Source: Porphyridium purpureum (Eukaryota). Taken from it: a stretch of DNA of 64,000 nt. The stretch covers positions 434,001 to 498,000 of the forward strand of contig VRMN01000001.1 of NCBI GenBank assembly GCA_008690995.1, written 5' to 3'. Both the position numbers and the translations under genes were made by a program. The notes under the pieces were generated by a model, which was not told where the DNA came from, did not search any database, and saw only the letters and a list, made by a program, of their open reading frames with translations. Of this stretch, positions 1-64,000 are shown one piece after another (position 1 is the stretch's first letter; the number at the start of each line of letters is the position of its first letter).

Positions 1-134
1 TGCTGAGCACGACGCAAGACATCGAGCGCGTGTTTCTCGGGTCAGAGGAAGATGAGGTCAAGTGCTCCGTGCTCAGTGGCGGGATCCTGTCCGACGACAA
101 GATGTCGTTTACTTTTGATATTATGCTGAGATAG
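1..134 (+). CDS. 3' end of an unidentified CDS entering from the left edge
   Basis: Open frame from position 3 (LSTTQDIERVFLGSEEDEVKCSVLSGGILSDDKMSFTFDIMLR) ending at TAG 132-134; no recognisable motif. Confidence 0.35.
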   Translation, partial: LSTTQDIERVFLGSEEDEVKCSVLSGGILSDDKMSFTFDIMLR

Positions 135-775
135 TATTGTGCAGGTAGTTCGGATGCATGCACAATGTAATCTCTGCAAGACCGTCGGAGTTCACGGCCG
201 GGTGATCCAACGGCTCGGTTTCGATTTTGAAAACTGCACGTCCTCTGCAATGTTAGCGCGGTAGAGCGGCACCACGTTGCGCTCTCCGGTAGCTAGAGAA
301 CGAGTGTTCTTTCGTGGCGTTTACGGTGACTCCTGCGGAATCCTGGACGACTACGAGCACGCTCAGGACAAGCCAACGTGCACTCATGCAATGGTTCCGA
401 GTACACAAAGATTGGAAATCTTGTTGGCCAAAAATGCAAGAAACCGTTCTTTCACAAGAGAAAAGGAAACGGCGCGTGCTTAAAACTTCCCATGGAACCA
501 CACGCGCTCTTGAATTTTTTATATCCTATATTCTTATTTTGTTCCTTTGTCAACCAGGCTACGCTTTCGCGCGTTCGAGAAATCCGACGCGTTCGTCATG
601 GGTGCGCAGGCGTGGTCGAGCTTCGCCCGTGGCCTATGCATGCTTTTCTCCGGCCCGAAAGACATGCAACGTCCAGGACAGAGAAGGCCCCGCGCTCTGT
701 TAAACGACAAGGCTATCTAATATTCTTGCGAAATATGTCAGGAAGTGTGAATTCGATTCTGCCTAATTGTTTCTC

Positions 776-1933
776 CTAGTCGAGCAGTCTTTGCTTGATC
801 TGGACTTTCATGGGTGTTCCCTCGCCAGCTGCGAGCGAAATGATGGAGATCTCGCCGTCCAAAATTTCAATGGCCTCGCGCACGCCGCCATAAAACTTGC
901 TCATTCCGGTATCCATCCTCCACGCCGCGCCATGACACGCACCGTTGATTCCACTGAATTGGATGGTGTGGCCTATAAACATTGTGCTTGTGTGGGTCTC
1001 CTTGAGCACGCGGCGGAGATCGCTGCATTGGGCAGCACTGAGCGCAGAGCCCATTGGCATACCGTACCTTCGCGTCCAAACCACGGCGTCTGGTCCTGCT
1101 AAATTGGACAACGCAAAGTCCATGTCTGCATCTTCGGCGCCGTTGCCTCGGACAAAGCTTTGTGTCCGCACATTGAGCGCATGCAGTGATTCCACACCGC
1201 CAGGAATTGTCTGTGGTATGACACCTGCATGCACAAACAAGTGGCTCCCAATAATCAGGGCCACTTTTGAGTAGGCAAATATCCGCCTCGAAATCGAGCC
1301 GCCTGCAAGTAGCGCCTGCGCGCGACGTTGTACTAGCGGGTGCTGTATCGACTGTGCACGTTGCTTCACGCGCTCAGAAACGTCGTCGAGCGCCATTTTA
1401 TTGGTCAGATTGAAAGTCTGAGCCCATGCGCCTGGCGCGACGTACCGGAAATCGCCCATCAGATTCATGACTTCATGGTTGCCGAGCAGCAGATGTACCT
1501 CACCCCCACACTCGCGAGCCTGTGCTTTGAGATCCCACAGGATATCCAGGGCACGAAACTCCTCGTCGCCGCGGTCAAGAACATCACCCAGTTGCACGAG
1601 CACCGCGTCCGCTCCGCGCCACGAGACTCTTCCGTCGGGATCGGAGCGGGCTACCTCAGTGGCATCCAGTAAAGCCAGCATGGCGTCTGCGTCGCCATGA
1701 ACATCCGGAAGCACCACGATCCGCCGCCGCGCGCGCAGGCGAGTCAGTTCGTTTGAGTTTTCCGTCTGTGGCCCGGGCGGTGGTACCTCTGGCCACCACG
1801 CGACACCAGCGCCCGGTTCAGTCGCCGCACAGCTTCCGAATGACGCATCGGCGCCACCCAGATTGGCCAGCAGTAGCGTCCACCATACCAGAGCGATGCC
1901 GAGTTGGCAAATAGCACGCCATCTTTCTATCAT
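776..1933 (-). CDS. Shewanella-like (SLP) PPP-family metallophosphoesterase with N-terminal signal-like hydrophobic segment
   Basis: Motifs DVHGD, GDVLDRG, GNHE, HAG, GHT and the SLP-type (I/M)DTGMS; N-terminus LGIALVWWTLLLANLGGADA. Confidence 0.9.
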   Translation of the reverse strand: MIERWRAICQLGIALVWWTLLLANLGGADASFGSCAATEPGAGVAWWPEVPPPGPQTENSNELTRLRARRRIVVLPDVHGDADAMLALLDATEVARSDPDGRVSWRGADAVLVQLGDVLDRGDEEFRALDILWDLKAQARECGGEVHLLLGNHEVMNLMGDFRYVAPGAWAQTFNLTNKMALDDVSERVKQRAQSIQHPLVQRRAQALLAGGSISRRIFAYSKVALIIGSHLFVHAGVIPQTIPGGVESLHALNVRTQSFVRGNGAEDADMDFALSNLAGPDAVVWTRRYGMPMGSALSAAQCSDLRRVLKETHTSTMFIGHTIQFSGINGACHGAAWRMDTGMSKFYGGVREAIEILDGEISIISLAAGEGTPMKVQIKQRLLD

Positions 1934-2262
1934 CCTCGTATTATCGCTTCCCGAGGACTTTGCAGAAATTGACAGCGGTCCGACGGCGGTTCGACGGCGG
2001 TTCGGAGGTGTGGTGAGCAGGAAGGCAACAAGCTTTAGGATTGCATAGACTTACTTTACCTTGACAATATGTACATTCAAATACTGTATACTGTGAGTCG
2101 GCTTTCCCTGGGTGCGGCCTCTAGCATTGCTTGAAGCACGGTGCTCCATATCGTCCCCGAGAAGCAAAGACTCGCGTCCAAAATAATTAAAAACAAACAT
2201 GCAAAGGTGACGAGGATGACAGCAATGGCGAAACAGCAGGACCGCTTGGAGCCCGCTGCTCA

Positions 2263-2973
2263 TTACAAGCACTCCAGACCAGACGCAGCACTTTCGGGCG
2301 CCGCAGCAGAAGCAGACGCACCGAGAGCGGATCTGCTGAGCCTCTCCTGCACGAGCAAAATGTCTTCCGCACCCTCCTCGTCGCTCTCGTCTTCATCACA
2401 ATCGGCCCGATATCCAGGCGGAGGGCCAAACACTTCAGGAGACGAAGCAAACGCCACACGGCGGCATGGAGGTGACAGCAGTGGTGTCACAGGCGAGAAT
2501 GACGAACCGTCCTTCTCCGACTTGACGCGCTTGGGTTCGTTGCTCGACTCTAGTCCAAACGAAAAATTCTTTTCGCGCTTGCCTAGCATCGAAACTGGCT
2601 GCGAAGGCGACGGGTCTGCGTCTAAGCTACGGTCCTTGGCATTCGGACTCTTTCTTTGTTCTTGGTCAGGCGGGTTAAAATAAAAATCCCAGCTTTCCTC
2701 CATGACCTCGCTGAGGAGTGTTTGCTTCTGCTTCTGCCTTTGTTGACAGTCAAACGTGACACACGCGGAATTCGCGGACGCCACTGCGTCGCTACACGAA
2801 CACTTCAACTTATTAAATGCCTTCAGCCAATCACACGCCCTATACAAGCCCGTGTTCAGCCGCGTGTGCCGCTCGGTGCTTCCGTCAAAGTCCTCTCGCG
2901 CGCCAAACGTCGTGGGCAGATCATGAATATGCGCGAGCAACTCATGCTGCGCCCTCTCCATCCCCACGCACAT
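2263..2973 (-). CDS. hypothetical protein with acidic/Ser-rich C-terminal half
   Basis: ~236-aa ORF preceded by the GA-rich leader seen before other genes here; no family motif recognised; start uncertain (2973 or 2961). Confidence 0.55.
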   Translation of the reverse strand: MCVGMERAQHELLAHIHDLPTTFGAREDFDGSTERHTRLNTGLYRACDWLKAFNKLKCSCSDAVASANSACVTFDCQQRQKQKQTLLSEVMEESWDFYFNPPDQEQRKSPNAKDRSLDADPSPSQPVSMLGKREKNFSFGLESSNEPKRVKSEKDGSSFSPVTPLLSPPCRRVAFASSPEVFGPPPGYRADCDEDESDEEGAEDILLVQERLSRSALGASASAAAPESAASGLECL

Positions 2974-3419
2974 CCGCACACTCCAACGGCGCGGCTCTTC
3001 GTCTCACACCCACCCGTCCTCCTCCCAACTCTGACCTCGCTCTCTCTCTCTCTCTCTCTTTCTCGCCCTCTCGACACGACTATCTCTTCTTCCTTCGCGG
3101 TCTTGTCGGTCTTCCCGGTTACCGCACCACGCCCTCGTACCGTTAACTGGGCCTTCCTTCAACCTCCCTCAATCACGCGTTCAAATCCCCTCCAGCCAAC
3201 ACCGGCGCTTTCAGCCGCAGCTCGTTTTCACGCTTCGTCAGATTCCGTGATGTTTTAACGCTTTCTTATCATAAAAGGTACAGTCCTCGTGAACCCAAAC
3301 GCAGAAACATGACTGTACACTACGCGACATCGCACATCTGAAAATTGAACGTGCAACGCTAAACAAACGTAAACGTCTACTATATAATATGTAATTTTTC
3401 TCTTCCACAGCCAGCTTCT

Positions 3420-3532
3420 GGGTCTGTGGCTCAATTGGTAGAGTGGCCGCTTAGCACGTTCGAAGCCTCAAGATCGATGTAGCTTAGAACCTTGATTGCG
3501 GCAGGTACCGGGATCGAAGCCCGGCAGATCCA
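3420..3532 (+). tRNA. tRNA-Ala(AGC) with a 40-nt intron at the canonical 37/38 position (3457-3496)
   Basis: Acceptor GGGTCTG/CAGATCC with G3:U70 Ala identity pair; D-arm GCTC/GAGT; anticodon stem GCCGC/GCGGC with loop TT-AGC-A|intron|T; T-arm CCGGG-ATCGAAG-CCCGG; upstream TATATAA ~3381. Confidence 0.93.
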
Positions 3533-3535
3533 AAC

Positions 3536-3541
3536 TTTTTT
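3536..3541 (+). terminator. RNA polymerase III oligo-T terminator of tRNA-Ala
   Basis: TTTTTT 3 nt after the discriminator base. Confidence 0.75.
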
Positions 3542-3870
3542 GGTGTGTCTTTTTGCTGCGAACAGACTGTTGAGATGTGCATGACGAAGGGCGAGGATTC
3601 TTCGAATGCACCATGGCACGCCAACTTCATTTTGCCCTCTCCTTCTTACTTAACGCCCTCTATTTCCGCTCCGCGCATCGCGCTACAGGGCTGATGCTTC
3701 TTCACCTGCCTTGATTCTGAATCAGTAGATGCATTCATGGCTTCACATGCGCCGCAGCGTGGCAGAATCGCGCGTTCTTTGTCTCACTATGTATGCTAGC
3801 CTTTGCTCTCCAAGCAAGTTTAATAAAGATCGACCGGATGCTGTGTGATGCGTTTCGCTGGTCAGCGCAG

Positions 3871-6800
3871 TCATTTTCTGTACTTCGTGAGGAATGGGTG
3901 TCGTAGCAGTTGCTTGGCCGTCCATCGCAGCTGCGGGTCGGCTGCCCAGCACTTCTTCAGAAAGTCCCGTATTTCGCTCGACAGATAGTCTGGGACAGGT
4001 GGGTGCTCGTCCTCGACCATTTTGAACAGCACCTGCATGCCAGGTAGGTCATGATACGGACGTCGCCCCGTCGCAATTTCCAGGACTGTGCATCCCAGGC
4101 TGAAAATGTCCACGGCAGAGGTATAGGTCTGCCCCTTGGTGATCTCTGGCGCCAAGTACCACGGCGTTCCCACCATCGTGTCTCCAGATGCAAAAGTCTG
4201 TGCGTACGAGGCACAGCTGACTCCGAAATCGGTAATCTTGATGATTCCGGACGCTGACACCATGATATTAGCAGGTTTCAAATCACGGTGCGTCACGCCA
4301 TTCTCGTGCAAATATGCGAGCCCCTCAAGCACCATTGTGCTGATTTCTGCCACCAGAGGCTCTGGAAATGCATGGAATTGCGCCAGGTGCTCCGCGAGCG
4401 ATCGACCGTCTACGTACTCAACCACCAGATTCAGGTCGTTCTGGTCTCCGACAAAGCATCCCTTGTACTCAACGACGTTCTTGTGCAGCAGACCATTCCA
4501 AATACGCAGCTCTTGGAAGGCCTTGCGGTCCACCCCGCAGAGCGGATGGTGCTTGATTTCGGCTTGCTTTGGGTCCTTGCGTGCATTGCTCTGACCAGCT
4601 TTCGCATCCGCGGGCCCGCACTTGCACTCGAGGACCGAGCCCACCTTGTGAAACTGCTTGATTGCAACAAGTTCCTCGCTTCTCAGGTTCTTGGCAAGAT
4701 AGACGGTGCCGTATCCGCCCCGGCCCAGTTCCTGCCCGAGCTCAAAGACGTCCTTTTCCAAGAGCTCGCCAAGCTCTTTGCTCATTCTCATGTTTTCCGG
4801 GCCATCTGCTACGCCGGGCGTTGAGACGACCCCTTCAGATTTCAGGTTTTCCGCGGCCTCCTTTTCCTGAATCTGCTTCTTGAGCTCAAGCGCTCGCAAG
4901 TAATCCGTCAGCTGCACAATGCCCGGATCGTTGCGATTCGAGACCGAGCCCCTGCGAATTTCGTACATTTCCCCTTGGTTGAGCGGCTTTTTCCCGTGCG
5001 GTGACGCATTAAAGTGATGATGCGCTCCGTTTCCATTCGCCAGTTTGGGTCTCTCTCCGAGTCGCTTCGCACCCTTTTCTTGGTACGTTGCAGAATCACC
5101 CCAGTCATCAAGACCACTCTTATCATCCAGAGCTGCAGATTCTCGGCCGATGGCGAGCATTTTGCCGCTCGGCTTGAACGCCGACTTTGACTTGAGAGGT
5201 GCACGCTGGATAAGGCGCGCAACCGAAAGGATTTCTGCCGGTTCCTCATGACGCGCAGCAGCTTCGTCCTCAAGTTCGGACACAAGTAGCGACTTGAGGT
5301 CGTCAAGATTAGCGAGCAGGCTCTGGTCCACATTGCGATCGCGGCAATTGTGCGCGAGCTCGTCCATTTTCGCGACAACTTTTGCAGTGATGCGATGCTG
5401 TTCATCGGAATCCCCGCTCGAGCAAATTCGAAGCAAGGTTGCAAACGCCTCGTTCTTCCTCGTATCGCCCGCATCGCGGATGCTGATGCACGCGTGGATG
5501 AGAAATACCACGCCTTGGTGCTTCAGAAGAGACACACATAATCGCGCGTCGTCGGACATGTTCCGCATGGCCAGGACCAGGTCCAGACTAGGCGACTGCT
5601 GCAGCTGCCACTCATCCATGGTCTGGTCAATCAATCGAATAGCACGCTTGCACAGCGCGGCCGCACCGCCGCATTTGCCCAGAATGTGTCTGCCTGTTTC
5701 GCTAATGGCGATATTCCCAAGGATGCGAGCACTTTCTGATGCGACGGCCGTTTTGATTGAACCGGGCAGGATACGAAGAATTTCGGACAAGAATCCGGCC
5801 TTCATAAGCGCATGGTGCCAGTTCAGGTTCGATGAAAAGTCTGCCAGTGCACTGACAGCATGCAACAGATATTCTTCATCTTTGCCGTAGACAGGATGTT
5901 GTAGTAGTCGGACAAGCAGCGAGAAAATGGCACCATCCGTGCGCTTGTTCAGCGCATCTTGGAACTTCCATCCGTGCGAAGCCAGCTCTGCGATGATCAC
6001 AACGCTTTCTAAAACCGCTGCCTTACAATGCTGCTGCTCCATCGTAGAGCTCAAAGCCACAAGTGCCGGGTCCTTCTCTAGGCACCACTGCAACACATTC
6101 ATCAGGCCCTGGATAGTGCCTTCTCGACCACAGTGCGCGGCCATGTTTTTGCTGCTCGTCACGAGGTTGCGATGAATGCTAACCACCACGCTCGCCACCT
6201 GCGTCGAAACAACGCCGACGCACTCGTCCAGCACGGCCATTGTCGCTTGGATTGCTTTGGCGTCCAGGAAGAGAGGCATCGCGTGCTCGTATTTGGACAT
6301 TTCCAGTAGCACTTCGAGCGCAGCAATGCGATTCGCCAGACCCGAGCTCTTCGTCATCGCGATAGCTAGCAACTTTGTGATCATGGCCGTGCAAATACAT
6401 TTGTCGCGTTCGCTGGCCTCGGGTCCGACCATCTGCCTCTTTAACACGGCCAAGCATTGTGGCAGCGTCGCCTCTTCTGCTAGAAAACGCGGCGAGCCAA
6501 GCGCAGGAATCTGGGGTTCGGAACGTGAGGACTCAAGCTGCGCTTGCGCAAGCGGTCGCTGCTGCGGCTGTGGCTGCGGCTGGCGCGGATTTCCGGTCGG
6601 TTGGCCTTTATCCTGCAGTTTTGCTGCAGGAAGTGCAATCTTTCGGTCAATCAACACACTCTTGCGCGTCGCTGCGCGCGGCACATTTGCCGCTGCGGCA
6701 GCCTGCTGTGGCTTCATGGCAAAGCCCATTCTTTTCGAAGGCGCTTTGGTGGCCGCTGCTGGTACTGCAGACTTTCCACTTCGTGGGGTTTTCCCACCAG

Positions 6801-6951
6801 AATTACTCGGCGCCTGGTTTTCCTGGGCCGCGGATGCCGCAACTACATTATTCCGACTCGTGACGTGAGGAAAAGCGCTCTTTTGACCAACAGGCGCCGG
6901 TGCACTCGCTGCCGCCTGCTTTTTGCGGCGAGCTCCTCCAAATAGTCCCAT
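3871..6951 (-). CDS. STE/MAP3K-like Ser/Thr kinase (Cdc15/MAP3K-epsilon-like catalytic domain) with an N-terminal ARM-repeat-like helical region
   Basis: GRGGYGTVY, VAIK, HRDLKPANI, DFG, GTPWYLAPE, DIFSLGCTVLE, EHPPVPDYLS; middle region has ARM-like helical repeats (SARILGNIA, VLAMRNMS); start taken at MGLFGG (6951), frame open to 7038. Confidence 0.9.
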   Translation of the reverse strand: MGLFGGARRKKQAAASAPAPVGQKSAFPHVTSRNNVVAASAAQENQAPSNSGGKTPRSGKSAVPAAATKAPSKRMGFAMKPQQAAAAANVPRAATRKSVLIDRKIALPAAKLQDKGQPTGNPRQPQPQPQQRPLAQAQLESSRSEPQIPALGSPRFLAEEATLPQCLAVLKRQMVGPEASERDKCICTAMITKLLAIAMTKSSGLANRIAALEVLLEMSKYEHAMPLFLDAKAIQATMAVLDECVGVVSTQVASVVVSIHRNLVTSSKNMAAHCGREGTIQGLMNVLQWCLEKDPALVALSSTMEQQHCKAAVLESVVIIAELASHGWKFQDALNKRTDGAIFSLLVRLLQHPVYGKDEEYLLHAVSALADFSSNLNWHHALMKAGFLSEILRILPGSIKTAVASESARILGNIAISETGRHILGKCGGAAALCKRAIRLIDQTMDEWQLQQSPSLDLVLAMRNMSDDARLCVSLLKHQGVVFLIHACISIRDAGDTRKNEAFATLLRICSSGDSDEQHRITAKVVAKMDELAHNCRDRNVDQSLLANLDDLKSLLVSELEDEAAARHEEPAEILSVARLIQRAPLKSKSAFKPSGKMLAIGRESAALDDKSGLDDWGDSATYQEKGAKRLGERPKLANGNGAHHHFNASPHGKKPLNQGEMYEIRRGSVSNRNDPGIVQLTDYLRALELKKQIQEKEAAENLKSEGVVSTPGVADGPENMRMSKELGELLEKDVFELGQELGRGGYGTVYLAKNLRSEELVAIKQFHKVGSVLECKCGPADAKAGQSNARKDPKQAEIKHHPLCGVDRKAFQELRIWNGLLHKNVVEYKGCFVGDQNDLNLVVEYVDGRSLAEHLAQFHAFPEPLVAEISTMVLEGLAYLHENGVTHRDLKPANIMVSASGIIKITDFGVSCASYAQTFASGDTMVGTPWYLAPEITKGQTYTSAVDIFSLGCTVLEIATGRRPYHDLPGMQVLFKMVEDEHPPVPDYLSSEIRDFLKKCWAADPQLRWTAKQLLRHPFLTKYRK

Positions 6952-9045
6952 GGTTGTCGGCACTGTCTCTTCACGGGTTCTGCTCGGACCTGTCTGGGCG
7001 GATTCAGAAAGACTCGGAACGCACCTCCAGGTATGCAATGGAATCCTTTTTTCAGAACAATGACTCCTCGCAGTTTGGCTCTCTCGTAATCGTGGATCCT
7101 GTGCAAGTAAGAGTCACTTTTGGACTCTGACTTTCTTCTTAGCGAGTTGAACCCTGCACACCCAGCTGCCTTCTTTCTTCACCGTCAAAATCAAAGAGCC
7201 AACCAAACACAGCCGTGTCCAAGGCGAAACACGGCAAGATATTGAGTGACTCGTCGCGACGCCCGAGCTTCTCGTCGTGTCGCCTGTCGAAGCCCGTGCA
7301 ATCGTCCCGACCTACCCTTGTACCTTGCTTGTCTGTATTTGTGTCTCTGCTCTTTCGTACCTGAGGCAGCTATCCTTCTTGTGTGTCCTGAGCAATCCAC
7401 GATTCACTTATCACTCCGAAGCTTCACCGCAATAGGCGCATTCATTCACTCCCTCCGTTGGCCAGGCCAGTAACGAGCCGCATAAAGGAGCGTGCCGCTT
7501 GTTATCTCTCTGAGAATAAGACAACCCCGCGAGCCGTTTCTAGACTGTGCCAAGAAGCCAGAGGCAGCCAGCCAACAAACCAGACGTCCGGCTGCTCGCC
7601 ACGCAGAACAGACCTCAACAAACAAGCCGCCTGCAACTCCTCGTATTGATAAAAAAACCTGGCTACTGCTACTGCTGCTGCTGCTTCGGATGATGGTGGA
7701 GCTACTGGTGCTGGTCGTACTGCAGCATCATCATCCTGTCCATGCACCCACCAACCAAGACGCACACATTTTACCACGCCCGCACGTACGCCAGCTCGCC
7801 GCGCCGACCTGGTGACCGTTACCACTTCCGTTTCAAAATCCAGCCCAACTTTCAAACCGTCCACCTTCCCGCGCCCAACTGGCTAACTGTACGTCCAAGT
7901 ACACTTCCCTCCTCAACAGGCTGCTTTTCTTAACTCTGGCGCGTTTATTATTTAATCTGGCGTAGAATTAAAAATATCCCCCTTTTTCCGGTCTGTCATG
8001 TACGCATTCCTTCCCGCACTTCCGTGCTCGTGTTGTTGTTGGACAGAAGCGACGACGGTGAGCGAGCACGCGCGCGATCGGGATGTTATTTGTATGTTGT
8101 TTTGTATGAGTTGCGTGATTCTTTTGTGCGTGGAAACGCGTGATTGTGGCTGATGAGGAAGTGCGATGATGCGGACTGGGTGAGGGGAAGTGATCATGAA
8201 GCAGCAGCAGCTGAAAAGGAAGAACAAGGCGAACATGAAGAAGCGTGTTCAATCAAATCGATGAGAACGGAAGTATCACGTAATAGCATATGACGCAAAG
8301 GAGCGCGCATGACCAGCGCACTAAACAAGAAGCGCTGCTACCACCACTACGACCGCCATGTGCTAATGTGGCTGCTATGACAACCACTGCTATGACGCCT
8401 AGCGGTATTCATGCTTTTATGGATTTTGGGCTTTTGGGGGTTTTGGTGTTTGCGTTGGTAGAGGAGGCGTTGTGTCGTAGCAAGTGACTTAGTGAGTGAG
8501 GAGCTTGAGCTGAAGGGCGGAAGAAAGGGTGTGGACGAGGAAGGAGAGGGGAAAGAGGGAGAAGGTGGGTTTGTGGGACAAGCCGCTGGAGGAGGGAGGA
8601 GGTAAACAGGGGGAGGGGGAAAGTTCGCGTGTGTGTGTGTGTGTGTGTGTGTTGTGGTGGGTGGTGGTGTGTCAGTTGCTGGAGAGAAACGGGATTTGAG
8701 GGGGGTGGAAGACGCGAGTAACGGGAGTGGGGATGAATATGGCGTGGGTTTAGAAGAGAAGAAGAGCATTTTTTTGACGTGAGGGCGAGCGGTGGTGTGT
8801 GTCTGTGGATTGCGGCGGTGACGGTCGGCGGATCGCCAGGGCATGTCGGCGTGGAGAGAGCAAGAGCGGGGGCGTGCGTTGTGCGGACACTGCGAAGCGT
8901 GAGAGTGGCAAGTGTCGAGGCGTTAGACTTTCCGCAGTGGTGGGGAACGTGCACGCGCGGATCAGATTTCGTTTGTTTTCCGTCCTTGTAGAAGTGAAAG
9001 CGCGCGCGCGCGCGCGAGGGTCGGTGTGTCGCCGGTGCATGCGTG

Positions 9046-10560
9046 ATGGGCGACGTTTTGGATGACGCGGAAGAGCTGATGCTCGCTCCAGACGGAGAGG
9101 ATGACCAGGAGACGCAGCATGTGACCATGTGGAACCGAGTCGAGTGCCGCAAAGTGGCGGGAAACGCCGCACCGCTGCGCAAGAACTTGGACAAGTACTT
9201 GACCGCGCACCCAGAGTGCGAAGTGTACTGTGGCCAGGACAAGCATAACTTGGGCGTTGGCGAAATTGATCCGAGGACTGGCAAGCGTATCGAAAAGGCA
9301 AATGAGCATGTCGCCATTTGGCATAACACGGAATGTCGCAAGATCACAGGGAATGCTGCGCCCCTGCGGAAGAATTTGGATGCGTATCTAAAGCGCAACC
9401 CAAACTGTGTGATCTACAATTATCAGGACCGCTACTTGGATAAGAGCATTGTCGGACACAAGCAAAAGGCAAAAAGGCCTCCGTTTGTACCGGAAGAACA
9501 AAGACGGGTGCTGGAAGAACTGCAGATTTTGCCTCAGATTGCACAGCTGAGTTTCATGAACCATGACTCTTCGCCCTCGGTGGACAGGGAGAATAACGGG
9601 GCTTTGCACAGTAATGCGACATCAGTGGTGAGCACTGAGTACGAGTACGCGGATAGCTCTTCCCTTTGGATTCCGGCGCGTCAGTCGGGAACTTCGCTCA
9701 ATAGTACCGGCTTCAGTACGGGCAGCCACGAAACAAACAATAACCCGTCACCGTACGGCCAGGAACAGCACCATGAGGTGTATTTGGATTCCGCCGAAGC
9801 GGCTGGACACGTGCATGAAGGAGGTCAGACTGGCGTGATGCCACTTGGCTCGTGGGTGACCTCTCGCGTCGAATTTGAAAGGTCTCTGGATTCAAGCCCT
9901 GCGCAGGGGCCTGAAAGTGCGAAGCCACAGGAGGAGCAGCAGGATCCAGAGACTAGGAACAAAGCGGCGGTTTACTCAGAAATGCCGGTCGCCGTTGCGC
10001 AATTACGCAAGTCGCTTTCGATTGAGCAGCAGTTGAGACTGAAGCAACAGGGGACAGGAATGAGCATTCTTTTGGACAGCAATGCTGCCGCACAGGTGGC
10101 ACATCTTGAAGGGCTTGCGCCTCAGTTGAACCCTGGGATCAAGTCGTCGCTGTCGTTCTTCCTGGAACAAAATGGCATGGGAATGAAGCCGTCGGTTTCG
10201 TTTTTACGGGACACCAACGAATTTTTATACGGCACTCCAATGGCCATGTCAATCGAGAATGGCAACGACCCGCTCTTTCACACCGTGCATGAGAGCTCAA
10301 ACTTGCACAAACCCCTCAGCACGACCGACTTTTTGGATGTGGGCAGCATGAACATGCAGACTCCGCAGGAGTTTGGCATCTTCTTTAACCATGGCGTCTC
10401 ATTGGGAAAGAGCATGGAGAGACCTCGTCCGGGATTTGTATATGGACCTGGGAGTAACGTGCACGGAGGTGGATTTGCCCAAGAATTCCGCGACGCAAGT
10501 ATGGGCTTTTCACCGAGCAACTTTTTATCGAGGCACAATGGCAATCAGTATATGGAATAG
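9046..10560 (+). CDS. protein with two tandem BRK-like domains and a long disordered tail
   Basis: Two repeats HV.(M/I)W....CRK(V/I).GNAAPLRKNLD.YL...P.C.(V/I)Y resembling the BRK domain of Brahma/CHD7-Kismet. Confidence 0.75.
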   Translation: MGDVLDDAEELMLAPDGEDDQETQHVTMWNRVECRKVAGNAAPLRKNLDKYLTAHPECEVYCGQDKHNLGVGEIDPRTGKRIEKANEHVAIWHNTECRKITGNAAPLRKNLDAYLKRNPNCVIYNYQDRYLDKSIVGHKQKAKRPPFVPEEQRRVLEELQILPQIAQLSFMNHDSSPSVDRENNGALHSNATSVVSTEYEYADSSSLWIPARQSGTSLNSTGFSTGSHETNNNPSPYGQEQHHEVYLDSAEAAGHVHEGGQTGVMPLGSWVTSRVEFERSLDSSPAQGPESAKPQEEQQDPETRNKAAVYSEMPVAVAQLRKSLSIEQQLRLKQQGTGMSILLDSNAAAQVAHLEGLAPQLNPGIKSSLSFFLEQNGMGMKPSVSFLRDTNEFLYGTPMAMSIENGNDPLFHTVHESSNLHKPLSTTDFLDVGSMNMQTPQEFGIFFNHGVSLGKSMERPRPGFVYGPGSNVHGGGFAQEFRDASMGFSPSNFLSRHNGNQYME

Positions 10561-10980
10561 CATTTCGCGTTTCCAGATAAAAGCGTCCGTTTCGCATGGC
10601 ACCGTTCGACTCGGGCATTGTATAAAGAAGAAGAGCTCTGAGAAAGCGCCGCGTGCTCGCGCGGCATTCGATTGCACTTGCGTCCGTTTCGTCTTTCTAT
10701 CAAAAACACTGGCACGCATACACGAATGTTGGCCTAGCGTTTACGCTTGATCCCGCACGTATTGTCGCGAGAATCGAACGGCGTAGGAGTCGAGGAATCG
10801 CATTTATCTTTCTTCTTTGGATCTCAGCGATAGCGGCAGAGTGCATGAACCACAAAAAAGAAGTGTCGGTACATCCACCTCGTTCCTCTTATTGGAATGG
10901 TTTCGCAAAGTTTCGTCCTTCTCTGTACCATTTGGCACTGCATTCATTTATTGGATCCCGCTTCCTTGTCACCGATCCTC

Positions 10981-11223
10981 TTATTTTCGCTGTGCATGCT
11001 GTTGTGCCGGCAGCGGTGTCGGTTTGGGTGCCGAGGACGGCGGTGACTGCTGCTGGTCGGCAAGCGAGGCCAGCTTCACCAGATTCGACTGGAGCCGCCC
11101 TTGAATTGCGCTCGCCTCCTCGCTCCTGCCCGCGCTCTGCGCCTCAATCACGGCGAGCAGAAGTCGTTGGTTCTCATCTAGCAGCTCCTGAATATCCTCG
11201 GTGGTCACAAGCGCGCTGTCCAT
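10981..11223 (-). CDS. SSXT/SNH-domain protein (SS18/GIF-like transcriptional co-activator)
   Basis: VTTEDIQELLDENQRLLLAVIEAQSAGRSEEASAIQGRLQSNLVKLASLAD matches the SSXT N-terminal consensus. Confidence 0.88.
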   Translation of the reverse strand: MDSALVTTEDIQELLDENQRLLLAVIEAQSAGRSEEASAIQGRLQSNLVKLASLADQQQSPPSSAPKPTPLPAQQHAQRK

Positions 11224-11435
11224 GTCGCCGCCGACGACGCACGTGCGCGCCTCGCACAAGCCTTCTCAGTCGGTGTTCCCACAGAAAAATGTATCGGTTC
11301 GAACGGTTCAAATCAAACAAAACCGAATGGCGGAACGACGGCGGGCGTCATTGATGAGGACAGAGGACATTGACGACGTTGAACGGCGGCGTTTAAGTGT
11401 GCGTGGATGTTTGCGCGTGCGTCTGACGCTAAAGG

Positions 11436-13847
11436 ATGAAGCGAGCGCGATCAAAAGCAAGCCATGCTGTGACATCTGCGCCGGCGGTCGCAGATGACCG
11501 GCAGAATGAGTCAGCCATGATGAAGCGCGTGCGACATGACCCGCGTTTTGCGCACATGAAACGAGCGAACAAGACAGTACGTCTGGATGATCGTTTTCGG
11601 GAGGCATTGAGGAAGAAAATCCTCAAACCCAGGTCGGCGCAGAACGCGGTGGATAAGTTTGGGAGACCAAGAAGGAACGCAGCCGTGTCGACAGGAAAAC
11701 AGGAGCGGATGTTGCTCAAGGACATGTACCAAGACGTTGAAATATCGTCCTCGTCCGAATCTGAAAGTGACTCTGCGGTTAAAGTACCGCCAGTAAATCC
11801 TGTCCGCAAGAGCATTCGTGAAGATGGAGCCGCGAAAGAGAGACTCAAACATGCGCTGCCGGACGAGTCGGGCTCGGAAAAAAGCGGTGGTGAAAATGAC
11901 GAGGACAGCGATTTCTCACTCAGCGAGGATGAGGACCATGTTGATTCGTGGGCGGTCCAGAACACACAGAACATTCCGCTGGGTGAGGAGACACGCCGTA
12001 TTGCCCTGGTGAATATGGACTGGGAAAGGATTTCTGCGGTGGATTTACTCTCGTGCCTGAGCAGTTTCCTGACGCGGGGCGGAGAAATTTCACGCGTGAC
12101 TGTTTACCCGTCTGAGTTTGGAATGGAGCGCATGGCCCAAGAGGCAATTTCAGGCCCTCGACTGGATGTGCCAAAGCATGATCCTAGAAAATCCGGAAAG
12201 AAGAACTCCAGTGAAGCGGCTGAAAAACTTGGGTCCACGTCTGAAAAAAGAGATTCCGAAAACGAGTCTGCTTCCGATGAGATCAGTCGAAGCTCAATCG
12301 ATGCCTCTGAGTCGGAAAGCGACGGTACGGACGACGAGGAAGATGCCAGAGCCATCTCGAAAGCAAAGCAGAACGAATTGATTCGCAAGTACGAGCTGGA
12401 CAAGATGAGGTATTACTTCGCCGTGGTGGAGTTTGATTCGGCTGAGAGCGCAAACGCAGTTTACAAGGAGTGCGATGGGTTAGAGTTCGGATCGTCTGGA
12501 AATCTTTTTGACATGCGTTTCATACCGGACGACATGCATGACTTTGAGCAGCGGCCACCGCGAGATGTTGCAACCTCGGTTCCTGAAAACTATGAACCGC
12601 CGCAGTTTTCAACGACGGCTCTTTTGCATTCCAAAGTGGAGCTCAGCTGGGACAAGGAGGACGCGAGGCGCACCGTCATCTTGAAGAAGAGAAATTTTCA
12701 AGCACAGGAGCTTCTGGAAGATGACTTTAAAGCCTATTTGGCGTCTAGCGCAAGCGAAACGGATTCCGAGACGGGCCGCGCAAATGCGGAAGAGAAGCGC
12801 AAGATTTTGCTGAGCGCACTGTCAAGGCCAAGTATTCCGTCCGATGCTGAAACAGGGGAGGACCATGAGTCTGCAGTTGAAGGAGATATGGAGGCGACGT
12901 TTCACACAGGTTTAGAGGAAGCAGCAAAAGATTTGCTGGAGCGTGAGGCAAAGCGAGACGGCCTGCGCAACGAAAGCGCGTGGGAGGCTCGCCTGAGGCG
13001 CGCCCAGGAGCGCAAGGCAGACCGGCGACGGGAGCGCAAGGAAACTCTGAAAAATCTCGGGCGCGCCGGTCTTGAGGGACAAGAAGGTTCGGACGGGGAA
13101 AGTTTGAATGACGCTGAGCCGGGGCAGGGTTCTGACCCTGAGGAAGATCTCGGTTTCGACGACCCTTTCTTTACGAATCCAACTGCGCACGAAAGAAAGG
13201 CGCTGTCTGCGTTGGACAAAAAGTCGCGGTCGGTGCAAGATGAGCAGAAAGCACAGGCGGATGCAAAGTCACGCGCAGAGCTGGAGCTGTTGCTCATGAG
13301 TGAAATGGAGAATGACGCGCATCAGACCGCACTTGGAACTCTGGAAGATTCAGACGAGGAGCGCAGAGACCGCAAGAGGCTCCGCATGAGCAAGAAGAAG
13401 TATGAAAAGTACAAGCGTGAGCAGAAGCAGGCAGCCAAGGCGTCCACGGCGGTTCAGGGTGCAAATAACTTACAGGCGTTTGAGCCCGATCTGACGGACA
13501 CCCGCTTTGCGTCGCTGTTCAGTGCCCCCGACTATAGCGTCGACCCAACGCATCCAAAGTTCAAGAGCTCAGCCCTGAATGCCCGCATTCTGCACGAAAA
13601 GGTTCATCGAGGGCTCCCTCACGAAAACGATTCCGGTAGCAACGTCCCATCCGGTGCGGACGCGCGACGTGCGCCTGGAGCTGCGTCAATGCATCCCAGC
13701 TCGTCTGCTGCTGCAGGTGCTGCAGCAGGCAAAGCCGAGGAAGCAGACTGGAAGGCGCTGGCTGATAAAGTGAAGCGACAGCAGACTGATCGTCGGATGA
13801 AGCGTGATCGCGGTTCCGGGCCGAAGCACAAGAAGGGAACGCTTTGA
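11436..13847 (+). CDS. ESF1: pre-rRNA processing protein ESF1 (NUC153 domain)
   Basis: DPRF, VDKFGR, TRRIALVNMDW, VYPSEFG, YYFAVVEFD, CDGLEF, DMRFIPD; NUC153-like DTRFASLFSAPDYSVDPTHPKFK. Confidence 0.93.
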   Translation: MKRARSKASHAVTSAPAVADDRQNESAMMKRVRHDPRFAHMKRANKTVRLDDRFREALRKKILKPRSAQNAVDKFGRPRRNAAVSTGKQERMLLKDMYQDVEISSSSESESDSAVKVPPVNPVRKSIREDGAAKERLKHALPDESGSEKSGGENDEDSDFSLSEDEDHVDSWAVQNTQNIPLGEETRRIALVNMDWERISAVDLLSCLSSFLTRGGEISRVTVYPSEFGMERMAQEAISGPRLDVPKHDPRKSGKKNSSEAAEKLGSTSEKRDSENESASDEISRSSIDASESESDGTDDEEDARAISKAKQNELIRKYELDKMRYYFAVVEFDSAESANAVYKECDGLEFGSSGNLFDMRFIPDDMHDFEQRPPRDVATSVPENYEPPQFSTTALLHSKVELSWDKEDARRTVILKKRNFQAQELLEDDFKAYLASSASETDSETGRANAEEKRKILLSALSRPSIPSDAETGEDHESAVEGDMEATFHTGLEEAAKDLLEREAKRDGLRNESAWEARLRRAQERKADRRRERKETLKNLGRAGLEGQEGSDGESLNDAEPGQGSDPEEDLGFDDPFFTNPTAHERKALSALDKKSRSVQDEQKAQADAKSRAELELLLMSEMENDAHQTALGTLEDSDEERRDRKRLRMSKKKYEKYKREQKQAAKASTAVQGANNLQAFEPDLTDTRFASLFSAPDYSVDPTHPKFKSSALNARILHEKVHRGLPHENDSGSNVPSGADARRAPGAASMHPSSSAAAGAAAGKAEEADWKALADKVKRQQTDRRMKRDRGSGPKHKKGTL

Positions 13848-14071
13848 TGCGAGCAGAGCGCCTGCTTGAATACGGTTAGGGTAATTCAATTCAAACCCTA
13901 ATTCATTTTCATATAAATCCGCTATGTTTTATGATTTTGTTACAGCGTGCTGGCAGGAACGACTCGCAGTGCGAAAGGTAGTGGATCTCGAGTTGGAGCG
14001 TGAAGGTGTTTGAGTGTGACGTGGGAGTCTTCGGAGTCAGGCTCGTCGTCGTCGTTCTGGTCGTCGTCATC

Positions 14072-15079
14072 ATGCCGCTGGAAGCGTTGATGGTATGTGT
14101 GGACAACTCGGAGTACATGCGGAACGGGGATTACCCGCCGTCGCGGCTGGACGCGCAAACAGACGCGGTGAACCTGGTGTGCTCGGCAAAGATCGAGCAG
14201 AACCCGGAAAATGTGGTCGGGTTGCTGACGACGGCGGGGCGCGGGGCGCGCATTCTCGAAACATCCACGCAGGATCTTGGGAGAATATTGCAATCCATGC
14301 ACGAGGTGAAGATGGAGGGCTCCATGAACCTGATCATGGCGTTGCAGAAGGCGCAGCTCGCCCTCAAGCACCGCGAAAACCAGTACCAGCGGCCCCGTAT
14401 CGTCGCGTTCGTGGGGAGCCCGATAGATGCATCAGAGGAGGCGCTTGTTACGCTCGCAAAGAAGCTCAAGAAAAATGGCGTCGCAGTGGATATCGTGAGC
14501 TTTGGTGAGCTCGAGCAGAACGCGTCAAAGCTTGAGGCATTTATTGCTGCCGTGAATTCTGGTGACAACTCGCACCTCGTGTCGATCCCTCCTGGCTCGT
14601 ACATCATGAGTGACATACTCATCACGAGCCCCATCATTGTGGACGGTGCTGTAGATGGCGGCGCTGGTGGAAGCTCGGACGCTGGTGGCGCCGCCGCGCG
14701 CGCCGACTTTCCGTTTGGCGTGGATCCAGCTGCAGACCCAGAGCTCGCAATGGCGCTCCGAATCTCCATGGAGGAGGAGCAAGCGCGCATCGCCGCGGCG
14801 CAGCAACAGGCGGCGTCCGGAGCCGCTCCTGACGCCGGGGCATCTGCGGATAGCGGCCCGGACGCGAGCGTCAGTGATGCCGCAAAGGTTGCATTAGCCG
14901 CGGCAGACGCTGCCGATGCTGCGGATGCAGATCTTTATGGAGAGACGGGAGCAGACTCCGGCACCGCCGACATGGATGTGGTGGGTGCGGACGAGGACGA
15001 AGAAATGCGCCTGGCCATCGAGATGAGTCTCGCGGAGGAGAAAGCCCGCAAGGACGCAGAGCAAGGTAAACCGGAATAG
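14072..15079 (+). CDS. RPN10: 26S proteasome regulatory subunit RPN10/PSMD4
   Basis: MPLEALMVCVDNSEYMRNGDYPPSRL vWA start; FGVDP..DPELAMALRISMEE and EEMRLAIEMSL UIMs. Confidence 0.97.
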   Translation: MPLEALMVCVDNSEYMRNGDYPPSRLDAQTDAVNLVCSAKIEQNPENVVGLLTTAGRGARILETSTQDLGRILQSMHEVKMEGSMNLIMALQKAQLALKHRENQYQRPRIVAFVGSPIDASEEALVTLAKKLKKNGVAVDIVSFGELEQNASKLEAFIAAVNSGDNSHLVSIPPGSYIMSDILITSPIIVDGAVDGGAGGSSDAGGAAARADFPFGVDPAADPELAMALRISMEEEQARIAAAQQQAASGAAPDAGASADSGPDASVSDAAKVALAAADAADAADADLYGETGADSGTADMDVVGADEDEEMRLAIEMSLAEEKARKDAEQGKPE

Positions 15080-15138
15080 CCATCGATAAACACGGTGTAG
15101 ACTCGTCTAAGACTGGAGCGACCAAGGTCATTATACCC

Positions 15139-17232
15139 CTACAACTTGCTCTCCATTGTGGCCACCTGCTTGGGGTTCCAAGCAGCAGACGGATTCTCGC
15201 CCTTAAAGTCGCCTGCATTGTACGCAACGTAGTCTGCAGCGATGGGAGCAGTGAGTTCCACAGGGATCCCGAATGCGTCCACCAGGTGTGGCAACTGCCC
15301 GCCAAGCTCCGCAACCAGTCGCTTTGTCTCCTCGAGCACAAAGCTGACCGCAGGCTGCGACAACACCTTTGAGCTGACAAACCAAGCCGCGTCGCGCGAC
15401 ACACAATCAAAAAAGTAGAGGGAGCGCAGAAGTGCCAAGATCTGACCGACCGACGAATTGGATGCAAGATTCTTGGCTTCGGCCTCAAGCGCCTTTTCGA
15501 ACGAAAGGCGTTCGGCAAACGCCAGAGCGACCGCCTGCACCTCGTCACTGAGGCGCAACATCCACGGCTCAAACACCTTTTCGGCTTGTGTGGTCGCCTT
15601 CGCGGCAAGAGCTGCGCTTTTTTCCGTGAGTTGCTGCATACAGATTTGCTCGCGCGCGGCCAGGATGGCCTGCTGAATGGGCGCTTGGGCTAGCACGCGC
15701 GCATTTGTCTGAGCCATGCGCGTCTTGTCGGCCCACTGGTCGCACGGCGTGAGCGCAAAGCGCTTCTGCGAGTGCATGACAAGAAGTTCCTTGGTCACCT
15801 TTTGCATAAGCACGCGATTATCTCCTTCTGCGGTAAGTCCCGCGTGGCAAAAGCCAATCATTGAGCCAAAGCGATTGACACTCAAGTACCCTTGCCCACC
15901 GCAGCGCTCGCGGCACACACGCACGACATTTTCCGCCGTCCATGTGACCAGCGGCTTGATGGCACAGCACAGCACCACGGCTTCGCGCCACTCGTCCGGA
16001 TGTGCAGCGGCGTGGGGCAGGAGCTCTGCCCAACGCTCCTTAGCGTACTGAAGTCCTATCCCTGTGACGATGACGCGTGCAAGCAACGGCGCAAGCGCGC
16101 CTTGCTGGAGCTGGTACTGCAAAATTGGCATCTCCGACTTGCCCGTTGGACCGACACACAACCGAGTCGCAGCGTACCGGACGGCAATCACAAGTGCCAG
16201 TTTTGACGTGCCGTGCATCATGGACGCAATGCACAGTCGCCCAGAAAGCAGCTGGTCTGCAACACGAAGAAAGCGGTCTCGCGCGTGCGCAATATCAGAG
16301 TGGAACACGCCCTGCTCGTCCATTTGCGAATAGCGGCAGAGAAGCGACGACTCTGGAACGCGCACGTCAAACAGCAGCGCGCCATTATCTACGCCATTGC
16401 ATCCCATCTTGCTTCCCATATCCTTGATCACGACGCCGCGCATGGGCTGCATGTGCTCGTCCCGAATGCGCACCAGAAAGGCATGGATGCCCTGGCGCTT
16501 TCCGTCCGCATCAATCAGCTGCGCAAAGACGCAGCAAAACTGTGCATGAATCGCCGAGTTGGTGATCCAGTACTTCTGCGCAAGCGTGGATGGCGTCAAA
16601 ATGTGGAACGATTTGGAATTGGCGCAGTAAGTGGCGGTGGTCTCCATTTCGACTGCATTGTTACCGTAGCCGAGCTCGGTCAACCCAAAGCACCCAACTG
16701 CCCGAAGCGTATCAATGTCATCAAGAAATTTCTCGTCGTAGTTCTTGCCTTTGCCCTGACCCAAGCGGAGCACGGTTCCTCCGAACAAATTGAATTGGAC
16801 GGTCATCTTTGTCGCCATAGAGCCATCGGAGTATCCAGCAATCTCATGCGCTGCAAAAATTCGCAACGGATTGCGCTCGAAATCTCGCACGGAAATAAAC
16901 CGCCCTCCGCGGGCATTTGAGTTGGCGCGGTTGCCGTCCTTGTAGTTGCAAATCGCGTCAAGCCGCTTCAGCGCCAGCTCGCGCTCCTGGGCGATCGAGA
17001 TATCGTACTGCGGCTGGAATCGCGGGTCGCGGCGCATAAACTCGCGCAGCTCGCGTCTCATCTCATGATTATCACCATCCAGCAGAAACTGCATTGCGCG
17101 CTGGTCGAACGTGAGCGGGAACCGCTTTGCCCATTCCTCGCGGGCCGAGTGCGGACTCGCACGAAGCGCCGCAGCTGGCTCATGCTGCGCCAAGTGCAGC
17201 CTGACCTGCACCACCGTTGCGTCGGAGTCCAT
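15139..17232 (-). CDS. peroxisomal acyl-CoA oxidase
   Basis: [53 protein letters not shown]-terminal PTS1 SKL. Confidence 0.95.
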
Positions 17233-17874
17233 GCTCACCGCAAATGCACCGCGCCACTTGCCCAACTCCCTGTACAACCCCACTCCCCACAGACACCCTT
17301 CCCTCTTTCAACAGCCCGCGCGCGCCGTCACGGTCTGTCAGCGCGTCAATCAGCCAACCTTCAACTATCACCTTTCTCTCTTCGTCCCCCTTCTTTCTCT
17401 CTCTCTCTCTCTCTTGCAACACCGGGGCTGAGCCGCGTCCTAAAAATCTGGGTGTCACTGTACACAGGTACACCACATGGCTTCCAGCCACCACCACATG
17501 ACTGAACCCTCTGTTCCGAGAAGGCGACGACAACACACTGGGTGGGCTGCGTCATGGCAATCAGCCAAGAGACACCGCGGATCGCGTCGGAGGCCAGTAC
17601 AAGGTCCGCACGCGACAAATGCGGTGATGTCGTTGCTGGCTGCCTGCGCGCCGAGTCTGCCACGTTGGTCGCGCGCTGGCGTGCGGTGTCTGCTGGTGCC
17701 GTGGTTGGATGATTCGCGTTTTGAGGTACCAGGTTCTGACAACGGCCAGTCAGCCGCGTCGCGCTGTTCGTTTCTTTTGCCCTTTGGGAAGTGTCCTGTG
17801 ATGCTAGAGTGCACGGGTTGGTGAGCTGGTGTGTGCTTGTGATGGTCGAAGCTAGTGAGTGTGTGAAAGCGATG

Positions 17875-18744
17875 TTAGTTGGTTTGTCGGCTGCCAATGG
17901 CGTCTACGAATGGTGCCATTTCGCGCGGCGAGCCCTGCCGCGTGATCTGGCCCTCGTGCATGATGATGATGCGATCGGCGTACGAGAGCTCGGACTTGAG
18001 GTGCGTCACCCACAGGACTGGTACACGGGACTCGCGCGCCCAATTGCAGATGGCGGTCACCACATTCACGCGGTTCCGACGGTCCATGGCGGCGGTGGGC
18101 TCGTCCATGAGAAAGGCGTCTGGCTTGAACACGAGCGCGCCCGCCAACGCCACGCGCTGCCGCTCGCCACCACTGAGCTTCTCCACCTCACGCCCTTCAA
18201 ACGCCTCGAGCTTGACCGTCGCCAAACTCGCCTTGATGCGCGCGTCGATTTCGGCCGGGTCGGTCACCTCGGACGACGCGCAAAACTCGAGATCGCGCCG
18301 GACGGTGTGCATCATGATGGTCTCGCCCATATTCTGCAGAAACAGATACGTGCGTTCCGGCGCCACTACCGTGCCAGAGTCCGCAAAAAGCACGCCGCCA
18401 AGAATCTGTAGCAGCGTGGACTTGCCGCATCCGTTCGCGCCCAAGAGCATGACCACCTCACCCGGCAACACCTCGAACGTGAGCTGCTTGAGGACGGGCC
18501 GCGGTGCTTTCCACGGACGCAGGTCATCGCGCCACGCAAAGCTCAGGTTCTGCACCGCAATCCTTCCCGTACCATCATCGACGGGCAACATCGCCGTGCG
18601 CGGCGCGTTCTCCGCGTTCCGCGCCAAACCCTGCGGCGTCCGACGCACACATATTCTCTCACGACCATCCCGGTGCGCAAACGCCCGCACACATCCCACA
18701 CCAGGCGGCAACCCTATCCATGCTGCGCCATCCCACATCGCCAT
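17875..18744 (-). CDS. stand-alone ABC ATPase, ECF/CbiO (ABCI-like) type, probable organellar transit peptide
   Basis: Walker A GANGCGKST, signature LSGGERQR, Walker B FLMDEPT, H-loop VTH. Confidence 0.9.
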   Translation of the reverse strand: MAMWDGAAWIGLPPGVGCVRAFAHRDGRERICVRRTPQGLARNAENAPRTAMLPVDDGTGRIAVQNLSFAWRDDLRPWKAPRPVLKQLTFEVLPGEVVMLLGANGCGKSTLLQILGGVLFADSGTVVAPERTYLFLQNMGETIMMHTVRRDLEFCASSEVTDPAEIDARIKASLATVKLEAFEGREVEKLSGGERQRVALAGALVFKPDAFLMDEPTAAMDRRNRVNVVTAICNWARESRVPVLWVTHLKSELSYADRIIIMHEGQITRQGSPREMAPFVDAIGSRQTN

Positions 18745-18885
18745 CACCCCCTCCCCTCTTCCTGTTCATCTCTCTCCTCCTTCGCCATCTTTCCCACGTT
18801 CCCAATCCGGCGCTACTCATCATTCCCTTCACTGTACATCATCACTGTACTCCTCTCATTTTTTCGCCACGCCCACATACAAATC

Positions 18886-18929
18886 AGTGTACCTCTAGTG
18901 TACCTCTAGTGTATCTCTAGTGTACCCCT
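18886..18929. repeat. 4 x 11-bp tandem repeat AGTGTACCTCT
   Basis: agtgtacctct agtgtacctct agtgtatctct agtgtacccct, upstream of the ABC gene. Confidence 0.85.
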
Positions 18930-19491
18930 TCTTCTCCTTCTTTTGCGTTTGCGACTCGTTTCGCATTTCCAGTTCTCAAACGCACGCGAAACCGTTTAGC
19001 GACGCGGCGCAAGCAAGTCTCTATCGAAACGCGCCGAAAATATGATACGCTTTGTGTGTGAGTGTGTGATCTTAATGACTCGCGGACAGAGTGCGTTGGT
19101 GACTTGGACGTGAGCGCCTAGGAAGCAACGGAGCGCGCTCAACGCGGCGAGCCAAAACGGACACCCCACGCGTGCTGCTGGTATGCAAACGCGCGGCGTT
19201 TGTATGCCTTTTCGCGGTGGCTGGGTCAACCGCGGGGAGGAGGAGGAGGAGCGGGGAAAGCAGCCGAGCCAGTGGCTCGAATTCACGCGGCTTTTTGGTT
19301 TCCGTGGGTTTTTGTTTTTGTGCTGACAACGTGGAGCGCAACCCTAAACGCCACAGCGCCGTTCTATTCATAAGGCGGAAAGTATAAGAGGCACAGAATC
19401 GAGCGGAATGAACACGGAGTTTGTGCGGACGGAGGCACGTGAGGGAGGAGAGTGAGGGGAGAGGGAGGGAAAGAGGGAGATTGTGGATGGA

Positions 19492-20664
19492 ATGGGTGCG
19501 GATGTGCAAGTGCAGCGTCATGCGGGCGGCGTCAAGTATGTGGAGATGAGGGGCTTGCTGGATTGGGCCGCGGGCGGTGACGGCGCGCAGGACTTGTCGT
19601 GCGCCATGGAGGCGCGCGCGGAGGGCGACGCGGCGTTTTTGGGCGGCAGCGGGAGGAAGGTGGCGGCCGCGGCGGGAGGCGCGGCGCCGGGGATGAAGGC
19701 GGGTTTGACGCCAGAGGCGGAGACCATGGCCGATGTGCAACAGATTGAGTTTGGCTCGGACTTGATGCTCAATACGGGCGTGGCAAACGGGGCGGCGGTG
19801 AACGCGAGCGCTGCAGAGGCGCGCCGAGCGCAAGAGCTGGTGCCTATCGTGGTGAACCAGGCCGCGCCGTTGGACCCAGAGACGCCGCGGCAGAGACGGC
19901 ACTGGTTCAGCGAAATGAGGAGCGCGCTGTTCGCAAACCGATTGCTCGTCCTTGTGGCAACGCTGCTGCTGGTCGAGCCGCTGGTCGTCGTGGTCATGTT
20001 TAAATCATTGTCGGTTGAGCAGCTCCAGCACGGCGTGGCATGGCTCACTTCGCTGCACCCGCTTTACGGCATGGGGCTCTACTTGGTTGCGTTTGCTGTG
20101 CTCGTCGTGTTGGGCACACCATCGTCGCCCCTGACTATTGCGTCAGGTTTTTTGTTTGGAACGATTCACGGCCTGATTGTGGCCATGCTGGGCTCGGCGG
20201 CGGCAGCCTCAGCGAGCTTTTTGGGCAGTCGGTACTTTGGCTCGCACGACGCGATTCGCGCTTGGGTTGAGCGCTCTTTTTCTCCGCAGCGCGTCCGCGC
20301 GTTCGACTTGTCAATCTACCGTGACGCGTTTCGCTTTGTCTTCTTTGTGCGCCTCTCTCCGGCGTTTCCATTTGGACTCAGCAACTATATGTTTGCCGTC
20401 ACGTCCGTTCCGTACATGACTTTCTTGTTCGCGTCGATGCTCGGCATCCTGCCCGGCACGATCATCCTGGCCGTGACTGGCTCGCTCGCGGACGATGTAT
20501 TTTTTTCGGACTCGGCGGCAGCGACAAACCCGTTTTGGTCGGGCGTGCGCACTGTGTTAATTGTGGTCGGTCTGCTGAGCTCGGTTTTGGTGATCTCGAT
20601 CATCTCTCAGGCTACCGAGAAAGATGTGGAGGAGAGTCTCGACGAACTAGAAGAGCCGGCTTAG
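19492..20664 (+). CDS. TVP38/TMEM64 (DedA/VTT, SNARE-associated) membrane protein
   Basis: LTIASGFLFG, FVRLSPAFPFGLSNY, ASMLGILPG; multiple TM helices. Confidence 0.9.
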   Translation: MGADVQVQRHAGGVKYVEMRGLLDWAAGGDGAQDLSCAMEARAEGDAAFLGGSGRKVAAAAGGAAPGMKAGLTPEAETMADVQQIEFGSDLMLNTGVANGAAVNASAAEARRAQELVPIVVNQAAPLDPETPRQRRHWFSEMRSALFANRLLVLVATLLLVEPLVVVVMFKSLSVEQLQHGVAWLTSLHPLYGMGLYLVAFAVLVVLGTPSSPLTIASGFLFGTIHGLIVAMLGSAAAASASFLGSRYFGSHDAIRAWVERSFSPQRVRAFDLSIYRDAFRFVFFVRLSPAFPFGLSNYMFAVTSVPYMTFLFASMLGILPGTIILAVTGSLADDVFFSDSAAATNPFWSGVRTVLIVVGLLSSVLVISIISQATEKDVEESLDELEEPA

Positions 20665-20929
20665 CGGACGCCGTTGATAGCTGCGACGGGATTGCAGGCA
20701 TAACTAACTGATCTGAGGCAAAGAAAGTGTCTGAAGAAAGAGCTAGCGTACCCTCAATAAATATAATTAACTTTCAGTGCCTCGAGTTTCCACGTAGAGT
20801 TTCGGAACGGCTGACGCAACCGGCAACGAGATCGCAAATCCAGCTGATGCAGCGCGGCTGCGGGTCGGATGAGGCTTGGGGAGGAAGCACGAAACAAGAG
20901 GTCGCCTTTTGAAAACTGGACCGCCGGAA

Positions 20930-21664
20930 ATGGAGCAGAGGTCGTATGCTGTCGCGGGGCTGCCACCGCCCGTCGAACTGGACGTGCATGAAGTCCGTGT
21001 GGGGAATGTATTCGACGAGGCGTCGGCGGAGGTGTATGGTCAAAAGTGGACCATCAACCTTGCGGTTATCATGGTGTGTGCGTGCTCCTTGGCGCTGCAG
21101 ATGCCGTTCGGCATCCTGCTGAACCTGGGCCTGCCTCACACGCTGGTCGGATTGCTTGTTGCAGTGCAGAATCTGGTGGGGGTATGGTTCTCGACAACGA
21201 CTGCGGCGGGCCTCGTGATGATGGCCATTTTTTGCGCCGTCAATCGGCGCATCGAAACAACGATGGCTTTTCGATACGTGTGGGATGGTGAGCGGACCAT
21301 GGCGCTCGTGGTTCTCGGCCTCATCCAAGGAGCGCTTGTAACCGTGGGCTTGGTTTTACTGGTGATACCAGGGATTTATTTGTCCGTGGCATACAGCTTT
21401 GCGGTGCCGCTCATGGTCGAAAAGAATTTGGGCGTGTGGGAAAGTCTCGAAACTTCCCGCAAAAAGGTCACCTCGCAGGTCTGGGGCGTGCTACTTGTGT
21501 ACATTCTGTTTGCGGTATTGTTTGTGCTATCGATCTTCACGCTGGGTATTGCGCTAATTTGGGTGGTGCCAGTTTCGCTGGTGGCGCAAGGCGTCATGTA
21601 CCGAACTTTGTTTGGTGTTGGTGCCGACAACCAAGACCCAGAGGCAATGCCGGCATTTGCATAA
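20930..21664 (+). CDS. integral membrane protein of unknown function
   Basis: ~6 TM segments; GLVLLVIPGIYLSVAYSFAVPLMVEKNLGVWESLETSRK pattern of a widespread, mostly bacterial, uncharacterised membrane family. Confidence 0.75.
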   Translation: MEQRSYAVAGLPPPVELDVHEVRVGNVFDEASAEVYGQKWTINLAVIMVCACSLALQMPFGILLNLGLPHTLVGLLVAVQNLVGVWFSTTTAAGLVMMAIFCAVNRRIETTMAFRYVWDGERTMALVVLGLIQGALVTVGLVLLVIPGIYLSVAYSFAVPLMVEKNLGVWESLETSRKKVTSQVWGVLLVYILFAVLFVLSIFTLGIALIWVVPVSLVAQGVMYRTLFGVGADNQDPEAMPAFA

Positions 21665-21780
21665 GCGACGAAATATAAGCAGGCATTGTTTACAAGAAAA
21701 TGAGCAAAAAGAAAATTAGAATGGAGGGCCTGGCGCCGTAATTATTCGTACGGACACCGCCAAGATTCTGGGCGCTCCCT

Positions 21781-22596
21781 TCACAGGTTGTTAGACATTT
21801 CAGCACGCAGCTCGACACGTACCTCGCTCACTATGTGCTCCATGTCCTGCCGTGTCATCACGTACGAATCTCCCTTGCTTGCTCCAAAGCGAACCATGCG
21901 CTCTTTAACCTTGTCGGCAAATGATCGCCACCGGTCTGCCAGTACACTCTGCTGGGACAGTGGCAGCTTTGCAAACTCGTCCATTCCCGCTTCAACGCTG
22001 TTGATGCCCCACCTCGCGTCAATTGCATCCTGAAGGTCACAAACTTCGGCACAGCTTACGGAAGGCTTCTCCGCAATGCGAACCATCAGCTCGTCGTGCG
22101 GATTATCGAATTCGTCCTCTTCGAGCGCAAATGTCAGCTCGGTCTTACTGCTGCAGTCCCATAACAACGTCTCTGACAGAAACACGCACTTGCTTTCCTC
22201 TGGCTCATACTCTTCGTGCTTGTCATACAGTACCACACACACAGGCTTTCCCAGCTCCTGCTCGTCTGTGACTCGCAGCAGCTCGCAGCCCCACCAAACA
22301 CATTCCCGCTGTTCCGCTTGCACACGCTCATCCCGCCCCACCTTCTCCTCCCGCGCGTCTTCTTCACCGCCTCCCGTGCTCACCTCTGACGTCCCTTCAA
22401 GATCCCGCACCAAATCCCAAGCCACCACCAGTCGCGTTCCCACGCACAAGCTCAGACCTCCGACCTCCAGCACGTCGCCTTCCTCCTCTCCCGTACCCTG
22501 CTGACACACATCTGGCCCGTTCTGCACTTCAAGCGCGACCGCAGACACAGACGCGTCGTCCACTCGCCGCTTCTTCTCCACTGGCTCATCCATCAT
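21781..22596 (-). CDS. hypothetical protein
   Basis: Long ORF with protein-like composition (KKRR NLS-like, WWGCEL); GA-repeat leader upstream; start uncertain. Confidence 0.65.
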   Translation of the reverse strand: MMDEPVEKKRRVDDASVSAVALEVQNGPDVCQQGTGEEEGDVLEVGGLSLCVGTRLVVAWDLVRDLEGTSEVSTGGGEEDAREEKVGRDERVQAEQRECVWWGCELLRVTDEQELGKPVCVVLYDKHEEYEPEESKCVFLSETLLWDCSSKTELTFALEEDEFDNPHDELMVRIAEKPSVSCAEVCDLQDAIDARWGINSVEAGMDEFAKLPLSQQSVLADRWRSFADKVKERMVRFGASKGDSYVMTRQDMEHIVSEVRVELRAEMSNNL

Positions 22597-23013
22597 CACA
22601 CCGTTCCCTCCTCTTTCCCTCTTGCCGTCTCTCTCTCTCTCTCTCTCTCTCCCTCTCTCTCCTTCATCCATCCCAAATCTCTCCAAACCGGAACACAAAA
22701 ACTCGCGCGCGCGCGCTTTTTGGTCACCGGCATTTTTAATCCTGGATTGACTTTTTATTAACTATTTATAGATTAAAAATCACCCGCGCCTTTTTTCCGT
22801 CGCGGGTTCGGTTTCGGCGGCGCCGGACCGATACGGACACCGCGCAGATTTGAACCGATGTGGAGCCAAGGGGTTCGGTCCGGCGGATTCGTATAGAAAA
22901 ACCGTGCCATTGTGTGATTTTGGTGTGGTGAAGATGGGGAGGATGTAACGGCTCCTCGAGCATGACCTGGATGCGCGCGTTTCATGTGTATGAGGGCGCG
23001 CATTGGATGACGA

Positions 23014-23047
<34 letters not shown>

Positions 23048-23250
23048 AGAGAAGAAGAAGAGGCGTCCAAGCTGGCTTGTGGCTGTGGCTGTGTGTGTGT
23101 CCGGTGAGGTATAGACACGCAGGCGTGTATTGGGTGAATGAGAATATACCGGAAGAACGCGTGAGAGGCTGTGGGTGTGTTGCAGTGACAAGTGGAAGAG
23201 ATTCGAGCGCGGAGACTTTCGCTCGCGCGTGGACGAGGTTGTGACTAGTG

Positions 23251-23850
23251 ATGGCGATCAAAAAGGGAGAGGTTCCCTCCAAGAGCGAGCTGAATCAAAT
23301 GATTGCAGCAGAGCTGAAAGAGTTTCTGGAGACTAATGGTGTAGAGCTGTCGAGCGTGCCAAGCACGGGCAAGACGCCGAACCGGCCGACCCGGAAGGAC
23401 CTTTTCACGCGCGCCTCCGAATTGCGAGAGGAGCTGCAGAGCACCAAGGACTCCCGCAAGGACGGAGCGCAGCCGCGCAATGATGCCACGCCGCGTGCGA
23501 ACGGCAAGGCGACTGATTTAAGTGAACCAGTGGACTTGTTAAAATCACCGACGAGCGCGCGCGGACGCCGCAGTAGCGGCCGGAGGAGCTCGGCACGGCT
23601 TGCGCCGGAAGACTCCATCGAGCCGGAGAGACCTCCCACCGACACCTCATCGGATGAAGTCGATGAAGACGATGAAGAAGAAGAAGAACAAGACGAAACC
23701 GAAAAGGTCGTTGCTGTTGTCATTCCACGCGCTTCACGCGTTCAGATGGTCGTGCTTGTTGTGTTCAATATGCTACTGCTTTTGTGCCTCATTGGGGCGC
23801 TGCTGTCGCTGCGCGGTTCCTTGTCGTACTTGTCGGGTAGCTCAAAATAA
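23251..23850 (+). CDS. C-terminally anchored membrane protein with N-terminal LEM/HeH-like motif
   Basis: LNQMIAAELKEFLETNGVE...TRKDLFTRASEL helix-loop-helix, basic Ser/Arg linker, acidic run, single C-terminal TM. Confidence 0.65.
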   Translation: MAIKKGEVPSKSELNQMIAAELKEFLETNGVELSSVPSTGKTPNRPTRKDLFTRASELREELQSTKDSRKDGAQPRNDATPRANGKATDLSEPVDLLKSPTSARGRRSSGRRSSARLAPEDSIEPERPPTDTSSDEVDEDDEEEEEQDETEKVVAVVIPRASRVQMVVLVVFNMLLLLCLIGALLSLRGSLSYLSGSSK

Positions 23851-26697
23851 GTCTCGCGACTACATCTTTCTAACACGTATTTGTTGGACTAGGTTTCGCT
23901 TAGAGCGCACATGGCACAACAAGGCGCAAAGGATCGTGCTGCTTTTCAACTTATTGCCACTAAAATGCGGCTTGACTTTGAGAAAAGCCAGTGACGTGCA
24001 ACAAATTTGTAGATGCACTCTCAGAGCCAGAGGCGACTCTGGTGTCTGAACCGCAGATTGAGTGGCAGTTTCGTCTGATCATTGTATACGAAATTGGAAC
24101 GCGTCAACTCGTGCAAAGATAGTCCCCGAATTGTCCAATCGAGCTCACGCCAAGTGGCGAGTAGTCCGATCCTCGTCAAGCGACGCAGCGGTCACAGGAG
24201 CTGTCCAGCGCGGTAGCGCTCCAGTCATTCGTACCAAGAAATTACTTCCATCGTTTCTGTTCAGGGAAGACACGGTCACGTTCAGCTCGACTTGACGAGC
24301 TGACATTGTAAGAACAACAATGAAGCTGCAAGAGTGAGATACGCTCACTCGGACCCTGCGCAGTCCCTTGTTCGTGGGTCGCTCAGACCCTGAACGCTGC
24401 GTGACTATTCAAGTTCCGATCCGCAACTTGGATTCTTCCACATCGTCACACTTGGGTTCGCCGACCGCGGTCAATCCCGTATTGCTGCCTCTCCATGCTG
24501 CAGATCCAGCGCGCAAAAGCAGCCCATTGCTTATACCGCTATCGGTCCAGCAGCTTTTCGCCACGTCGCCCAGCTTGTACATATGTACCGCGTATGAGAC
24601 TGAGAGCGTTGGCAAGAGCAACAACCATTCATGTTCCGCGGGTAAGCGCTGCGGCAAGCGATGGTGGAAAAATCACCAAATATTCTCGCCGAAGTCTACC
24701 TTTGGGCCAGCGCAAAGCCGCTGCATTTCTTGTCGAGAGCCGGACTCGCCGCGCAGATGTGGCAACCTGAAAACGAGGTGCGCTCGCTCCGGACGCCGAT
24801 GCGCCACGCAAAGCGCGCGACACACGAAGTTTCGGCTGCTGCAAGATCAGCGTGCAGAGTTCCGCGCCATCGCCATTGATGGCAGTGCCAGCCTTGTTGT
24901 CTGTCTTGGTTCATGACAGCTCGGAAAGCGCAAATGCAAGAAAGCGCGAGAAGGCGAAAGCAAATCGATATAGATGCTTAAATAACTCTTGTGTCGTACA
25001 TGTGCACATGATCATGACGCAATCGAATGATGTCCTCAATTTCTCACCCGGCATCTCGTCCGCGGCACGGGTGAACCGATGAATACGATCGGCCACGGGT
25101 GAGTGGCCTGAAAAAGGACGAGCAGGCAAGGCGACGCCAAGATTGCATGCACTCCACAAAAGAAAAGAGACAAATGAGAGAAACGCTCTGACGGTGCTTG
25201 CCTTTTGCAACGATCTCATGCTTTCGTGACGATCATGGGTAGATCATGCGTATCCAATTAGACTGAAAGACATTGTTTTGGGTTTGCTCTGCATCCTCGC
25301 TTGCACGGCCGCACACGTGACGCAAGATGGCAGGGGTGGTTCAGCAGAAATCAGTACTGCTCCTTCCTCAGATAATCAAGGCCAGTATTCGCATGTTCGA
25401 AGCGTCAAGCAGGTTTCAAAGGTGGGCGACGTGGAAAGACTAATGTTGGTGGAACAAATAGGTCCGATTGCAATGCCTTGTAGATCATGATGATCATCAT
25501 CATTTGACCAGAAAGCGCGTCAATAGATGTATGGGCGCATTTGAAGAAACACATCCAGTCGTGCGACGGCAGCTGAACCATCTGCGACAAGGCTAGAGTA
25601 CGCTAAGTTCATCCTTCTGGTTGCAGCGGGCCGGAGGGTGCATGTGGTGGAATTTCCAATTTCTCCTGCTGATACATCGGTGCAATCGAACACATGGCAT
25701 TCATAAGCAAAACATAAGCCAGCTGCAAGTCCAAGAGCGATTAAACAACCCCTCAAGGAGCAAATGACAAAATCTTGCTTTGAGTCATCGTGAGCAAAGC
25801 GGACTTGAGCGAAATGACGCAATCAAAGCCGGTCACATTCAAGGTGTACGCCCGCGATGGCACGGGACCCAATGATGCTTTTCTTGCGATGAGTCCGAAG
25901 GGCTCATATGCAGCTCTGCATTTCGCAAAGTCTCGCACCGACATGAATTGAATCTTCGCCGCCTTCGTCTTGCGTGCCCATTTGCCAAAACATTCCCGCA
26001 CGGTCCGACGACAGCGTCGTTTGGAGATCGACGATATGAGTATGCGCTGTGAGGTCATGGAGCACGGCGCGTGGGACTAGAGCCAGCTGGCGCAGTAGCA
26101 TGATGGACAAGAAACCGTAAGCCGCTGCATACGCGCTACTGCTACTGCCTGCCTGAGCAAGCAACGCGCAACAGGCCATGTTCTGACGAGAAAGACCGCG
26201 CGATCCTAGAAATGACCTGGACGAGTCCGAATAAGTAGCCATTAAACGGCGCACCCTTGGCGCGTGCATCTGCAACACTCACAACAGCTGAATGGTCAAC
26301 TTACGCTTCTTTTAGTATACGCGGCGCATCAAGACCAATCGGCCTTGAGCAGGAGGACGTAATCTTCCCGAACACGCCAACAAGCAGCTTGTCGTTGGTC
26401 TTTTCCTTCTACTCCAGCGTCGTCCGCAGATATTGTCCGCACAGCTGTTGCTTTCGCTCGCCGGTCACTGTCAATGTCCGCTTCGTCATCATCGCGCTTC
26501 ACAGCCTGCGCCCCTGATCAAAACCCAAGCGATCACATCTTAAACACTCCCTCGTCACAAGCACCATAAGAGCCACTAACCAGTTGAATCCTGCGGAAAT
26601 ATCCGCATTTCAACGGCTGGAATACGACGCAGGTTTTCAGCGGCAGGTGGCAACTCAGCTGCATCGAGTCGTGCGGGTTCTAATCAGAGTCAAGACG

Positions 26698-28290
26698 ATG
26701 GCTGTGCAAGCGTTTGTTCCGAGTTGGGGCTGCGCTGCGCCACGCAGCGCGCATTGGGACTACGTGCCGATCGCGTCGTCGCCAAGTCGTCCGTTTTCCT
26801 GGTTTCGATCGCACGTGAGAAGAAGGAGTTCGACCGGTACGCGAACCCACGCGGTTACGCGAGCGGATTCAGAGGCCGCGCAGGGTCGTGCAGTAGGCCA
26901 AAAGCCAATGCCTACGCAGGTGTCGCTGTGGGAAACGCTGCAGGCTCTACAGCGTAACGCCGGCGTCGCAGGCTTTGCAGTCGACGAGCTACGTGCAAAG
27001 TATGGCGATGTGTTCCGGGTAGATCTGGGCGTTTTCAAGCCCGTCATTTTGTGCGGTCACGATTCGCTGAGGCTCATGGCCAATGCACCAGACTCAGAGC
27101 TCTCCTTCGGCGCAAATATGGTACCTGCGCTCCAAATTGTCATGGAGCCAAAGGACTATGCCGCCACGGTGTTCCCCTTCATGGACTATCCTCTTGACCC
27201 GACTCTAATGCCGAATTTCGAGAAGATGCTGGTGGAAGCCTTTCGCAAAACAAACCACCTGACCAAGTACCGCGAACGCTCACAGACAGCGATCCGGCGT
27301 GAGCTGGCTCGCCTGGCTGAGGACAACTTTGCTGAGACCGATTTCGTCGAGGTGTGCTCACGGGTGCTGTTCGCGTCGTCAACGACGATTCTGCTCGGTG
27401 ATCGCTTCGCGTCCGCGTATGGCTATCAGCTCTGGCGCGATTATTTCGAGCTCGAGGCTCTGGCGAAAGGACCGGGGTACCAGCTCATGCCGAACGCGCC
27501 CTGGAACGCCAAGGTACAAATCGTGCGTCGCAAGGCACGTCGAGCCATCCAAGACGAAATCGAAAGGCGCATCGCACGCAGCTTGAAACCCACCTTGGAT
27601 GAAACCGATGACTATTTAGACATCATCCTGTACATGATGGACGATGTGACGATTGGTTCACGAAAAGTCGGTGCGATCGTGGACCAGATCATGTCAATTT
27701 TCCTGGCGATGCACATTACGACGGTTACTTCAGCCTCGTGGACGACGGTTCGGCTGGCTCAGGATCCTGGCGCAATCAAAACAATTCGCGATGAGCTGGC
27801 AAGCCTTGACCTGACGCAGCTTGCGTCCTTCCTTCCGGGCGCGATGCGAACACTGGACGCATACTGGAACGAAACCATGCGCATCGCAACAATCGGCCCC
27901 TTGCCCCGCTGGGCGATGAAAGACATCGAATTTCAAGGGGTTCGAATCCCAGCGAAAAGCACTGTGGTGCACTACATGAATACTACGCATTTGGATCCCA
28001 CGATCTACCCGGACCCGCTGCTCTTTGACCCGAATCGATTCCTCGACCCGCAAGTGACCAAAGAGCTGACCCGAAGCGCCAAGTTTTGGAAGTTCGGTGT
28101 CGGCGCTCACACATGCACGGGCAGTCGGCTGGGGGAAATGGTACTCAAATTGTTCTGGACCGAGCTTTTGTCTACGTACGAAATCTCAACGTCAATGACC
28201 GCTGCGCAGCTTCTCGACTTTGTTCCCTCGAAGTTTGGAGCAGAAATGCCCAAGGAGACCATGCGCGTCAAAATTATTCCACGCACGTGA
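26698..28290 (+). CDS. cytochrome P450 with putative plastid transit peptide
   Basis: Heme motif FGVGAHTCTG, ExxR (ETMR), PNRF, I-helix FLAMHITT; N-terminus MAVQAFV plus Ser/Arg-rich segment. Confidence 0.93.
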   Translation: MAVQAFVPSWGCAAPRSAHWDYVPIASSPSRPFSWFRSHVRRRSSTGTRTHAVTRADSEAAQGRAVGQKPMPTQVSLWETLQALQRNAGVAGFAVDELRAKYGDVFRVDLGVFKPVILCGHDSLRLMANAPDSELSFGANMVPALQIVMEPKDYAATVFPFMDYPLDPTLMPNFEKMLVEAFRKTNHLTKYRERSQTAIRRELARLAEDNFAETDFVEVCSRVLFASSTTILLGDRFASAYGYQLWRDYFELEALAKGPGYQLMPNAPWNAKVQIVRRKARRAIQDEIERRIARSLKPTLDETDDYLDIILYMMDDVTIGSRKVGAIVDQIMSIFLAMHITTVTSASWTTVRLAQDPGAIKTIRDELASLDLTQLASFLPGAMRTLDAYWNETMRIATIGPLPRWAMKDIEFQGVRIPAKSTVVHYMNTTHLDPTIYPDPLLFDPNRFLDPQVTKELTRSAKFWKFGVGAHTCTGSRLGEMVLKLFWTELLSTYEISTSMTAAQLLDFVPSKFGAEMPKETMRVKIIPRT

Positions 28291-28643
28291 AGCTAGTGCG
28301 ATCGACCGTGAGCCGTTTCATCTGCAGAGTTGCGACGGAAAAGTAATAAAGTGACGACGGTCAAAAAGCTTCATACCCCGCGTGCTAGCTATACAAGCAG
28401 GACACTTCGCGAGAAAGTTGTATCTGTGTTCTGCTCAAGGACTTTACAATGCAGAATTTCGTGTGACCAGACAAGCGATCGCTCCAAGTCTCAAGTTTGC
28501 AGTACTCTCCGTACAAAAAGTATGCGAAGACGTCATCTGGTCGAGTAATGTTCAATAAAACACATTCATGAGCATGCTCGAGCACAGCCCGATTGAAGCT
28601 AAATCAGGACAACAAGGCAGGAAGCGCTCATGTGCTGCGACCC

Positions 28644-29900
28644 TCACTCGAAGTATGGAGACGCCAAATTCGCCACATACTCACCAATTGCGGGAGATGC
28701 GGTGAGGCCTGGACTATCGATACCAAGAACATTGATGAACCCACGAAGACCCTTTGAAGACTCGTCCTGAATGACCCAATCGCGGAAACCGCTGGTCGAG
28801 CTTTGAAGCTTGGGGTGGATTGCAGCGCTATCCGGATCGAGCTGCTCCCTTTTTAGTGTTGGTAAAAACGGAGAGCACTTTTCGAAAAATACATCTGCAA
28901 GCGACTCGTCGACGCTTAGGTCGAACGCATTACTGCCAATGTATGCGTCTCTGGCATCCGGCGCGTTCCAGTCAATACTCAGCTTCCTCTCATCAAGCCA
29001 TTGAGCGTACGGACCCAACCGCATTCCGCCAAAACAGTCTGGAGTGGTGTGAATCCCCAAGCATCCTGGGGATGGCGGGGGGTACACGAGCATTTTGGGG
29101 AAGTCTTCAGGCTTTGCCCGCCATTTGAACCAGCACGACTTGTTCGCGTGCAGTCGGTACTGCGACAGAGCTACATCAATTCCGGCCAGCGCGGCCACGC
29201 GCGCTGCACCGATACCGGCGCAGTTGATCACAACGCTGCTGTGCACGCTGGAAGTGTCCATTCGTTTCAATGTCCGTCCGCGCAGGTCAACATTTGTCAC
29301 AGATACCTCAAATCCGGCACTGCCACTACCCGTGCCTCCATGAAGCGATCGTGGCGCCGCCTCAATGCCATCCACTTCCGCATTGAGCACCACGTCGGCG
29401 TGGGCATTGCGCAGCTTTCGGTCGAAGAATTCCAGTAGCTCATGCGAATCCACCACGCCCGAGTCGGGGCAAAAGATAGCAGCAGATGCGGTGGTATTTG
29501 GTTCCATACTTTCGACCTGCTTCCGTGTGTCGACCCATCGAATTCCTGGCACACCACACGCCTCGGCGTTCTCAAACAGCCGCCTCAAATGCGGTACATC
29601 CTGGTCCTGCGGGGCAACAATCAGTTTCCCGAGCTTTTTGCACGGTATATCCTGTTCCTTGCAGAGCATGTACATGCTCCGATTCCCAGCGATGCACAGT
29701 CTGCTCTTGAGCGAGCCCGGCGCATAGTAAACCCCAGAATGAACTACCTCAGAGCTGCGTCCGCTTGTCTCCCAGCCCAGGCGGGTATGTCGCTCAACTA
29801 GCACGATGCCGCGCCGTGCAATTGCCGCGCGCGAAGCGCATGCTGCTGCGACAGATAGCCCGATCACGCCTCCTCCAATTACCACAACGCCAACATTCAT
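28644..29900 (-). CDS. L-2-hydroxyglutarate dehydrogenase/LhgO-like FAD oxidoreductase
   Basis: VVVIGGGVIG, ETSGRSSEVVHSGVYY.PGSLKSRLC, GKLIVA, GIDSPGLTASPAIG. Confidence 0.88.
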   Translation of the reverse strand: MNVGVVVIGGGVIGLSVAAACASRAAIARRGIVLVERHTRLGWETSGRSSEVVHSGVYYAPGSLKSRLCIAGNRSMYMLCKEQDIPCKKLGKLIVAPQDQDVPHLRRLFENAEACGVPGIRWVDTRKQVESMEPNTTASAAIFCPDSGVVDSHELLEFFDRKLRNAHADVVLNAEVDGIEAAPRSLHGGTGSGSAGFEVSVTNVDLRGRTLKRMDTSSVHSSVVINCAGIGAARVAALAGIDVALSQYRLHANKSCWFKWRAKPEDFPKMLVYPPPSPGCLGIHTTPDCFGGMRLGPYAQWLDERKLSIDWNAPDARDAYIGSNAFDLSVDESLADVFFEKCSPFLPTLKREQLDPDSAAIHPKLQSSTSGFRDWVIQDESSKGLRGFINVLGIDSPGLTASPAIGEYVANLASPYFE

Positions 29901-30116
29901 CCTTCCGCCTGCGTCCCTCTTCACCTGGGTAAAATCGCTCAAGTATTCGGCACGCTCGACTTGTTTGTTCGGCCAAGGGACGCACGACTCGCAAGGTGTT
30001 GGGTGTGCCTTGTGCGCGAGTGCGTTGCTGCTCGCTACTGTGCGCGCGCGGTGCAAGCATACTCTTGGGGTGCGCTTGCGCAAGGAACGCAGATGGGCGG
30101 CACAGTGCACACGCAG

Positions 30117-33100
30117 ATGCCGTGTTCGGCGTTTGTCGTCGTGAGCGCGACGGGACGATGGTTGGAGCCGCCGGCCATCACAGGCGCGCACACGGGGGTC
30201 GTGAGACACTGTGGTGGGTATCGGTATGCAGCAACTGGTGGTGCAACACGACAGAGACGCAATGCCCGGGTGTTTTCGGTAAGGATGGGTATCACGCAAA
30301 AGCCGCCGGACGAGGAGATTCGCCGTTATACAGGTGAATGGGGCAAAGGATCCGCAGAACCGTGGTGGGTGCGGCGGGAGAAGAAACGCGAGTACATGCT
30401 AGCGCGCCGCAGGAAGAAGCCTGTGGATTATTACAAGAATGCATACAGGCAGGAGTTTCGACGCCATAGACGGCCATTTGAAGGTAGCCACGAGCAGGAG
30501 ATGGCCGAGGAAGCCGACCCGGTGATTATTGAGCGTTTCAGGCGTCGCGTATTATCTTACCTTCTTCAGAACGGCCCGACCTTGGCTTCAGAGCTTGCAG
30601 ACGCATGTGCTCAACCTCGTACGCTTCCAGATCTTACCGCTTGGATTGTTGAAAACCAGGATTTGTTTCAGCTCAGTGAGTCTAGTCCGAGCGACGCTGC
30701 TCAGGATGATCCTTTGGTGTCGTTAGTGCCCGGAGCGGAAAAGTCAGATCGTGCACTGGAAGTGCTCATTCGGTCTCGACTTGGACCGGCGCAGGATCCA
30801 GAAGCATGTCAGCTTTTTCTCATCCGTACTGCCTCTGCAGCACAGAAGGCGGCGCGCGTGCTGGGCTCAAAACGCATCGTAGGCGTGTATGCTCACACGT
30901 CTGGAAAGATAAACAAGGTGCAAATGATTGCGATCACATGCCCACGCGCGGCATCCGCAAGCGACGATGCATATCCGCTTGGACACTGTTACCTCTTCGA
31001 CTTTTCGGCAACGCGCGAGGAAAAAGATGCAGTCGCACTGCGCGAGGCTGTATTTTCTGTGCTAGAGGCTGGTCGGATTACTAAAGTGATGCTCGACGCG
31101 CAAGATACGAGAAACGCCGTGCAGAAGCATCTGAAAATCCAAGTGCGAAATGATATTGATCTTCGTGTTGTGTACAGTTTACTCTTGCGCGAGCAACGCA
31201 AGGAAGGAGCCGAGTGGCAAGGGTGGGACGGGATGATGTCCCATTGGGAATCGACAATGGTAGGAAAGTATGGCTTCTTATCTGAATCTTTCCCTTTCCG
31301 GTCGAATGCCTCAAAATTAAGCCTGTTTGACCAGGTATCACTATGCTTGAACAATAGCAAGTACCTCGTCCGGCTTCTTCATCTTCTCTTTCGCAGTGCC
31401 GAGTTGCAAAAGACCAAGGCTCTTTGGCGCGGCGCCTTTTCGGCCACCAGCGCATACCACAGATCTGCACGTGAAGTAGAGGAAAGCAGCCGGCAAGAAT
31501 CACGAGCGAGAAGCTCAATTGGCGCATCGGGTACCGACACACAAGTCGCAGTCGTGCGGATCTTAAGCACGGACGGGGCAATGGAGAATGGAGAAGAAGA
31601 ATGGCTGCAAGACGAGCTCGCTCTCAGCCGAATGCTGAATGAGCGTGAGGGAATAACGCCGGATGAGCATCACAAATTGATGAAAGGGAGTGTATTGTAC
31701 TCAAGACTCACAGAAGACATTTTTATTCGTTCTCGGGAGATCGGTAACACATGCGTTCGCGCTCTTGTGATAGGAGCTTCAGATGAAAGCCGAAACCTGT
31801 ACATGATGGCACTGGCTTCATGGTATGGCAAAGAGCAGTCACAATCTGTGATTGTCGTTGACAGCTTTGGTGATTTTGACGCTGACATTGTTCGTGGCTT
31901 TGCTTACCATGTTCAATTTCCGAATGCATCTGGAAGCGGAAGCGTGAGATCTTACTTGCATGAGTTGATGGTGCTTGTGCAGCACACACGTGCAACTGTG
32001 GTTCTGCTTAATCGGGTTTCTTGCTTTTTAGCGAACATGGATGATCGGGATGCGCTGAAAGACTTTTTCGACTTTGCCAGGAAGGCGGGTGTCTCTGTCA
32101 TCGCAACGCCTGGAAGCTTTTCCAGACACGAGATCATGTCGAGTGAAGTCTTGTCACGGCACTTGATGGTGCACAGTGATGATCAAAATGCCTGGACTGC
32201 CACAATCGAGCTGCCTAGTGAGCTAGGCAAAGTGATAATTCACCGACATCGCAACGCAGAAAACGGGGATGCGGAGGTACGCTGGTTAGCTCGTGCCTTT
32301 AATGGCAAAGTCTTGGTGCTTTCAAGTCATCAGAGTTCAAAGAGAAATGAGCACCAAGGAACAAGGAAATCTGAAACCAAGCGTACGGATCAAATGGATG
32401 ACTTGGTCGCTCGACAGTCAGTGCCGCCGCTGCTCGCAAAGATTTATGCTCTTCTAGATGGCGATTTGGAGCCGCGCGCCTTCTCGAAGCAAGCTTTGGA
32501 GCGCAGACTCGTGCTTGAAGATGAATTCATGTACATGCAAGCCCAGCGCGCGCTTCGCCAGTCCGAAGCTGATGGAACTTTCGAAGTACCTCTCGAGGAT
32601 ATGATGGACCCCGATGCTGAGACTCCCTTGTTTGTTCCTCTAGAAGACGTGGAAGAGTCAAAGGGAGATGATCTTTTGTTCGAGGATGCTGCTGGGTCAC
32701 CGGTTGCAGCAGCATCATTTTCTCGCGCAATCGACCCGCAGCGCTTCTTTGAAGAGGACAGACGGGAGGCTGAGGAAGAAGAGCAGCAGCTGGCGCGAAA
32801 GGCTGGGGTGACGGCTGCAGACTTTTATCGCGCGTCGGAAGATGAGACCCGGGATGATGAAGGACTGCGTGAAGGCCTTCATGACGGCGATGAAAGTGAC
32901 GAAGAGAGGTTCTTTGACTCAAGTCGGCGGAAGGAAGATAGGAATTGGTTGAATTTCATGGGGATTAATGTTTTGTCGTCATCGATCAAAGCCACGAGTC
33001 GAAAACCCTCGGCAGAGAAGAACGACACAGACGATTCGGACAACAATCTAGCTGCGTTCCGCAGGTTGTCAGACGCAGGTGATGCACCATCGAGTGCGCA

Positions 33101-34172
33101 GCAGGAAAGGACGCAAAATGAGGCCAAGCCGGGCTCCAAAGGCGTGCAGGAGTACGTGCAAATGCACACCTACACCGACAAGCTGGAGGAAGCGTCAATG
33201 CAAGCATCTAGAGCGCTTGCCAGCGAAAGCTTCTCGGCGAGCGAGCGAGCGGCATCGAACTCTGAGGGCCCCTTACCGCGAATGCCAATCAGCTTTAGTG
33301 ATTTGCCGAGCGTGAATGTGGACATGTTCCTCGACGAAGAGGCCAGGGAATCAAGCTTGGGCGACGGGCGCTCGCCAGAAGTTCCCGGAGCGCTCGGCAA
33401 AGAGTCGAATCGCGAAGAGCTGGAGGGAATTGCACTAAGCGAGGGTCCTCAGCTTTTTGGCATGGATACGAACGACGGTACACTGGAGCTATCCCGTCGT
33501 TTGAAGCGTGAAGCTGAGATCATTCTTCAGCCAGAGGAGAATGATGATTTCTCGACTCCAGCACCTGGTTTTATCCAAGAACTCTTGGGAGAGGACGAGA
33601 ATGATGACGAGGCTGACGAAGACACGAGCAGAATGGAATTTGAGCGCTTCGAAAGAAATAACTTGGGGCGTGCGCGCCGGCTATCTTCACAAGATGAAGA
33701 AGACGATGGCGAGGACTGGGACGACTTTGACATTGCCTTTGCAGATCAAACGGATGCTAGGAACACCGCTGTTAGATCAGAGCTCCTTTCTACTGACCCT
33801 GACCCCTTTGAAGACAGCGAGCTGGAAATGATCATGGCGAATGCCGAAGGCTTTAGTCTCGACGACCAGGTAGACGATGGCAGCGATAGCGACTATGAGG
33901 ACGATTTCAGATCATTCGTGGGAGAAAATAAGAGTGCCCTGACTCTGGACCAGTTGAGACAGGCCGAGGTGAGGAACTCAAAGTCGAGCACTAGAAACCT
34001 TCGATCACCAGCGGATGATGCCGGCGATGAACGTAATGACTCTGATCAGGTCGGGCAGCAACGGGATTCAGAGGAAGGAGAAAGTCCCAACCCACCAGTT
34101 AGCAAAAAGACGCTCCGTAATCGTATGCGGCGAAGCCGAGGACCTATGTACAGACGCTGGGATTCCAAGTAG
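30117..34172 (+). CDS. large putative plastid protein: degenerate DnaQ-like 3'-5' exonuclease, degenerate Ycf45/SpoIIIAA-like P-loop domain and acidic tail
   Basis: MPCSAFVV transit-like start; CYLFDF...VLEAGRITKVMLDAQD...DIDLRV exonuclease pattern; ALVIG...SVIVVDS...GVSVIAT Ycf45-like pattern. Confidence 0.7.
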   Translation: MPCSAFVVVSATGRWLEPPAITGAHTGVVRHCGGYRYAATGGATRQRRNARVFSVRMGITQKPPDEEIRRYTGEWGKGSAEPWWVRREKKREYMLARRRKKPVDYYKNAYRQEFRRHRRPFEGSHEQEMAEEADPVIIERFRRRVLSYLLQNGPTLASELADACAQPRTLPDLTAWIVENQDLFQLSESSPSDAAQDDPLVSLVPGAEKSDRALEVLIRSRLGPAQDPEACQLFLIRTASAAQKAARVLGSKRIVGVYAHTSGKINKVQMIAITCPRAASASDDAYPLGHCYLFDFSATREEKDAVALREAVFSVLEAGRITKVMLDAQDTRNAVQKHLKIQVRNDIDLRVVYSLLLREQRKEGAEWQGWDGMMSHWESTMVGKYGFLSESFPFRSNASKLSLFDQVSLCLNNSKYLVRLLHLLFRSAELQKTKALWRGAFSATSAYHRSAREVEESSRQESRARSSIGASGTDTQVAVVRILSTDGAMENGEEEWLQDELALSRMLNEREGITPDEHHKLMKGSVLYSRLTEDIFIRSREIGNTCVRALVIGASDESRNLYMMALASWYGKEQSQSVIVVDSFGDFDADIVRGFAYHVQFPNASGSGSVRSYLHELMVLVQHTRATVVLLNRVSCFLANMDDRDALKDFFDFARKAGVSVIATPGSFSRHEIMSSEVLSRHLMVHSDDQNAWTATIELPSELGKVIIHRHRNAENGDAEVRWLARAFNGKVLVLSSHQSSKRNEHQGTRKSETKRTDQMDDLVARQSVPPLLAKIYALLDGDLEPRAFSKQALERRLVLEDEFMYMQAQRALRQSEADGTFEVPLEDMMDPDAETPLFVPLEDVEESKGDDLLFEDAAGSPVAAASFSRAIDPQRFFEEDRREAEEEEQQLARKAGVTAADFYRASEDETRDDEGLREGLHDGDESDEERFFDSSRRKEDRNWLNFMGINVLSSSIKATSRKPSAEKNDTDDSDNNLAAFRRLSDAGDAPSSAQQERTQNEAKPGSKGVQEYVQMHTYTDKLEEASMQASRALASESFSASERAASNSEGPLPRMPISFSDLPSVNVDMFLDEEARESSLGDGRSPEVPGALGKESNREELEGIALSEGPQLFGMDTNDGTLELSRRLKREAEIILQPEENDDFSTPAPGFIQELLGEDENDDEADEDTSRMEFERFERNNLGRARRLSSQDEEDDGEDWDDFDIAFADQTDARNTAVRSELLSTDPDPFEDSELEMIMANAEGFSLDDQVDDGSDSDYEDDFRSFVGENKSALTLDQLRQAEVRNSKSSTRNLRSPADDAGDERNDSDQVGQQRDSEEGESPNPPVSKKTLRNRMRRSRGPMYRRWDSK

Positions 34173-34303
34173 AACAAGCGAGCAAGGAAAAGGGAAAGCA
34201 TGTGAGAGAGTGCCGCCGAAGGTCCGTTTGCGAAGTCGCGTCGGATCCGTCCATCAGGGCAGCCCCAAAAACCAATCCCGTTCACCCACACGCCTGTGAG
34301 GAT

Positions 34304-36949
34304 CTAGCGCACGCGGATAAGCGTCAGCCCATCACGGATTGGAAGAAGTACAGAGTCCGTCCGCGAATCGTTTCTCACGTACACGTTAAAGTCATGGAGT
34401 GCGGCCGCAATTTTTTGTGCTTGATGAACTGATCGCGATCGACGCAAGTGGAGCGCATCCTTCACGCTCATCGAAGCTGCCGAGGAGGAAGTCCTGGACG
34501 ATTGCATCTCCTTCGACTCCTCACCGTATTGTTTCACCAGACCGCGAAACAATGTATTGTCCGCCGCGATCCAGCCACCGCTTTTGACGAGCTTCTTATC
34601 CAGCAGGAGGTCGTAGTAAGCCTTGTACTGCTTTTTGTTTGCATCCATATAAACAAGGTCAAACGATTTTGACTCAGACGCGAGCTGCGCTAGTGCGTCC
34701 TCACAATTTGTGACCATAAGCGTAATTTTGTCCTTGTGCGTCGACTGCTGGAAGAAGGAAGCAGCAGTGCTCGCCACCTCTTCATCGCGCTCAACGGTGA
34801 CTACCATTCCTTGTCCATTCGGCACGGCACTCGCTAGACACAACGTTCCGTAGCCAGTGAACGTACCAAGCTCGAGGACGGATGAAGCACCGATCATCCG
34901 CACAACACTATGCAAGTACTGCCCCTGCAAACTGCCGCTCATCATGTGCGTTCGCGATGCGAATGCACGCGATACGTGCGCCTGCATCGCGCTGAGCAGG
35001 TCTGTTTCTAGATCCTGCTGCTTGCTTACTTTCTGCGCGTATTCGGTGTCCCTTTCCAATTCAGCACCGGAATGTGACATGGACGCCATTCCATTATCAC
35101 CATCGCCTTCCGCCACAATGCTAGATGCGAGTGGAAACCTTGCCTTCGCTGCAGACACGCTCGTACGGCACGCCTCGGAACAGCAGCCTTGCATGCGCGC
35201 TGCGCAGTCCGGACACTGCACAAAAAGGCGCTTGTTGAATGGCCGATTGCACGATACATTTGCGCAATCCGTCTGCGTGTCACACTGCACTCCACATGTG
35301 TCACATTTCGCCAGCACATCGGCGCTCAATCGCTCGCCAATGCGCAAATCAAACACAAAATTTACGCCCTTAAACATGCTCTCGTATCCCGGATTCTCGC
35401 GAAGCATGCGTGAGTAACTCACAATGCCGCCTTTTAGGCGCTTCACGTTGGTGAAGCCCATCTTCTGTTCTAAATAAGCACCAACCTTTACGCAGCGAAT
35501 TCCTCCGGTGCAGTAGGTCAGGATAGGAGCATTCTTGTCCGTGTCCTTCAGCTGCGTTTCCAACCATTGCCAAGTGTCCCGAAACGTGTCTGTGTCCAAC
35601 GCAATCGCTCCTTCAAAGAGGCCCACTTCGCTTTCGTACCTGTTGCGGCAATCCAGAACCATGGCAGGCTCGGATCCGTTCTGCCTCGCCACGAGCGCAC
35701 GGTGCCAGTCCTGAGCCTCAATTTCGGTGCCATTGTGTTCCTTCCAGTCAATTTGCTCGATGATGGCGTCGTCCAAACCATCCTGCAGCACTTTTTCGCG
35801 CGTCTTAATGCGCAGGTCTTGGAATGCAGACTCGCTATACGATACCCGAGTGTCCTTATTCAAGAAGACACCACGAATTTCGTGGGGCATGGCGTAGTAC
35901 TCAAAGGCCTCTGCAGTGGCTTGGTCAGCTTCGCCCGCGCACTGAACCCCTTCCACGCCCATGTCGCGGACAAACTCGGCCAAATTCACCACGGGTACAC
36001 AAAACTGCGCGTTGATTCCTTCGCGCGCTACGTAGATACGTCCTTTCACACCGTAGAAAGACCAGACCATGCGAATTTGTCGCACAAGCTCCTCTGGGTC
36101 GCGAACATCCACAAAGCGATAAAATGAGATAGTTTGCACTTGGTGCTCCGGGTGCAAGGCGTCATGCTGCGCACGCGCAGCCAAGTCGAGAAAGTATTGC
36201 GGTACTGATGGCGGGGATGGCGCTTTGAGCTCCTCCAGGGGCTCCAGTACAATGCCGACGTTGCTCCCGGGCGTTCCAAGCTGCTCCGGTGGGACCGACG
36301 AGAACACTTGTTCCAGCAACTGCTCGTACGTCTCAATGGGAGGTTGTCCCTCCGAGGCGCGAATACTGAAGGAGTGGTCGTCACGCAAGACGCACCCGTA
36401 GTGCGGATCGGACGAGAGAGATGGAAATAACGTCAGTAGCTCCTCCCTGATGCGAGTGCGGAAGCTTTCCAAGGACGCACATTCTTGGTGGAGCAAAAAC
36501 ACACGCGTCCGCTTGACGCGGGTTCCAAATATACCCCACCCGCCACCTTGCTTCATGCGCGGATCCTTCAAGTAGTCGCGCGCGTCGTGCAGACCTATGC
36601 GGTATGGCATCGCGACGCGAATGCCGATCAAGCGGCCGGCTGCGCGCAATGCGTCCAGCTGCTGCTTCCTCTGCAAATTCGCCTCATGCATCACCCGCTG
36701 CCTCTGCCTCCGCAGCTGCTTCGGCGTTAATCTCAGCTCATCCGCCTCGCTTTCCCGCGAGCCGCGCGACCGCGCATGCCCTTCATTCAGCACACACCGC
36801 ACCACATTCGTGCTCACACACACCCCACGCCACCGCACCACGCGCGCGCGCGTGACCTCCCGAATCGCATCACATCGCCACCATTCACGCGCGCACGCCG
36901 CGCGCGCCCCGATTCCCTGCACGCCTCCACCTCCCACTCCCACAAACAT
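34304..36949 (-). CDS. fusion of TrhO/YceA (UPF0176 rhodanese-like tRNA U34 hydroxylase) and CCoAOMT/TrmR-family O-methyltransferase
   Basis: SFYRF, GRIYVAREGINAQ, LDCRNRYESEVGLFEGA, YCTGGIRC, LKGGI..Y, FKGVNFVFD.R and Cys-rich tail; then LELGTFTGYG, FDLVYMDANK, ADNTLFRG, LPIRDGL in the same frame. Confidence 0.9.
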   Translation of the reverse strand: MFVGVGGGGVQGIGARAACAREWWRCDAIREVTRARVVRWRGVCVSTNVVRCVLNEGHARSRGSRESEADELRLTPKQLRRQRQRVMHEANLQRKQQLDALRAAGRLIGIRVAMPYRIGLHDARDYLKDPRMKQGGGWGIFGTRVKRTRVFLLHQECASLESFRTRIREELLTLFPSLSSDPHYGCVLRDDHSFSIRASEGQPPIETYEQLLEQVFSSVPPEQLGTPGSNVGIVLEPLEELKAPSPPSVPQYFLDLAARAQHDALHPEHQVQTISFYRFVDVRDPEELVRQIRMVWSFYGVKGRIYVAREGINAQFCVPVVNLAEFVRDMGVEGVQCAGEADQATAEAFEYYAMPHEIRGVFLNKDTRVSYSESAFQDLRIKTREKVLQDGLDDAIIEQIDWKEHNGTEIEAQDWHRALVARQNGSEPAMVLDCRNRYESEVGLFEGAIALDTDTFRDTWQWLETQLKDTDKNAPILTYCTGGIRCVKVGAYLEQKMGFTNVKRLKGGIVSYSRMLRENPGYESMFKGVNFVFDLRIGERLSADVLAKCDTCGVQCDTQTDCANVSCNRPFNKRLFVQCPDCAARMQGCCSEACRTSVSAAKARFPLASSIVAEGDGDNGMASMSHSGAELERDTEYAQKVSKQQDLETDLLSAMQAHVSRAFASRTHMMSGSLQGQYLHSVVRMIGASSVLELGTFTGYGTLCLASAVPNGQGMVVTVERDEEVASTAASFFQQSTHKDKITLMVTNCEDALAQLASESKSFDLVYMDANKKQYKAYYDLLLDKKLVKSGGWIAADNTLFRGLVKQYGEESKEMQSSRTSSSAASMSVKDALHLRRSRSVHQAQKIAAALHDFNVYVRNDSRTDSVLLPIRDGLTLIRVR

Positions 36950-38082
36950 CTCCCACTCCCACCTTCCTTCCCCCTTGCCTGTTCTCTGCTCCCGACCTTC
37001 CGCCGCCGCTACCGCGCACACAAACTGTTTTTTTTTTTTTTTTCTGAACCGGTTTCAAACTGTACTCTAGTGTACACCAAATGCATATCAAGTTCCCCAT
37101 TTTCTCTTATCGTACTTCTAGGGTTCCTCCGTTAAAAATTCGTGGAGAATGATGGGTCGGTTAACGGTTAACACGTAGTCGTTAAGCCGTTAAACTGGTA
37201 ACTGATAAAGGGTGTGGCTCGAGAACAGGAAAACGCCGCGCTGCGCGTGTCGGCCGGCGACACGAGCCATCGGATAAAAAGTTTCTGTTTGGCTTAGAAG
37301 CTGCGCGCGAAACTGGGCGCAGAGCGCGACCGCGGCGGTTGTCGGTACGGAGTGCCAGTTGGAATGGTTCTACGTTTAGAACTTGATCAACTCGTTGGAT
37401 CGGGTGTTTGCAATTGGCGAAGCGAGGTTTCCCAGAATTCCACACATGACGATCACACAGCACAAACTGTACCTTTGCTGTACTCATTTCATTGTTAATT
37501 ATGTGTTTTAAATAATATGAAAGTTGTAATAAAAAAGATCTTATTTAATATTCATATTTTAATCTCGTGCGACGCGAGCGAGCTTTTGTGCGGGGCCTGC
37601 TTCGAGCGCAGTGTGGGGTGTGGCATGCTGTGCGTCCGTGTGTCGAAGCGAGTCGTGGCGGGTTGCGTGTGCCGGCGGTCTGCATGCTGCCGTGGCACGG
37701 TGATCGCGTGTCGCCAAGCTGGCTTGGAAGGTCATTGCACGCGCTTCCATTCTTTTCAAAGTGTCGAGAGAAAAAGGGAAAAGACCTCTGAATCTCGCGT
37801 TCTCGGCGCCGCCGCGCGACGAAGAACGACAGCGCTCGGTAACGTGCGCGAGTCGGTGTGTCCTATCGATCAGGGCTGCAGCGAATCCGAAATCACGCGC
37901 TGCGTGACACGTGCGCGTGCCAGATTTCGTGGGCACAAACACTGCCAAACTTCAGCGGGAAAAAGTTCGCCTCCAAGCCGCGACGAGGTGGCTGTCTTAT
38001 CGGCAAGCATTGTGCGGTTGGACCCGGGAGATACAAGCAAGACGTGAGGCAGAGAGACGAAACGAGAGAGGGTGAGTTTACA

Positions 38083-39807
38083 ATGAAGAAGGTGGTTTCA
38101 TATAATGACGTGACGGCATTCACGGCGGAGCCGCGGTCGGCAGGAGATGTGGGAGGCGCGGCAGACAGCGCGGTGGAAGGCAAAGTCGGTTTCGCTGGTA
38201 CGTTGCCAAGGCCAAAGCCGGTAGGTGTAGTTGGGATGGACGGTTGGGCGCTGGCCGAATCCGGTGGTGATGGTCGTCGCGCGGCAGATGGGTCAGACTC
38301 CGCGCGATCGGACGCGTTGGAACAGATCGTGAGCCCGCCGGTGCAAGTGAAGAACCAGATTGAAGCGCAAATGCGCGTGCAGCTGCATGACTTTTCACTG
38401 AGCGATCCCGCCACCGCCGCGAGCGCCGCTATCGGGTCGGTCGCAGTCACGGCGACGAACGGATTGAGCGCGGCGGAGCAGGCGATGCAGAGTATGGCAG
38501 CGTTTTCGACAAGAAAAGTGGTGGTCGTCATGGTGGGGCTGCCAGCCAGGGGCAAGACACACACGGCCAAGTCACTAGAGCGCTACTTGAACTGGCTCGG
38601 CTTCATGACCAAGGTCTTTAATGTCGGCGCGTTGAGACGGGAATTGGTGGGCGCCGAGCAAAAGGCGGACTTTTTTGATCCGCACAATGCTGAAGGCGCT
38701 GCGGCGCGAAAACGAGTCGCGGCACTTACACTAGAGCGAATGATCGAGTGGCTGCTAGCGGACAGTGGCGGGCGTGTGGGAATTTACGACGCCACGAACA
38801 CCACACGCGAACGGCGCAAGGCTGTGCGGATTCGGCTCGAAACGGAAAACATTCGCGTGTTATTTTTCGAAAGCATGTGCACTGACGAGGCCATCGTGAA
38901 CCGCAATATTTTGCAGACCAAACTCTTCAGCCCAGACTACGCACACGCGTCTGCCGAAGACGCCGTGGCCGACTTTAAGCGTCGTATTGCGCATTATGAG
39001 GAAGTATATGAGACGCTAGACGCTGACGAGGACTGTGCATACATCAAGAGCGTGAACGTGTCTTCACAACTGATCCTCAACGATATCCAGGGTTACTTAC
39101 CGGGAAAGATCGCAGCGTTCCTGCTCTCTGCGAACATTTCGCCACGATGCTTGTACCTGTCAAGACATGGCGAGTCCGAGTGGAATCGTTCCGGTCAGCT
39201 TGGTGGTGACCCGCCGCTCACCACTCGTGGTCGCATCTACTCCATACGCCTTGCTGAGTTTATGGCGTCCGAGTTCACAAACAAGGGCAAAGATCTGCCC
39301 CTGGTGTGGACGTCGCAGCTCCAACGGACACGCCAAACGGCTTCGAGCATACCCGGGATGACCATCTGCTGGCGGGCGCTGAACGAGATTGACGCGGGAA
39401 TGTGCGAAGGAATGACATACAAACAAATTGAACAAACGCGACCGGATATTCACGAAGCGCGCAAGCGCGACAAGCTGCGCTTCCGCTATCCTGGAGGCGA
39501 GAGCTATGTAGATGTGATTCACCGGCTCGAACCAGTCATTCTCGAGATTGAGCGTACGCAGGAGCCGCTTCTTATCGTCGCACACAACGCCATCATCCGG
39601 TCGATCTTTGCTTATTATTATGGCATTGAGCAAAGCAAGGTGCCACACATTGACATTGATCTACACACTGTTTATAAGCTCACAACGCAAGCGTATGGTT
39701 GCAAGCTTGAGAAGTTTTCATTTGACGTTGACGGCAGTGAATACAACAACAAAACACCGGAAGCGTCTCCGAGAGCCGCGTCCGTACCCAGCCCTGTCAT
39801 ATTGTGA
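38083..39807 (+). CDS. 6-phosphofructo-2-kinase/fructose-2,6-bisphosphatase
   Basis: MVGLPARGKT, FNVG..RR, DATNTTRERR, LSRHGES, LNEIDAG, RYPGGESY. Confidence 0.96.
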   Translation: MKKVVSYNDVTAFTAEPRSAGDVGGAADSAVEGKVGFAGTLPRPKPVGVVGMDGWALAESGGDGRRAADGSDSARSDALEQIVSPPVQVKNQIEAQMRVQLHDFSLSDPATAASAAIGSVAVTATNGLSAAEQAMQSMAAFSTRKVVVVMVGLPARGKTHTAKSLERYLNWLGFMTKVFNVGALRRELVGAEQKADFFDPHNAEGAAARKRVAALTLERMIEWLLADSGGRVGIYDATNTTRERRKAVRIRLETENIRVLFFESMCTDEAIVNRNILQTKLFSPDYAHASAEDAVADFKRRIAHYEEVYETLDADEDCAYIKSVNVSSQLILNDIQGYLPGKIAAFLLSANISPRCLYLSRHGESEWNRSGQLGGDPPLTTRGRIYSIRLAEFMASEFTNKGKDLPLVWTSQLQRTRQTASSIPGMTICWRALNEIDAGMCEGMTYKQIEQTRPDIHEARKRDKLRFRYPGGESYVDVIHRLEPVILEIERTQEPLLIVAHNAIIRSIFAYYYGIEQSKVPHIDIDLHTVYKLTTQAYGCKLEKFSFDVDGSEYNNKTPEASPRAASVPSPVIL

Positions 39808-39852
39808 TGACTGAACACAGAGCTCTTGCTAAATCGAACATTTTATCCATGT

Positions 39853-39869
39853 AGAGAGAGAGGGAGGGA

Positions 39870-39900
<31 letters not shown>

Positions 39901-39914
39901 GGCGAGAGAGAGAG
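39853..39914. repeat. (GA)n-rich microsatellite
   Basis: Direct reading; similar GA/CT tracts at ~3040-3070, 17395-17413, 22629-22660 and 23017-23045. Confidence 0.8.
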
Positions 39915-40100
39915 CGAGTCGGCGTGGACATGGGAGCTCATCACAGTCAGGTTTGGCCAAATTAGGAATTCGCCGCGTTCGCCGAACCTGGCGTACCTTG
40001 ATACAGGTGGCGTAGAGCAATCTGTTCCGCCGATAGGGCAAGGAATCGAACCTTGTTCCTTTTACGTCAAAACGCTCACAGGATGAAATCCACCTGGACC

Positions 40101-43100
40101 CTACGCTGGAGGCTGCTTCGGAGCAGAATCCGGAGCGTGCGTCGATGCCAAGCCACTATCAGGCGTAGTTCCTTCTGCTGCGGAGGCATCCAGTCCATGT
40201 GCACGCACTGCCTCGGCTTCGGCTTTTGCGCTGTGCTCCATTTCCTGCTGCCTGGCAAGCTCCGCCTCGGCGTCGGCGATGGGTTGCGCTAGCGCCGCAA
40301 CCTCTTCCTCAGCAGTTTCCCGCAACAAGCGCGCATGCTGGTTCACCCACTCAACATCTGGAGTCGTGTTGAACTTTTCAGAATTGAGCTGGAGCAATCT
40401 GAAATCCGCCAGAAACTCGGCAGCGGACGAATACTTGAAATTCTTGCAGTTCTGACGGATCAGATTGAGGTACATTTGATCCTGCACATGTTCGCCATAG
40501 TTAGGTACGAGCTTGGTATTAACAGGCTGCGTCAAGTCGAGCCCAGTCCCCTTTGGACGCGCGAGATTCTTGGGATCCGCGTGGACTGGAGGAATTTCGT
40601 CGGGCCGCAATCTCTTGATCAGAAATGGCGTTGTGCTTGCAATATACCCCTTTGTTTCACGTACAACACGTTCCACACCTTCCAGGATGCCGTTCAGTTC
40701 AACGCGGGCGTCGCGTCGTGCGCGACGTGATGAAATCTGCTTGACGAGCGGCGCGTTTGCACCAGCCCCTGTGCCAGTAGCAGCGTAGCTGAAACCGGGT
40801 GACGACCGTTTGCGCGGCCCATTTAGATCAGACTCGTCCGCGTACTGCGATCGCCGCCGCTTCAGAGCGGCAGCGTCCTTTGAATTGGCGAGATTCTTTG
40901 TGTCAATGCGGATCTTACCGGAACCTCCTCCCGAGCCCAATTTGATTTTCACGCGTCCGTCTCCACCACCCGCGCCTCCTTCATCACCACTGCCGCTTTG
41001 GCCTGGCAAGCGAGGCGTGCCAACGTGAGCAGGCGGTGACGCCCTGATGTCGGTTCTACTCTTGGACTTTGTCAATGCGCCTAGACCTATGCTGACCTTG
41101 AGAGATGGGGCCTTTGTCAACGCGTTCTCGCCCGCAGTCGAGGCTTTCGTAGCTCCAGCTCCACCTGTACTGTCCGTAGCGCCGATTTGTGCAACGCCCT
41201 TTGCTTTGGCCTCCTTGCGCTGCTTCTGTGCAAGGATCTTCTCGATTTCTTTCTCGTCCGTTACATACTCGTACTTCTTCTCCTTCCGATTTCCGTGCTC
41301 ATCCTTGATCCACCGCACCACTTTCAGTCCTGTCATGGGCGCACCGCCAATGAGTACAGTCTTCTCCTTATCCTTCGGCTTCTTCTCCTTGCGGCTAACT
41401 TTCTTCTTGATCCCGGGTGCCGGCGACCCAGGACCGCCCGGAGTACCACCATCAGATCCTGAGGGCGCTCCCGCGCCAGCTCCAGCCCCTGCGGCCGAGC
41501 GCGCTCGTTGTTCGGCCAGCATCTTAAAAAGTTCCTCGGCATCTTCTTTGTCCCCTCCAGAGTGCTGCGCTTTGCGAACAAGCGAAATCTTGACACCGCC
41601 AGGCCCGCCGCCGGTGCCCTTGACTTTCACTTCATGCCCGCCGACGATCGTAGTGACAGGCTGGGGCGGCTGCGAAGCAGACACGCCAAACGCAGATTCC
41701 GGTGAGGTTTGCGCAAGCAAAAGTGCAGCAGCACGCGCGTCTGCAGCAGCCTGGTCTTCTGCGGCAGGCAGGCCGCTCACGTCGCCCATGAGAAGCGCAC
41801 GTAACTGCGTCTTCAAAGGGACGTACTGTGCAATGGCTGCGGACAGATCTGCAGGTTGCTGGTCTTGTGCTGCACCCGCTGACGCTGCTGCCGCTGCTGC
41901 CGCAGCGGCAGCGACGCTGGGAGCAGCAAGCGACCGTTGTTCCTGCTTCGTCAGCACACTCGCGATTGCAGAAGCAAAATCCTTGTCAAAGCCGAACGAG
42001 TTGTTGTTTTGCACACCTCCCGCTGTACCTGAAGACGACCCTCCAGTTGTGCCGGAGCTCCCGCGATGATGACCCGCGGACGAAGCCACTACATTCGAGG
42101 CGCGTTTAATGCACAGATCACGCAGCAACGCTCTGCGCGCATCTATGCCAGCGGGCATTTTCTTCGCCGACACGCGAAAGAACGACTGGAGCAGCGTCAG
42201 CAGCTCGGGCGCAGCCAAATTGTTAATGCGCGCCTCAACAGACAGGCCATTCCGTGAGAGCACAAAACCTGAGCACAACTCCATTGCATGTCGGGTGAGA
42301 GCAAGCTCGCGAGCAAGCTCCTTGCGCTGCGCTCGCTGCGCACTGATCATAAGCGATGTCCGGTACCACTGAGTGCTCAGCAGCTGCTGACGTATAAACT
42401 CACCCACTGCCACACCTGCCGCCAGGCCTGTCTTGGCGGCGGCCTGCATAATGTTGCCTTGCGCTGTCGGATGCGTAAAGATGCGGATACCTGCTCGATT
42501 TAGTGTCTCCCATCCGGCTTCCATAGCCTCAAAGGCAGCGGTCTCTTCCGGAGTAACCGTACGCAGCAATTCGGCCTCCAAAGTGCTCAGCCCGCGAGCT
42601 GGTTCGTTGAGCTGGTACAAGCCGCCATCAAAGATGGTCAACTCCTTGAGCGTCTTGAGCAAGAAAGTATCTGAGCAGCTGCGCTTGCGGCCAAACGCCT
42701 CAAACACGTGGTTCTTCCGCAAAGCGGGCGTCACCACACCCTTCTTCTTCTGATTAGAAAACTGCCGGAGCATCCACAGCAGCACCCGCTCTTTGGTGTA
42801 CTTTTTGCACCGGTCTGTATTCGGGGCCATAACTTCGACGCGCGGCTCGCACTGACCCACTGAGAGTACCATGTCGATCTCACGTACATACATGACGTCT
42901 TGCTTCTTCACGACTAAGAAGTCGCAATGGCTCACCTCGATCGGATTCCCCTCGTGCACCTTGTCTTGACTCCGGCTCAGGCTCTGATTCGGGCCGCCCG
43001 GCAATGAGCAAAGTGCGGCCGGCGCCGCAAAGAGTGAGGACTCGAGAGCCTGAATCTCGTGCATCGGCGGGTCCGTATGGTCGCGCGTGTGTCCGGCCAT

Positions 43101-46100
43101 TCTGGCCGCGGCTGCGGATGAGCGCGCCACATTCTTAGCATTACTATTCGTACCAACACTCGCTCCCCCATGGTGCGCACCGTGCGCGTGACCACTGGGA
43201 GCGTACTTGACGTCGCCAGTATGAAAAGGGGGCAAGTCATCTGGCCCTAATGTGATTACATGGCGATGGTGATCGGGATTGCTGTTGGCATGTGGATAGC
43301 TGCTGGTGCTTCCGCCAATGCCTTCCGCCGCGACTGCGCCTCCAGAATGAAACGCAGAGCGCTTCCGCACGTACGTCACGTAGCGAGAGGCCATACCCGG
43401 CAGCATAATGAGCGGCGGCGTGCGTTCAAGCGCGTACTCGGTGAGTACAATCCGGTGAGAGTCTTTGGCGGCGCAACTCAAGTCTGACTTGCGCTTGAAA
43501 GCGCCTGCACCAGTGCCAGGCAAGCCGTTTCCGGCGGCTACGCCGCCCGCAAGGTGCGTTGTTGCCGGCGTCGCAAAGGCGTCATTACGGTCATTGCCAA
43601 TTCCACTGATCCCGTTTCTATCTGTGGCGGCTGTGGCCGTGCGAGAGGTTTTGACGCGCTTCCTCCGCAGCGGCTGGAGCCCGAACGAACGACCTAAAAG
43701 GTCGCCTGTATCGTGCGGTCTAGAGCCCACAGGCGATAGCTCTGGGCGGTGAAAGCTCGTGAGGTAAGAATCTGACACGTGAGCATGAGATGTAAGAGCC
43801 TTTGTAGCAGGAGCCGCGTGAACAAGCGCGCTCAGCACGCTGCGCCGCGCGCCGCCCTTCCTAAACCCACTCGACGTGGCGTGCACATAGAGCATATCAT
43901 TCGAAATGCGCTTCAACCGTTCAAGCTCTTCGTGGGCCCGATCTAGCACCACAGCATCCGAGAGCTCGACGCTTGTACGACACATCGAAGGAACGAATGG
44001 GTGCGTCGCGTGGTAACGTTGCTGCTCATGCTCATGCGTCTGGGTTCTCACCAGCTGCATTCCTCGCGGCTGATCCTGCGCCACTGCGGCCATATCACCA
44101 GCCATCAGGAGATTTGGGTCATTCAAATCTAGAACCAGCTTTGCAAGAAATGGCGCAGGCCTTTGGGATCCTTCTTTCGCAGAATATGAATCCATCATCA
44201 TTCTTGTGTTTTCCTCGTCTGACGCTGCCGCCGAGGATGATGAGGACGCCGACTCCCATAAAATCTCATCCAACCAACTGTCAGTTTCCAAATCCGAGTT
44301 TTCAGCAAAACACTGAAGCCCTAAGGAGTGCTCGACATCCTCAATGTCGCTTTTTGAGGATGCAGGGCGCTCTTTATCCTTCGTGCGTGTCCTTCCGGCC
44401 TTCTGGCCCTTCTTTGTCGACTCTGTGATTCCAATATTCTGAACCGTCGATGCGTCTTTCTCCTCCAAAATCACACCTGTGCTGGCAGAAGAAAGCACAG
44501 ATGTAGGCAAGCTGGGCGCGGTGGACGGAAGCGGGCTCGGAGTGTCATCTTCCCACACAATATCTTCGTCATCCGCTTCATCACCAGGTGAGCCCGACAC
44601 CTCTGCCTCCGCCTGCACTGGTGCTTGCTTGTTCAGCACGCTACCACCGCCACCGCGTGTTCTGTTGACGTCGCCGCTACTGTCGCAATCGCTTGCGCTA
44701 TCACCCCAAAGAATCTCGTCCTCCCAGGCGTATTGCTCTACCAAACTGTAAATACTATCATTCCGAAAAGCTTGATTTCTTGCCGCGTCCAAAACCTCGG
44801 ACTTGAGATACCTCCAATGCCAAGGCTCATCTCGATGTCGCGTTTTAGCACTAGTATCACCGATGCAATCATCCGTCGCCCCTGCCGATGTCGACGTGCC
44901 GACACGAAGGGGCCTCTCCCTTTCACTGGCCGATGATCGAGCCGACGAAAAATTATTTTGATCGACCTGGTTGGTTGTCTTGAAGGATTCCATGTTCATG
45001 TCCCTATCTGCTGATGCTAGTGCCGAGGCCGAGGCCAGGGCCGAGGCCGAAGCCGCCTTGAGGATGCGAATTTTGTCCAAGACGACCTTGCTGACGTCTG
45101 GTCGTGAAACAATCTGTGCCCTCAGAAACTGATCCGTTTCATCTCCTAACCCACTTGCACCTTCCGCGTGGTTCCGGTTCTTTCTTCTTCTTCTATGCGA
45201 CGCTTGTGCCAGTGATGACTGTGCGACGCCCGTATCCGAAGCGTGACCCGCCGCCACATCACTAACAGTCCCCTCGGTTGCGCTGCCGTTTGCCAACTCT
45301 TCAGCTGCCACCTTGCGTGGATCTTCCCACCCGTATCGCACGCGCCGTGGTTTTCTGGGTAGCAGCCTAATCTCGGGTGCGAACAGTTTACCGAATTCGG
45401 GGCGACCGGAATCCTGCGCTTCATGCTTCCGTGTGCTACTGCTTATGGTGTGCTGCAGTTGAGGCTGCATTTGCATCCCAGCATGCGCTTGTGCCACCAA
45501 TACGCCACCCAAGTCGCTCGCAGTCCGGGCGTTGACGACTCGCCTTTCTTGAGCCAGACGAGCTGGCGCCACCTCGCGTGTACCTTCCAAGTCCTGCTGC
45601 TTAGCACCTGCGGATATGTCTCCGTCGGGTTCTTGTTCATCGTAATCGTCGTCCTCGTCTTCTGCTTGATTTGCGTTCGCGCCGCCTTTTACCCACAACG
45701 GCTGGGTCAGTGCCCCGCTCGTGTTTCCCAGTGCGACCTGGACGAGCGTATCGCGCTCCTCCTTGTCCAAGTCGTCATCCAGGAACTCTGTCTCATTCGC
45801 GAAATCGACCGCGGCGTCGCCTGCGCGCACGGCGCCGCCGGCACCCTCCTCGTCGTCGTCGCTGTCCTCTTCATCGTACTCGTCGTCGTCCTCTGCGCGT
45901 CCTGCCGAGCCAACCGAGCCAGCCGCCCGTTCTGCCTGCCTATCCTGCGCCGACGCGACCTCTGCCAAGTCCTCATTTGCGCTCGCAATCGCCGGAGCCA
46001 CATTTCCAATGTGTTCCCTGGCGTCCTCATCCAAGTACTCGGCCTCCTCCAACCTACCGCGCCGATCGATATTCCCGAACAAAAACCCCGCCGCCACACC

Positions 46101-46166
46101 ACCCCCTCCTCCACGTGCGCCTGCCGACTCTCGCCGACTTCCATCTCCATCGCCTCCTCCAGCCAT
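40101..46166 (-). CDS. TAF1: TFIID subunit 1 with C-terminal bromodomain
   Basis: N-terminal TBP-binding GFLFGNID..GRLE..YLD; LDLNDPNLL, FHRP, EYALERTPPLIMLPGMASR, VGQCEPRVEVMAPN, VTPE...FEAMEAG; bromodomain PV....PNY...Y.S..EFLADF.L...NS..FN. Confidence 0.93.
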   Translation of the reverse strand: MAGGGDGDGSRRESAGARGGGGGVAAGFLFGNIDRRGRLEEAEYLDEDAREHIGNVAPAIASANEDLAEVASAQDRQAERAAGSVGSAGRAEDDDEYDEEDSDDDEEGAGGAVRAGDAAVDFANETEFLDDDLDKEERDTLVQVALGNTSGALTQPLWVKGGANANQAEDEDDDYDEQEPDGDISAGAKQQDLEGTREVAPARLAQERRVVNARTASDLGGVLVAQAHAGMQMQPQLQHTISSSTRKHEAQDSGRPEFGKLFAPEIRLLPRKPRRVRYGWEDPRKVAAEELANGSATEGTVSDVAAGHASDTGVAQSSLAQASHRRRRKNRNHAEGASGLGDETDQFLRAQIVSRPDVSKVVLDKIRILKAASASALASASALASADRDMNMESFKTTNQVDQNNFSSARSSASERERPLRVGTSTSAGATDDCIGDTSAKTRHRDEPWHWRYLKSEVLDAARNQAFRNDSIYSLVEQYAWEDEILWGDSASDCDSSGDVNRTRGGGGSVLNKQAPVQAEAEVSGSPGDEADDEDIVWEDDTPSPLPSTAPSLPTSVLSSASTGVILEEKDASTVQNIGITESTKKGQKAGRTRTKDKERPASSKSDIEDVEHSLGLQCFAENSDLETDSWLDEILWESASSSSSAAASDEENTRMMMDSYSAKEGSQRPAPFLAKLVLDLNDPNLLMAGDMAAVAQDQPRGMQLVRTQTHEHEQQRYHATHPFVPSMCRTSVELSDAVVLDRAHEELERLKRISNDMLYVHATSSGFRKGGARRSVLSALVHAAPATKALTSHAHVSDSYLTSFHRPELSPVGSRPHDTGDLLGRSFGLQPLRRKRVKTSRTATAATDRNGISGIGNDRNDAFATPATTHLAGGVAAGNGLPGTGAGAFKRKSDLSCAAKDSHRIVLTEYALERTPPLIMLPGMASRYVTYVRKRSAFHSGGAVAAEGIGGSTSSYPHANSNPDHHRHVITLGPDDLPPFHTGDVKYAPSGHAHGAHHGGASVGTNSNAKNVARSSAAAARMAGHTRDHTDPPMHEIQALESSLFAAPAALCSLPGGPNQSLSRSQDKVHEGNPIEVSHCDFLVVKKQDVMYVREIDMVLSVGQCEPRVEVMAPNTDRCKKYTKERVLLWMLRQFSNQKKKGVVTPALRKNHVFEAFGRKRSCSDTFLLKTLKELTIFDGGLYQLNEPARGLSTLEAELLRTVTPEETAAFEAMEAGWETLNRAGIRIFTHPTAQGNIMQAAAKTGLAAGVAVGEFIRQQLLSTQWYRTSLMISAQRAQRKELARELALTRHAMELCSGFVLSRNGLSVEARINNLAAPELLTLLQSFFRVSAKKMPAGIDARRALLRDLCIKRASNVVASSAGHHRGSSGTTGGSSSGTAGGVQNNNSFGFDKDFASAIASVLTKQEQRSLAAPSVAAAAAAAAAASAGAAQDQQPADLSAAIAQYVPLKTQLRALLMGDVSGLPAAEDQAAADARAAALLLAQTSPESAFGVSASQPPQPVTTIVGGHEVKVKGTGGGPGGVKISLVRKAQHSGGDKEDAEELFKMLAEQRARSAAGAGAGAGAPSGSDGGTPGGPGSPAPGIKKKVSRKEKKPKDKEKTVLIGGAPMTGLKVVRWIKDEHGNRKEKKYEYVTDEKEIEKILAQKQRKEAKAKGVAQIGATDSTGGAGATKASTAGENALTKAPSLKVSIGLGALTKSKSRTDIRASPPAHVGTPRLPGQSGSGDEGGAGGGDGRVKIKLGSGGGSGKIRIDTKNLANSKDAAALKRRRSQYADESDLNGPRKRSSPGFSYAATGTGAGANAPLVKQISSRRARRDARVELNGILEGVERVVRETKGYIASTTPFLIKRLRPDEIPPVHADPKNLARPKGTGLDLTQPVNTKLVPNYGEHVQDQMYLNLIRQNCKNFKYSSAAEFLADFRLLQLNSEKFNTTPDVEWVNQHARLLRETAEEEVAALAQPIADAEAELARQQEMEHSAKAEAEAVRAHGLDASAAEGTTPDSGLASTHAPDSAPKQPPA

Positions 46167-46455
46167 CTCCCTCCTTCCTGCTTCATCCCTCTGTCTCTCC
46201 CCCTCTCCGTTCCCTCCCTTCCCCGACCTCTGTCCCAACTTGGTGGTTGAATCGGTTTGTCCTCGTTCCTTGTGGTGTCAATAATCATCCATCAACCGGT
46301 TACCGCATTTCGACTAAACGGTCCGCTCTTCCTTACGGATAGACGTTATAGTGTACAGCGCGGCGGAGCAAGAGTCAGCGATGTGCGTATGAACGCCTCC
46401 GTGCGTGCCGGTGTGGAAGCGTGTTTGTCAATGGTACAGTGCGTCAATGACGCCT

Positions 46456-46757
46456 CGTGGAAAGTTGCCCGTCCCACTCGTCGATGGGCGTGCGGAAGGG
46501 CGAGTGCGAACGTACCGGGACGTCGTGACGGGGATTCAGCGGGTGTAATGCGATGTGACTCGACTAGCGTCCCGCCGGATGCCGATGTGACGTGACTCGA
46601 TGTGGTCAGATTGCATCAACAAGGACCCGGCGGGCGTCTATATAGTGGGTGCGGTCGCGCAGAGATGGCAGACGGATAAGCCTAGAAGAAAAGAGAGAAG
46701 GTAAGGGAAGGGGAATAGTAAAAGGGTTCTTCGTTGATCGTTAACAGAAAACCCACG
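46456..46757 (+). repeat. 5' LTR of outer element (CGTGG...CCACG)
   Basis: Identical by eye to 57032-57333; TATATA at ~46639. Confidence 0.95.
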
Positions 46758-46777
46758 TGGTATCATCGCCCGGTTCG
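46758..46777 (+). promoter_or_regulatory. primer-binding site (initiator tRNA-Met type) of outer element
   Basis: TGGTATCATCGCCCGGTTCG directly after the LTR. Confidence 0.8.
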
Positions 46778-46818
46778 GCGGGTGAGGAGCGGTAGTCTCT
46801 GGTGCGGGGCCTGTCGGG

Positions 46819-47559
46819 ATGGACGAGGAGACGGGGCCAGTTGTGAGGCCGGCGCGGCTCAGCCAGTTCGCGGGGCAGCGGAACCAGCGAGTGGTGATGA
46901 ACTGGTTGTTCGAAGTGGAGACGAAGGTTCTGCCGTTCGCCAGCTCTGAGCGCGAAGGAGTCAACGTAGCCATGAGCTACTTGACGGATACTGCATTGCA
47001 GTGGTTGCGTGGCCTGCCGGTCCGTCCATAGAATTGGGCCGGGTTTCGAACGGTGTTTATGGAACAGTTCTTGCCGGCGGACTACAAGCGTCGCGCGCGA
47101 GATGCGCTGCATGGATGGCGCCAGACGAGGGGCGTAGCGGTGTACGCGGCCGAGTTCAGGGACCTGGTCCTAGCGTGTGAGGACGTGGGTGCCGCGGAGG
47201 CGTTGGACAAGTTCACGCGTGGACTTAAGCCCGCCATAGCGTTCGAAGTTATGAAGGAGAATCCAAGTAGCCTCGATGAGGCCTGCCGAGTTGCCCTTTG
47301 CGCGGAGGACGCATTCGTGGCGGCGCGTCGCGGTTCGCCATCATCCCAGGGTCTTGGGATCCACCATCGCTCAGGCCCGACGCGCGCTTTCGACGTGCCG
47401 TATGGAGAGAGCTCGGCACCAATGGAAATCGGGGCGCAGGCTATGGAGGTAACCTGTTACAACTGCGAGGAACGCGGGCACTTTGCGCGAGACTGCCCCA
47501 AGCCGCACCGCGCGCGAGCGCAGGCGCAGCCGGGAAAAGGCGCCCCGCGCCGAGACTAG
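46819..47559 (+). pseudogene. gag: gag of outer element (gypsy-like capsid plus CCHC knuckle) with in-frame TAG at 47029-47031
   Basis: ORFs 46819-47031 and 47053-47559 share a frame; YLTDTALQW, RQTRGVAVYAAEF, FTRGLKP, PMEIG, CYNCEERGHFARDC. Confidence 0.88.
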
Positions 47560-47577
47560 GGCAGGTGTCGGCGCGGG
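47532..47577 (+). promoter_or_regulatory. -1 programmed ribosomal frameshift signal
   Basis: Slippery G GGA AAA (47532-47538), 5-nt spacer, 10-bp stem CCCGCGCCGA/TCGGCGCGGG; pol lies in the -1 frame. Confidence 0.8.
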
Positions 47578-47957
47578 AGCCGTCAGAACTTCTGACGTTG
47601 CACGTTCGCTTCTGCGGGAAACGTGCGATGGCAATCGTAGACTGTGGCGCCACACATGTCTTTGTGGATAAGGCATGGGTGCGCCATTCAGGGTTATTAT
47701 CATTTTGCGAAGCGACACCGGGACTTCAGGCCGTCCTTGCCGACGGGCGCAAGACTAATGTTGTCGGGAGCCTTCTCGGTCATTTGGAGCTGAACGGCAT
47801 CGGGTCACGTCGCTGCCGTGCGATTGTATGTCCGGCACTGATGACCGACCTCGTCATCGGTATGGAGTTCCTGACGCGTACTGGGATGGTCATTGATTAC
47901 GAGGACGGGAGCATTTTCATGCGTAAGCGGGAAGATATGAACTTGAAAAGGGACAAG

Positions 47958-48140
47958 GAGCAGAACGGGAGCGCAGGGCGCACGAGCGGAGGAACGGCTG
48001 GGCCGGGCAGAGAGCAGAACGAGAGCGCAGGGCGCACGAGCGGAGGAACGGCTGGGCCGGGCAGAGAGCAGAACGGGAGCGCAGGGCGCACGAGCGGACG
48101 AACGGCTGGGCCGGGCAGAGAGCAGAACGGGAGCGCAGGG
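47958..48140 (+). repeat. ~3.4 x 54-bp in-frame tandem repeat (EQNGSAGRTSGGTAGPGR)
   Basis: Units start at 47958, 48012, 48066 and 48120. Confidence 0.9.
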
Positions 48141-50829
48141 CACGTGGAAGCAAGCTCTGTCAATCCGCAGCCGCGAAATCAAGGACGGAGCGCGGGGCGC
48201 TCGAGCGTACATGTGGACGGGCCATGCGTGAACCGAGACACAAGCGCGGGGCGCGTGCATGAAAAGAACGCCGGAAAGTCATCAGGGCTGAGCGATGAAG
48301 AGAGCGCGGGGAGCTCCAACGCATGCTCGACAGGAGCGAACGGTTACGAGAACGGGAATATGAGCCCGGAGCGCGTAGATTGCGAAACAGATAGGCCGAA
48401 CATGGGGGCGAATGTCGAGGTCCATTCGAACCAAGCATGCAAAGGCACCCCGTTGGCGAAGTCGGCTGAGTGCCGCGAAACGGAGGTACGGACGCGAGGA
48501 AGGGACCAAGTGATGGGCAAAACGAAGGCGAGGAGCAACACGGACCCTGCGCAAGACTCGCTAGTCAGGAGTAAAATCGGGTCGCGGCATGGCGGCAGTG
48601 CGTTGAAGGAAACCGCATACCCTTCCGGAGACTGTAGCCTGATCCCAGAACCTGATTCGCCGGGGGAGGCACAAACCGGCGACATAGCGTCAAGTTCAAG
48701 CGACGATGGAGCGCCAAATGCGATACGAGGTATTCGACGCGCAATGACATGGGTCGATCGTCTCGCCCTTGGCACCACAGTTTCAAATGTGCCCGACGGA
48801 CACGCGCTCCTGCACATGCCTGCTCGCACGTCGTGCGAGGTTTGTACAAGGGCGAAGCTGAAAATGCGGCCGTCTTACCGAATTGATGTCGACGCGCACG
48901 CGCGAGCACCTGGGGTCGCTGCACGCTTTGACGAAGAAATAGGGGTGGACCTGGTCGACGCCGGCGCCAAGGTCCGTTCGCGGGAAGGATATCGATACAT
49001 CCTGACACATGTCGACGAGCACACGGGGTGGATAGAAGTCGCGGGAGTCGTCGATAAGACTGCCCTGGCCTGCCGCGAGGCGCTTGTCGAGTGCCAAGCT
49101 GGGAGAGATTGGCCGAAACGGATGCGCACAGATTCGGGCAGCGAGTTTAGGGGCGCGTTCGCGCGCGTTCTGCGCGAGAGGAACGTTGAACATACCCTCT
49201 GCATCCCTCATAGACCGAACGGACACGCGCGACTGGAAAGACTGCACCACACGTTGAATGCCGTCATTCGTTGCCTCTTATGGCAATCGGGTTTGCACGT
49301 CGTCTGGTTTTTCAGAGCAGCCAAATTCTTCGCGTTCTGGTACAATCGGGTGCACCTGGGTAGGGACGGACTAACTCCCTTTGAGCGCAGATACGGACAG
49401 GGATGGGTCGAGAGCGGCAAGCCATGGCTGATGGCTCCATTCGGATCGCGGGTGGTCTATAAAGTGGACGACGTAGCCAACAAGTTCGCTCCTACCACGC
49501 GCGAGGGAGTGGTCGTCGGGGCTCGGGACCACCCCGCCGCCCTCGAAGTTCTCGAGACAGGGTCTGGAGCGACGACGTGGACAAGAGATTTCAGAGTATT
49601 CAAAGACTTCACCATGCGCGTGCCGGGCGCAGAACCGCTCGCAGAAATGGAAAAGGTGATCGCGTACGATCCGGACGGGGATTTGGCAGTCGCACAGCGC
49701 GACAACGTCGCGTCGGAAGAGACGGGAATCAAAGCGAGGGTTGAAGCAATCACGGAACGCCTGAAGGCCATCGACGAGCGGGAAAAGCAGCTAAGCCAGG
49801 AGGTCGCGGCGCGGCGGGCGGCTAAGGAGGGCAAAGAAATCAGGCGTACAAAGAAGAACGCCCGTCGCTCGGCCCGAATAGCGGCGCGCTTTCCTTCCGT
49901 GACCATAAATGTTACCAGGGTAATGAGCAGACGAGAAGCCACCACGGATGGAAGGGCAGCTGAGGCCATTGAGAATGAGCTCGGGCAAATGCGGCGCTTC
50001 GGCGTGTGGGATCCGGAACCGGTCACTCTGAACTCCATTACCGAGGGACTTATTGTAAGGGCGCACATGGTGGTAGCCGAAAAGCACACGGAGCGTCCTG
50101 TTGAGGAGCGCAAGATCAAGGCAAGGCTCGTGGCCGGGGGGGATCGCATTACGGACATGACGGGGGTCCCAGTGTCTCTTACCGTTCCCTACGAGGCGCC
50201 GGCATCTTTAGCTGCGCTAAGGATCGTGCTGGCGTGGGCGCAGATGAACGAATTAGAAGTGGGCTTTGTTGACATCACCAGCGCCTACCTGCAGGCCGAG
50301 TGCAGCGGGGGACCGGTGTATGTAATCCTTCCCAGCGAGGCAGGCGGGAAGACGGGCACCGCCCATCATCTCCGCAAGGCAATGTACGGATTACCGAGAG
50401 CGGGAGCGGACTTCGCGCGCGAAGCTCGTAGTCGCTTGTTGCGTCTCGGATGGGTGGAGGTCACAGCAGGAGTGTATATCCGTAGAAGCCTCGAGGAGAA
50501 CGCGGCAGGACTCGTCTTGGTAATGTACGTTGACGACGTGGTCTTAGCGGGGCGGAAAGACGAGGCACGGAATGCCATGAGTGAGTTATATCAAGAATTC
50601 GTGATCGACGAGCAACCGCAGTGGCTCGGCGAGAGCCCGGTCCTTCACCTTGGCATGCGGATTTCCAGAACGAACGGAAGGGTAAAGATTGATGGTACGG
50701 ACTACGCAAAGACCATTATAGATGAGTACGAGCGCGACTCGACTGTGAGGACGAGGGGCACGCGCGATGCGGCAACCCCCATGGTATTTCCAGAGGCGGC
50801 GCTCTACGACGAAGCGGAAGTCAGTACGA

Positions 50830-51130
50830 TGTTACCAATGCTGTGCCTTTTTTTACTCTCTGCGTCTTCTTCTTACCTCTTCTGTCTCCGAGCAAGACCT
50901 GACCGGCTAGTCCGGGCAGGCGCGTCGCCTTTTTATACCCTTACTTCCGCTAGGGACAGCAAGGCGCCAAGAGAAATGACAATGCAAACCATTGGCATTT
51001 CTGCGCGCGTCTAGAAGTTTCTGGAACCTCTAGAAGCTTCTAGAAACGGTTAAACGGTCTGACGGTTTAACGGCTTACCGGTTTCGGATTAACCGAACCG
51101 TTCTAGGTGACTGGGGTCGAACGGATAACA
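50830..51130 (-). repeat. 3' LTR of gypsy element
   Basis: Identical by eye to 56001-56301. Confidence 0.95.
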
Positions 51131-51144
51131 TCTCCCCCCCTCTT
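51131..51144 (-). promoter_or_regulatory. polypurine tract of gypsy element
   Basis: Minus strand AAGAGGGGGGGAGA abutting the 3' LTR. Confidence 0.9.
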
Positions 51145-51249
51145 GGCTCGACGTCTCGGCGAGACTTCAAACTAAGTTGCATTCTTGGCTCGAGGAACCC
51201 GCGCTCCGGGAGAAAACCTCTGCCTAGCAAACTTCTCACAATTCCCAAG

Positions 51250-54200
51250 TCATTCAGAGTCAGACTCTTCGATAATTTTCAACAAGTCTGGCTCAGAATC
51301 GGACGTTGGCAGGTCGTCGGGTACTTCTTCATCATTTTCCCCTGCCATGTAGTCTTCGCGTCCATAGTATGGCTTCAGATGTTGGATCGGAAAAACATCA
51401 TGACAAGCCACACCCTCAGGCAAAATCACTCGGTAAGCATGCGAGCTTACCTTCTCAATGACAGGCACCGGACCAAGAAACTTTGGTGCCGCCAAATCAC
51501 TCTTGTTCGGCCGCAATTGCGGCGCCGTGATCAACACTTGATCACCAACTTGAAACTCCCGGGCATCCTTGCGTCGATCGAAGAACTTCTGCATTCTCCC
51601 CTGGGCTTCGATCAAATTGTCGCGGACTTCTTCATGGACTTTGCACAGGCGAAACCAGTGCTCCGCCATGTCCTTTGTCTGTCCGTCGCGCGCAGGCCTC
51701 CACCCTTCGCTCGGTGGAAACCAAGGATCCCTTCCATATACCACTTTGAACGGCGCGAATCCAGTGGCACTGCTTGGTGCAGAGTTGTACGCAAACTCGT
51801 ACAACGGCAAGTCTCGCACCCAGCCACTATTCGTCGCCATCAACTTGAGCATTTCCCGAATCACGCGGTTCACTCGCTCAGTTTGGCCATCTGTCTGCGG
51901 GTGGTTGGCGGTAGACATAGCCAACTTCATGCCCACCCGCTTGCTCAACTGCTGCCAAAACGTGGACGTAAACAGCGGATCTCGGTCCGATACAATTGAC
52001 TTGGGGTATCCGAAACGGCTCACGACGTGCTTCACGAACAAGTCAGCACAACGCTTTGCTGTCAAGTCCTTGCGCGTCGGGATGAACAGCGCAATCTTCG
52101 AATAGCGATCCACCACAGTCATAATTGCATCACAGCTGCCTTCGCTCCGAGGCAGCTCCGTCACAAAGTCCATCGAAATGTCGACCCAAGGTCCTTCTGG
52201 GATCGACAAGGGCTTCAGCTTTCCAAACGACCGATTCTCTGACTTTGTCACTTGGCATGCGTGACAAGTCTTCACAAAACGGCTCACGTCTCGCTTCATC
52301 TTTGGCCAGTAGAAGCGAGTGATCAAAGATGCATACGTCGTGTCGGCTCCACGGTGTCCTGCTGTCGGGATATCGTGGTGGAGCTGCATGACACGCTCTC
52401 TGAACTTCCTCGGCACGCAAACGCGATTCCTCAAGTACAAGAGCCCAGCTTCGGTTCGAAAACCCTGGTGGGTCGGTAAGTCACCCATCAAAGTACCAAA
52501 GTCTGGGTCACTCGAGTACGAACCCACGAATGCCTGGAAACCCGCACCAAATTCATCACACCGAACTTGGTACTCTAGCGCATGTAACTCTGGCTTCCTC
52601 GACAAAGCATCGGCTACCACGTTCGACTTTCCCTTCACATAGTCGATCGTGATGTCAAACTCGGCTAAAAAGTCCAGCCACCGTGCTTGCCGGCCATTCA
52701 GCTCCTTCTGCGTCATCAAATGTTTCAACGCCTCATGATCTGTATGAAGCACAAACTGTGCTCCGTACAGATAAGGTCGAAACTCTCGCAGACAGTGAAT
52801 GACGGCCATGAGCTCACCTTCATAGCTGCTGTACCTGGTCTCTCGGTCCAGCAGCTTCCTTGACGTAAACGCGACCGGTCTGCCTTCCTGTGCCAGCCAT
52901 CCCCCCACCGCGACTTCGGAGCGGTCTGTGTACACCTCGAATGGCTTTTCAGGGTCTGGCAAAGCCAACACCGGCGCTTCCGTCAACATCCCCACAATCT
53001 TCTTGAAGGCCGACTTGCCTTCATCTCCCAGTTCGATCAGCTGCTTCTTCGACTTTGCGTTCTGCAACAGCGAAGTCAGCGGCGCCACGACGGTAGAGTA
53101 TCCTTTGGCAAACCTGCGAAACCAGTTTGTCATTCCCAAAAAAGATCTCAACTCCGTCACCGTCTTTGGCACTGGCCAATCTTTCAAAGCTTCCACCTTC
53201 CGTGGATCCATCTTCACACAACCGTTACCGACAATGTTTCCCAGGTATTCGACTTCAGAAACGAAGAAGCTGCACTTCTTGCGCTTCAAACGATACCCTG
53301 CCTTTTGCAAGCGCGACAACACTTCCTTCAGGACCTCGCCGTGCGACTGCCTATCCTTGGTAAAGACCAAAATATCGTCCAAGTAGACAATGACGGTCTT
53401 GTCCAGCAGATCTGCAAACAGCTCGTTCATGGCCCTCTGAAAAGTTGCCGGCGCGTTGCAAAGACCAAACGGCATCACACGGAACTCGAACTGTCCGTAC
53501 CTGGTCTGGAACGCGGTCTTCGGCACGTCCTCTCTCCGAACACGCAACTGGTGGTATCCCGATGCCAAATCCAACTTTGAGAAACAGTGAGCTGCGCCCA
53601 GTCGATCCAGCAACTCATCCATGTTCGGCAACGGATACCGGTCCTTCACAGTTGCGTCGTTCAACGCCCGATAATCAACGCACATCCTCATGCTGCCGTC
53701 TTTCTTCTTCACGAACAGCACGGGTGCTCCAAACGGGCTCTGACTCGGCTGGACGAATCCTTTGTCCAGCAAGTCATCCAAAGTCTCTCGGAGGACTTTC
53801 AACTCCGCAGGGCTCAGTCGGTAGACCCTGCCCACTCTCACAGGCTTCTCATCTTTCAGCCTAATCACATGCTCCACTGTTCGGCTCTCAGGCAGCCCAC
53901 GTGGCTCCTCGAACAGATTTTCGAAATCCTTGAGCATCTTTCTCACAGAGTCAGCTTCTTTGCGCTCCACTGAACAGGGCTCCTCCCTTCCTTTCAGCAC
54001 GCCGAGGTAGCACTCTTCTACCTCCTGACTCTTCAACAGCCGACGGAGCTCTTTCCGTGGCACCAGCATCTGCGTCATGCTCCAGGCCTTTTTCTCTCCG
54101 TAGGCCAACATGCCAGACTGCCAATCAATCACTGGGTTCTCCCGCTTCAGCCACTCCATGCCCAAGATTGCGTCTTGTCCCGCAATCCGGCAAATGGCAA

Positions 54201-54648
54201 AGGTAGCGGTCCCTGAGTACCCATCGCTCAGTTCAAACTTGACATTGGAAACTTCTCCGGCTGTTTCCAATACAGACCCATCCGCTAGGGTCACATGATC
54301 TCTCTTCCACGACGCCTTCTGCTTCAGGCCGTCGGATTTCTGCACAAAGTCCACGCTCATGAAGTTGTCCGTCGCGCCACTGTCAATCAAAAACGTGGCC
54401 TCTCCGTCGGACTTGTGCACTTTTCCTCGAACTCGAAGAAGCATGGCAGCTCCCATCCCTCCAAGTTCCTTGATCACGGGCTGATTTGCGCTCGAGTTTC
54501 GCCCACAAGGTGTCGGACAGCCAGACCTTGGCTTACCAAGGCCACCACAGCGGTCTTCATTACCGCCCCTAGAGGTCTCGTAACGTGTGCGAGCCTCCTT
54601 TCCCTCTGACTGTCCGAGGAACCTCTCTACTCGAGCTCCTCGTTTTTT
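51250..54648 (-). CDS. pol: gypsy Pol (PR-RT-RH-IN), reached by -1 frameshift from gag
   Basis: LIDSGAT, LFVKKKDG, FSKLDLASGYHQ, MPFGLCNAPATFQ, YLDD, RNase H, HHCC, ISMDFV, SDRD, HPQTDGQTER and GPY/F-like tail. Confidence 0.96.
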   Translation of the reverse strand, partial: KKRGARVERFLGQSEGKEARTRYETSRGGNEDRCGGLGKPRSGCPTPCGRNSSANQPVIKELGGMGAAMLLRVRGKVHKSDGEATFLIDSGATDNFMSVDFVQKSDGLKQKASWKRDHVTLADGSVLETAGEVSNVKFELSDGYSGTATFAICRIAGQDAILGMEWLKRENPVIDWQSGMLAYGEKKAWSMTQMLVPRKELRRLLKSQEVEECYLGVLKGREEPCSVERKEADSVRKMLKDFENLFEEPRGLPESRTVEHVIRLKDEKPVRVGRVYRLSPAELKVLRETLDDLLDKGFVQPSQSPFGAPVLFVKKKDGSMRMCVDYRALNDATVKDRYPLPNMDELLDRLGAAHCFSKLDLASGYHQLRVRREDVPKTAFQTRYGQFEFRVMPFGLCNAPATFQRAMNELFADLLDKTVIVYLDDILVFTKDRQSHGEVLKEVLSRLQKAGYRLKRKKCSFFVSEVEYLGNIVGNGCVKMDPRKVEALKDWPVPKTVTELRSFLGMTNWFRRFAKGYSTVVAPLTSLLQNAKSKKQLIELGDEGKSAFKKIVGMLTEAPVLALPDPEKPFEVYTDRSEVAVGGWLAQEGRPVAFTSRKLLDRETRYSSYEGELMAVIHCLREFRPYLYGAQFVLHTDHEALKHLMTQKELNGRQARWLDFLAEFDITIDYVKGKSNVVADALSRKPELHALEYQVRCDEFGAGFQAFVGSYSSDPDFGTLMGDLPTHQGFRTEAGLLYLRNRVCVPRKFRERVMQLHHDIPTAGHRGADTTYASLITRFYWPKMKRDVSRFVKTCHACQVTKSENRSFGKLKPLSIPEGPWVDISMDFVTELPRSEGSCDAIMTVVDRYSKIALFIPTRKDLTAKRCADLFVKHVVSRFGYPKSIVSDRDPLFTSTFWQQLSKRVGMKLAMSTANHPQTDGQTERVNRVIREMLKLMATNSGWVRDLPLYEFAYNSAPSSATGFAPFKVVYGRDPWFPPSEGWRPARDGQTKDMAEHWFRLCKVHEEVRDNLIEAQGRMQKFFDRRKDAREFQVGDQVLITAPQLRPNKSDLAAPKFLGPVPVIEKVSSHAYRVILPEGVACHDVFPIQHLKPYYGREDYMAGENDEEVPDDLPTSDSEPDLLKIIEESDSE

Positions 54649-55433
54649 GACTCCAGCGAGTCTCCCTCCAGCTGCTGGATAGTCTTCCTTGCCTCGGGAC
54701 ACTTCCTCGCGATGTGTCCCGGCCTTCCACAATTCCAGCATTTGAGCTCGCTTCGAACACGCCTCTGACCCTGCACATGTCCCAGCTCCATCGGGACGGG
54801 TCCTTCCTGCGCTGCACGACCGAAAAATGGCGTCCTCACACTTGAATCACGCACGCCGCGGGTCGCATGAATGGCGTCGTCCACGACCACCGCCACCTGC
54901 GCAGCCTCCGCAAACGTGCTCACTCCTCGCTTGTACACTTCTAAGCGGACCTCGGGCTTCAGACCCCTCACAAAGCGGTCCATCATTTCTGCGTCCGACA
55001 AGTCCGGAATCACAAGTGCCGCGTCCTGAAAAGCCGCCACATACGCATGGGCCGGGCCTTTCTGCGAAAGACGCGTCAACTTGTCCCTTGCACGCCTGAT
55101 CGAATCCTGCGGCGTGAACCGAGCACTCACGAGGGCAGCGAAATCATTCCACGTCGTGGGGATCTCCTGCGGGTAGCGCTCGCAGTTCAGGACCCACCAA
55201 TGAAGCGCCTCTCCCTCGAAGTAGTCTGATGCCAAGTCCACAGCACGCCTCTCCGCAAGCAGACGTTTCTCCAAATCGTCCGGGTGGATGCTCTCCAACA
55301 GCCGGCCCAAGATCTTCTTTCTCGCCTGGAACAACCACGTCTTCACAACCAGAAGGTCACGCTTCCCGTCGAACCTCATCTGACGGGCCTCCTTCGGGCC
55401 ACGTGGTCCCAGCGTCTCCGAATCAATCTCCAT
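54627..55433 (-). CDS. gag: gypsy Gag
   Basis: FDGKRD, FEGEALHWW, LSQKG..YVAAF, FVRGLKP, PMELG, CWNCGRPGHIARKC; slippery A AAA AAC at 54648-54642. Confidence 0.94.
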   Translation of the reverse strand: MEIDSETLGPRGPKEARQMRFDGKRDLLVVKTWLFQARKKILGRLLESIHPDDLEKRLLAERRAVDLASDYFEGEALHWWVLNCERYPQEIPTTWNDFAALVSARFTPQDSIRRARDKLTRLSQKGPAHAYVAAFQDAALVIPDLSDAEMMDRFVRGLKPEVRLEVYKRGVSTFAEAAQVAVVVDDAIHATRGVRDSSVRTPFFGRAAQEGPVPMELGHVQGQRRVRSELKCWNCGRPGHIARKCPEARKTIQQLEGDSLESKNEELE

Positions 55434-55981
55434 GCTTTCTGGACTAAAGCACGCTCAACGACGACAACGACACAAACAGCAAGCCTCCGATGCTCACTTT
55501 CTCCAACAGCTGCGCGCACCACGAACGGGCTCGGTCGCCCTCACGAACACAAACCGACACACGAAGCTGTCCTCTCACGCACACACACGCACAGCAATCT
55601 TCTCACGCACACACAACAAAGCACACAGCAATCCTCCTCTGTTGCGCTGGATGGGGAGCGGCCCGGGCCTTTGCACTGGGGCGGGGATTATAGATGCGAT
55701 CTTGTATGGAGGTGTTCGGCGCCTACCTTCGCAAAGGTGGTCGTGCGACACTAGGATGAATCCTAGTGAAGGCTGACCGTTACGGCTCTTGCCTACTAAT
55801 ACGTGCTAAGGCAGAGAGCGAGTCCGCCGTCAAGGCCTAGGCCTATCGTACAGCCAAGACTGAGACCCGCTTCCACCCGTCGCACCCTCCGGATCGACTT
55901 ACTCGAACCCCCTTACCCGCAGACTCTCCCACCCAGGCAACCCCAGAGAAACTCTAAGAGAACCTTAGAGCAACCCCAGGT

Positions 55982-55998
55982 AACCAGCAATGATACCA
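55982..55998 (-). promoter_or_regulatory. primer-binding site (initiator tRNA-Met type) of gypsy element
   Basis: Minus strand TGGTATCATTGCTGGTT, 2 nt after the 5' LTR. Confidence 0.8.
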
Positions 55999-56000
55999 AA

Positions 56001-56301
56001 TGTTACCAATGCTGTGCCTTTTTTTACTCTCTGCGTCTTCTTCTTACCTCTTCTGTCTCCGAGCAAGACCTGACCGGCTAGTCCGGGCAGGCGCGTCGCC
56101 TTTTTATACCCTTACTTCCGCTAGGGACAGCAAGGCGCCAAGAGAAATGACAATGCAAACCATTGGCATTTCTGCGCGCGTCTAGAAGTTTCTGGAACCT
56201 CTAGAAGCTTCTAGAAACGGTTAAACGGTCTGACGGTTTAACGGCTTACCGGTTTCGGATTAACCGAACCGTTCTAGGTGACTGGGGTCGAACGGATAAC
56301 A
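56001..56301 (-). repeat. 5' LTR of gypsy element
   Basis: TGTTA...TAACA; minus-strand TATAAAAA at 56108-56101 and CCAAT at ~56166. Confidence 0.95.
56185..56216. promoter_or_regulatory. two heat-shock elements in gypsy U3 (copy at 51014-51045)
   Basis: GAAgtTTCtgGAA and GAAgcTTCtaGAA match nGAAnnTTCnnGAAn. Confidence 0.7.
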
Positions 56302-56306
56302 TACGA

Positions 56307-57124
56307 CTTGCCGGCAACACGTCGGACGCCTAATGTGGCTCGCACGCACGGTAAAGCCCGAAATAGCATACTCGGTCGCATATGTCTCGCGCTTTGTGGA
56401 CAAGTGGAGCAAGGCAGCATCGGCGATTCTCGACCGAATCGTGCGGTACGTGCACGGGAGCCAGGATAGTGTCTTGGAATACGGCAGCGCGGGGCGCCTG
56501 GGAGATCAGGTACGAATAGTCGCCTTTTCAGATAGCGACCATGCAGGCTGTCCCGCGACGCGGCGGTCAACTTCCGGCGGTTGCGTATACTTCTCAAACG
56601 GAGAAGAGAACTACTTGGTAGATTGGTTTTCGAAAGCACAACGGGCCTCGGTATTATCCACCGCGGAGGCGGAACTCACCGCCCTTGGCAGGATCATGCG
56701 AACTACGATTCCTAACGCCGAAGTTGTAATCCGAGGGCTCGTTGGAACGCGCGTACCGCTCGCTGTGTGTTGCGACAGCGAAGCAGCGGTGAAGGCCGTT
56801 CGACGAGGATACTCCGCCAAGATGGCAAGTCTCGGGAAGACACACGGCGTCACTGTAGCCACCCTCTCGGACGCTTTTGATGGAGAAGACTCGAACCTCG
56901 TGTCTGTCCCCGGAATATCGAATTGCGCAGACATCTTCACGAAGCCGATGGAACGAGTGGCATTTACACGTGCTATTGCCAACCTTAGGAAGGGCGCTTC
57001 CAACGATCGAGAGCGAGACGTGCACGGGGCGCGTGGAAAGTTGCCCGTCCCACTCGTCGATGGGCGTGCGGAAGGGCGAGTGCGAACGTACCGGGACGTC
57101 GTGACGGGGATTCAGCGGGTGTAA
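56307..57124 (+). pseudogene. pol: pol of outer element, 3' part: end of RT and copia-type RNase H
   Basis: Removing the gypsy element plus one TSD restores the frame (EVST-TCRQHVGRLMWLART); SDSDHAG, RRSTSG, STAEAE, CDSEAA, ADIFTKP. Confidence 0.94.
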
Positions 57125-57333
57125 TGCGATGTGACTCGACTAGCGTCCCGCCGGATGCCGATGTGACGTGACTCGATGTGGTCAGATTGCATCAACAAGG
57201 ACCCGGCGGGCGTCTATATAGTGGGTGCGGTCGCGCAGAGATGGCAGACGGATAAGCCTAGAAGAAAAGAGAGAAGGTAAGGGAAGGGGAATAGTAAAAG
57301 GGTTCTTCGTTGATCGTTAACAGAAAACCCACG
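57032..57333 (+). repeat. 3' LTR of outer element
   Basis: Identical by eye to 46456-46757; followed by TSD CGCCT. Confidence 0.95.
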
Positions 57334-57836
57334 CGCCTCAGGACAAACAAGAACGAAAGAGACAGCACAAGACGTGCGCGTGTGTGCGAAGCGAGGGAAA
57401 GGAAAAAGGAGCGAAGAGAGGGGGATAAGGGCAAGGGGAAGGATAGAGGGGAGAGAAGAGGACGGGAGAGACAAGGTGGAGGAGGAAACCGGTGGGAGGG
57501 GTGTGGATTCAAAGGTGTTTCGGGGACGCGGACGTGTGTGCGTGTGTGCATGCATGCATGCGTGTATGTGCGCATGAGTGCTTACATAGGTAGAGCATTG
57601 GCGCGGGTGTGGGGCGGAGTGCATGCGAAAGATCTGACTGTGCGCGACGTGTGGGTTTGAGTGCATGCGTGCTCGGGCAGCTGGAGCAGTGGCGAGCGTG
57701 GCGGGTGCATGGAAAGTTCGCGGAGTAGCACGAGCGGTAGCGGAAGAGACAGGAGTGTTGGCTGACGGAGTAGGTACCGTGTGTATATGTTTGGGCGATT
57801 GTGAGTGGGACGCGGAGGAAGAAAGGTACGCGCGGG

Positions 57837-60800
57837 ATGGGATATTTCGCGTCGGGATGGCCGAAAAAGTTTCACGCGCGTGGCGGCGGTGTGCGTGCGT
57901 GCTGGCGCGCCCATGAGGCCCCGGATGGCGGCGGGCGGGAGAATGCGTCGCAAGGGAATCAATCACGGGCCGACGAAGCGGCAGGCGATTCGGCGCGAAA
58001 CGGGCAGGATATGCATCCTGCTGAGCAGAGGTCGCGGGGAAGGCTCTTGCAAGTTGTCGTTGATCCCACGGGAAAGTACCTGCTGTGTGTGAGCAAGCAT
58101 GGATTGTATATATGGAGCGCCGGCTCTGAACGCGCTTTGCTGGCCTCGTACGAAGTGATGCCACTGACTTCTACGGATCAAGAAGATCCGTCAGGTCCTG
58201 CACAGAAGGCTGAAGTGCGGCGCGTGATCACCGCCGGCGGGCGCGCGGTGGATCACACACGTCATCACAGCTCATTCGCCGCTCCATTGCTACCTCACGA
58301 CGAGTTTGTGCGTGCGTGCTGGGCGCCCGAAGGCGATATGATCACTGTTGCGTGCAAGAGTGGGAGCATCTTTTCATTCCGAGCGCATGAACATCAAAAC
58401 CACCAGGAGCAGGTGTCCGGCTTCGCAGCCGCGATGGCCGTCTCGTTCGGCCGGTACACATCAGTACAGGACACACCGGCGGACGGATCCAAGACAGGAG
58501 CTGAAGCGCTGATTATGCCAGAGTCATCCTTTGCGTTGACATTCTTATCCTCAGCACAAATCGGACACGGTGCGAGCGTCACGAGCCTGTGCTCGTGCAC
58601 GAAATCCGTTCTAGTGGGACTGTCTTCGTCCGAGCTCGTACTTTTGAAACTCGGATCGCTGGAGATTCTGTGGCGCATCAGCATGTTTGGCGTTCTGCAA
58701 GAAAAGGACACGCTTGCGCGACTTGGTATTTACCTCCACAGTTCTGTCCTGCAGAACAACCCGCCACTTCGGGCCGCCTTATTCCCGACGGCGCCGACGA
58801 ATGAGTTTGACCCGGGGCCAGAGGCAAATCAAGGATCCCAGAGTGAGGCAGCGTCAGGTAGCAGTTTACTTGGCGCCGTAATAGACCTTTCGTACTGGGA
58901 AGCGCTCAGCCGCGTGGCAGTTGTGTTGGGGTGCGGCATTTCGCTGATCGTGACAATTCACGAACATGATGTGCCCGGAGAAGAAGATCTGAGCCTAGGT
59001 GGCTGCGTGCGCGGAGAATCGTGGCTGCGCTCCGAAGGTAGTGTGTCAGTTGCGATTGAACCATCACGCATGAGTGCGGCGGTGGGCGTCGACAACGGCG
59101 ACATTGAAATTTTCTACGTGGGTGGCCCGTCTGGCGATCGGTGTCCGCTGATGCGCCGCTTTAGTCTGAAAGGCTGGTACTTTGAGCCTCAAGACGTAGG
59201 CCCGGCTAGGCATCTTGCGTGGAGCAAGCAGGGGTCTGCTCTTGCAGTGGGCTGGCAGAAGAAAGGCATGGCTATTTGGTCGTCAAGTGGCTGCCGCTTG
59301 ATGTGGACGCTTCCGCAGATTGGCGGGAGCACGTTGGGTGGCGGGAGGGGTGGGTACTCGTCATCTTCATCTGCGGGCTCAGCGTCGTCTGTGCCGTCCT
59401 CGTCTCAAGCGCAGGAGTATTTAATGGACAAGGGCGTACGGTCATTTACCTGGAGTCCTTTTGGGTTTTCGCTCTGGGCGGTTGAGAATGGTGCTAGCTT
59501 ATGCTCAGAACCAGTTGGAGTGCACGACCAAACACAGCGCGATATCAGCGAGTTCTTTTTTGAATTCTCTCTGTTGCGGGACGGCATCACGGAGAACCCT
59601 TGCCAAAGCGAGGCGAACCGGTTTTCGATGCTCGGCGGTGACCGAATACTGCTGCTTGCGTCATCATTCTTCAAAAGGGACGCCCGTTCCTCACAACTTC
59701 GCGTGGCACAGCGCGCGCCGCAGTCGGGGGCTGCAATTGAGCGGGATGCAGGAAATTGGCAGCACCTGCTGCTGCCCACCGAGTTCAACATGCGGGGCTG
59801 CTGGCCACCAAAAGTACTGGCGATCAGTGATGACGGAAATCACGTTGCGGTAGCCGGTCGCTGCGGCGTGGCGATGTGCCATGTGCGCTCGCAGCGCTGG
59901 TCCGTGTTCGGGGACAGCACAGCACCCAAGCAGCACCAGCTGGTGTGCTGCGCCATAGCATGGGTGGGCAAGACACTTGTTCTTGCCGTGGAGAAGGCTG
60001 AAACAACATACGAGAGCAGGGGCAGCAACAAAGATGGAATTGACGGTGGCGCAGTCGTCAACTATGAGTTACTGTTTTTTCCAGGCGGACGCGTCGACAC
60101 AGCGCAGCTGCAAGCGCGCAAGTTTCTTCCTGCAAAGCCTCGGCTGGTGGACGTGCGCACGGACGGTTACCTACTCGTTGTGTGTAGCCATTCGCTCATG
60201 ATCTTGTACCGAGTGCGCGAGCAATATAATGGCGCGCAGCTTCTCGTTCAGGAGGTTTACCAAATGAGCTTGCCCACGCGTGAGAATATTCGTTCGGCTT
60301 CCGCTCTGAAATTGATGAGCAAGGCGCATCTGGAGCGCATGGAGCCCGGTGGTGGTATTGTTGCGGTGCGTCTTTTCCCGCCTCTTGATCAGGCAACGTA
60401 CGCTATTCTAGCCGCCGCATCAGCAGCGCAGGGTGAAGGCGTCGCACATGTCACGCAACCGGATGTGATCGAGGGTCTTCTTGTGCCCACCAAGGTTCTA
60501 ATTCTGAGAGCAACAGGAAGTCTGGTTCTGCTTGACGTGAAACGCATGATTTCCACGCCTCTCCTCCGGAACATTGAGCATTTGTGGCTCACATGTACCT
60601 CAAACCCTCCATTCCAATCCGTTGCGGACCGCCCACTTTGGTGGGCGTACGGCGATGAAGGCTTGCACGTGTGCTTTCAAAATCATCATGTTGCGGTCAA
60701 GGGTACAAGCGTGAGTGGTTCGGATATGGATATTCCCGGTAGCGTGGGTGCCGCGTCCGCGGCTGTGGCGGCCGGCGTTACGGACATGACCATCGAGCGC

Positions 60801-62288
60801 TGGTTTGATCTGGACCCGGAAGTATATCCTCTGGGGCTGATGCCCGAGTATGGCTTTGTCTTGGGTGCTAGCCAAGCAATGCGCTTCGACCTGGCTGTTT
60901 CTCCAACATCACAGGCGCCGCCGAACTTTACGGTCAAGCTGAAGCGGCAGCCTGTGCTGCACACGCTGCTACGGCACATTATCATGAGCGGCCGGGAAAG
61001 GCACGCGTTGCAGGTTGCAGCGTCATGTACAGACTATCCCCAATTTATGGATTCACTCGAGTGGCTGCTTTATGAATCGGTGCTAGAGCACGACAACGAT
61101 AATTCGCAAAGCGGGAACGCAAGTACAGCGCTTTTCCCGTCCGTGCTCAATCTCTTGCGATACTTTGGTGAGTATGAGGATGTTGTGGTGCGCTGTGCAC
61201 GCAAAATGGACCCGAAACGGTGGCCGGTACTATTCTCTTACGCCGGCGAACCGGCCGCCATGCTCGAGCACTGCTTCAATTCGGACCGCCTTTACACCGC
61301 ATCATGCTTGCTGGTGATTCTTCAGGAGATGTGGGGCTTCATCTCGTCCACGCCCCACTCCCTACGGTTGCTCGAGGCTGCTTTGAATCGCGGTGAAGTA
61401 GATCTTGCGCTCGAGTTGTCGAGCTTTTTGATGAAAGCGGACCGTGCCGGGGTTCTTAATGAGAAGCAAATTCGCATTCGTGAGGACGTCAGCTGGGTGG
61501 AGGAAAACAGTGAATACTGGTCAAAGGCAGCTTTTCATTCACAGCGGCTTGATTCAGGCAAGAGCCGTCGTCTTGAGGTTGTGGACTATTACCTTATCCG
61601 CGCCATCCGCAACGCCATTTCAAAGGTCAAGGTTCGCGATTTAGTCGCAATCTCGGTCAAGTTTAAGATCCCGCTCGCCGAATGCTTGCAGCGAGAGCGC
61701 TACTTACTCGCGCAATCCTTTTTGGATGTAGGCATTGTGCTACTGAAGCTGCATGTGCAGTTTGAGATTCTCGAACCGGAACTCGGCGACGTGCTGAAAT
61801 GCCTCACTGCGGCAGGCATCAGTATTGACCCGGAGGGTACCGAGAAAGCTGATGAGAATAATAGCCAGAGTAACAATGGCGCGCAGGGGGTGGCGGCATC
61901 AAGTGGACCCGTTGCTGCACATGAGCAAGCGGGTCATGACGCGACTGCTAACGGGGTTGTGAAAAGCGCGGTAGAGCATTCCTCAGGAGAAGGCGCCGAG
62001 TTTTCCACGCGGCAGCATACGAATGTGATGAATACCAACCCTGGCAACGTCCACTTGCACGCGCGTCACAATGTTGAGCTCGAGTACTTGGAGAACGTTG
62101 CAGAACTCGCGGGCGCGAGCGAGCTGCTGTTGCCTGTGTCCACCGTCCTTTTGCATGTTGACCGTGTCGTCAAATGTTTGGGCCAGAATCGGAGTGCCAT
62201 TCAAGCCTACGTGCAGAGCGTCGAGCGTCTCAACTGCGAGGGCTACCGCGCGCTCGCGACGGCCTTCCGCGCGAACTTCTTGAACTGA
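57837..62288 (+). CDS. RIC1: RIC1 (RAB6A GEF complex subunit)
   Basis: Start MGYFASGWP; WD-like region (AIWSSSGCRL, VAVAGRCG); VVVRCARKMD...W..LF...GEP...LYTASCLLVILQ. Confidence 0.9.
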   Translation: MGYFASGWPKKFHARGGGVRACWRAHEAPDGGGRENASQGNQSRADEAAGDSARNGQDMHPAEQRSRGRLLQVVVDPTGKYLLCVSKHGLYIWSAGSERALLASYEVMPLTSTDQEDPSGPAQKAEVRRVITAGGRAVDHTRHHSSFAAPLLPHDEFVRACWAPEGDMITVACKSGSIFSFRAHEHQNHQEQVSGFAAAMAVSFGRYTSVQDTPADGSKTGAEALIMPESSFALTFLSSAQIGHGASVTSLCSCTKSVLVGLSSSELVLLKLGSLEILWRISMFGVLQEKDTLARLGIYLHSSVLQNNPPLRAALFPTAPTNEFDPGPEANQGSQSEAASGSSLLGAVIDLSYWEALSRVAVVLGCGISLIVTIHEHDVPGEEDLSLGGCVRGESWLRSEGSVSVAIEPSRMSAAVGVDNGDIEIFYVGGPSGDRCPLMRRFSLKGWYFEPQDVGPARHLAWSKQGSALAVGWQKKGMAIWSSSGCRLMWTLPQIGGSTLGGGRGGYSSSSSAGSASSVPSSSQAQEYLMDKGVRSFTWSPFGFSLWAVENGASLCSEPVGVHDQTQRDISEFFFEFSLLRDGITENPCQSEANRFSMLGGDRILLLASSFFKRDARSSQLRVAQRAPQSGAAIERDAGNWQHLLLPTEFNMRGCWPPKVLAISDDGNHVAVAGRCGVAMCHVRSQRWSVFGDSTAPKQHQLVCCAIAWVGKTLVLAVEKAETTYESRGSNKDGIDGGAVVNYELLFFPGGRVDTAQLQARKFLPAKPRLVDVRTDGYLLVVCSHSLMILYRVREQYNGAQLLVQEVYQMSLPTRENIRSASALKLMSKAHLERMEPGGGIVAVRLFPPLDQATYAILAAASAAQGEGVAHVTQPDVIEGLLVPTKVLILRATGSLVLLDVKRMISTPLLRNIEHLWLTCTSNPPFQSVADRPLWWAYGDEGLHVCFQNHHVAVKGTSVSGSDMDIPGSVGAASAAVAAGVTDMTIERWFDLDPEVYPLGLMPEYGFVLGASQAMRFDLAVSPTSQAPPNFTVKLKRQPVLHTLLRHIIMSGRERHALQVAASCTDYPQFMDSLEWLLYESVLEHDNDNSQSGNASTALFPSVLNLLRYFGEYEDVVVRCARKMDPKRWPVLFSYAGEPAAMLEHCFNSDRLYTASCLLVILQEMWGFISSTPHSLRLLEAALNRGEVDLALELSSFLMKADRAGVLNEKQIRIREDVSWVEENSEYWSKAAFHSQRLDSGKSRRLEVVDYYLIRAIRNAISKVKVRDLVAISVKFKIPLAECLQRERYLLAQSFLDVGIVLLKLHVQFEILEPELGDVLKCLTAAGISIDPEGTEKADENNSQSNNGAQGVAASSGPVAAHEQAGHDATANGVVKSAVEHSSGEGAEFSTRQHTNVMNTNPGNVHLHARHNVELEYLENVAELAGASELLLPVSTVLLHVDRVVKCLGQNRSAIQAYVQSVERLNCEGYRALATAFRANFLN

Positions 62289-63196
62289 TTATTTAGCGCT
62301 GTCCGGCGCTCGGCCGAAGGATCCATCCGCGGTCTGGGCGGCCGAGGCTACGCGGTTGTTTCAATCGCTTTGTCTCTGACTAAAAATAACAATTGTATCA
62401 CGATAGTTCGTCTGGTCCTCGTCCTCGAGTGAGGCGCGTCCAAACCGGATGGCGGCGGATCATTCATTGGGCCAAACTCCAGTTGATTGACTGTAGATTT
62501 GGACCTTTCACAACACTCATTGAGCCTCACACCCTCAATTTACGGTTCAGATCTTTAAGCCGCGGCAAATCGATTAACACCGTATCGGCTACCCGATGGC
62601 CAGTAACCGACAAGACGCGTCACTTCCATCGTGCAACCGGTTGGCCACGACGTTACTCGAAGAGCGGCAACATCGTGGAGACCTGGAGAATATCGGTGTG
62701 TGATACCTACAAGCGGCGGAGTGACGTTCAACGCCGAGTGTGCCCGCCACGGCGGCTGTGCGCAAGGCCATGCGTGCCGGTGCCAGCTGGAAAACTCATA
62801 TACATCGACCCAACATTTTTCTTGCGTTTCTTGGGGCTTTGGCGGGGTCTCTCCTTGCGCCGGTGCGAGATTTCCCCAACTCCCGAAATCAACTGCACTG
62901 TACCTCCGACTCGTCATGGAGTGTACCGTGCGTATGTGGGCTCGCATCGTTTGTATATGCAAACGAGGGCACTGTAGTATGTAAAATTGCGATGGCTCCA
63001 CCGATGGAAACTTGTTGGCGGCGGGGGTTAGGTGGGAAGAACCGGGGAAGGAGAGAAGGAGAGTGGAGAAAGAAGGTGGGAGGGGAGAAGAAAGAGGCGT
63101 TGGACGTGTGTGGGTCGTGTACGGGGGTTAGTGAGGGCGGCAGTGGCGGCGGCGGTATAGGTGGTGGCAGTGGGGTTGAGTCCTTCGTCGGATATA

Positions 63197-64000
63197 ATGG
63201 CGAGTGCGTGCTTTGTGGCTGGGGGTTGGGTGGTAGGCTCGCCGTTGCCGGCATTGGCGTCTGGGAATGAGCGTGTGGCGTGCCGCGCGCCGTGCGTTGT
63301 TAGGCGGCCGTCGGCGGTCAGAATGGTGCTGTCGGAGCAGGAGCGCAAGAAGGTCGTGTATGATCCGAATGTGCCAGACACGCGCGGCAGGTTTGGAATG
63401 TTTGGAGGCATGTACGTGCCGGAAACGTTGATGGGCCCGCTCGATGACCTGCAGAAGGCGTACAACGAGATTAAGAAGGACCCGGATTTCCAGGCCGAGT
63501 TGGATGGACTTCTTAAGGATTACGTCGGACGTCCGTCGCCCTTGTACTTTGCCGCGCGCCTTACTGAGCATTTCAAGCGCGCAGACGGCACGGGACCGCA
63601 GATCTACCTCAAGCGCGAGGACCTGAACCACACCGGCGCACACAAGATCAACAATTCGTTGGCTCAGATTTTGCTTGCCCGCAGAATGGGTAAAACACGA
63701 ATCATCGCCGAGACAGGCGCCGGCCAGCACGGAGTCGCAACGGCCACGGTGTGTGCGCGCTTCGGGATGCAGTGCATTGTGTACATGGGCGCAAAGGACA
63801 TGGAGCGCCAGAAGCTCAACGTATTCCGCATGCGACTCATGGGCGCAGAGGTCCGCGCTGTGACTTCCGGTACTGCCACGCTGACGAACGCCCTGTCCGA
63901 AGCCATCCGGGACTGGGTAACAAACCCAACGGACACGCACTACATTGTGGGCTCTGTGGCTGGGCCACATCCTTACCCAATGCTTGTGCGCGACTTCCAC
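63197..64000 (+). CDS. trpB: tryptophan synthase beta subunit with plastid transit peptide (runs off the window; absent from ORF track)
   Basis: [57 protein letters not shown]; start MASACFV. Confidence 0.97.

Follow-up and report, generated by a model that had tools for sequence, protein, structure and literature searches.

Locus, reading frame and transcript

The window analyzed, a stretch of 64,000 nucleotides of contig VRMN01000001.1 from Porphyridium purpureum, carries on its minus strand an intron-free gene of 881 codons, stop-free throughout, in which a presequence, a predicted beta-grasp domain, a TrhO-type domain and an O-methyltransferase (OMT) domain share a single frame (Table 1). 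The closest named homologue is a Porphyridium protein, 55% identical over the region searched. The neighboring genes are eukaryotic and nuclear, and include TAF1-like, RIC1 and PFK2/FBPase2 genes along with LTR retrotransposon polyproteins.

From about 20% of run X24, 953 stranded raw RNA reads of 150 nt were aligned. They give gap-free cover of the minus strand from about position 36999 downward to the stop codon, and depth is zero or near-zero in the intergenic interval 37000-37600. The transcribed strand is fixed because genes on the plus strand nearby yield the opposite read direction; in the same run, no opposite-direction reads were seen between 34768 and 37123. Over the linker that joins the two catalytic halves (bins 35016-35263) depth is 18-24, with neither joints nor indels. 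Seven reads end in non-templated poly(A) at 33823, visible as a loose T run before that position, where the minus strand has no genomic A run. As the reads are 150 nt long, we infer a single continuous start-to-end mRNA from the even coverage and the open frame. The one frame, the continuous stranded reads and the lack of joints rule out both a hidden intron and an artefact created by neighboring genes. Five read ends coincide at 35214, where depth is 25, which is too weak for a separate transcript end. Run X24 also revealed 18 variant positions, 15 of them in the frame (6 synonymous and 9 missense), none introducing a stop or hitting a catalytic residue. The TrhO-OMT gene is expressed, intact and nuclear.

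These results bear out much of the sequence-only reading of the locus, which had claimed one uninterrupted frame, a TrhO domain at about 36130-35165 with a YCTGGIRC motif and a Cys-rich tail, and an OMT domain at about 35045-34307. The frame, both motifs and, by Pfam placement, the domain limits are as it described, and the RNA-seq check across the linker that it had proposed gave continuous coverage rather than two transcripts.

Table 1. Features of the TrhO-OMT gene, in coordinates of the window
Feature	Position	Strand	Basis
Intron-free ORF, 881 aa: presequence, predicted beta-grasp, TrhO, O-methyltransferase	34304..36949	-	Profile searches; RNA reads without joints
Likely organellar presequence, about residues 1-55 (end approximate); Phe at position 2, Arg-rich, no hydrophobic stretch	36785..36949	-	Sequence
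Predicted ubiquitin-like (beta-grasp) domain, residues ~107-237, after a long helix; no Pfam family	36239..36631	-	AlphaFold, Foldseek
TrhO N-terminal acylphosphatase-like domain (UPF0176_N); K382 and R384 = E. coli K112 and R114	35792..36136	-	Pfam, alignment
TrhO rhodanese domain	35411..35683	-	Pfam
Active-site loop C480-T481-G482-G483-I484-R485-C486 = E. coli C200-C206	35492..35512	-	Alignment
Rhodanese_C Cys-rich tail	35165..35371	-	Pfam
Linker, about 40 residues	35045..35164	-	Unbroken RNA read cover
PF01596 cation-dependent-type O-methyltransferase; SAM-binding Gly/Glu, metal triad D769, D797, N798, and K772	34307..35044	-	Pfam, alignment, model (pLDDT 82.6)
Basic segment, residues 835-847, net +4, at TrmR tRNA-binding stretch 174-182	34409..34447	-	Alignment
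3' UTR, ending at poly(A) site 33823; overlaps convergent gene 30093-34172(+)	33823..34303	-	7 reads

The TrhO half

Pfam searches recovered UPF0176_N at residues 272-386 (E 8e-16), Rhodanese at 423-513 (3e-12) and Rhodanese_C at 527-595 (1e-13), and the score for the NCBIfam TrhO equivalog NF001133 was 179.5 bits, above the cut-off of 170. The same three-part layout is found in E. coli TrhO (YceA), the O2-dependent tRNA U34 hydroxylase, which is 35% identical to the P. purpureum domain over 323 columns. Mutation of the E. coli enzyme identified K112, R114, C200, T201, G203 and R205 as essential (Sakai et al., 2019; PMC6599085), and all six are matched here by K382, R384, C480, T481, G483 and R485. 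In 53 aligned fusion proteins the C, T, G, G, R and C of the loop are invariant (53/53), the position of R114 holds R in 51 rows and K in 2, that of K112 holds R in 40, K in 12 and N in 1, and the eight Cys positions of the tail are retained in 49-50 rows. Unlike E. coli TrhO, the P. purpureum protein is fused, nuclear-encoded and equipped with a presequence, and while the E. coli product passes to CmoB, here it presumably passes to the fused OMT. Our literature search found no paper on TrhO structure 9J5O and nothing linking the human protein TSTD2 to hydroxyuridine; one source states that nothing is known of TSTD2 biochemistry (PMC10135228).

The top named bacterial matches of this half belong to Bacteroidota. 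A quick tree of 86 rows, green-plant and animal TrhO paralogues not included, placed 49 eukaryote-type rows, those of the diatom cluster among them, in one group (support 95), nested in a 98-supported group together with E. coli and 19 of the 22 Bacteroidota. Six cyanobacterial TrhOs fell outside the latter group and scored 83-91 bits, as opposed to 180-209 for 19 of the 22 Bacteroidota and 188 for E. coli, and a cyanobacterial (endosymbiotic) source of the TrhO half is thus unsupported. Judged by its sequence relationships, this half is of the Bacteroidota/E. coli type and not cyanobacterial, and its placement in the tree speaks against a straightforward transfer of the gene from plastid to nucleus.

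The O-methyltransferase half

Residues 666-879 match Pfam Methyltransf_3 (PF01596; E 3e-37), and the PF01596 fold, the SAM site and the D/D/N triad of TrmR are all present. With Bacillus subtilis TrmR (YrrM; PDB 5ZW3/5ZW4) the domain shares the triad (D133/D159/N160), K136, R86 and a basic stretch. Foldseek matches of the OMT model were CCoAOMT-like enzymes, with no TrmR entry among the matches listed, and by profile score TrmR 5ZW3 reached 112 bits versus 185 for the best match, being outranked by small-molecule OMTs. An identity as a plant CCoAOMT was rejected, given that the domain is fused here, that bacterial OMTs outscore plant CCoAOMT, and that the nearest stand-alone proteins are from Bacteroidota.

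The tRNA contacts of TrmR have been described as R86, R90, K136, R178 and R181, of which R86, R90 and R178 were named specific, and its orthologues as about 40% identical and confined to Firmicutes (Ryu et al., 2018; PMC6158493). Our reference was the Bacillus protein of the mltG-trmR-U32-U32 operon (locus L088), with numbering mapped on 5ZW3. The P. purpureum domain is 27.2% identical to it, below the orthologue level of about 40%; R86 corresponds to R721 and K136 to K772, the R181 site holds Lys, and the R90 and R178 sites hold Val725 and Gln843, neither of them Arg. With one of three signature arginines, the domain is, on sequence grounds, TrmR-like but not TrmR by the published signature.

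The same pattern extends to the family. The metal triad is intact in 82 of 82 measurable fusions (83 fusion domains in total), in which R86 is found in 22, an Arg or other basic residue at the R90 site in none, and Arg at the R178 site in 42 (basic in 49). The respective counts are 1, 0 and 3 (basic in 13) in the 80 nearest stand-alone bacterial OMTs, and 2/6, 4/6 and 6/6 in six TrmR-clade proteins. Ahead of the final helix, a segment of 13 residues that corresponds to the tRNA-binding stretch of TrmR has a mean net charge of +3.5 in the 82 fusions versus -0.4 in the 80 stand-alone proteins, reaching at least +2 in 66/82 versus 5/80; outside it, the domain is comparably acidic in the two sets (-5.2 and -7.3, respectively). 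As the fusion sequences are mutually related, all these residue and charge counts are non-independent. The segment carries +1 to +3 in all six TrmR-clade proteins, and in 23 further, mostly compact fusions its mean is +0.65, with 6/23 at +2 or more.

The sequence-only reading, which had called the fusion TrhO-TrmR-like, suggested a tree comparison of the OMT with TrmR and CCoAOMT. In a quick tree built from 32 fusion domains, 21 near bacterial OMTs, 6 TrmR-clade proteins and 5 others (64 rows), the TrmR clade, supported at 97, contains none of the fusion rows, 30 of which, Aphanomyces included, form one group at 85. A topology forcing fusions and TrmR into one clade was nevertheless not rejected (AU p 0.47). 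We consider an activity like that of TrmR to be an inference for this domain.

The nearest stand-alone relatives are OMTs of Bacteroidota and of some cyanobacteria (36-40% identity). These proteins, SafC and SynOMT have the same catalytic residues as the fusion OMT, but the Bacteroidota and cyanobacterial OMTs are without the long insert and the basic patch and do not adjoin trhO; to our knowledge they have no assigned substrate. No trhO was detected within the fetched flanks of the 80 nearest bacterial OMT loci (0/80), and a single-domain genome scan was also empty, so that a bacterial operon or fusion as donor was set aside. Elsewhere in the genome trhO was found in 30 of 50 such OMT-bearing genomes and not in the other 20, many of them incomplete and with TrhP left out of the search. 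In Parabacteroides a related OMT lies directly before rbfA, a gene seen in the flanks of 9 of the 80 related loci. A Mycobacterium preprint cautions against assuming that every TrmR homologue has an RNA substrate.

Distribution and precedent of the fusion

Both domains were detected in 83 of 88 first matches and in 66 of 123 further representatives, amounting to 149 of 329 proteins overall, and the domain-architecture check across algae put forward in the sequence-only reading thus finds the TrhO-OMT fusion to be widespread. It occurs in red algae (Rhodosorus, Chondrus, Gracilaria, Cyanidiales), ochrophytes, oomycetes, Vitrella, Plasmodiophora, Protostelium, Salpingoeca and Paulinella, although the last three are single transcriptome records in which contamination is possible, and most rows are unnamed. 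Further named hosts are Phaeothamnion, Mallomonas, Epipyxis and a Ditylum cluster, and four of the hosts are plastid-free (Aphanomyces, Plasmodiophora, Protostelium and Salpingoeca). All 79 members of an Atlas cluster that combines the three families are eukaryotic. In two ochrophyte matches (P0081 and P0082) the C-terminal part no longer scores as OMT. Eukaryote-like "stand-alone" TrhO matches were not accepted as unfused genes, since most stop mid-domain and resemble exon fragments.

The fusion architecture itself is not new and has been in print since 2019, the P. purpureum gene being a further member. Fusions of yceA (trhO) and trmR were reported in Phytophthora sojae, P. ramorum and Phaeodactylum tricornutum and were taken as the clue leading to trhO (Sakai et al., 2019; PMC6599085). 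They represent the same two domains in one gene, with the same proposed pathway, and the order of TrhO followed by a PF01596 OMT in one frame is found here as well. In the available part of that paper, eukaryotic trhO homologues are said to suggest xo5U in eukaryotes and a test of the fusion is not described; its text calls the three fusion hosts bacteria and names no red alga as fused, and its table gives Cyanidioschyzon merolae one TrhO and no TrmR (PMC6599085). Contrary to that table, the full fusion is present in the C. merolae cluster. Oomycete and diatom fusions share our match set and trees with the red-algal ones, the Phytophthora and Phaeodactylum proteins themselves not having been identified among the rows.

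Long and compact forms differ. Red-algal fusions carry two additions that the oomycete form lacks, a beta-grasp-like domain and a long basic insert. The P. purpureum gene is of the long, mostly algal form, with the extra domain and the basic patch at the TrmR tRNA-binding segment, while compact copies are mostly without the patch. The extra domain, which is absent from the sequence-only reading, lies at residues ~107-237 and was modeled by AlphaFold with a mean pLDDT of 81.7; ubiquitin-like folds top its Foldseek list but weakly (best E 0.015, none at E<=0.001), and Atlas rows for these residues have TM<0.5 by query. On these weak Foldseek and Atlas rows, a beta-grasp fold is predicted. Its profile, which was built from the same set that it scores, detected the domain in 84 of 149 fusions and in none of the four named hosts that lack plastids; it also misses rows of Vitrella, a diatom and Guillardia whose 5' ends may be incomplete. 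TGS domains share the beta-grasp fold, and it is our guess that the domain may bind tRNA or a partner.

Subcellular location

The first 50 residues contain 8 K/R and 3 D/E, with Phe at position 2 and no hydrophobic stretch, in line with the transit-like, Arg-rich N-terminus noted in the sequence-only reading. Plastid presequences of rhodophytes carry a Phe-based motif at the very N-terminus (PMC7038456), and an N-terminal Phe motif is present in 22 of 30 red-algal-type homologues versus 1 of 10 compact ones, the two groups being chosen by hand. Judging from these sequences, a plastid location appears most likely for the P. purpureum protein. It cannot be general, because plastid-free species carry the fusion, and the compact form in those hosts would most simply be mitochondrial.

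Proposed function and alternative readings

It is known that bacterial TrhO yields ho5U34 and that Bacillus TrmR turns ho5U34 into mo5U34 (Ryu et al., 2018; Sakai et al., 2019; PMC6158493, PMC6599085). We regard it as reasonably probable that the gene encodes an organellar synthase for U34 to ho5U to mo5U, directed to the plastid in P. purpureum. The protein would enter an organelle, most likely the plastid, where the TrhO domain would hydroxylate the wobble U34 of four-codon-box tRNAs using O2 and the OMT domain would methylate ho5U34 to 5-methoxyuridine with SAM, one fused enzyme performing both steps. TrhO may hold the tRNA, so that the OMT would need fewer RNA contacts of its own, and two features of the algal form, its basic segment and its beta-grasp domain, may aid tRNA binding. 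The resulting mo5U34 would broaden decoding of Ala, Val, Thr, Ser, Pro and perhaps Leu codons. The two-step mo5U idea of the sequence-only reading is retained here insofar as it matches the interpretation of Sakai et al. and an organellar setting is likely; its fusion, however, was already published, and its OMT is only TrmR-like.

Mitochondria and chloroplasts are reported to use unmodified U34 (PMC11571807), which runs counter to the mo5U reading. Surveys of coconut and oil palm list ho5U with TrhO-like candidates (PMC10298058, PMC11954249). The available part of a 2026 review treats the pathway solely as a bacterial one (PMC13602947). Our search, in which subscription journals were little covered, found no report of the activity, product or location of any eukaryotic TrhO or fusion, and none on mo5U in algal plastids.

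The same chemistry could take place in the mitochondrion, or in both organelles through alternative starts, on mitochondrial tRNA. Compact fusions in the plastid-free Aphanomyces, Plasmodiophora, Protostelium and Salpingoeca would fit this placement, as would the Arg-rich, non-hydrophobic and, by eye, mitochondrial-looking N-termini of several compact copies, the non-cyanobacterial TrhO half and an Arg-x-aromatic-Ser/Ala motif in 8 of 30 red-algal-type N-termini. We nevertheless hold it to be rather unlikely, considering the uneven occurrence of the Phe motif between the two forms and the hydrophobic, signal-peptide-like starts of 13 of 16 long copies, which fit secondary plastids in a group picked by eye for that look; dual targeting by a single signal is moreover predicted to be confined to the green lineage (PMC7038456). 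It is also conceivable, but improbable in our view, that only TrhO acts on tRNA, making ho5U34, while the OMT modifies a small catechol, a phenolic or another non-tRNA substrate and the fusion merely co-delivers two organellar enzymes. The nearest solved relatives (SafC, cyanobacterial SynOMT and CCoAOMT), the lack of a basic residue at the R90 site in all 82 fusions, the position outside the 97-supported TrmR clade, the persistence of the nearest bacterial OMTs in genomes without trhO and the C-terminal parts of P0081 and P0082, which no longer score as OMT, all point in this direction. Against these observations stands the retention of the fusion, in fixed order, across several eukaryotic supergroups. 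In addition, the enolic hydroxyl of ho5U suits the chemistry of a family to which TrmR itself belongs, syntenic TrmR-clade proteins often lack R86 or R90 themselves, and the joint fusion and TrmR clade was not rejected.

A 5-methoxy-pyrimidine on another RNA, either organellar rRNA or cytosolic tRNA, appears very improbable as the product. The rbfA neighborhood of the related OMTs could hint at such a target, although only some Bacteroidales show it and simple conservation of gene order may account for it. In oil palm, ho5U34 was assigned to tRNA-Gln(UUG) fragments (PMC11954249), which implies that eukaryotic targets may differ from bacterial ones. Retention of all tRNA-binding and catalytic residues of TrhO and the presequence-like N-terminus speak against such a target.

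As regards the origin of that synthase, we tentatively propose, while holding it open to considerable doubt, a single old eukaryotic organellar enzyme, whose compact mitochondrial form would persist in amoebozoans, a choanoflagellate, Rhizaria and oomycetes. The red-lineage form would have gained the beta-grasp domain and the basic patch and been retargeted to the plastid, with the OMT recruited independently of TrmR.

Implications

The gene bears on the question raised by Sakai et al. (2019) regarding xo5U wobble modifications in eukaryotes, and our analysis adds to their work the plastid-free hosts, the third domain of the algal form, an OMT that by its residues is not the Firmicute TrmR, and the ancestry of the TrhO half. 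It also offers a tractable case, being an intron-free, expressed, single-gene red-algal copy with orthologues in the transformable Cyanidioschyzon merolae. If the proposed function is true, the many "caffeoyl-CoA OMT" domains now lacking annotation would gain a substrate, and plastids or mitochondria would not be limited to unmodified U34 for family boxes. Should the old origin also be true, four-codon boxes would be decoded by 5-methoxyuridine both in the mitochondria of protists and in red-lineage plastids, against the textbook view of an unmodified U34.

Genes and transcripts around the fusion

The gene encoding the TrhO-O-methyltransferase fusion converges with a gene for a 1359-aa protein, and stranded RNA reads (run X24) revealed that the two mRNAs overlap by ~850-900 nt (33823-34700), the former, on the minus strand, ending in poly(A) at 33823 and reads of the latter extending to about 34700. 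Within this overlap minus-strand depth rises from about 19 to 60-86, which could be due to 3' bias, to leakage between strands or to an additional short RNA. In the same run, two alleles at about 50% were found at many positions over 28000-40400, so the culture used for sequencing is either diploid, a mixture or a different strain. The convergent ORF had no Pfam match at E 0.001, and around its residues 260-440 inspection by eye suggests a putative 3'-5' exonuclease-like stretch.

None of five neighbours (P450, FAD-dependent oxidoreductase, PFK2/FBPase2, TAF1-like protein and RIC1) is linked to tRNA modification. LTR retrotransposon remnants are clustered at 47628-57124.

Features accompanying the fusion gene in the window
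Feature	Position	Strand	Remarks
Cytochrome P450	26698-28290	+	plastid-type N-terminus
FAD-dependent oxidoreductase	28644-29900	-	
ORF, 1359 aa	30093-34172	+	plastid-type N-terminus; acidic C-terminal half
PFK2/FBPase2	38083-39807	+	
TAF1-like protein	40101-46166	-	
Copia-type polyprotein	47628-51014	+	
Gypsy-type polyprotein	51250-54741	-	
Further retrotransposon-cluster fragment	56333-57124	+	no Pfam match
RIC1	57837-62288	+	

Relatives of the fusion and of its methyltransferase

Concerning stand-alone bacterial relatives of the methyltransferase, the Bacteroidales one (L005:3959-4942 and 9 of the 80 loci L006-L085) has pyk on one side and rbfA on the other; in 9 loci a gene for tRNA-Phe(GAA) is found close by. 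A genome search did not find trhO in many genomes carrying such relatives.

Among homologues of the fusion itself, the ochrophyte-type P0081 and P0082 keep TrhO and the predicted beta-grasp N-domain, while their C-terminal part no longer scores as an O-methyltransferase, which suggests that the second step has decayed or that these are a second paralogue. P0081 additionally carries a thioredoxin-like part N-terminal to the rest, perhaps a merged gene model. Finally, P0435, P0437 and P0445 are fusions of great length, rich in insertions, whose composition gives the impression that they may be apicomplexan. If so, an apicoplast or mitochondrial role would come into question.

Follow-up and report, generated by a model that had tools for sequence, protein, structure and literature searches.

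The Ty1/copia and Ty3/gypsy elements are separate superfamilies of LTR retrotransposons, each with its own Gag, protease (PR) and enzymes. A red-algal copia element with a gypsy-like module, of the PyRE10G type, has reportedly been found by Peddigari et al. in Porphyra yezoensis. PyRE10G is described as GalEa-like in an excerpt of PMC3587641. Recombination among copia lineages was inferred in a large plant survey, in which chimeric-looking elements were discarded as likely errors (excerpt of PMC6317226). An architecture combining gypsy Gag-PR with copia integrase (IN), reverse transcriptase (RT) and RNase H (RH) was not found described in the literature listings and openly accessible passages searched.

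An element of this build is present in Porphyridium purpureum, in the 64,000-nucleotide stretch analysed here (the window; contig VRMN01000001.1, positions 434,001 to 498,000). It is very probably a disabled copy of a multicopy hybrid family, which likely arose by an old recombination in which a red-algal gypsy Gag-PR replaced that of a divergent copia element.

Anatomy of the Element

The LTR retrotransposon occupies positions 46456-57333, and its translations give the domain order Gag (capsid, CCHC), PR, IN, RT and RH. The following features were assigned:

46451..46455, left target site duplication (TSD) CGCCT, matching the right copy
46456..46757, plus strand, 5' LTR of 302 bp, starting with CGTG and ending with CACG; same ends at other insertion flanks
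46758..46769, plus strand, primer binding site (PBS) beginning TGGTATCA
46819..47559, plus strand, gag of 246 codons, encoding a capsid of Ty3/gypsy type and a single CCHC knuckle (47452-47502)
47029-47031, plus strand, in-frame TAG in gag, private to this copy by comparison with other runs
47532..47577, plus strand, putative signal for -1 frameshifting, with the heptamer G GGA AAA followed, after a 5-nt spacer, by a hairpin at 47544-47577
47601..47879, plus strand, aspartic protease of gypsy/retroviral-side type with ILG-type C-terminal motif
47880..48800, plus strand, family-private spacer of about 300 amino acids, containing the PR/IN junction
47951-48141, plus strand, 54-bp tandem repeats in the spacer
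48801..49601, plus strand, integrase with compact HX3HX6CX2C zinc finger, DDE core and C-terminal module of the divergent copia lineage
49962..50829, plus strand, first part of copia-type RT (RVT_2 50082-50732), interrupted by a nested insertion
50830..56301, minus strand, nested Ty3/gypsy element with TG..CA ends and TSD TACGA (sequence, Pfam)
50830-51130 and 56001-56301, minus strand, identical LTRs of the nested element
54627-55433 and 51250-54846, minus strand, gag and pol of the nested element
56307..57124, plus strand, end of RT and copia-type RH, the frame extending into the 3' LTR
57032..57333, plus strand, 3' LTR, 302/302 identical to the 5' LTR
57334..57338, right TSD CGCCT

The termini are of the non-canonical CG...CG type instead of TG...CA, with TG and CA lying two bases inward; of the Ty1/copia hallmarks at the ends, the 5-bp TSD is present and the TG...CA ends are absent. 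Reading the outer LTR as TG...CA was rejected because no TSD results. Neither the CG...CG termini nor the in-frame TAG in gag had been mentioned in the original prediction. This copy is disabled; it carries the nested insertion in RT and a private stop in gag, position 47029 being G instead of T in all seven short-read runs compared. The nested gypsy element is a later insertion into RT and no part of the hybrid; the un-nested join 50824->56302 is present in runs X1, X6 and X10.

Gag, Predicted Frameshift Signal and Protease

In the Pfam scan, the hybrid Gag matched Retrotrans_gag (4e-10), zf-CCHC and, under its cut-off, Ty3_capsid (1e-3), while the protease matched Asp_protease_2 (2e-8) and gag-asp_proteas (4e-8); Pol_BBD, Retrotran_gag_2 and RVT_1 were not found at E<=0.1. 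The domain profile scan that had been proposed as a check thus returned Retrotrans_gag, Asp_protease_2 with gag-asp_proteas, and RVT_2, with no Retrotran_gag_2/UBN2 match that would indicate a copia-type Gag. Retrotrans_gag alone is not diagnostic, because it was also found on 5 of the 45 compared proteins, all five being copia polyproteins.

The proposed gypsy affinity of Gag was borne out by 32% identity to the nested gypsy Gag (265 columns, E 3e-36). On a capsid profile built from four hybrid Gags, the nested gypsy Gag scored 153.7 bits; on the same scale, 27 canonical copia N-termini reached at most 5.7 bits and eight divergent-copia N-termini at most 0. Conversely, a copia Gag profile gave 22.6 bits on the hybrid Gag, near the gypsy Gags (22-36), its members scoring 97-262. 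Look-alikes of the hybrid Gag in the atlas are of the Ty3_capsid/Retrotrans_gag type. Of the four longer proteins outside the family that the Gag alignment retrieved, three carry gypsy-type pol domains and none RVT_2; the four non-copia Gag references were retrieved with this same alignment and are not independent of it. No Gag homologue of near length occurred among 861 candidates, and a PDB sequence search with the hybrid Gag yielded mainly zinc knuckles. The capsid model (pLDDT 74.6, from four sequences) confirmed a capsid fold. Foldseek ranked dArc, PEG10 and Ty3 above Copia, and VIA-align gave Z 13.0 for PEG10 (83 aligned, rmsd 1.9) and Z 11.3 for the Copia capsid (151 aligned, rmsd 5.3); as modelled, the fold does not discriminate gypsy from copia origin.

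The -1 slippery site and stem that had been proposed are recovered as a predicted signal. The heptamer G GGA AAA is in phase (47532-47538), and the hairpin beginning 5 nt downstream accounts for the most stable 37-nt windows among 4032 scanned (z -5.8 versus 300 shuffles). Gene models P0046 and P0210 place an intron between Gag and PR, deleting the CCHC knuckle, which is read as the predictor's workaround for the putative frameshift. In the P0069 family, Gag, CCHC and PR are annotated in a single frame in 4/4 records, and the frameshift may not be universal across hybrid families. Four presumed RNA runs (X14, X16-X18), like two metatranscriptome rows of small share, were left out as expression evidence.

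The protease likewise falls on the gypsy side, as had been anticipated. It is 29% identical to the nested gypsy PR over 98 columns, that element being the one close gypsy reference for the Gag and PR comparisons. On a profile of five hybrid PRs, the nested gypsy PR scored 63.9 bits, versus at most 18.9 for 29 canonical and at most 7.9 for 15 divergent-copia PRs; the two copia sets match one another (hhalign 98%, 96 columns). With 6-18 bits on this profile, the three plant gypsy proteins compared did not exceed the best copia PR, and no catalytic motif was seen in two of them. The ILG-type motif occurs in all five hybrid PRs and in none of 18 outgroup PRs, of which 15 have the LS motif; LLS is given as the copia protease state in an excerpt of PMC2774666. 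Neither an LLS motif nor Pol_BBD was found in the hybrid PR, on which the canonical copia PR profile gave 4.5 bits. Its look-alikes in the atlas are RVP_2/RVP, and a PDB sequence search with it found nothing.

Integrase, RT and RNase H

Downstream of PR, the affinities are those of copia. The integrase domain rve (5e-9) precedes RVT_2 (5e-15) in a single frame, in line with the predicted order, and every copia-type RT and RH motif named in advance is present in the translations. By Pfam, neither an RVT_1-type RT nor the RT-RH-IN order of Ty3/gypsy occurs. RT-RH groups with copia by its RVT_2 domain and in trees composed of RVT_2 elements, where a clade of 17 rows (support 97/95) lies within LS-protease copia. 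In the IN tree, the hybrid INs join the same divergent LS-protease copia (99/96); an alternative topology uniting them with the gypsy IN was not significantly worse (p-AU 0.099; long branch), and the hybrid IN profile gave 14 bits on the gypsy IN.

Sister Families and the Junction

Four further families, with 30-41% identity, have the hybrid build. The architecture is seen in P0210, P0066/P0214 and P0069, and as PR-IN-RT in P0220; it was taken from gene models and is known here from Porphyridium. Because these families share the build, the hybrid is not fresh. The data support an old hybridisation that founded at least five families, with a partner other than the nested gypsy element itself. 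In the RT trees, the hybrids nest in a divergent copia lineage whose remaining members, such as the P0078/P0224 family, have copia-type (LS-motif) proteases, and for this reason an ancient replacement of the Gag-PR block is, to judge from the sequences, the most likely course. In two further families, the same RT type is combined with canonical copia Gag-PR-IN, as in P0221/P0223, apparently a second swap. A metagenome scan returned 20 distant loci (23-36% identity), five matching the canonical copia PR profile and none the hybrid PR profile; relatives of the hybrid RT-RH and the nested gypsy pol were not found among the viral contigs searched.

That no recombination took place, and that a deep copia lineage bears an ancestral or convergent gypsy-like Gag and protease, is improbable. 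The capsid fold is common to both superfamilies, and Gag and PR evolve fast, with identities of just 22-38%. Against this, the outer members of the clade in which the hybrids nest have copia-type PR and Gag, and hybrid Gags match the co-resident gypsy Gag (26-37%) as they match each other (22-35%), far above copia Gags. The Gag tree gives no resolution of one capture versus several (p-AU 0.335).

The original prediction had placed the junction in the repeat-rich PR-IN spacer. The PR-IN interval stands, the predicted junction falling after PR and ahead of the zinc finger of IN; the repeats do not mark it, since the spacer is private to this family. From PR motif to zinc finger, there are 386 amino acids here versus 107-131 in the four sister families. 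A recent one-off recombination with the co-resident gypsy element, joined at the 54-bp repeats, would suit the gypsy element nested here and the repeats between both halves; it is very improbable and largely refuted already, given that four families have the same build without the long spacer, that protein identity to the nested element is low, and that no DNA similarity to it was detected, LTRs included (best blastn E 0.2).

Copies and Mobility

About ten near-identical annotated loci exist in P. purpureum, as counted from annotated protein records; with the four sister families, they answer the search for further copies that had been proposed. In run X10 the site is unoccupied, and the sequence there jumps over 10883 positions, the length of the element plus 5. 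Together with the identical LTRs, the TSD and the number of loci, this insertion polymorphism upholds the claim that the chimera itself transposed, and the family was apparently recently active.

An assembly join is unlikely as the source of the hybrid because of the near-identical loci and the empty-site and un-nested forms in other runs. More generally, an assembly or annotation artefact fusing two elements is hardly conceivable. Short-read contigs do end at the repeats (47987/48112), none crossing them, and the named copies may all derive from one assembly; yet the whole is enclosed by a single LTR pair and TSD, the gag-PR-IN order is repeated in protein records from several scaffolds, a single X1 contig runs through RT-RH-LTR-gag, and the design recurs in four other families. 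Contig depth differs between the gag-PR and IN-RT halves in X6, X10 and X14, not in X1 and X12; depth does not equal copy number.

Proposed Origin and Replication

Domain profiles, discordant trees and multicopy evidence agree with the prediction that recombination between superfamilies gave rise to this lineage. Gag and PR would have been transferred together, since a protease has to process the Gag that it comes with, and since the signal for the frameshift is located between the two. The exchange would have occurred by template switch or nested-element recombination immediately upstream of the zinc finger of IN; the hybrid would then have radiated, one branch later acquiring canonical copia Gag-PR-IN. 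In an intact copy, the transcript from the LTR would yield Gag and, after a -1 shift at G GGA AAA, Gag-Pol. The RNA would be packaged by the gypsy-type capsid, and the gypsy-type protease would cleave Gag and free copia IN and RT/RH. Initiator tRNA would prime at the PBS TGGTATCA, which we take to be of the initiator-Met type, and the copia-type integrase would insert the cDNA with a 5-bp duplication.

In the opposite direction, a gypsy element would have retained LTR, PBS, Gag and PR and acquired copia IN-RT-RH by the same crossover, the cis elements being gypsy-derived. The PBS lies 2 nt past the CA of the LTR in both hybrid and nested gypsy, with 11/12 letters in common; however, a common PBS follows from use of the same host tRNA, and the hybrid LTRs have no DNA similarity to gypsy. 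This direction is decidedly improbable. Protein data do not separate it from replacement of a copia Gag-PR.

With the copia Gag-PR replaced as preferred here, a broader scenario can tentatively be drawn, slightly short of an even chance. Porphyridium would be a swap meet of modules, in which a divergent copia RT-RH core carries three fronts (its own; gypsy Gag-PR, possibly by repeated capture; canonical copia Gag-PR-IN), and the CG...CG ends would stem from cDNA keeping the gypsy-style two bases past CA, joined untrimmed by the copia-derived integrase. If true, superfamily boundaries would be porous in structural and cis modules alike.

Comparison with Known Systems

An ancient exchange of halves between two supposedly separate superfamilies is likely, and its hybrid product went on to thrive. 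A radiated hybrid implies that capsid and protease are an exchangeable module that can handle a foreign IN-RT-RH in both packaging and processing. In a culturable alga, the hybrid provides a natural, apparently recently active system for studying how well particles and enzymes fit together, how specific the protease is and how the integrase processes ends. Caution is also called for, as TG...CA filters and RT-only labels overlook such elements.

According to excerpts of 10.1101/137141 and PMC9804982, plant non-TGCA copia elements (Tos17, TARE1, AtRE1, lotus types) can be likened to the hybrid in their non-canonical ends, short LTRs near 300 bp and insertion near genes; their first base is always T in those surveys, whereas it is C here. 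Gmr1-like elements share the gypsy-type front and IN upstream of RT (excerpts of PMC2774666 and PMC3587641), but Gmr1 is a gypsy element in rearranged order, and the RT-RH of the hybrid is copia (RVT_2, no RVT_1). The GalEa clade (CoPorcru1/2 of Porphyridium cruentum), compared by the features described in excerpts, is copia of the same genus with KARLVA and YVDD motifs; none of its four other traits (TGT..CA ends, TGGTAGCAGAGC PBS, HX4HX30CX2C, DTG(C/A) protease) occurs in the hybrid. With Ty1/copia (Pseudoviridae), the hybrid shares the PR-IN-RT-RH order, RVT_2-type RT, ADxxTK end of RH and 5-bp TSD; it differs in its non-copia Gag and PR, predicted -1 frameshift, compact HX3HX6CX2C zinc finger and CG...CG ends. 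With Ty3/gypsy (Metaviridae, including the nested element), it has in common the capsid, CCHC, ILG-type protease, overlapping frames and slippery site with stem, and it departs from them in IN ahead of RT and in copia-side RT, RH and IN. Compared with the PyRE10G type, finally, the gypsy-like part is the integrase there, whereas here Gag-PR is gypsy-side and IN copia-side.

Anatomy of the Element

The outer element, a hybrid LTR retrotransposon, is inserted between a TAF1-like and a RIC1-like gene that point away from each other, and its reverse transcriptase (RT) region is in turn occupied by a Ty3/gypsy element (the nested gypsy).

46456-57333: outer element, with LTR pair and target-site duplication (TSD)
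46456-46757 and 57032-57333: outer LTRs, identical at 302 of 302 bases
Flanking sequence, both ends: TSD of the outer element, CGCCT
46819-47559: outer gag, interrupted at codon 71 by an in-frame TAG
47532-47538: slippery heptamer G GGA AAA, in phase with outer gag
50830-56301, minus strand: complete nested gypsy in the outer RT, with TG..CA ends and TSD TACGA

The identical LTRs and clean TSD noticed originally agree with these features. Profile scanning of Gag recovered Retrotrans_gag, Ty3_capsid (weakly), and zf-CCHC; that of Pol recovered, in this order, Asp_protease_2/gag-asp_proteas, rve, and RVT_2, which is the copia-type succession of integrase (IN) and RT that had been proposed. The pol frame is -1 relative to gag, and a hairpin located 5 nt 3' of the heptamer accounts for the most stable 37-nt windows among 4032 (5' part; z -5.8), in keeping with the frameshift signal predicted earlier.

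The nested gypsy (Pfam domains RVT_1, RT_RNaseH, Integrase_H2C2, and SH3_Tf2-1) looks intact, belongs to a variable, multicopy family and has a slippery heptamer of its own, A AAA AAC, with a stem. The short TAF1-like/RIC1-like intergenic region that contains the outer element spans 46277-57774; the same site is empty in the sequencing runs X10 and X12. Elsewhere in the window (34307-37054, minus strand), UPF0176_N/rhodanese and O-methyltransferase domains are fused in one open frame.

Copies and Mobility

The outer pol matches Porphyridium purpureum protein records at 100%, and its 90% cluster has 13 members. Counted by accession neighborhood, the family occupies about ten loci on at least five scaffolds, with one identical 1574-aa model common to four of these loci. 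At least half of the sampled element words are present in 16 of the 24 listed runs. The element was compared with seven runs (X10 twice), all in the form of contigs, none of which crosses the 54-bp repeats; some runs may have the same source as the assembly. Position 47029 is G in all seven, and the TAG in gag is therefore private to the window copy. One X10 contig crosses the empty site with a skip of 10883 bases, corresponding to the outer element plus one TSD, the flank in X12 is as in X10, and the un-nested RT join is seen in X1, X6, and X10. The outer element is real and recently mobile, and the supposition that the chimera itself had transposed is borne out.

In five of the roughly ten copies (P0001, P0048, P0051, P0055, and P0057), RT and RNase H (RH) are seemingly interrupted by other elements; two continue into the LTR of the nested gypsy and three into another common tail, two of the latter breaking at the same position.

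Gypsy-Side Gag and Protease

As had been noticed by eye, the outer Gag resembles that of the nested gypsy (32% identity, E 3e-36), and the protease (PR) parallels its counterpart (29% identity); no DNA similarity to the nested gypsy was found in the outer Gag/PR region. Since Retrotrans_gag also marks five copia polyproteins among 45 matches of the pol search, profiles were used. The profile of the capsid only, built from four hybrid families, scores 153.7 bits with the nested gypsy Gag, 16-38 bits with four proteins recovered with the same alignment, at most 5.7 bits with 27 canonical copia N-termini (including three of the five marked by Retrotrans_gag), and at most 0 bits with eight N-termini of divergent copia, the surrounding RT lineage. 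The profile of five hybrid PRs scores 63.9 bits with the nested gypsy PR, at most 18.9 bits with the 29 of 40 canonical copia PRs in which a motif could be detected, at most 7.9 bits with 15 divergent-copia PRs, and only 6-18 bits with three plant gypsy proteins. An ILG-type C-terminal motif is found in all five hybrid PRs; in PMC2774666, the motif is given as LLS in copia and ILG in most others. Atlas neighbors of the outer Gag and PR concur, and the predicted capsid fold is compatible with both superfamilies. Judged by sequence affinity, the front half is gypsy-side.

Copia-Side Integrase, Reverse Transcriptase, and RNase H

When IN-RT-RH was searched against 1.84 billion representatives, the best matches were other P. 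purpureum families (30-41% identity); 20 top matches were looked up, 12 being from P. purpureum and eight being Logan, JGI, ENA, or MMETSP records. RT-RH trees (186-row FastTree; 38-row IQ-TREE with LG+G4, from which one repetitive record was removed along with fragments and near-identical copies) place the outer element within a 17-row clade (97/95), which is nested in a larger divergent copia clade separate from canonical copia (100/100). In the IN tree, for which 34 of 48 extracted rows were used, the hybrid INs cluster with divergent copia relatives (99/96). Outside the 17 rows, 15 of the 18 recognizable divergent-clade proteases have the LS motif and none has ILG, and the divergent-copia PR profile matches canonical copia PR (98%). 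As far as sequence relationships tell, the back half is copia-side and derives from the divergent lineage.

P0067, P0068, P0085, P0097, P0105, P0121, and their kin, all of environmental origin, make up a large clade of divergent copia elements. Their IN zinc fingers are compact, their Gags go unrecognized by Pfam, and some members have CCCH fingers; possibly these are the 'copia environmental clades' of PMC5029228. The P0068 polyprotein carries an AAA_28 domain C-terminally, after RNase H.

Sister Families and a Second Swap

Protease is retained in seven rows of the 17-row clade. It is gypsy-type in five, namely, the outer family, P0210, P0066, P0069, and P0220; a Ty3-type Gag accompanies it in the first four, the P0220 record being without Gag. 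The same build thus recurs beyond the loci of the outer family. The other two rows, P0221 and P0223 of P. purpureum, carry Retrotran_gag_2 and Pol_BBD of the canonical copia kind, together with an IN that is likewise canonical and clusters with canonical copia (100/93). Grouping their IN with the hybrid INs is rejected (p-AU 5e-6), as is grouping their RT with canonical copia (p-AU 0.019). They are a second mosaic type, with canonical copia Gag-PR-IN on the same divergent RT-RH lineage. A third front end, marked by an LS-motif protease remnant, is seen in P0224, a member of the same cluster as P. purpureum P0078. The gypsy block may have been acquired a single time or repeatedly: for monophyly of the rows with noncanonical fronts, p-AU is 0.082 in RT and 0.335 in Gag. 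The pair P0066 and P0069 is found again in Gag, PR, IN, and RT, which indicates joint inheritance since capture.

The junction had been placed in the repeat-rich PR-IN spacer. This stands insofar as PR is gypsy-side and IN copia-side; the long repeat spacer itself is a later expansion, because the distance from PR motif to IN zinc finger, 386 aa in the outer family, is only 107-131 aa in four sisters.

Between IN and RT, a Myb-like segment occurs in P0063 (Pfam Myb_DNA-binding) and, by eye, in P0066, P0069, P0083, P0089, and P0095; the outer family has a charged, coiled-coil-like stretch in its place.

LTR Termini and Proposed Mechanism

The empty site fixes the integrated outer ends as CGTG...CACG (46456-46459; 57330-57333); TG and CA lie two bases further in. 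Other insertions in X6, X10, and X17 begin or end with the same terminal bases; in X10, moreover, a plausible second TSD, TATGG, can be read in the same register from two loose ends. Two surveys of plant elements with non-TGCA ends report T as the first base in every case (10.1101/137141; PMC9804982). The nested gypsy has two bases between CA and the primer-binding site that are missing from its integrated end, whereas the two bases at the same place in the outer element are retained upon integration. The outer element would integrate without 3' trimming; Ty1 integrase joins blunt ends. A diverged sister LTR is present in other runs (window 46584-46758; loose ends in X10 and X12), one copy having eight differences and two gaps over 112 bases and terminating at the same base as the outer LTR.

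Structure, affinities, multiplicity, and polymorphic insertion of the outer element are demonstrated by these data. The outer family would move by standard LTR retrotransposition, with a gypsy-type particle and a gypsy-type protease that would process copia enzymes, and Pol would be made by -1 frameshifting. In P0069, CCHC and PR are annotated in one frame in all four records, and from these gene models the expression strategy may vary among hybrid families.

Comparison with Known Systems

In the open literature searched, mostly at the level of listings, no description was found of a copia IN-RT-RH headed by a gypsy Gag-PR. Compared with Ty1/copia, Ty3/gypsy, Gmr1, and GalEa, the outer element lacks part of the characters that define membership in each. 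Closest to it among earlier cases is a copia element of Porphyra whose integrase is reportedly gypsy-like.
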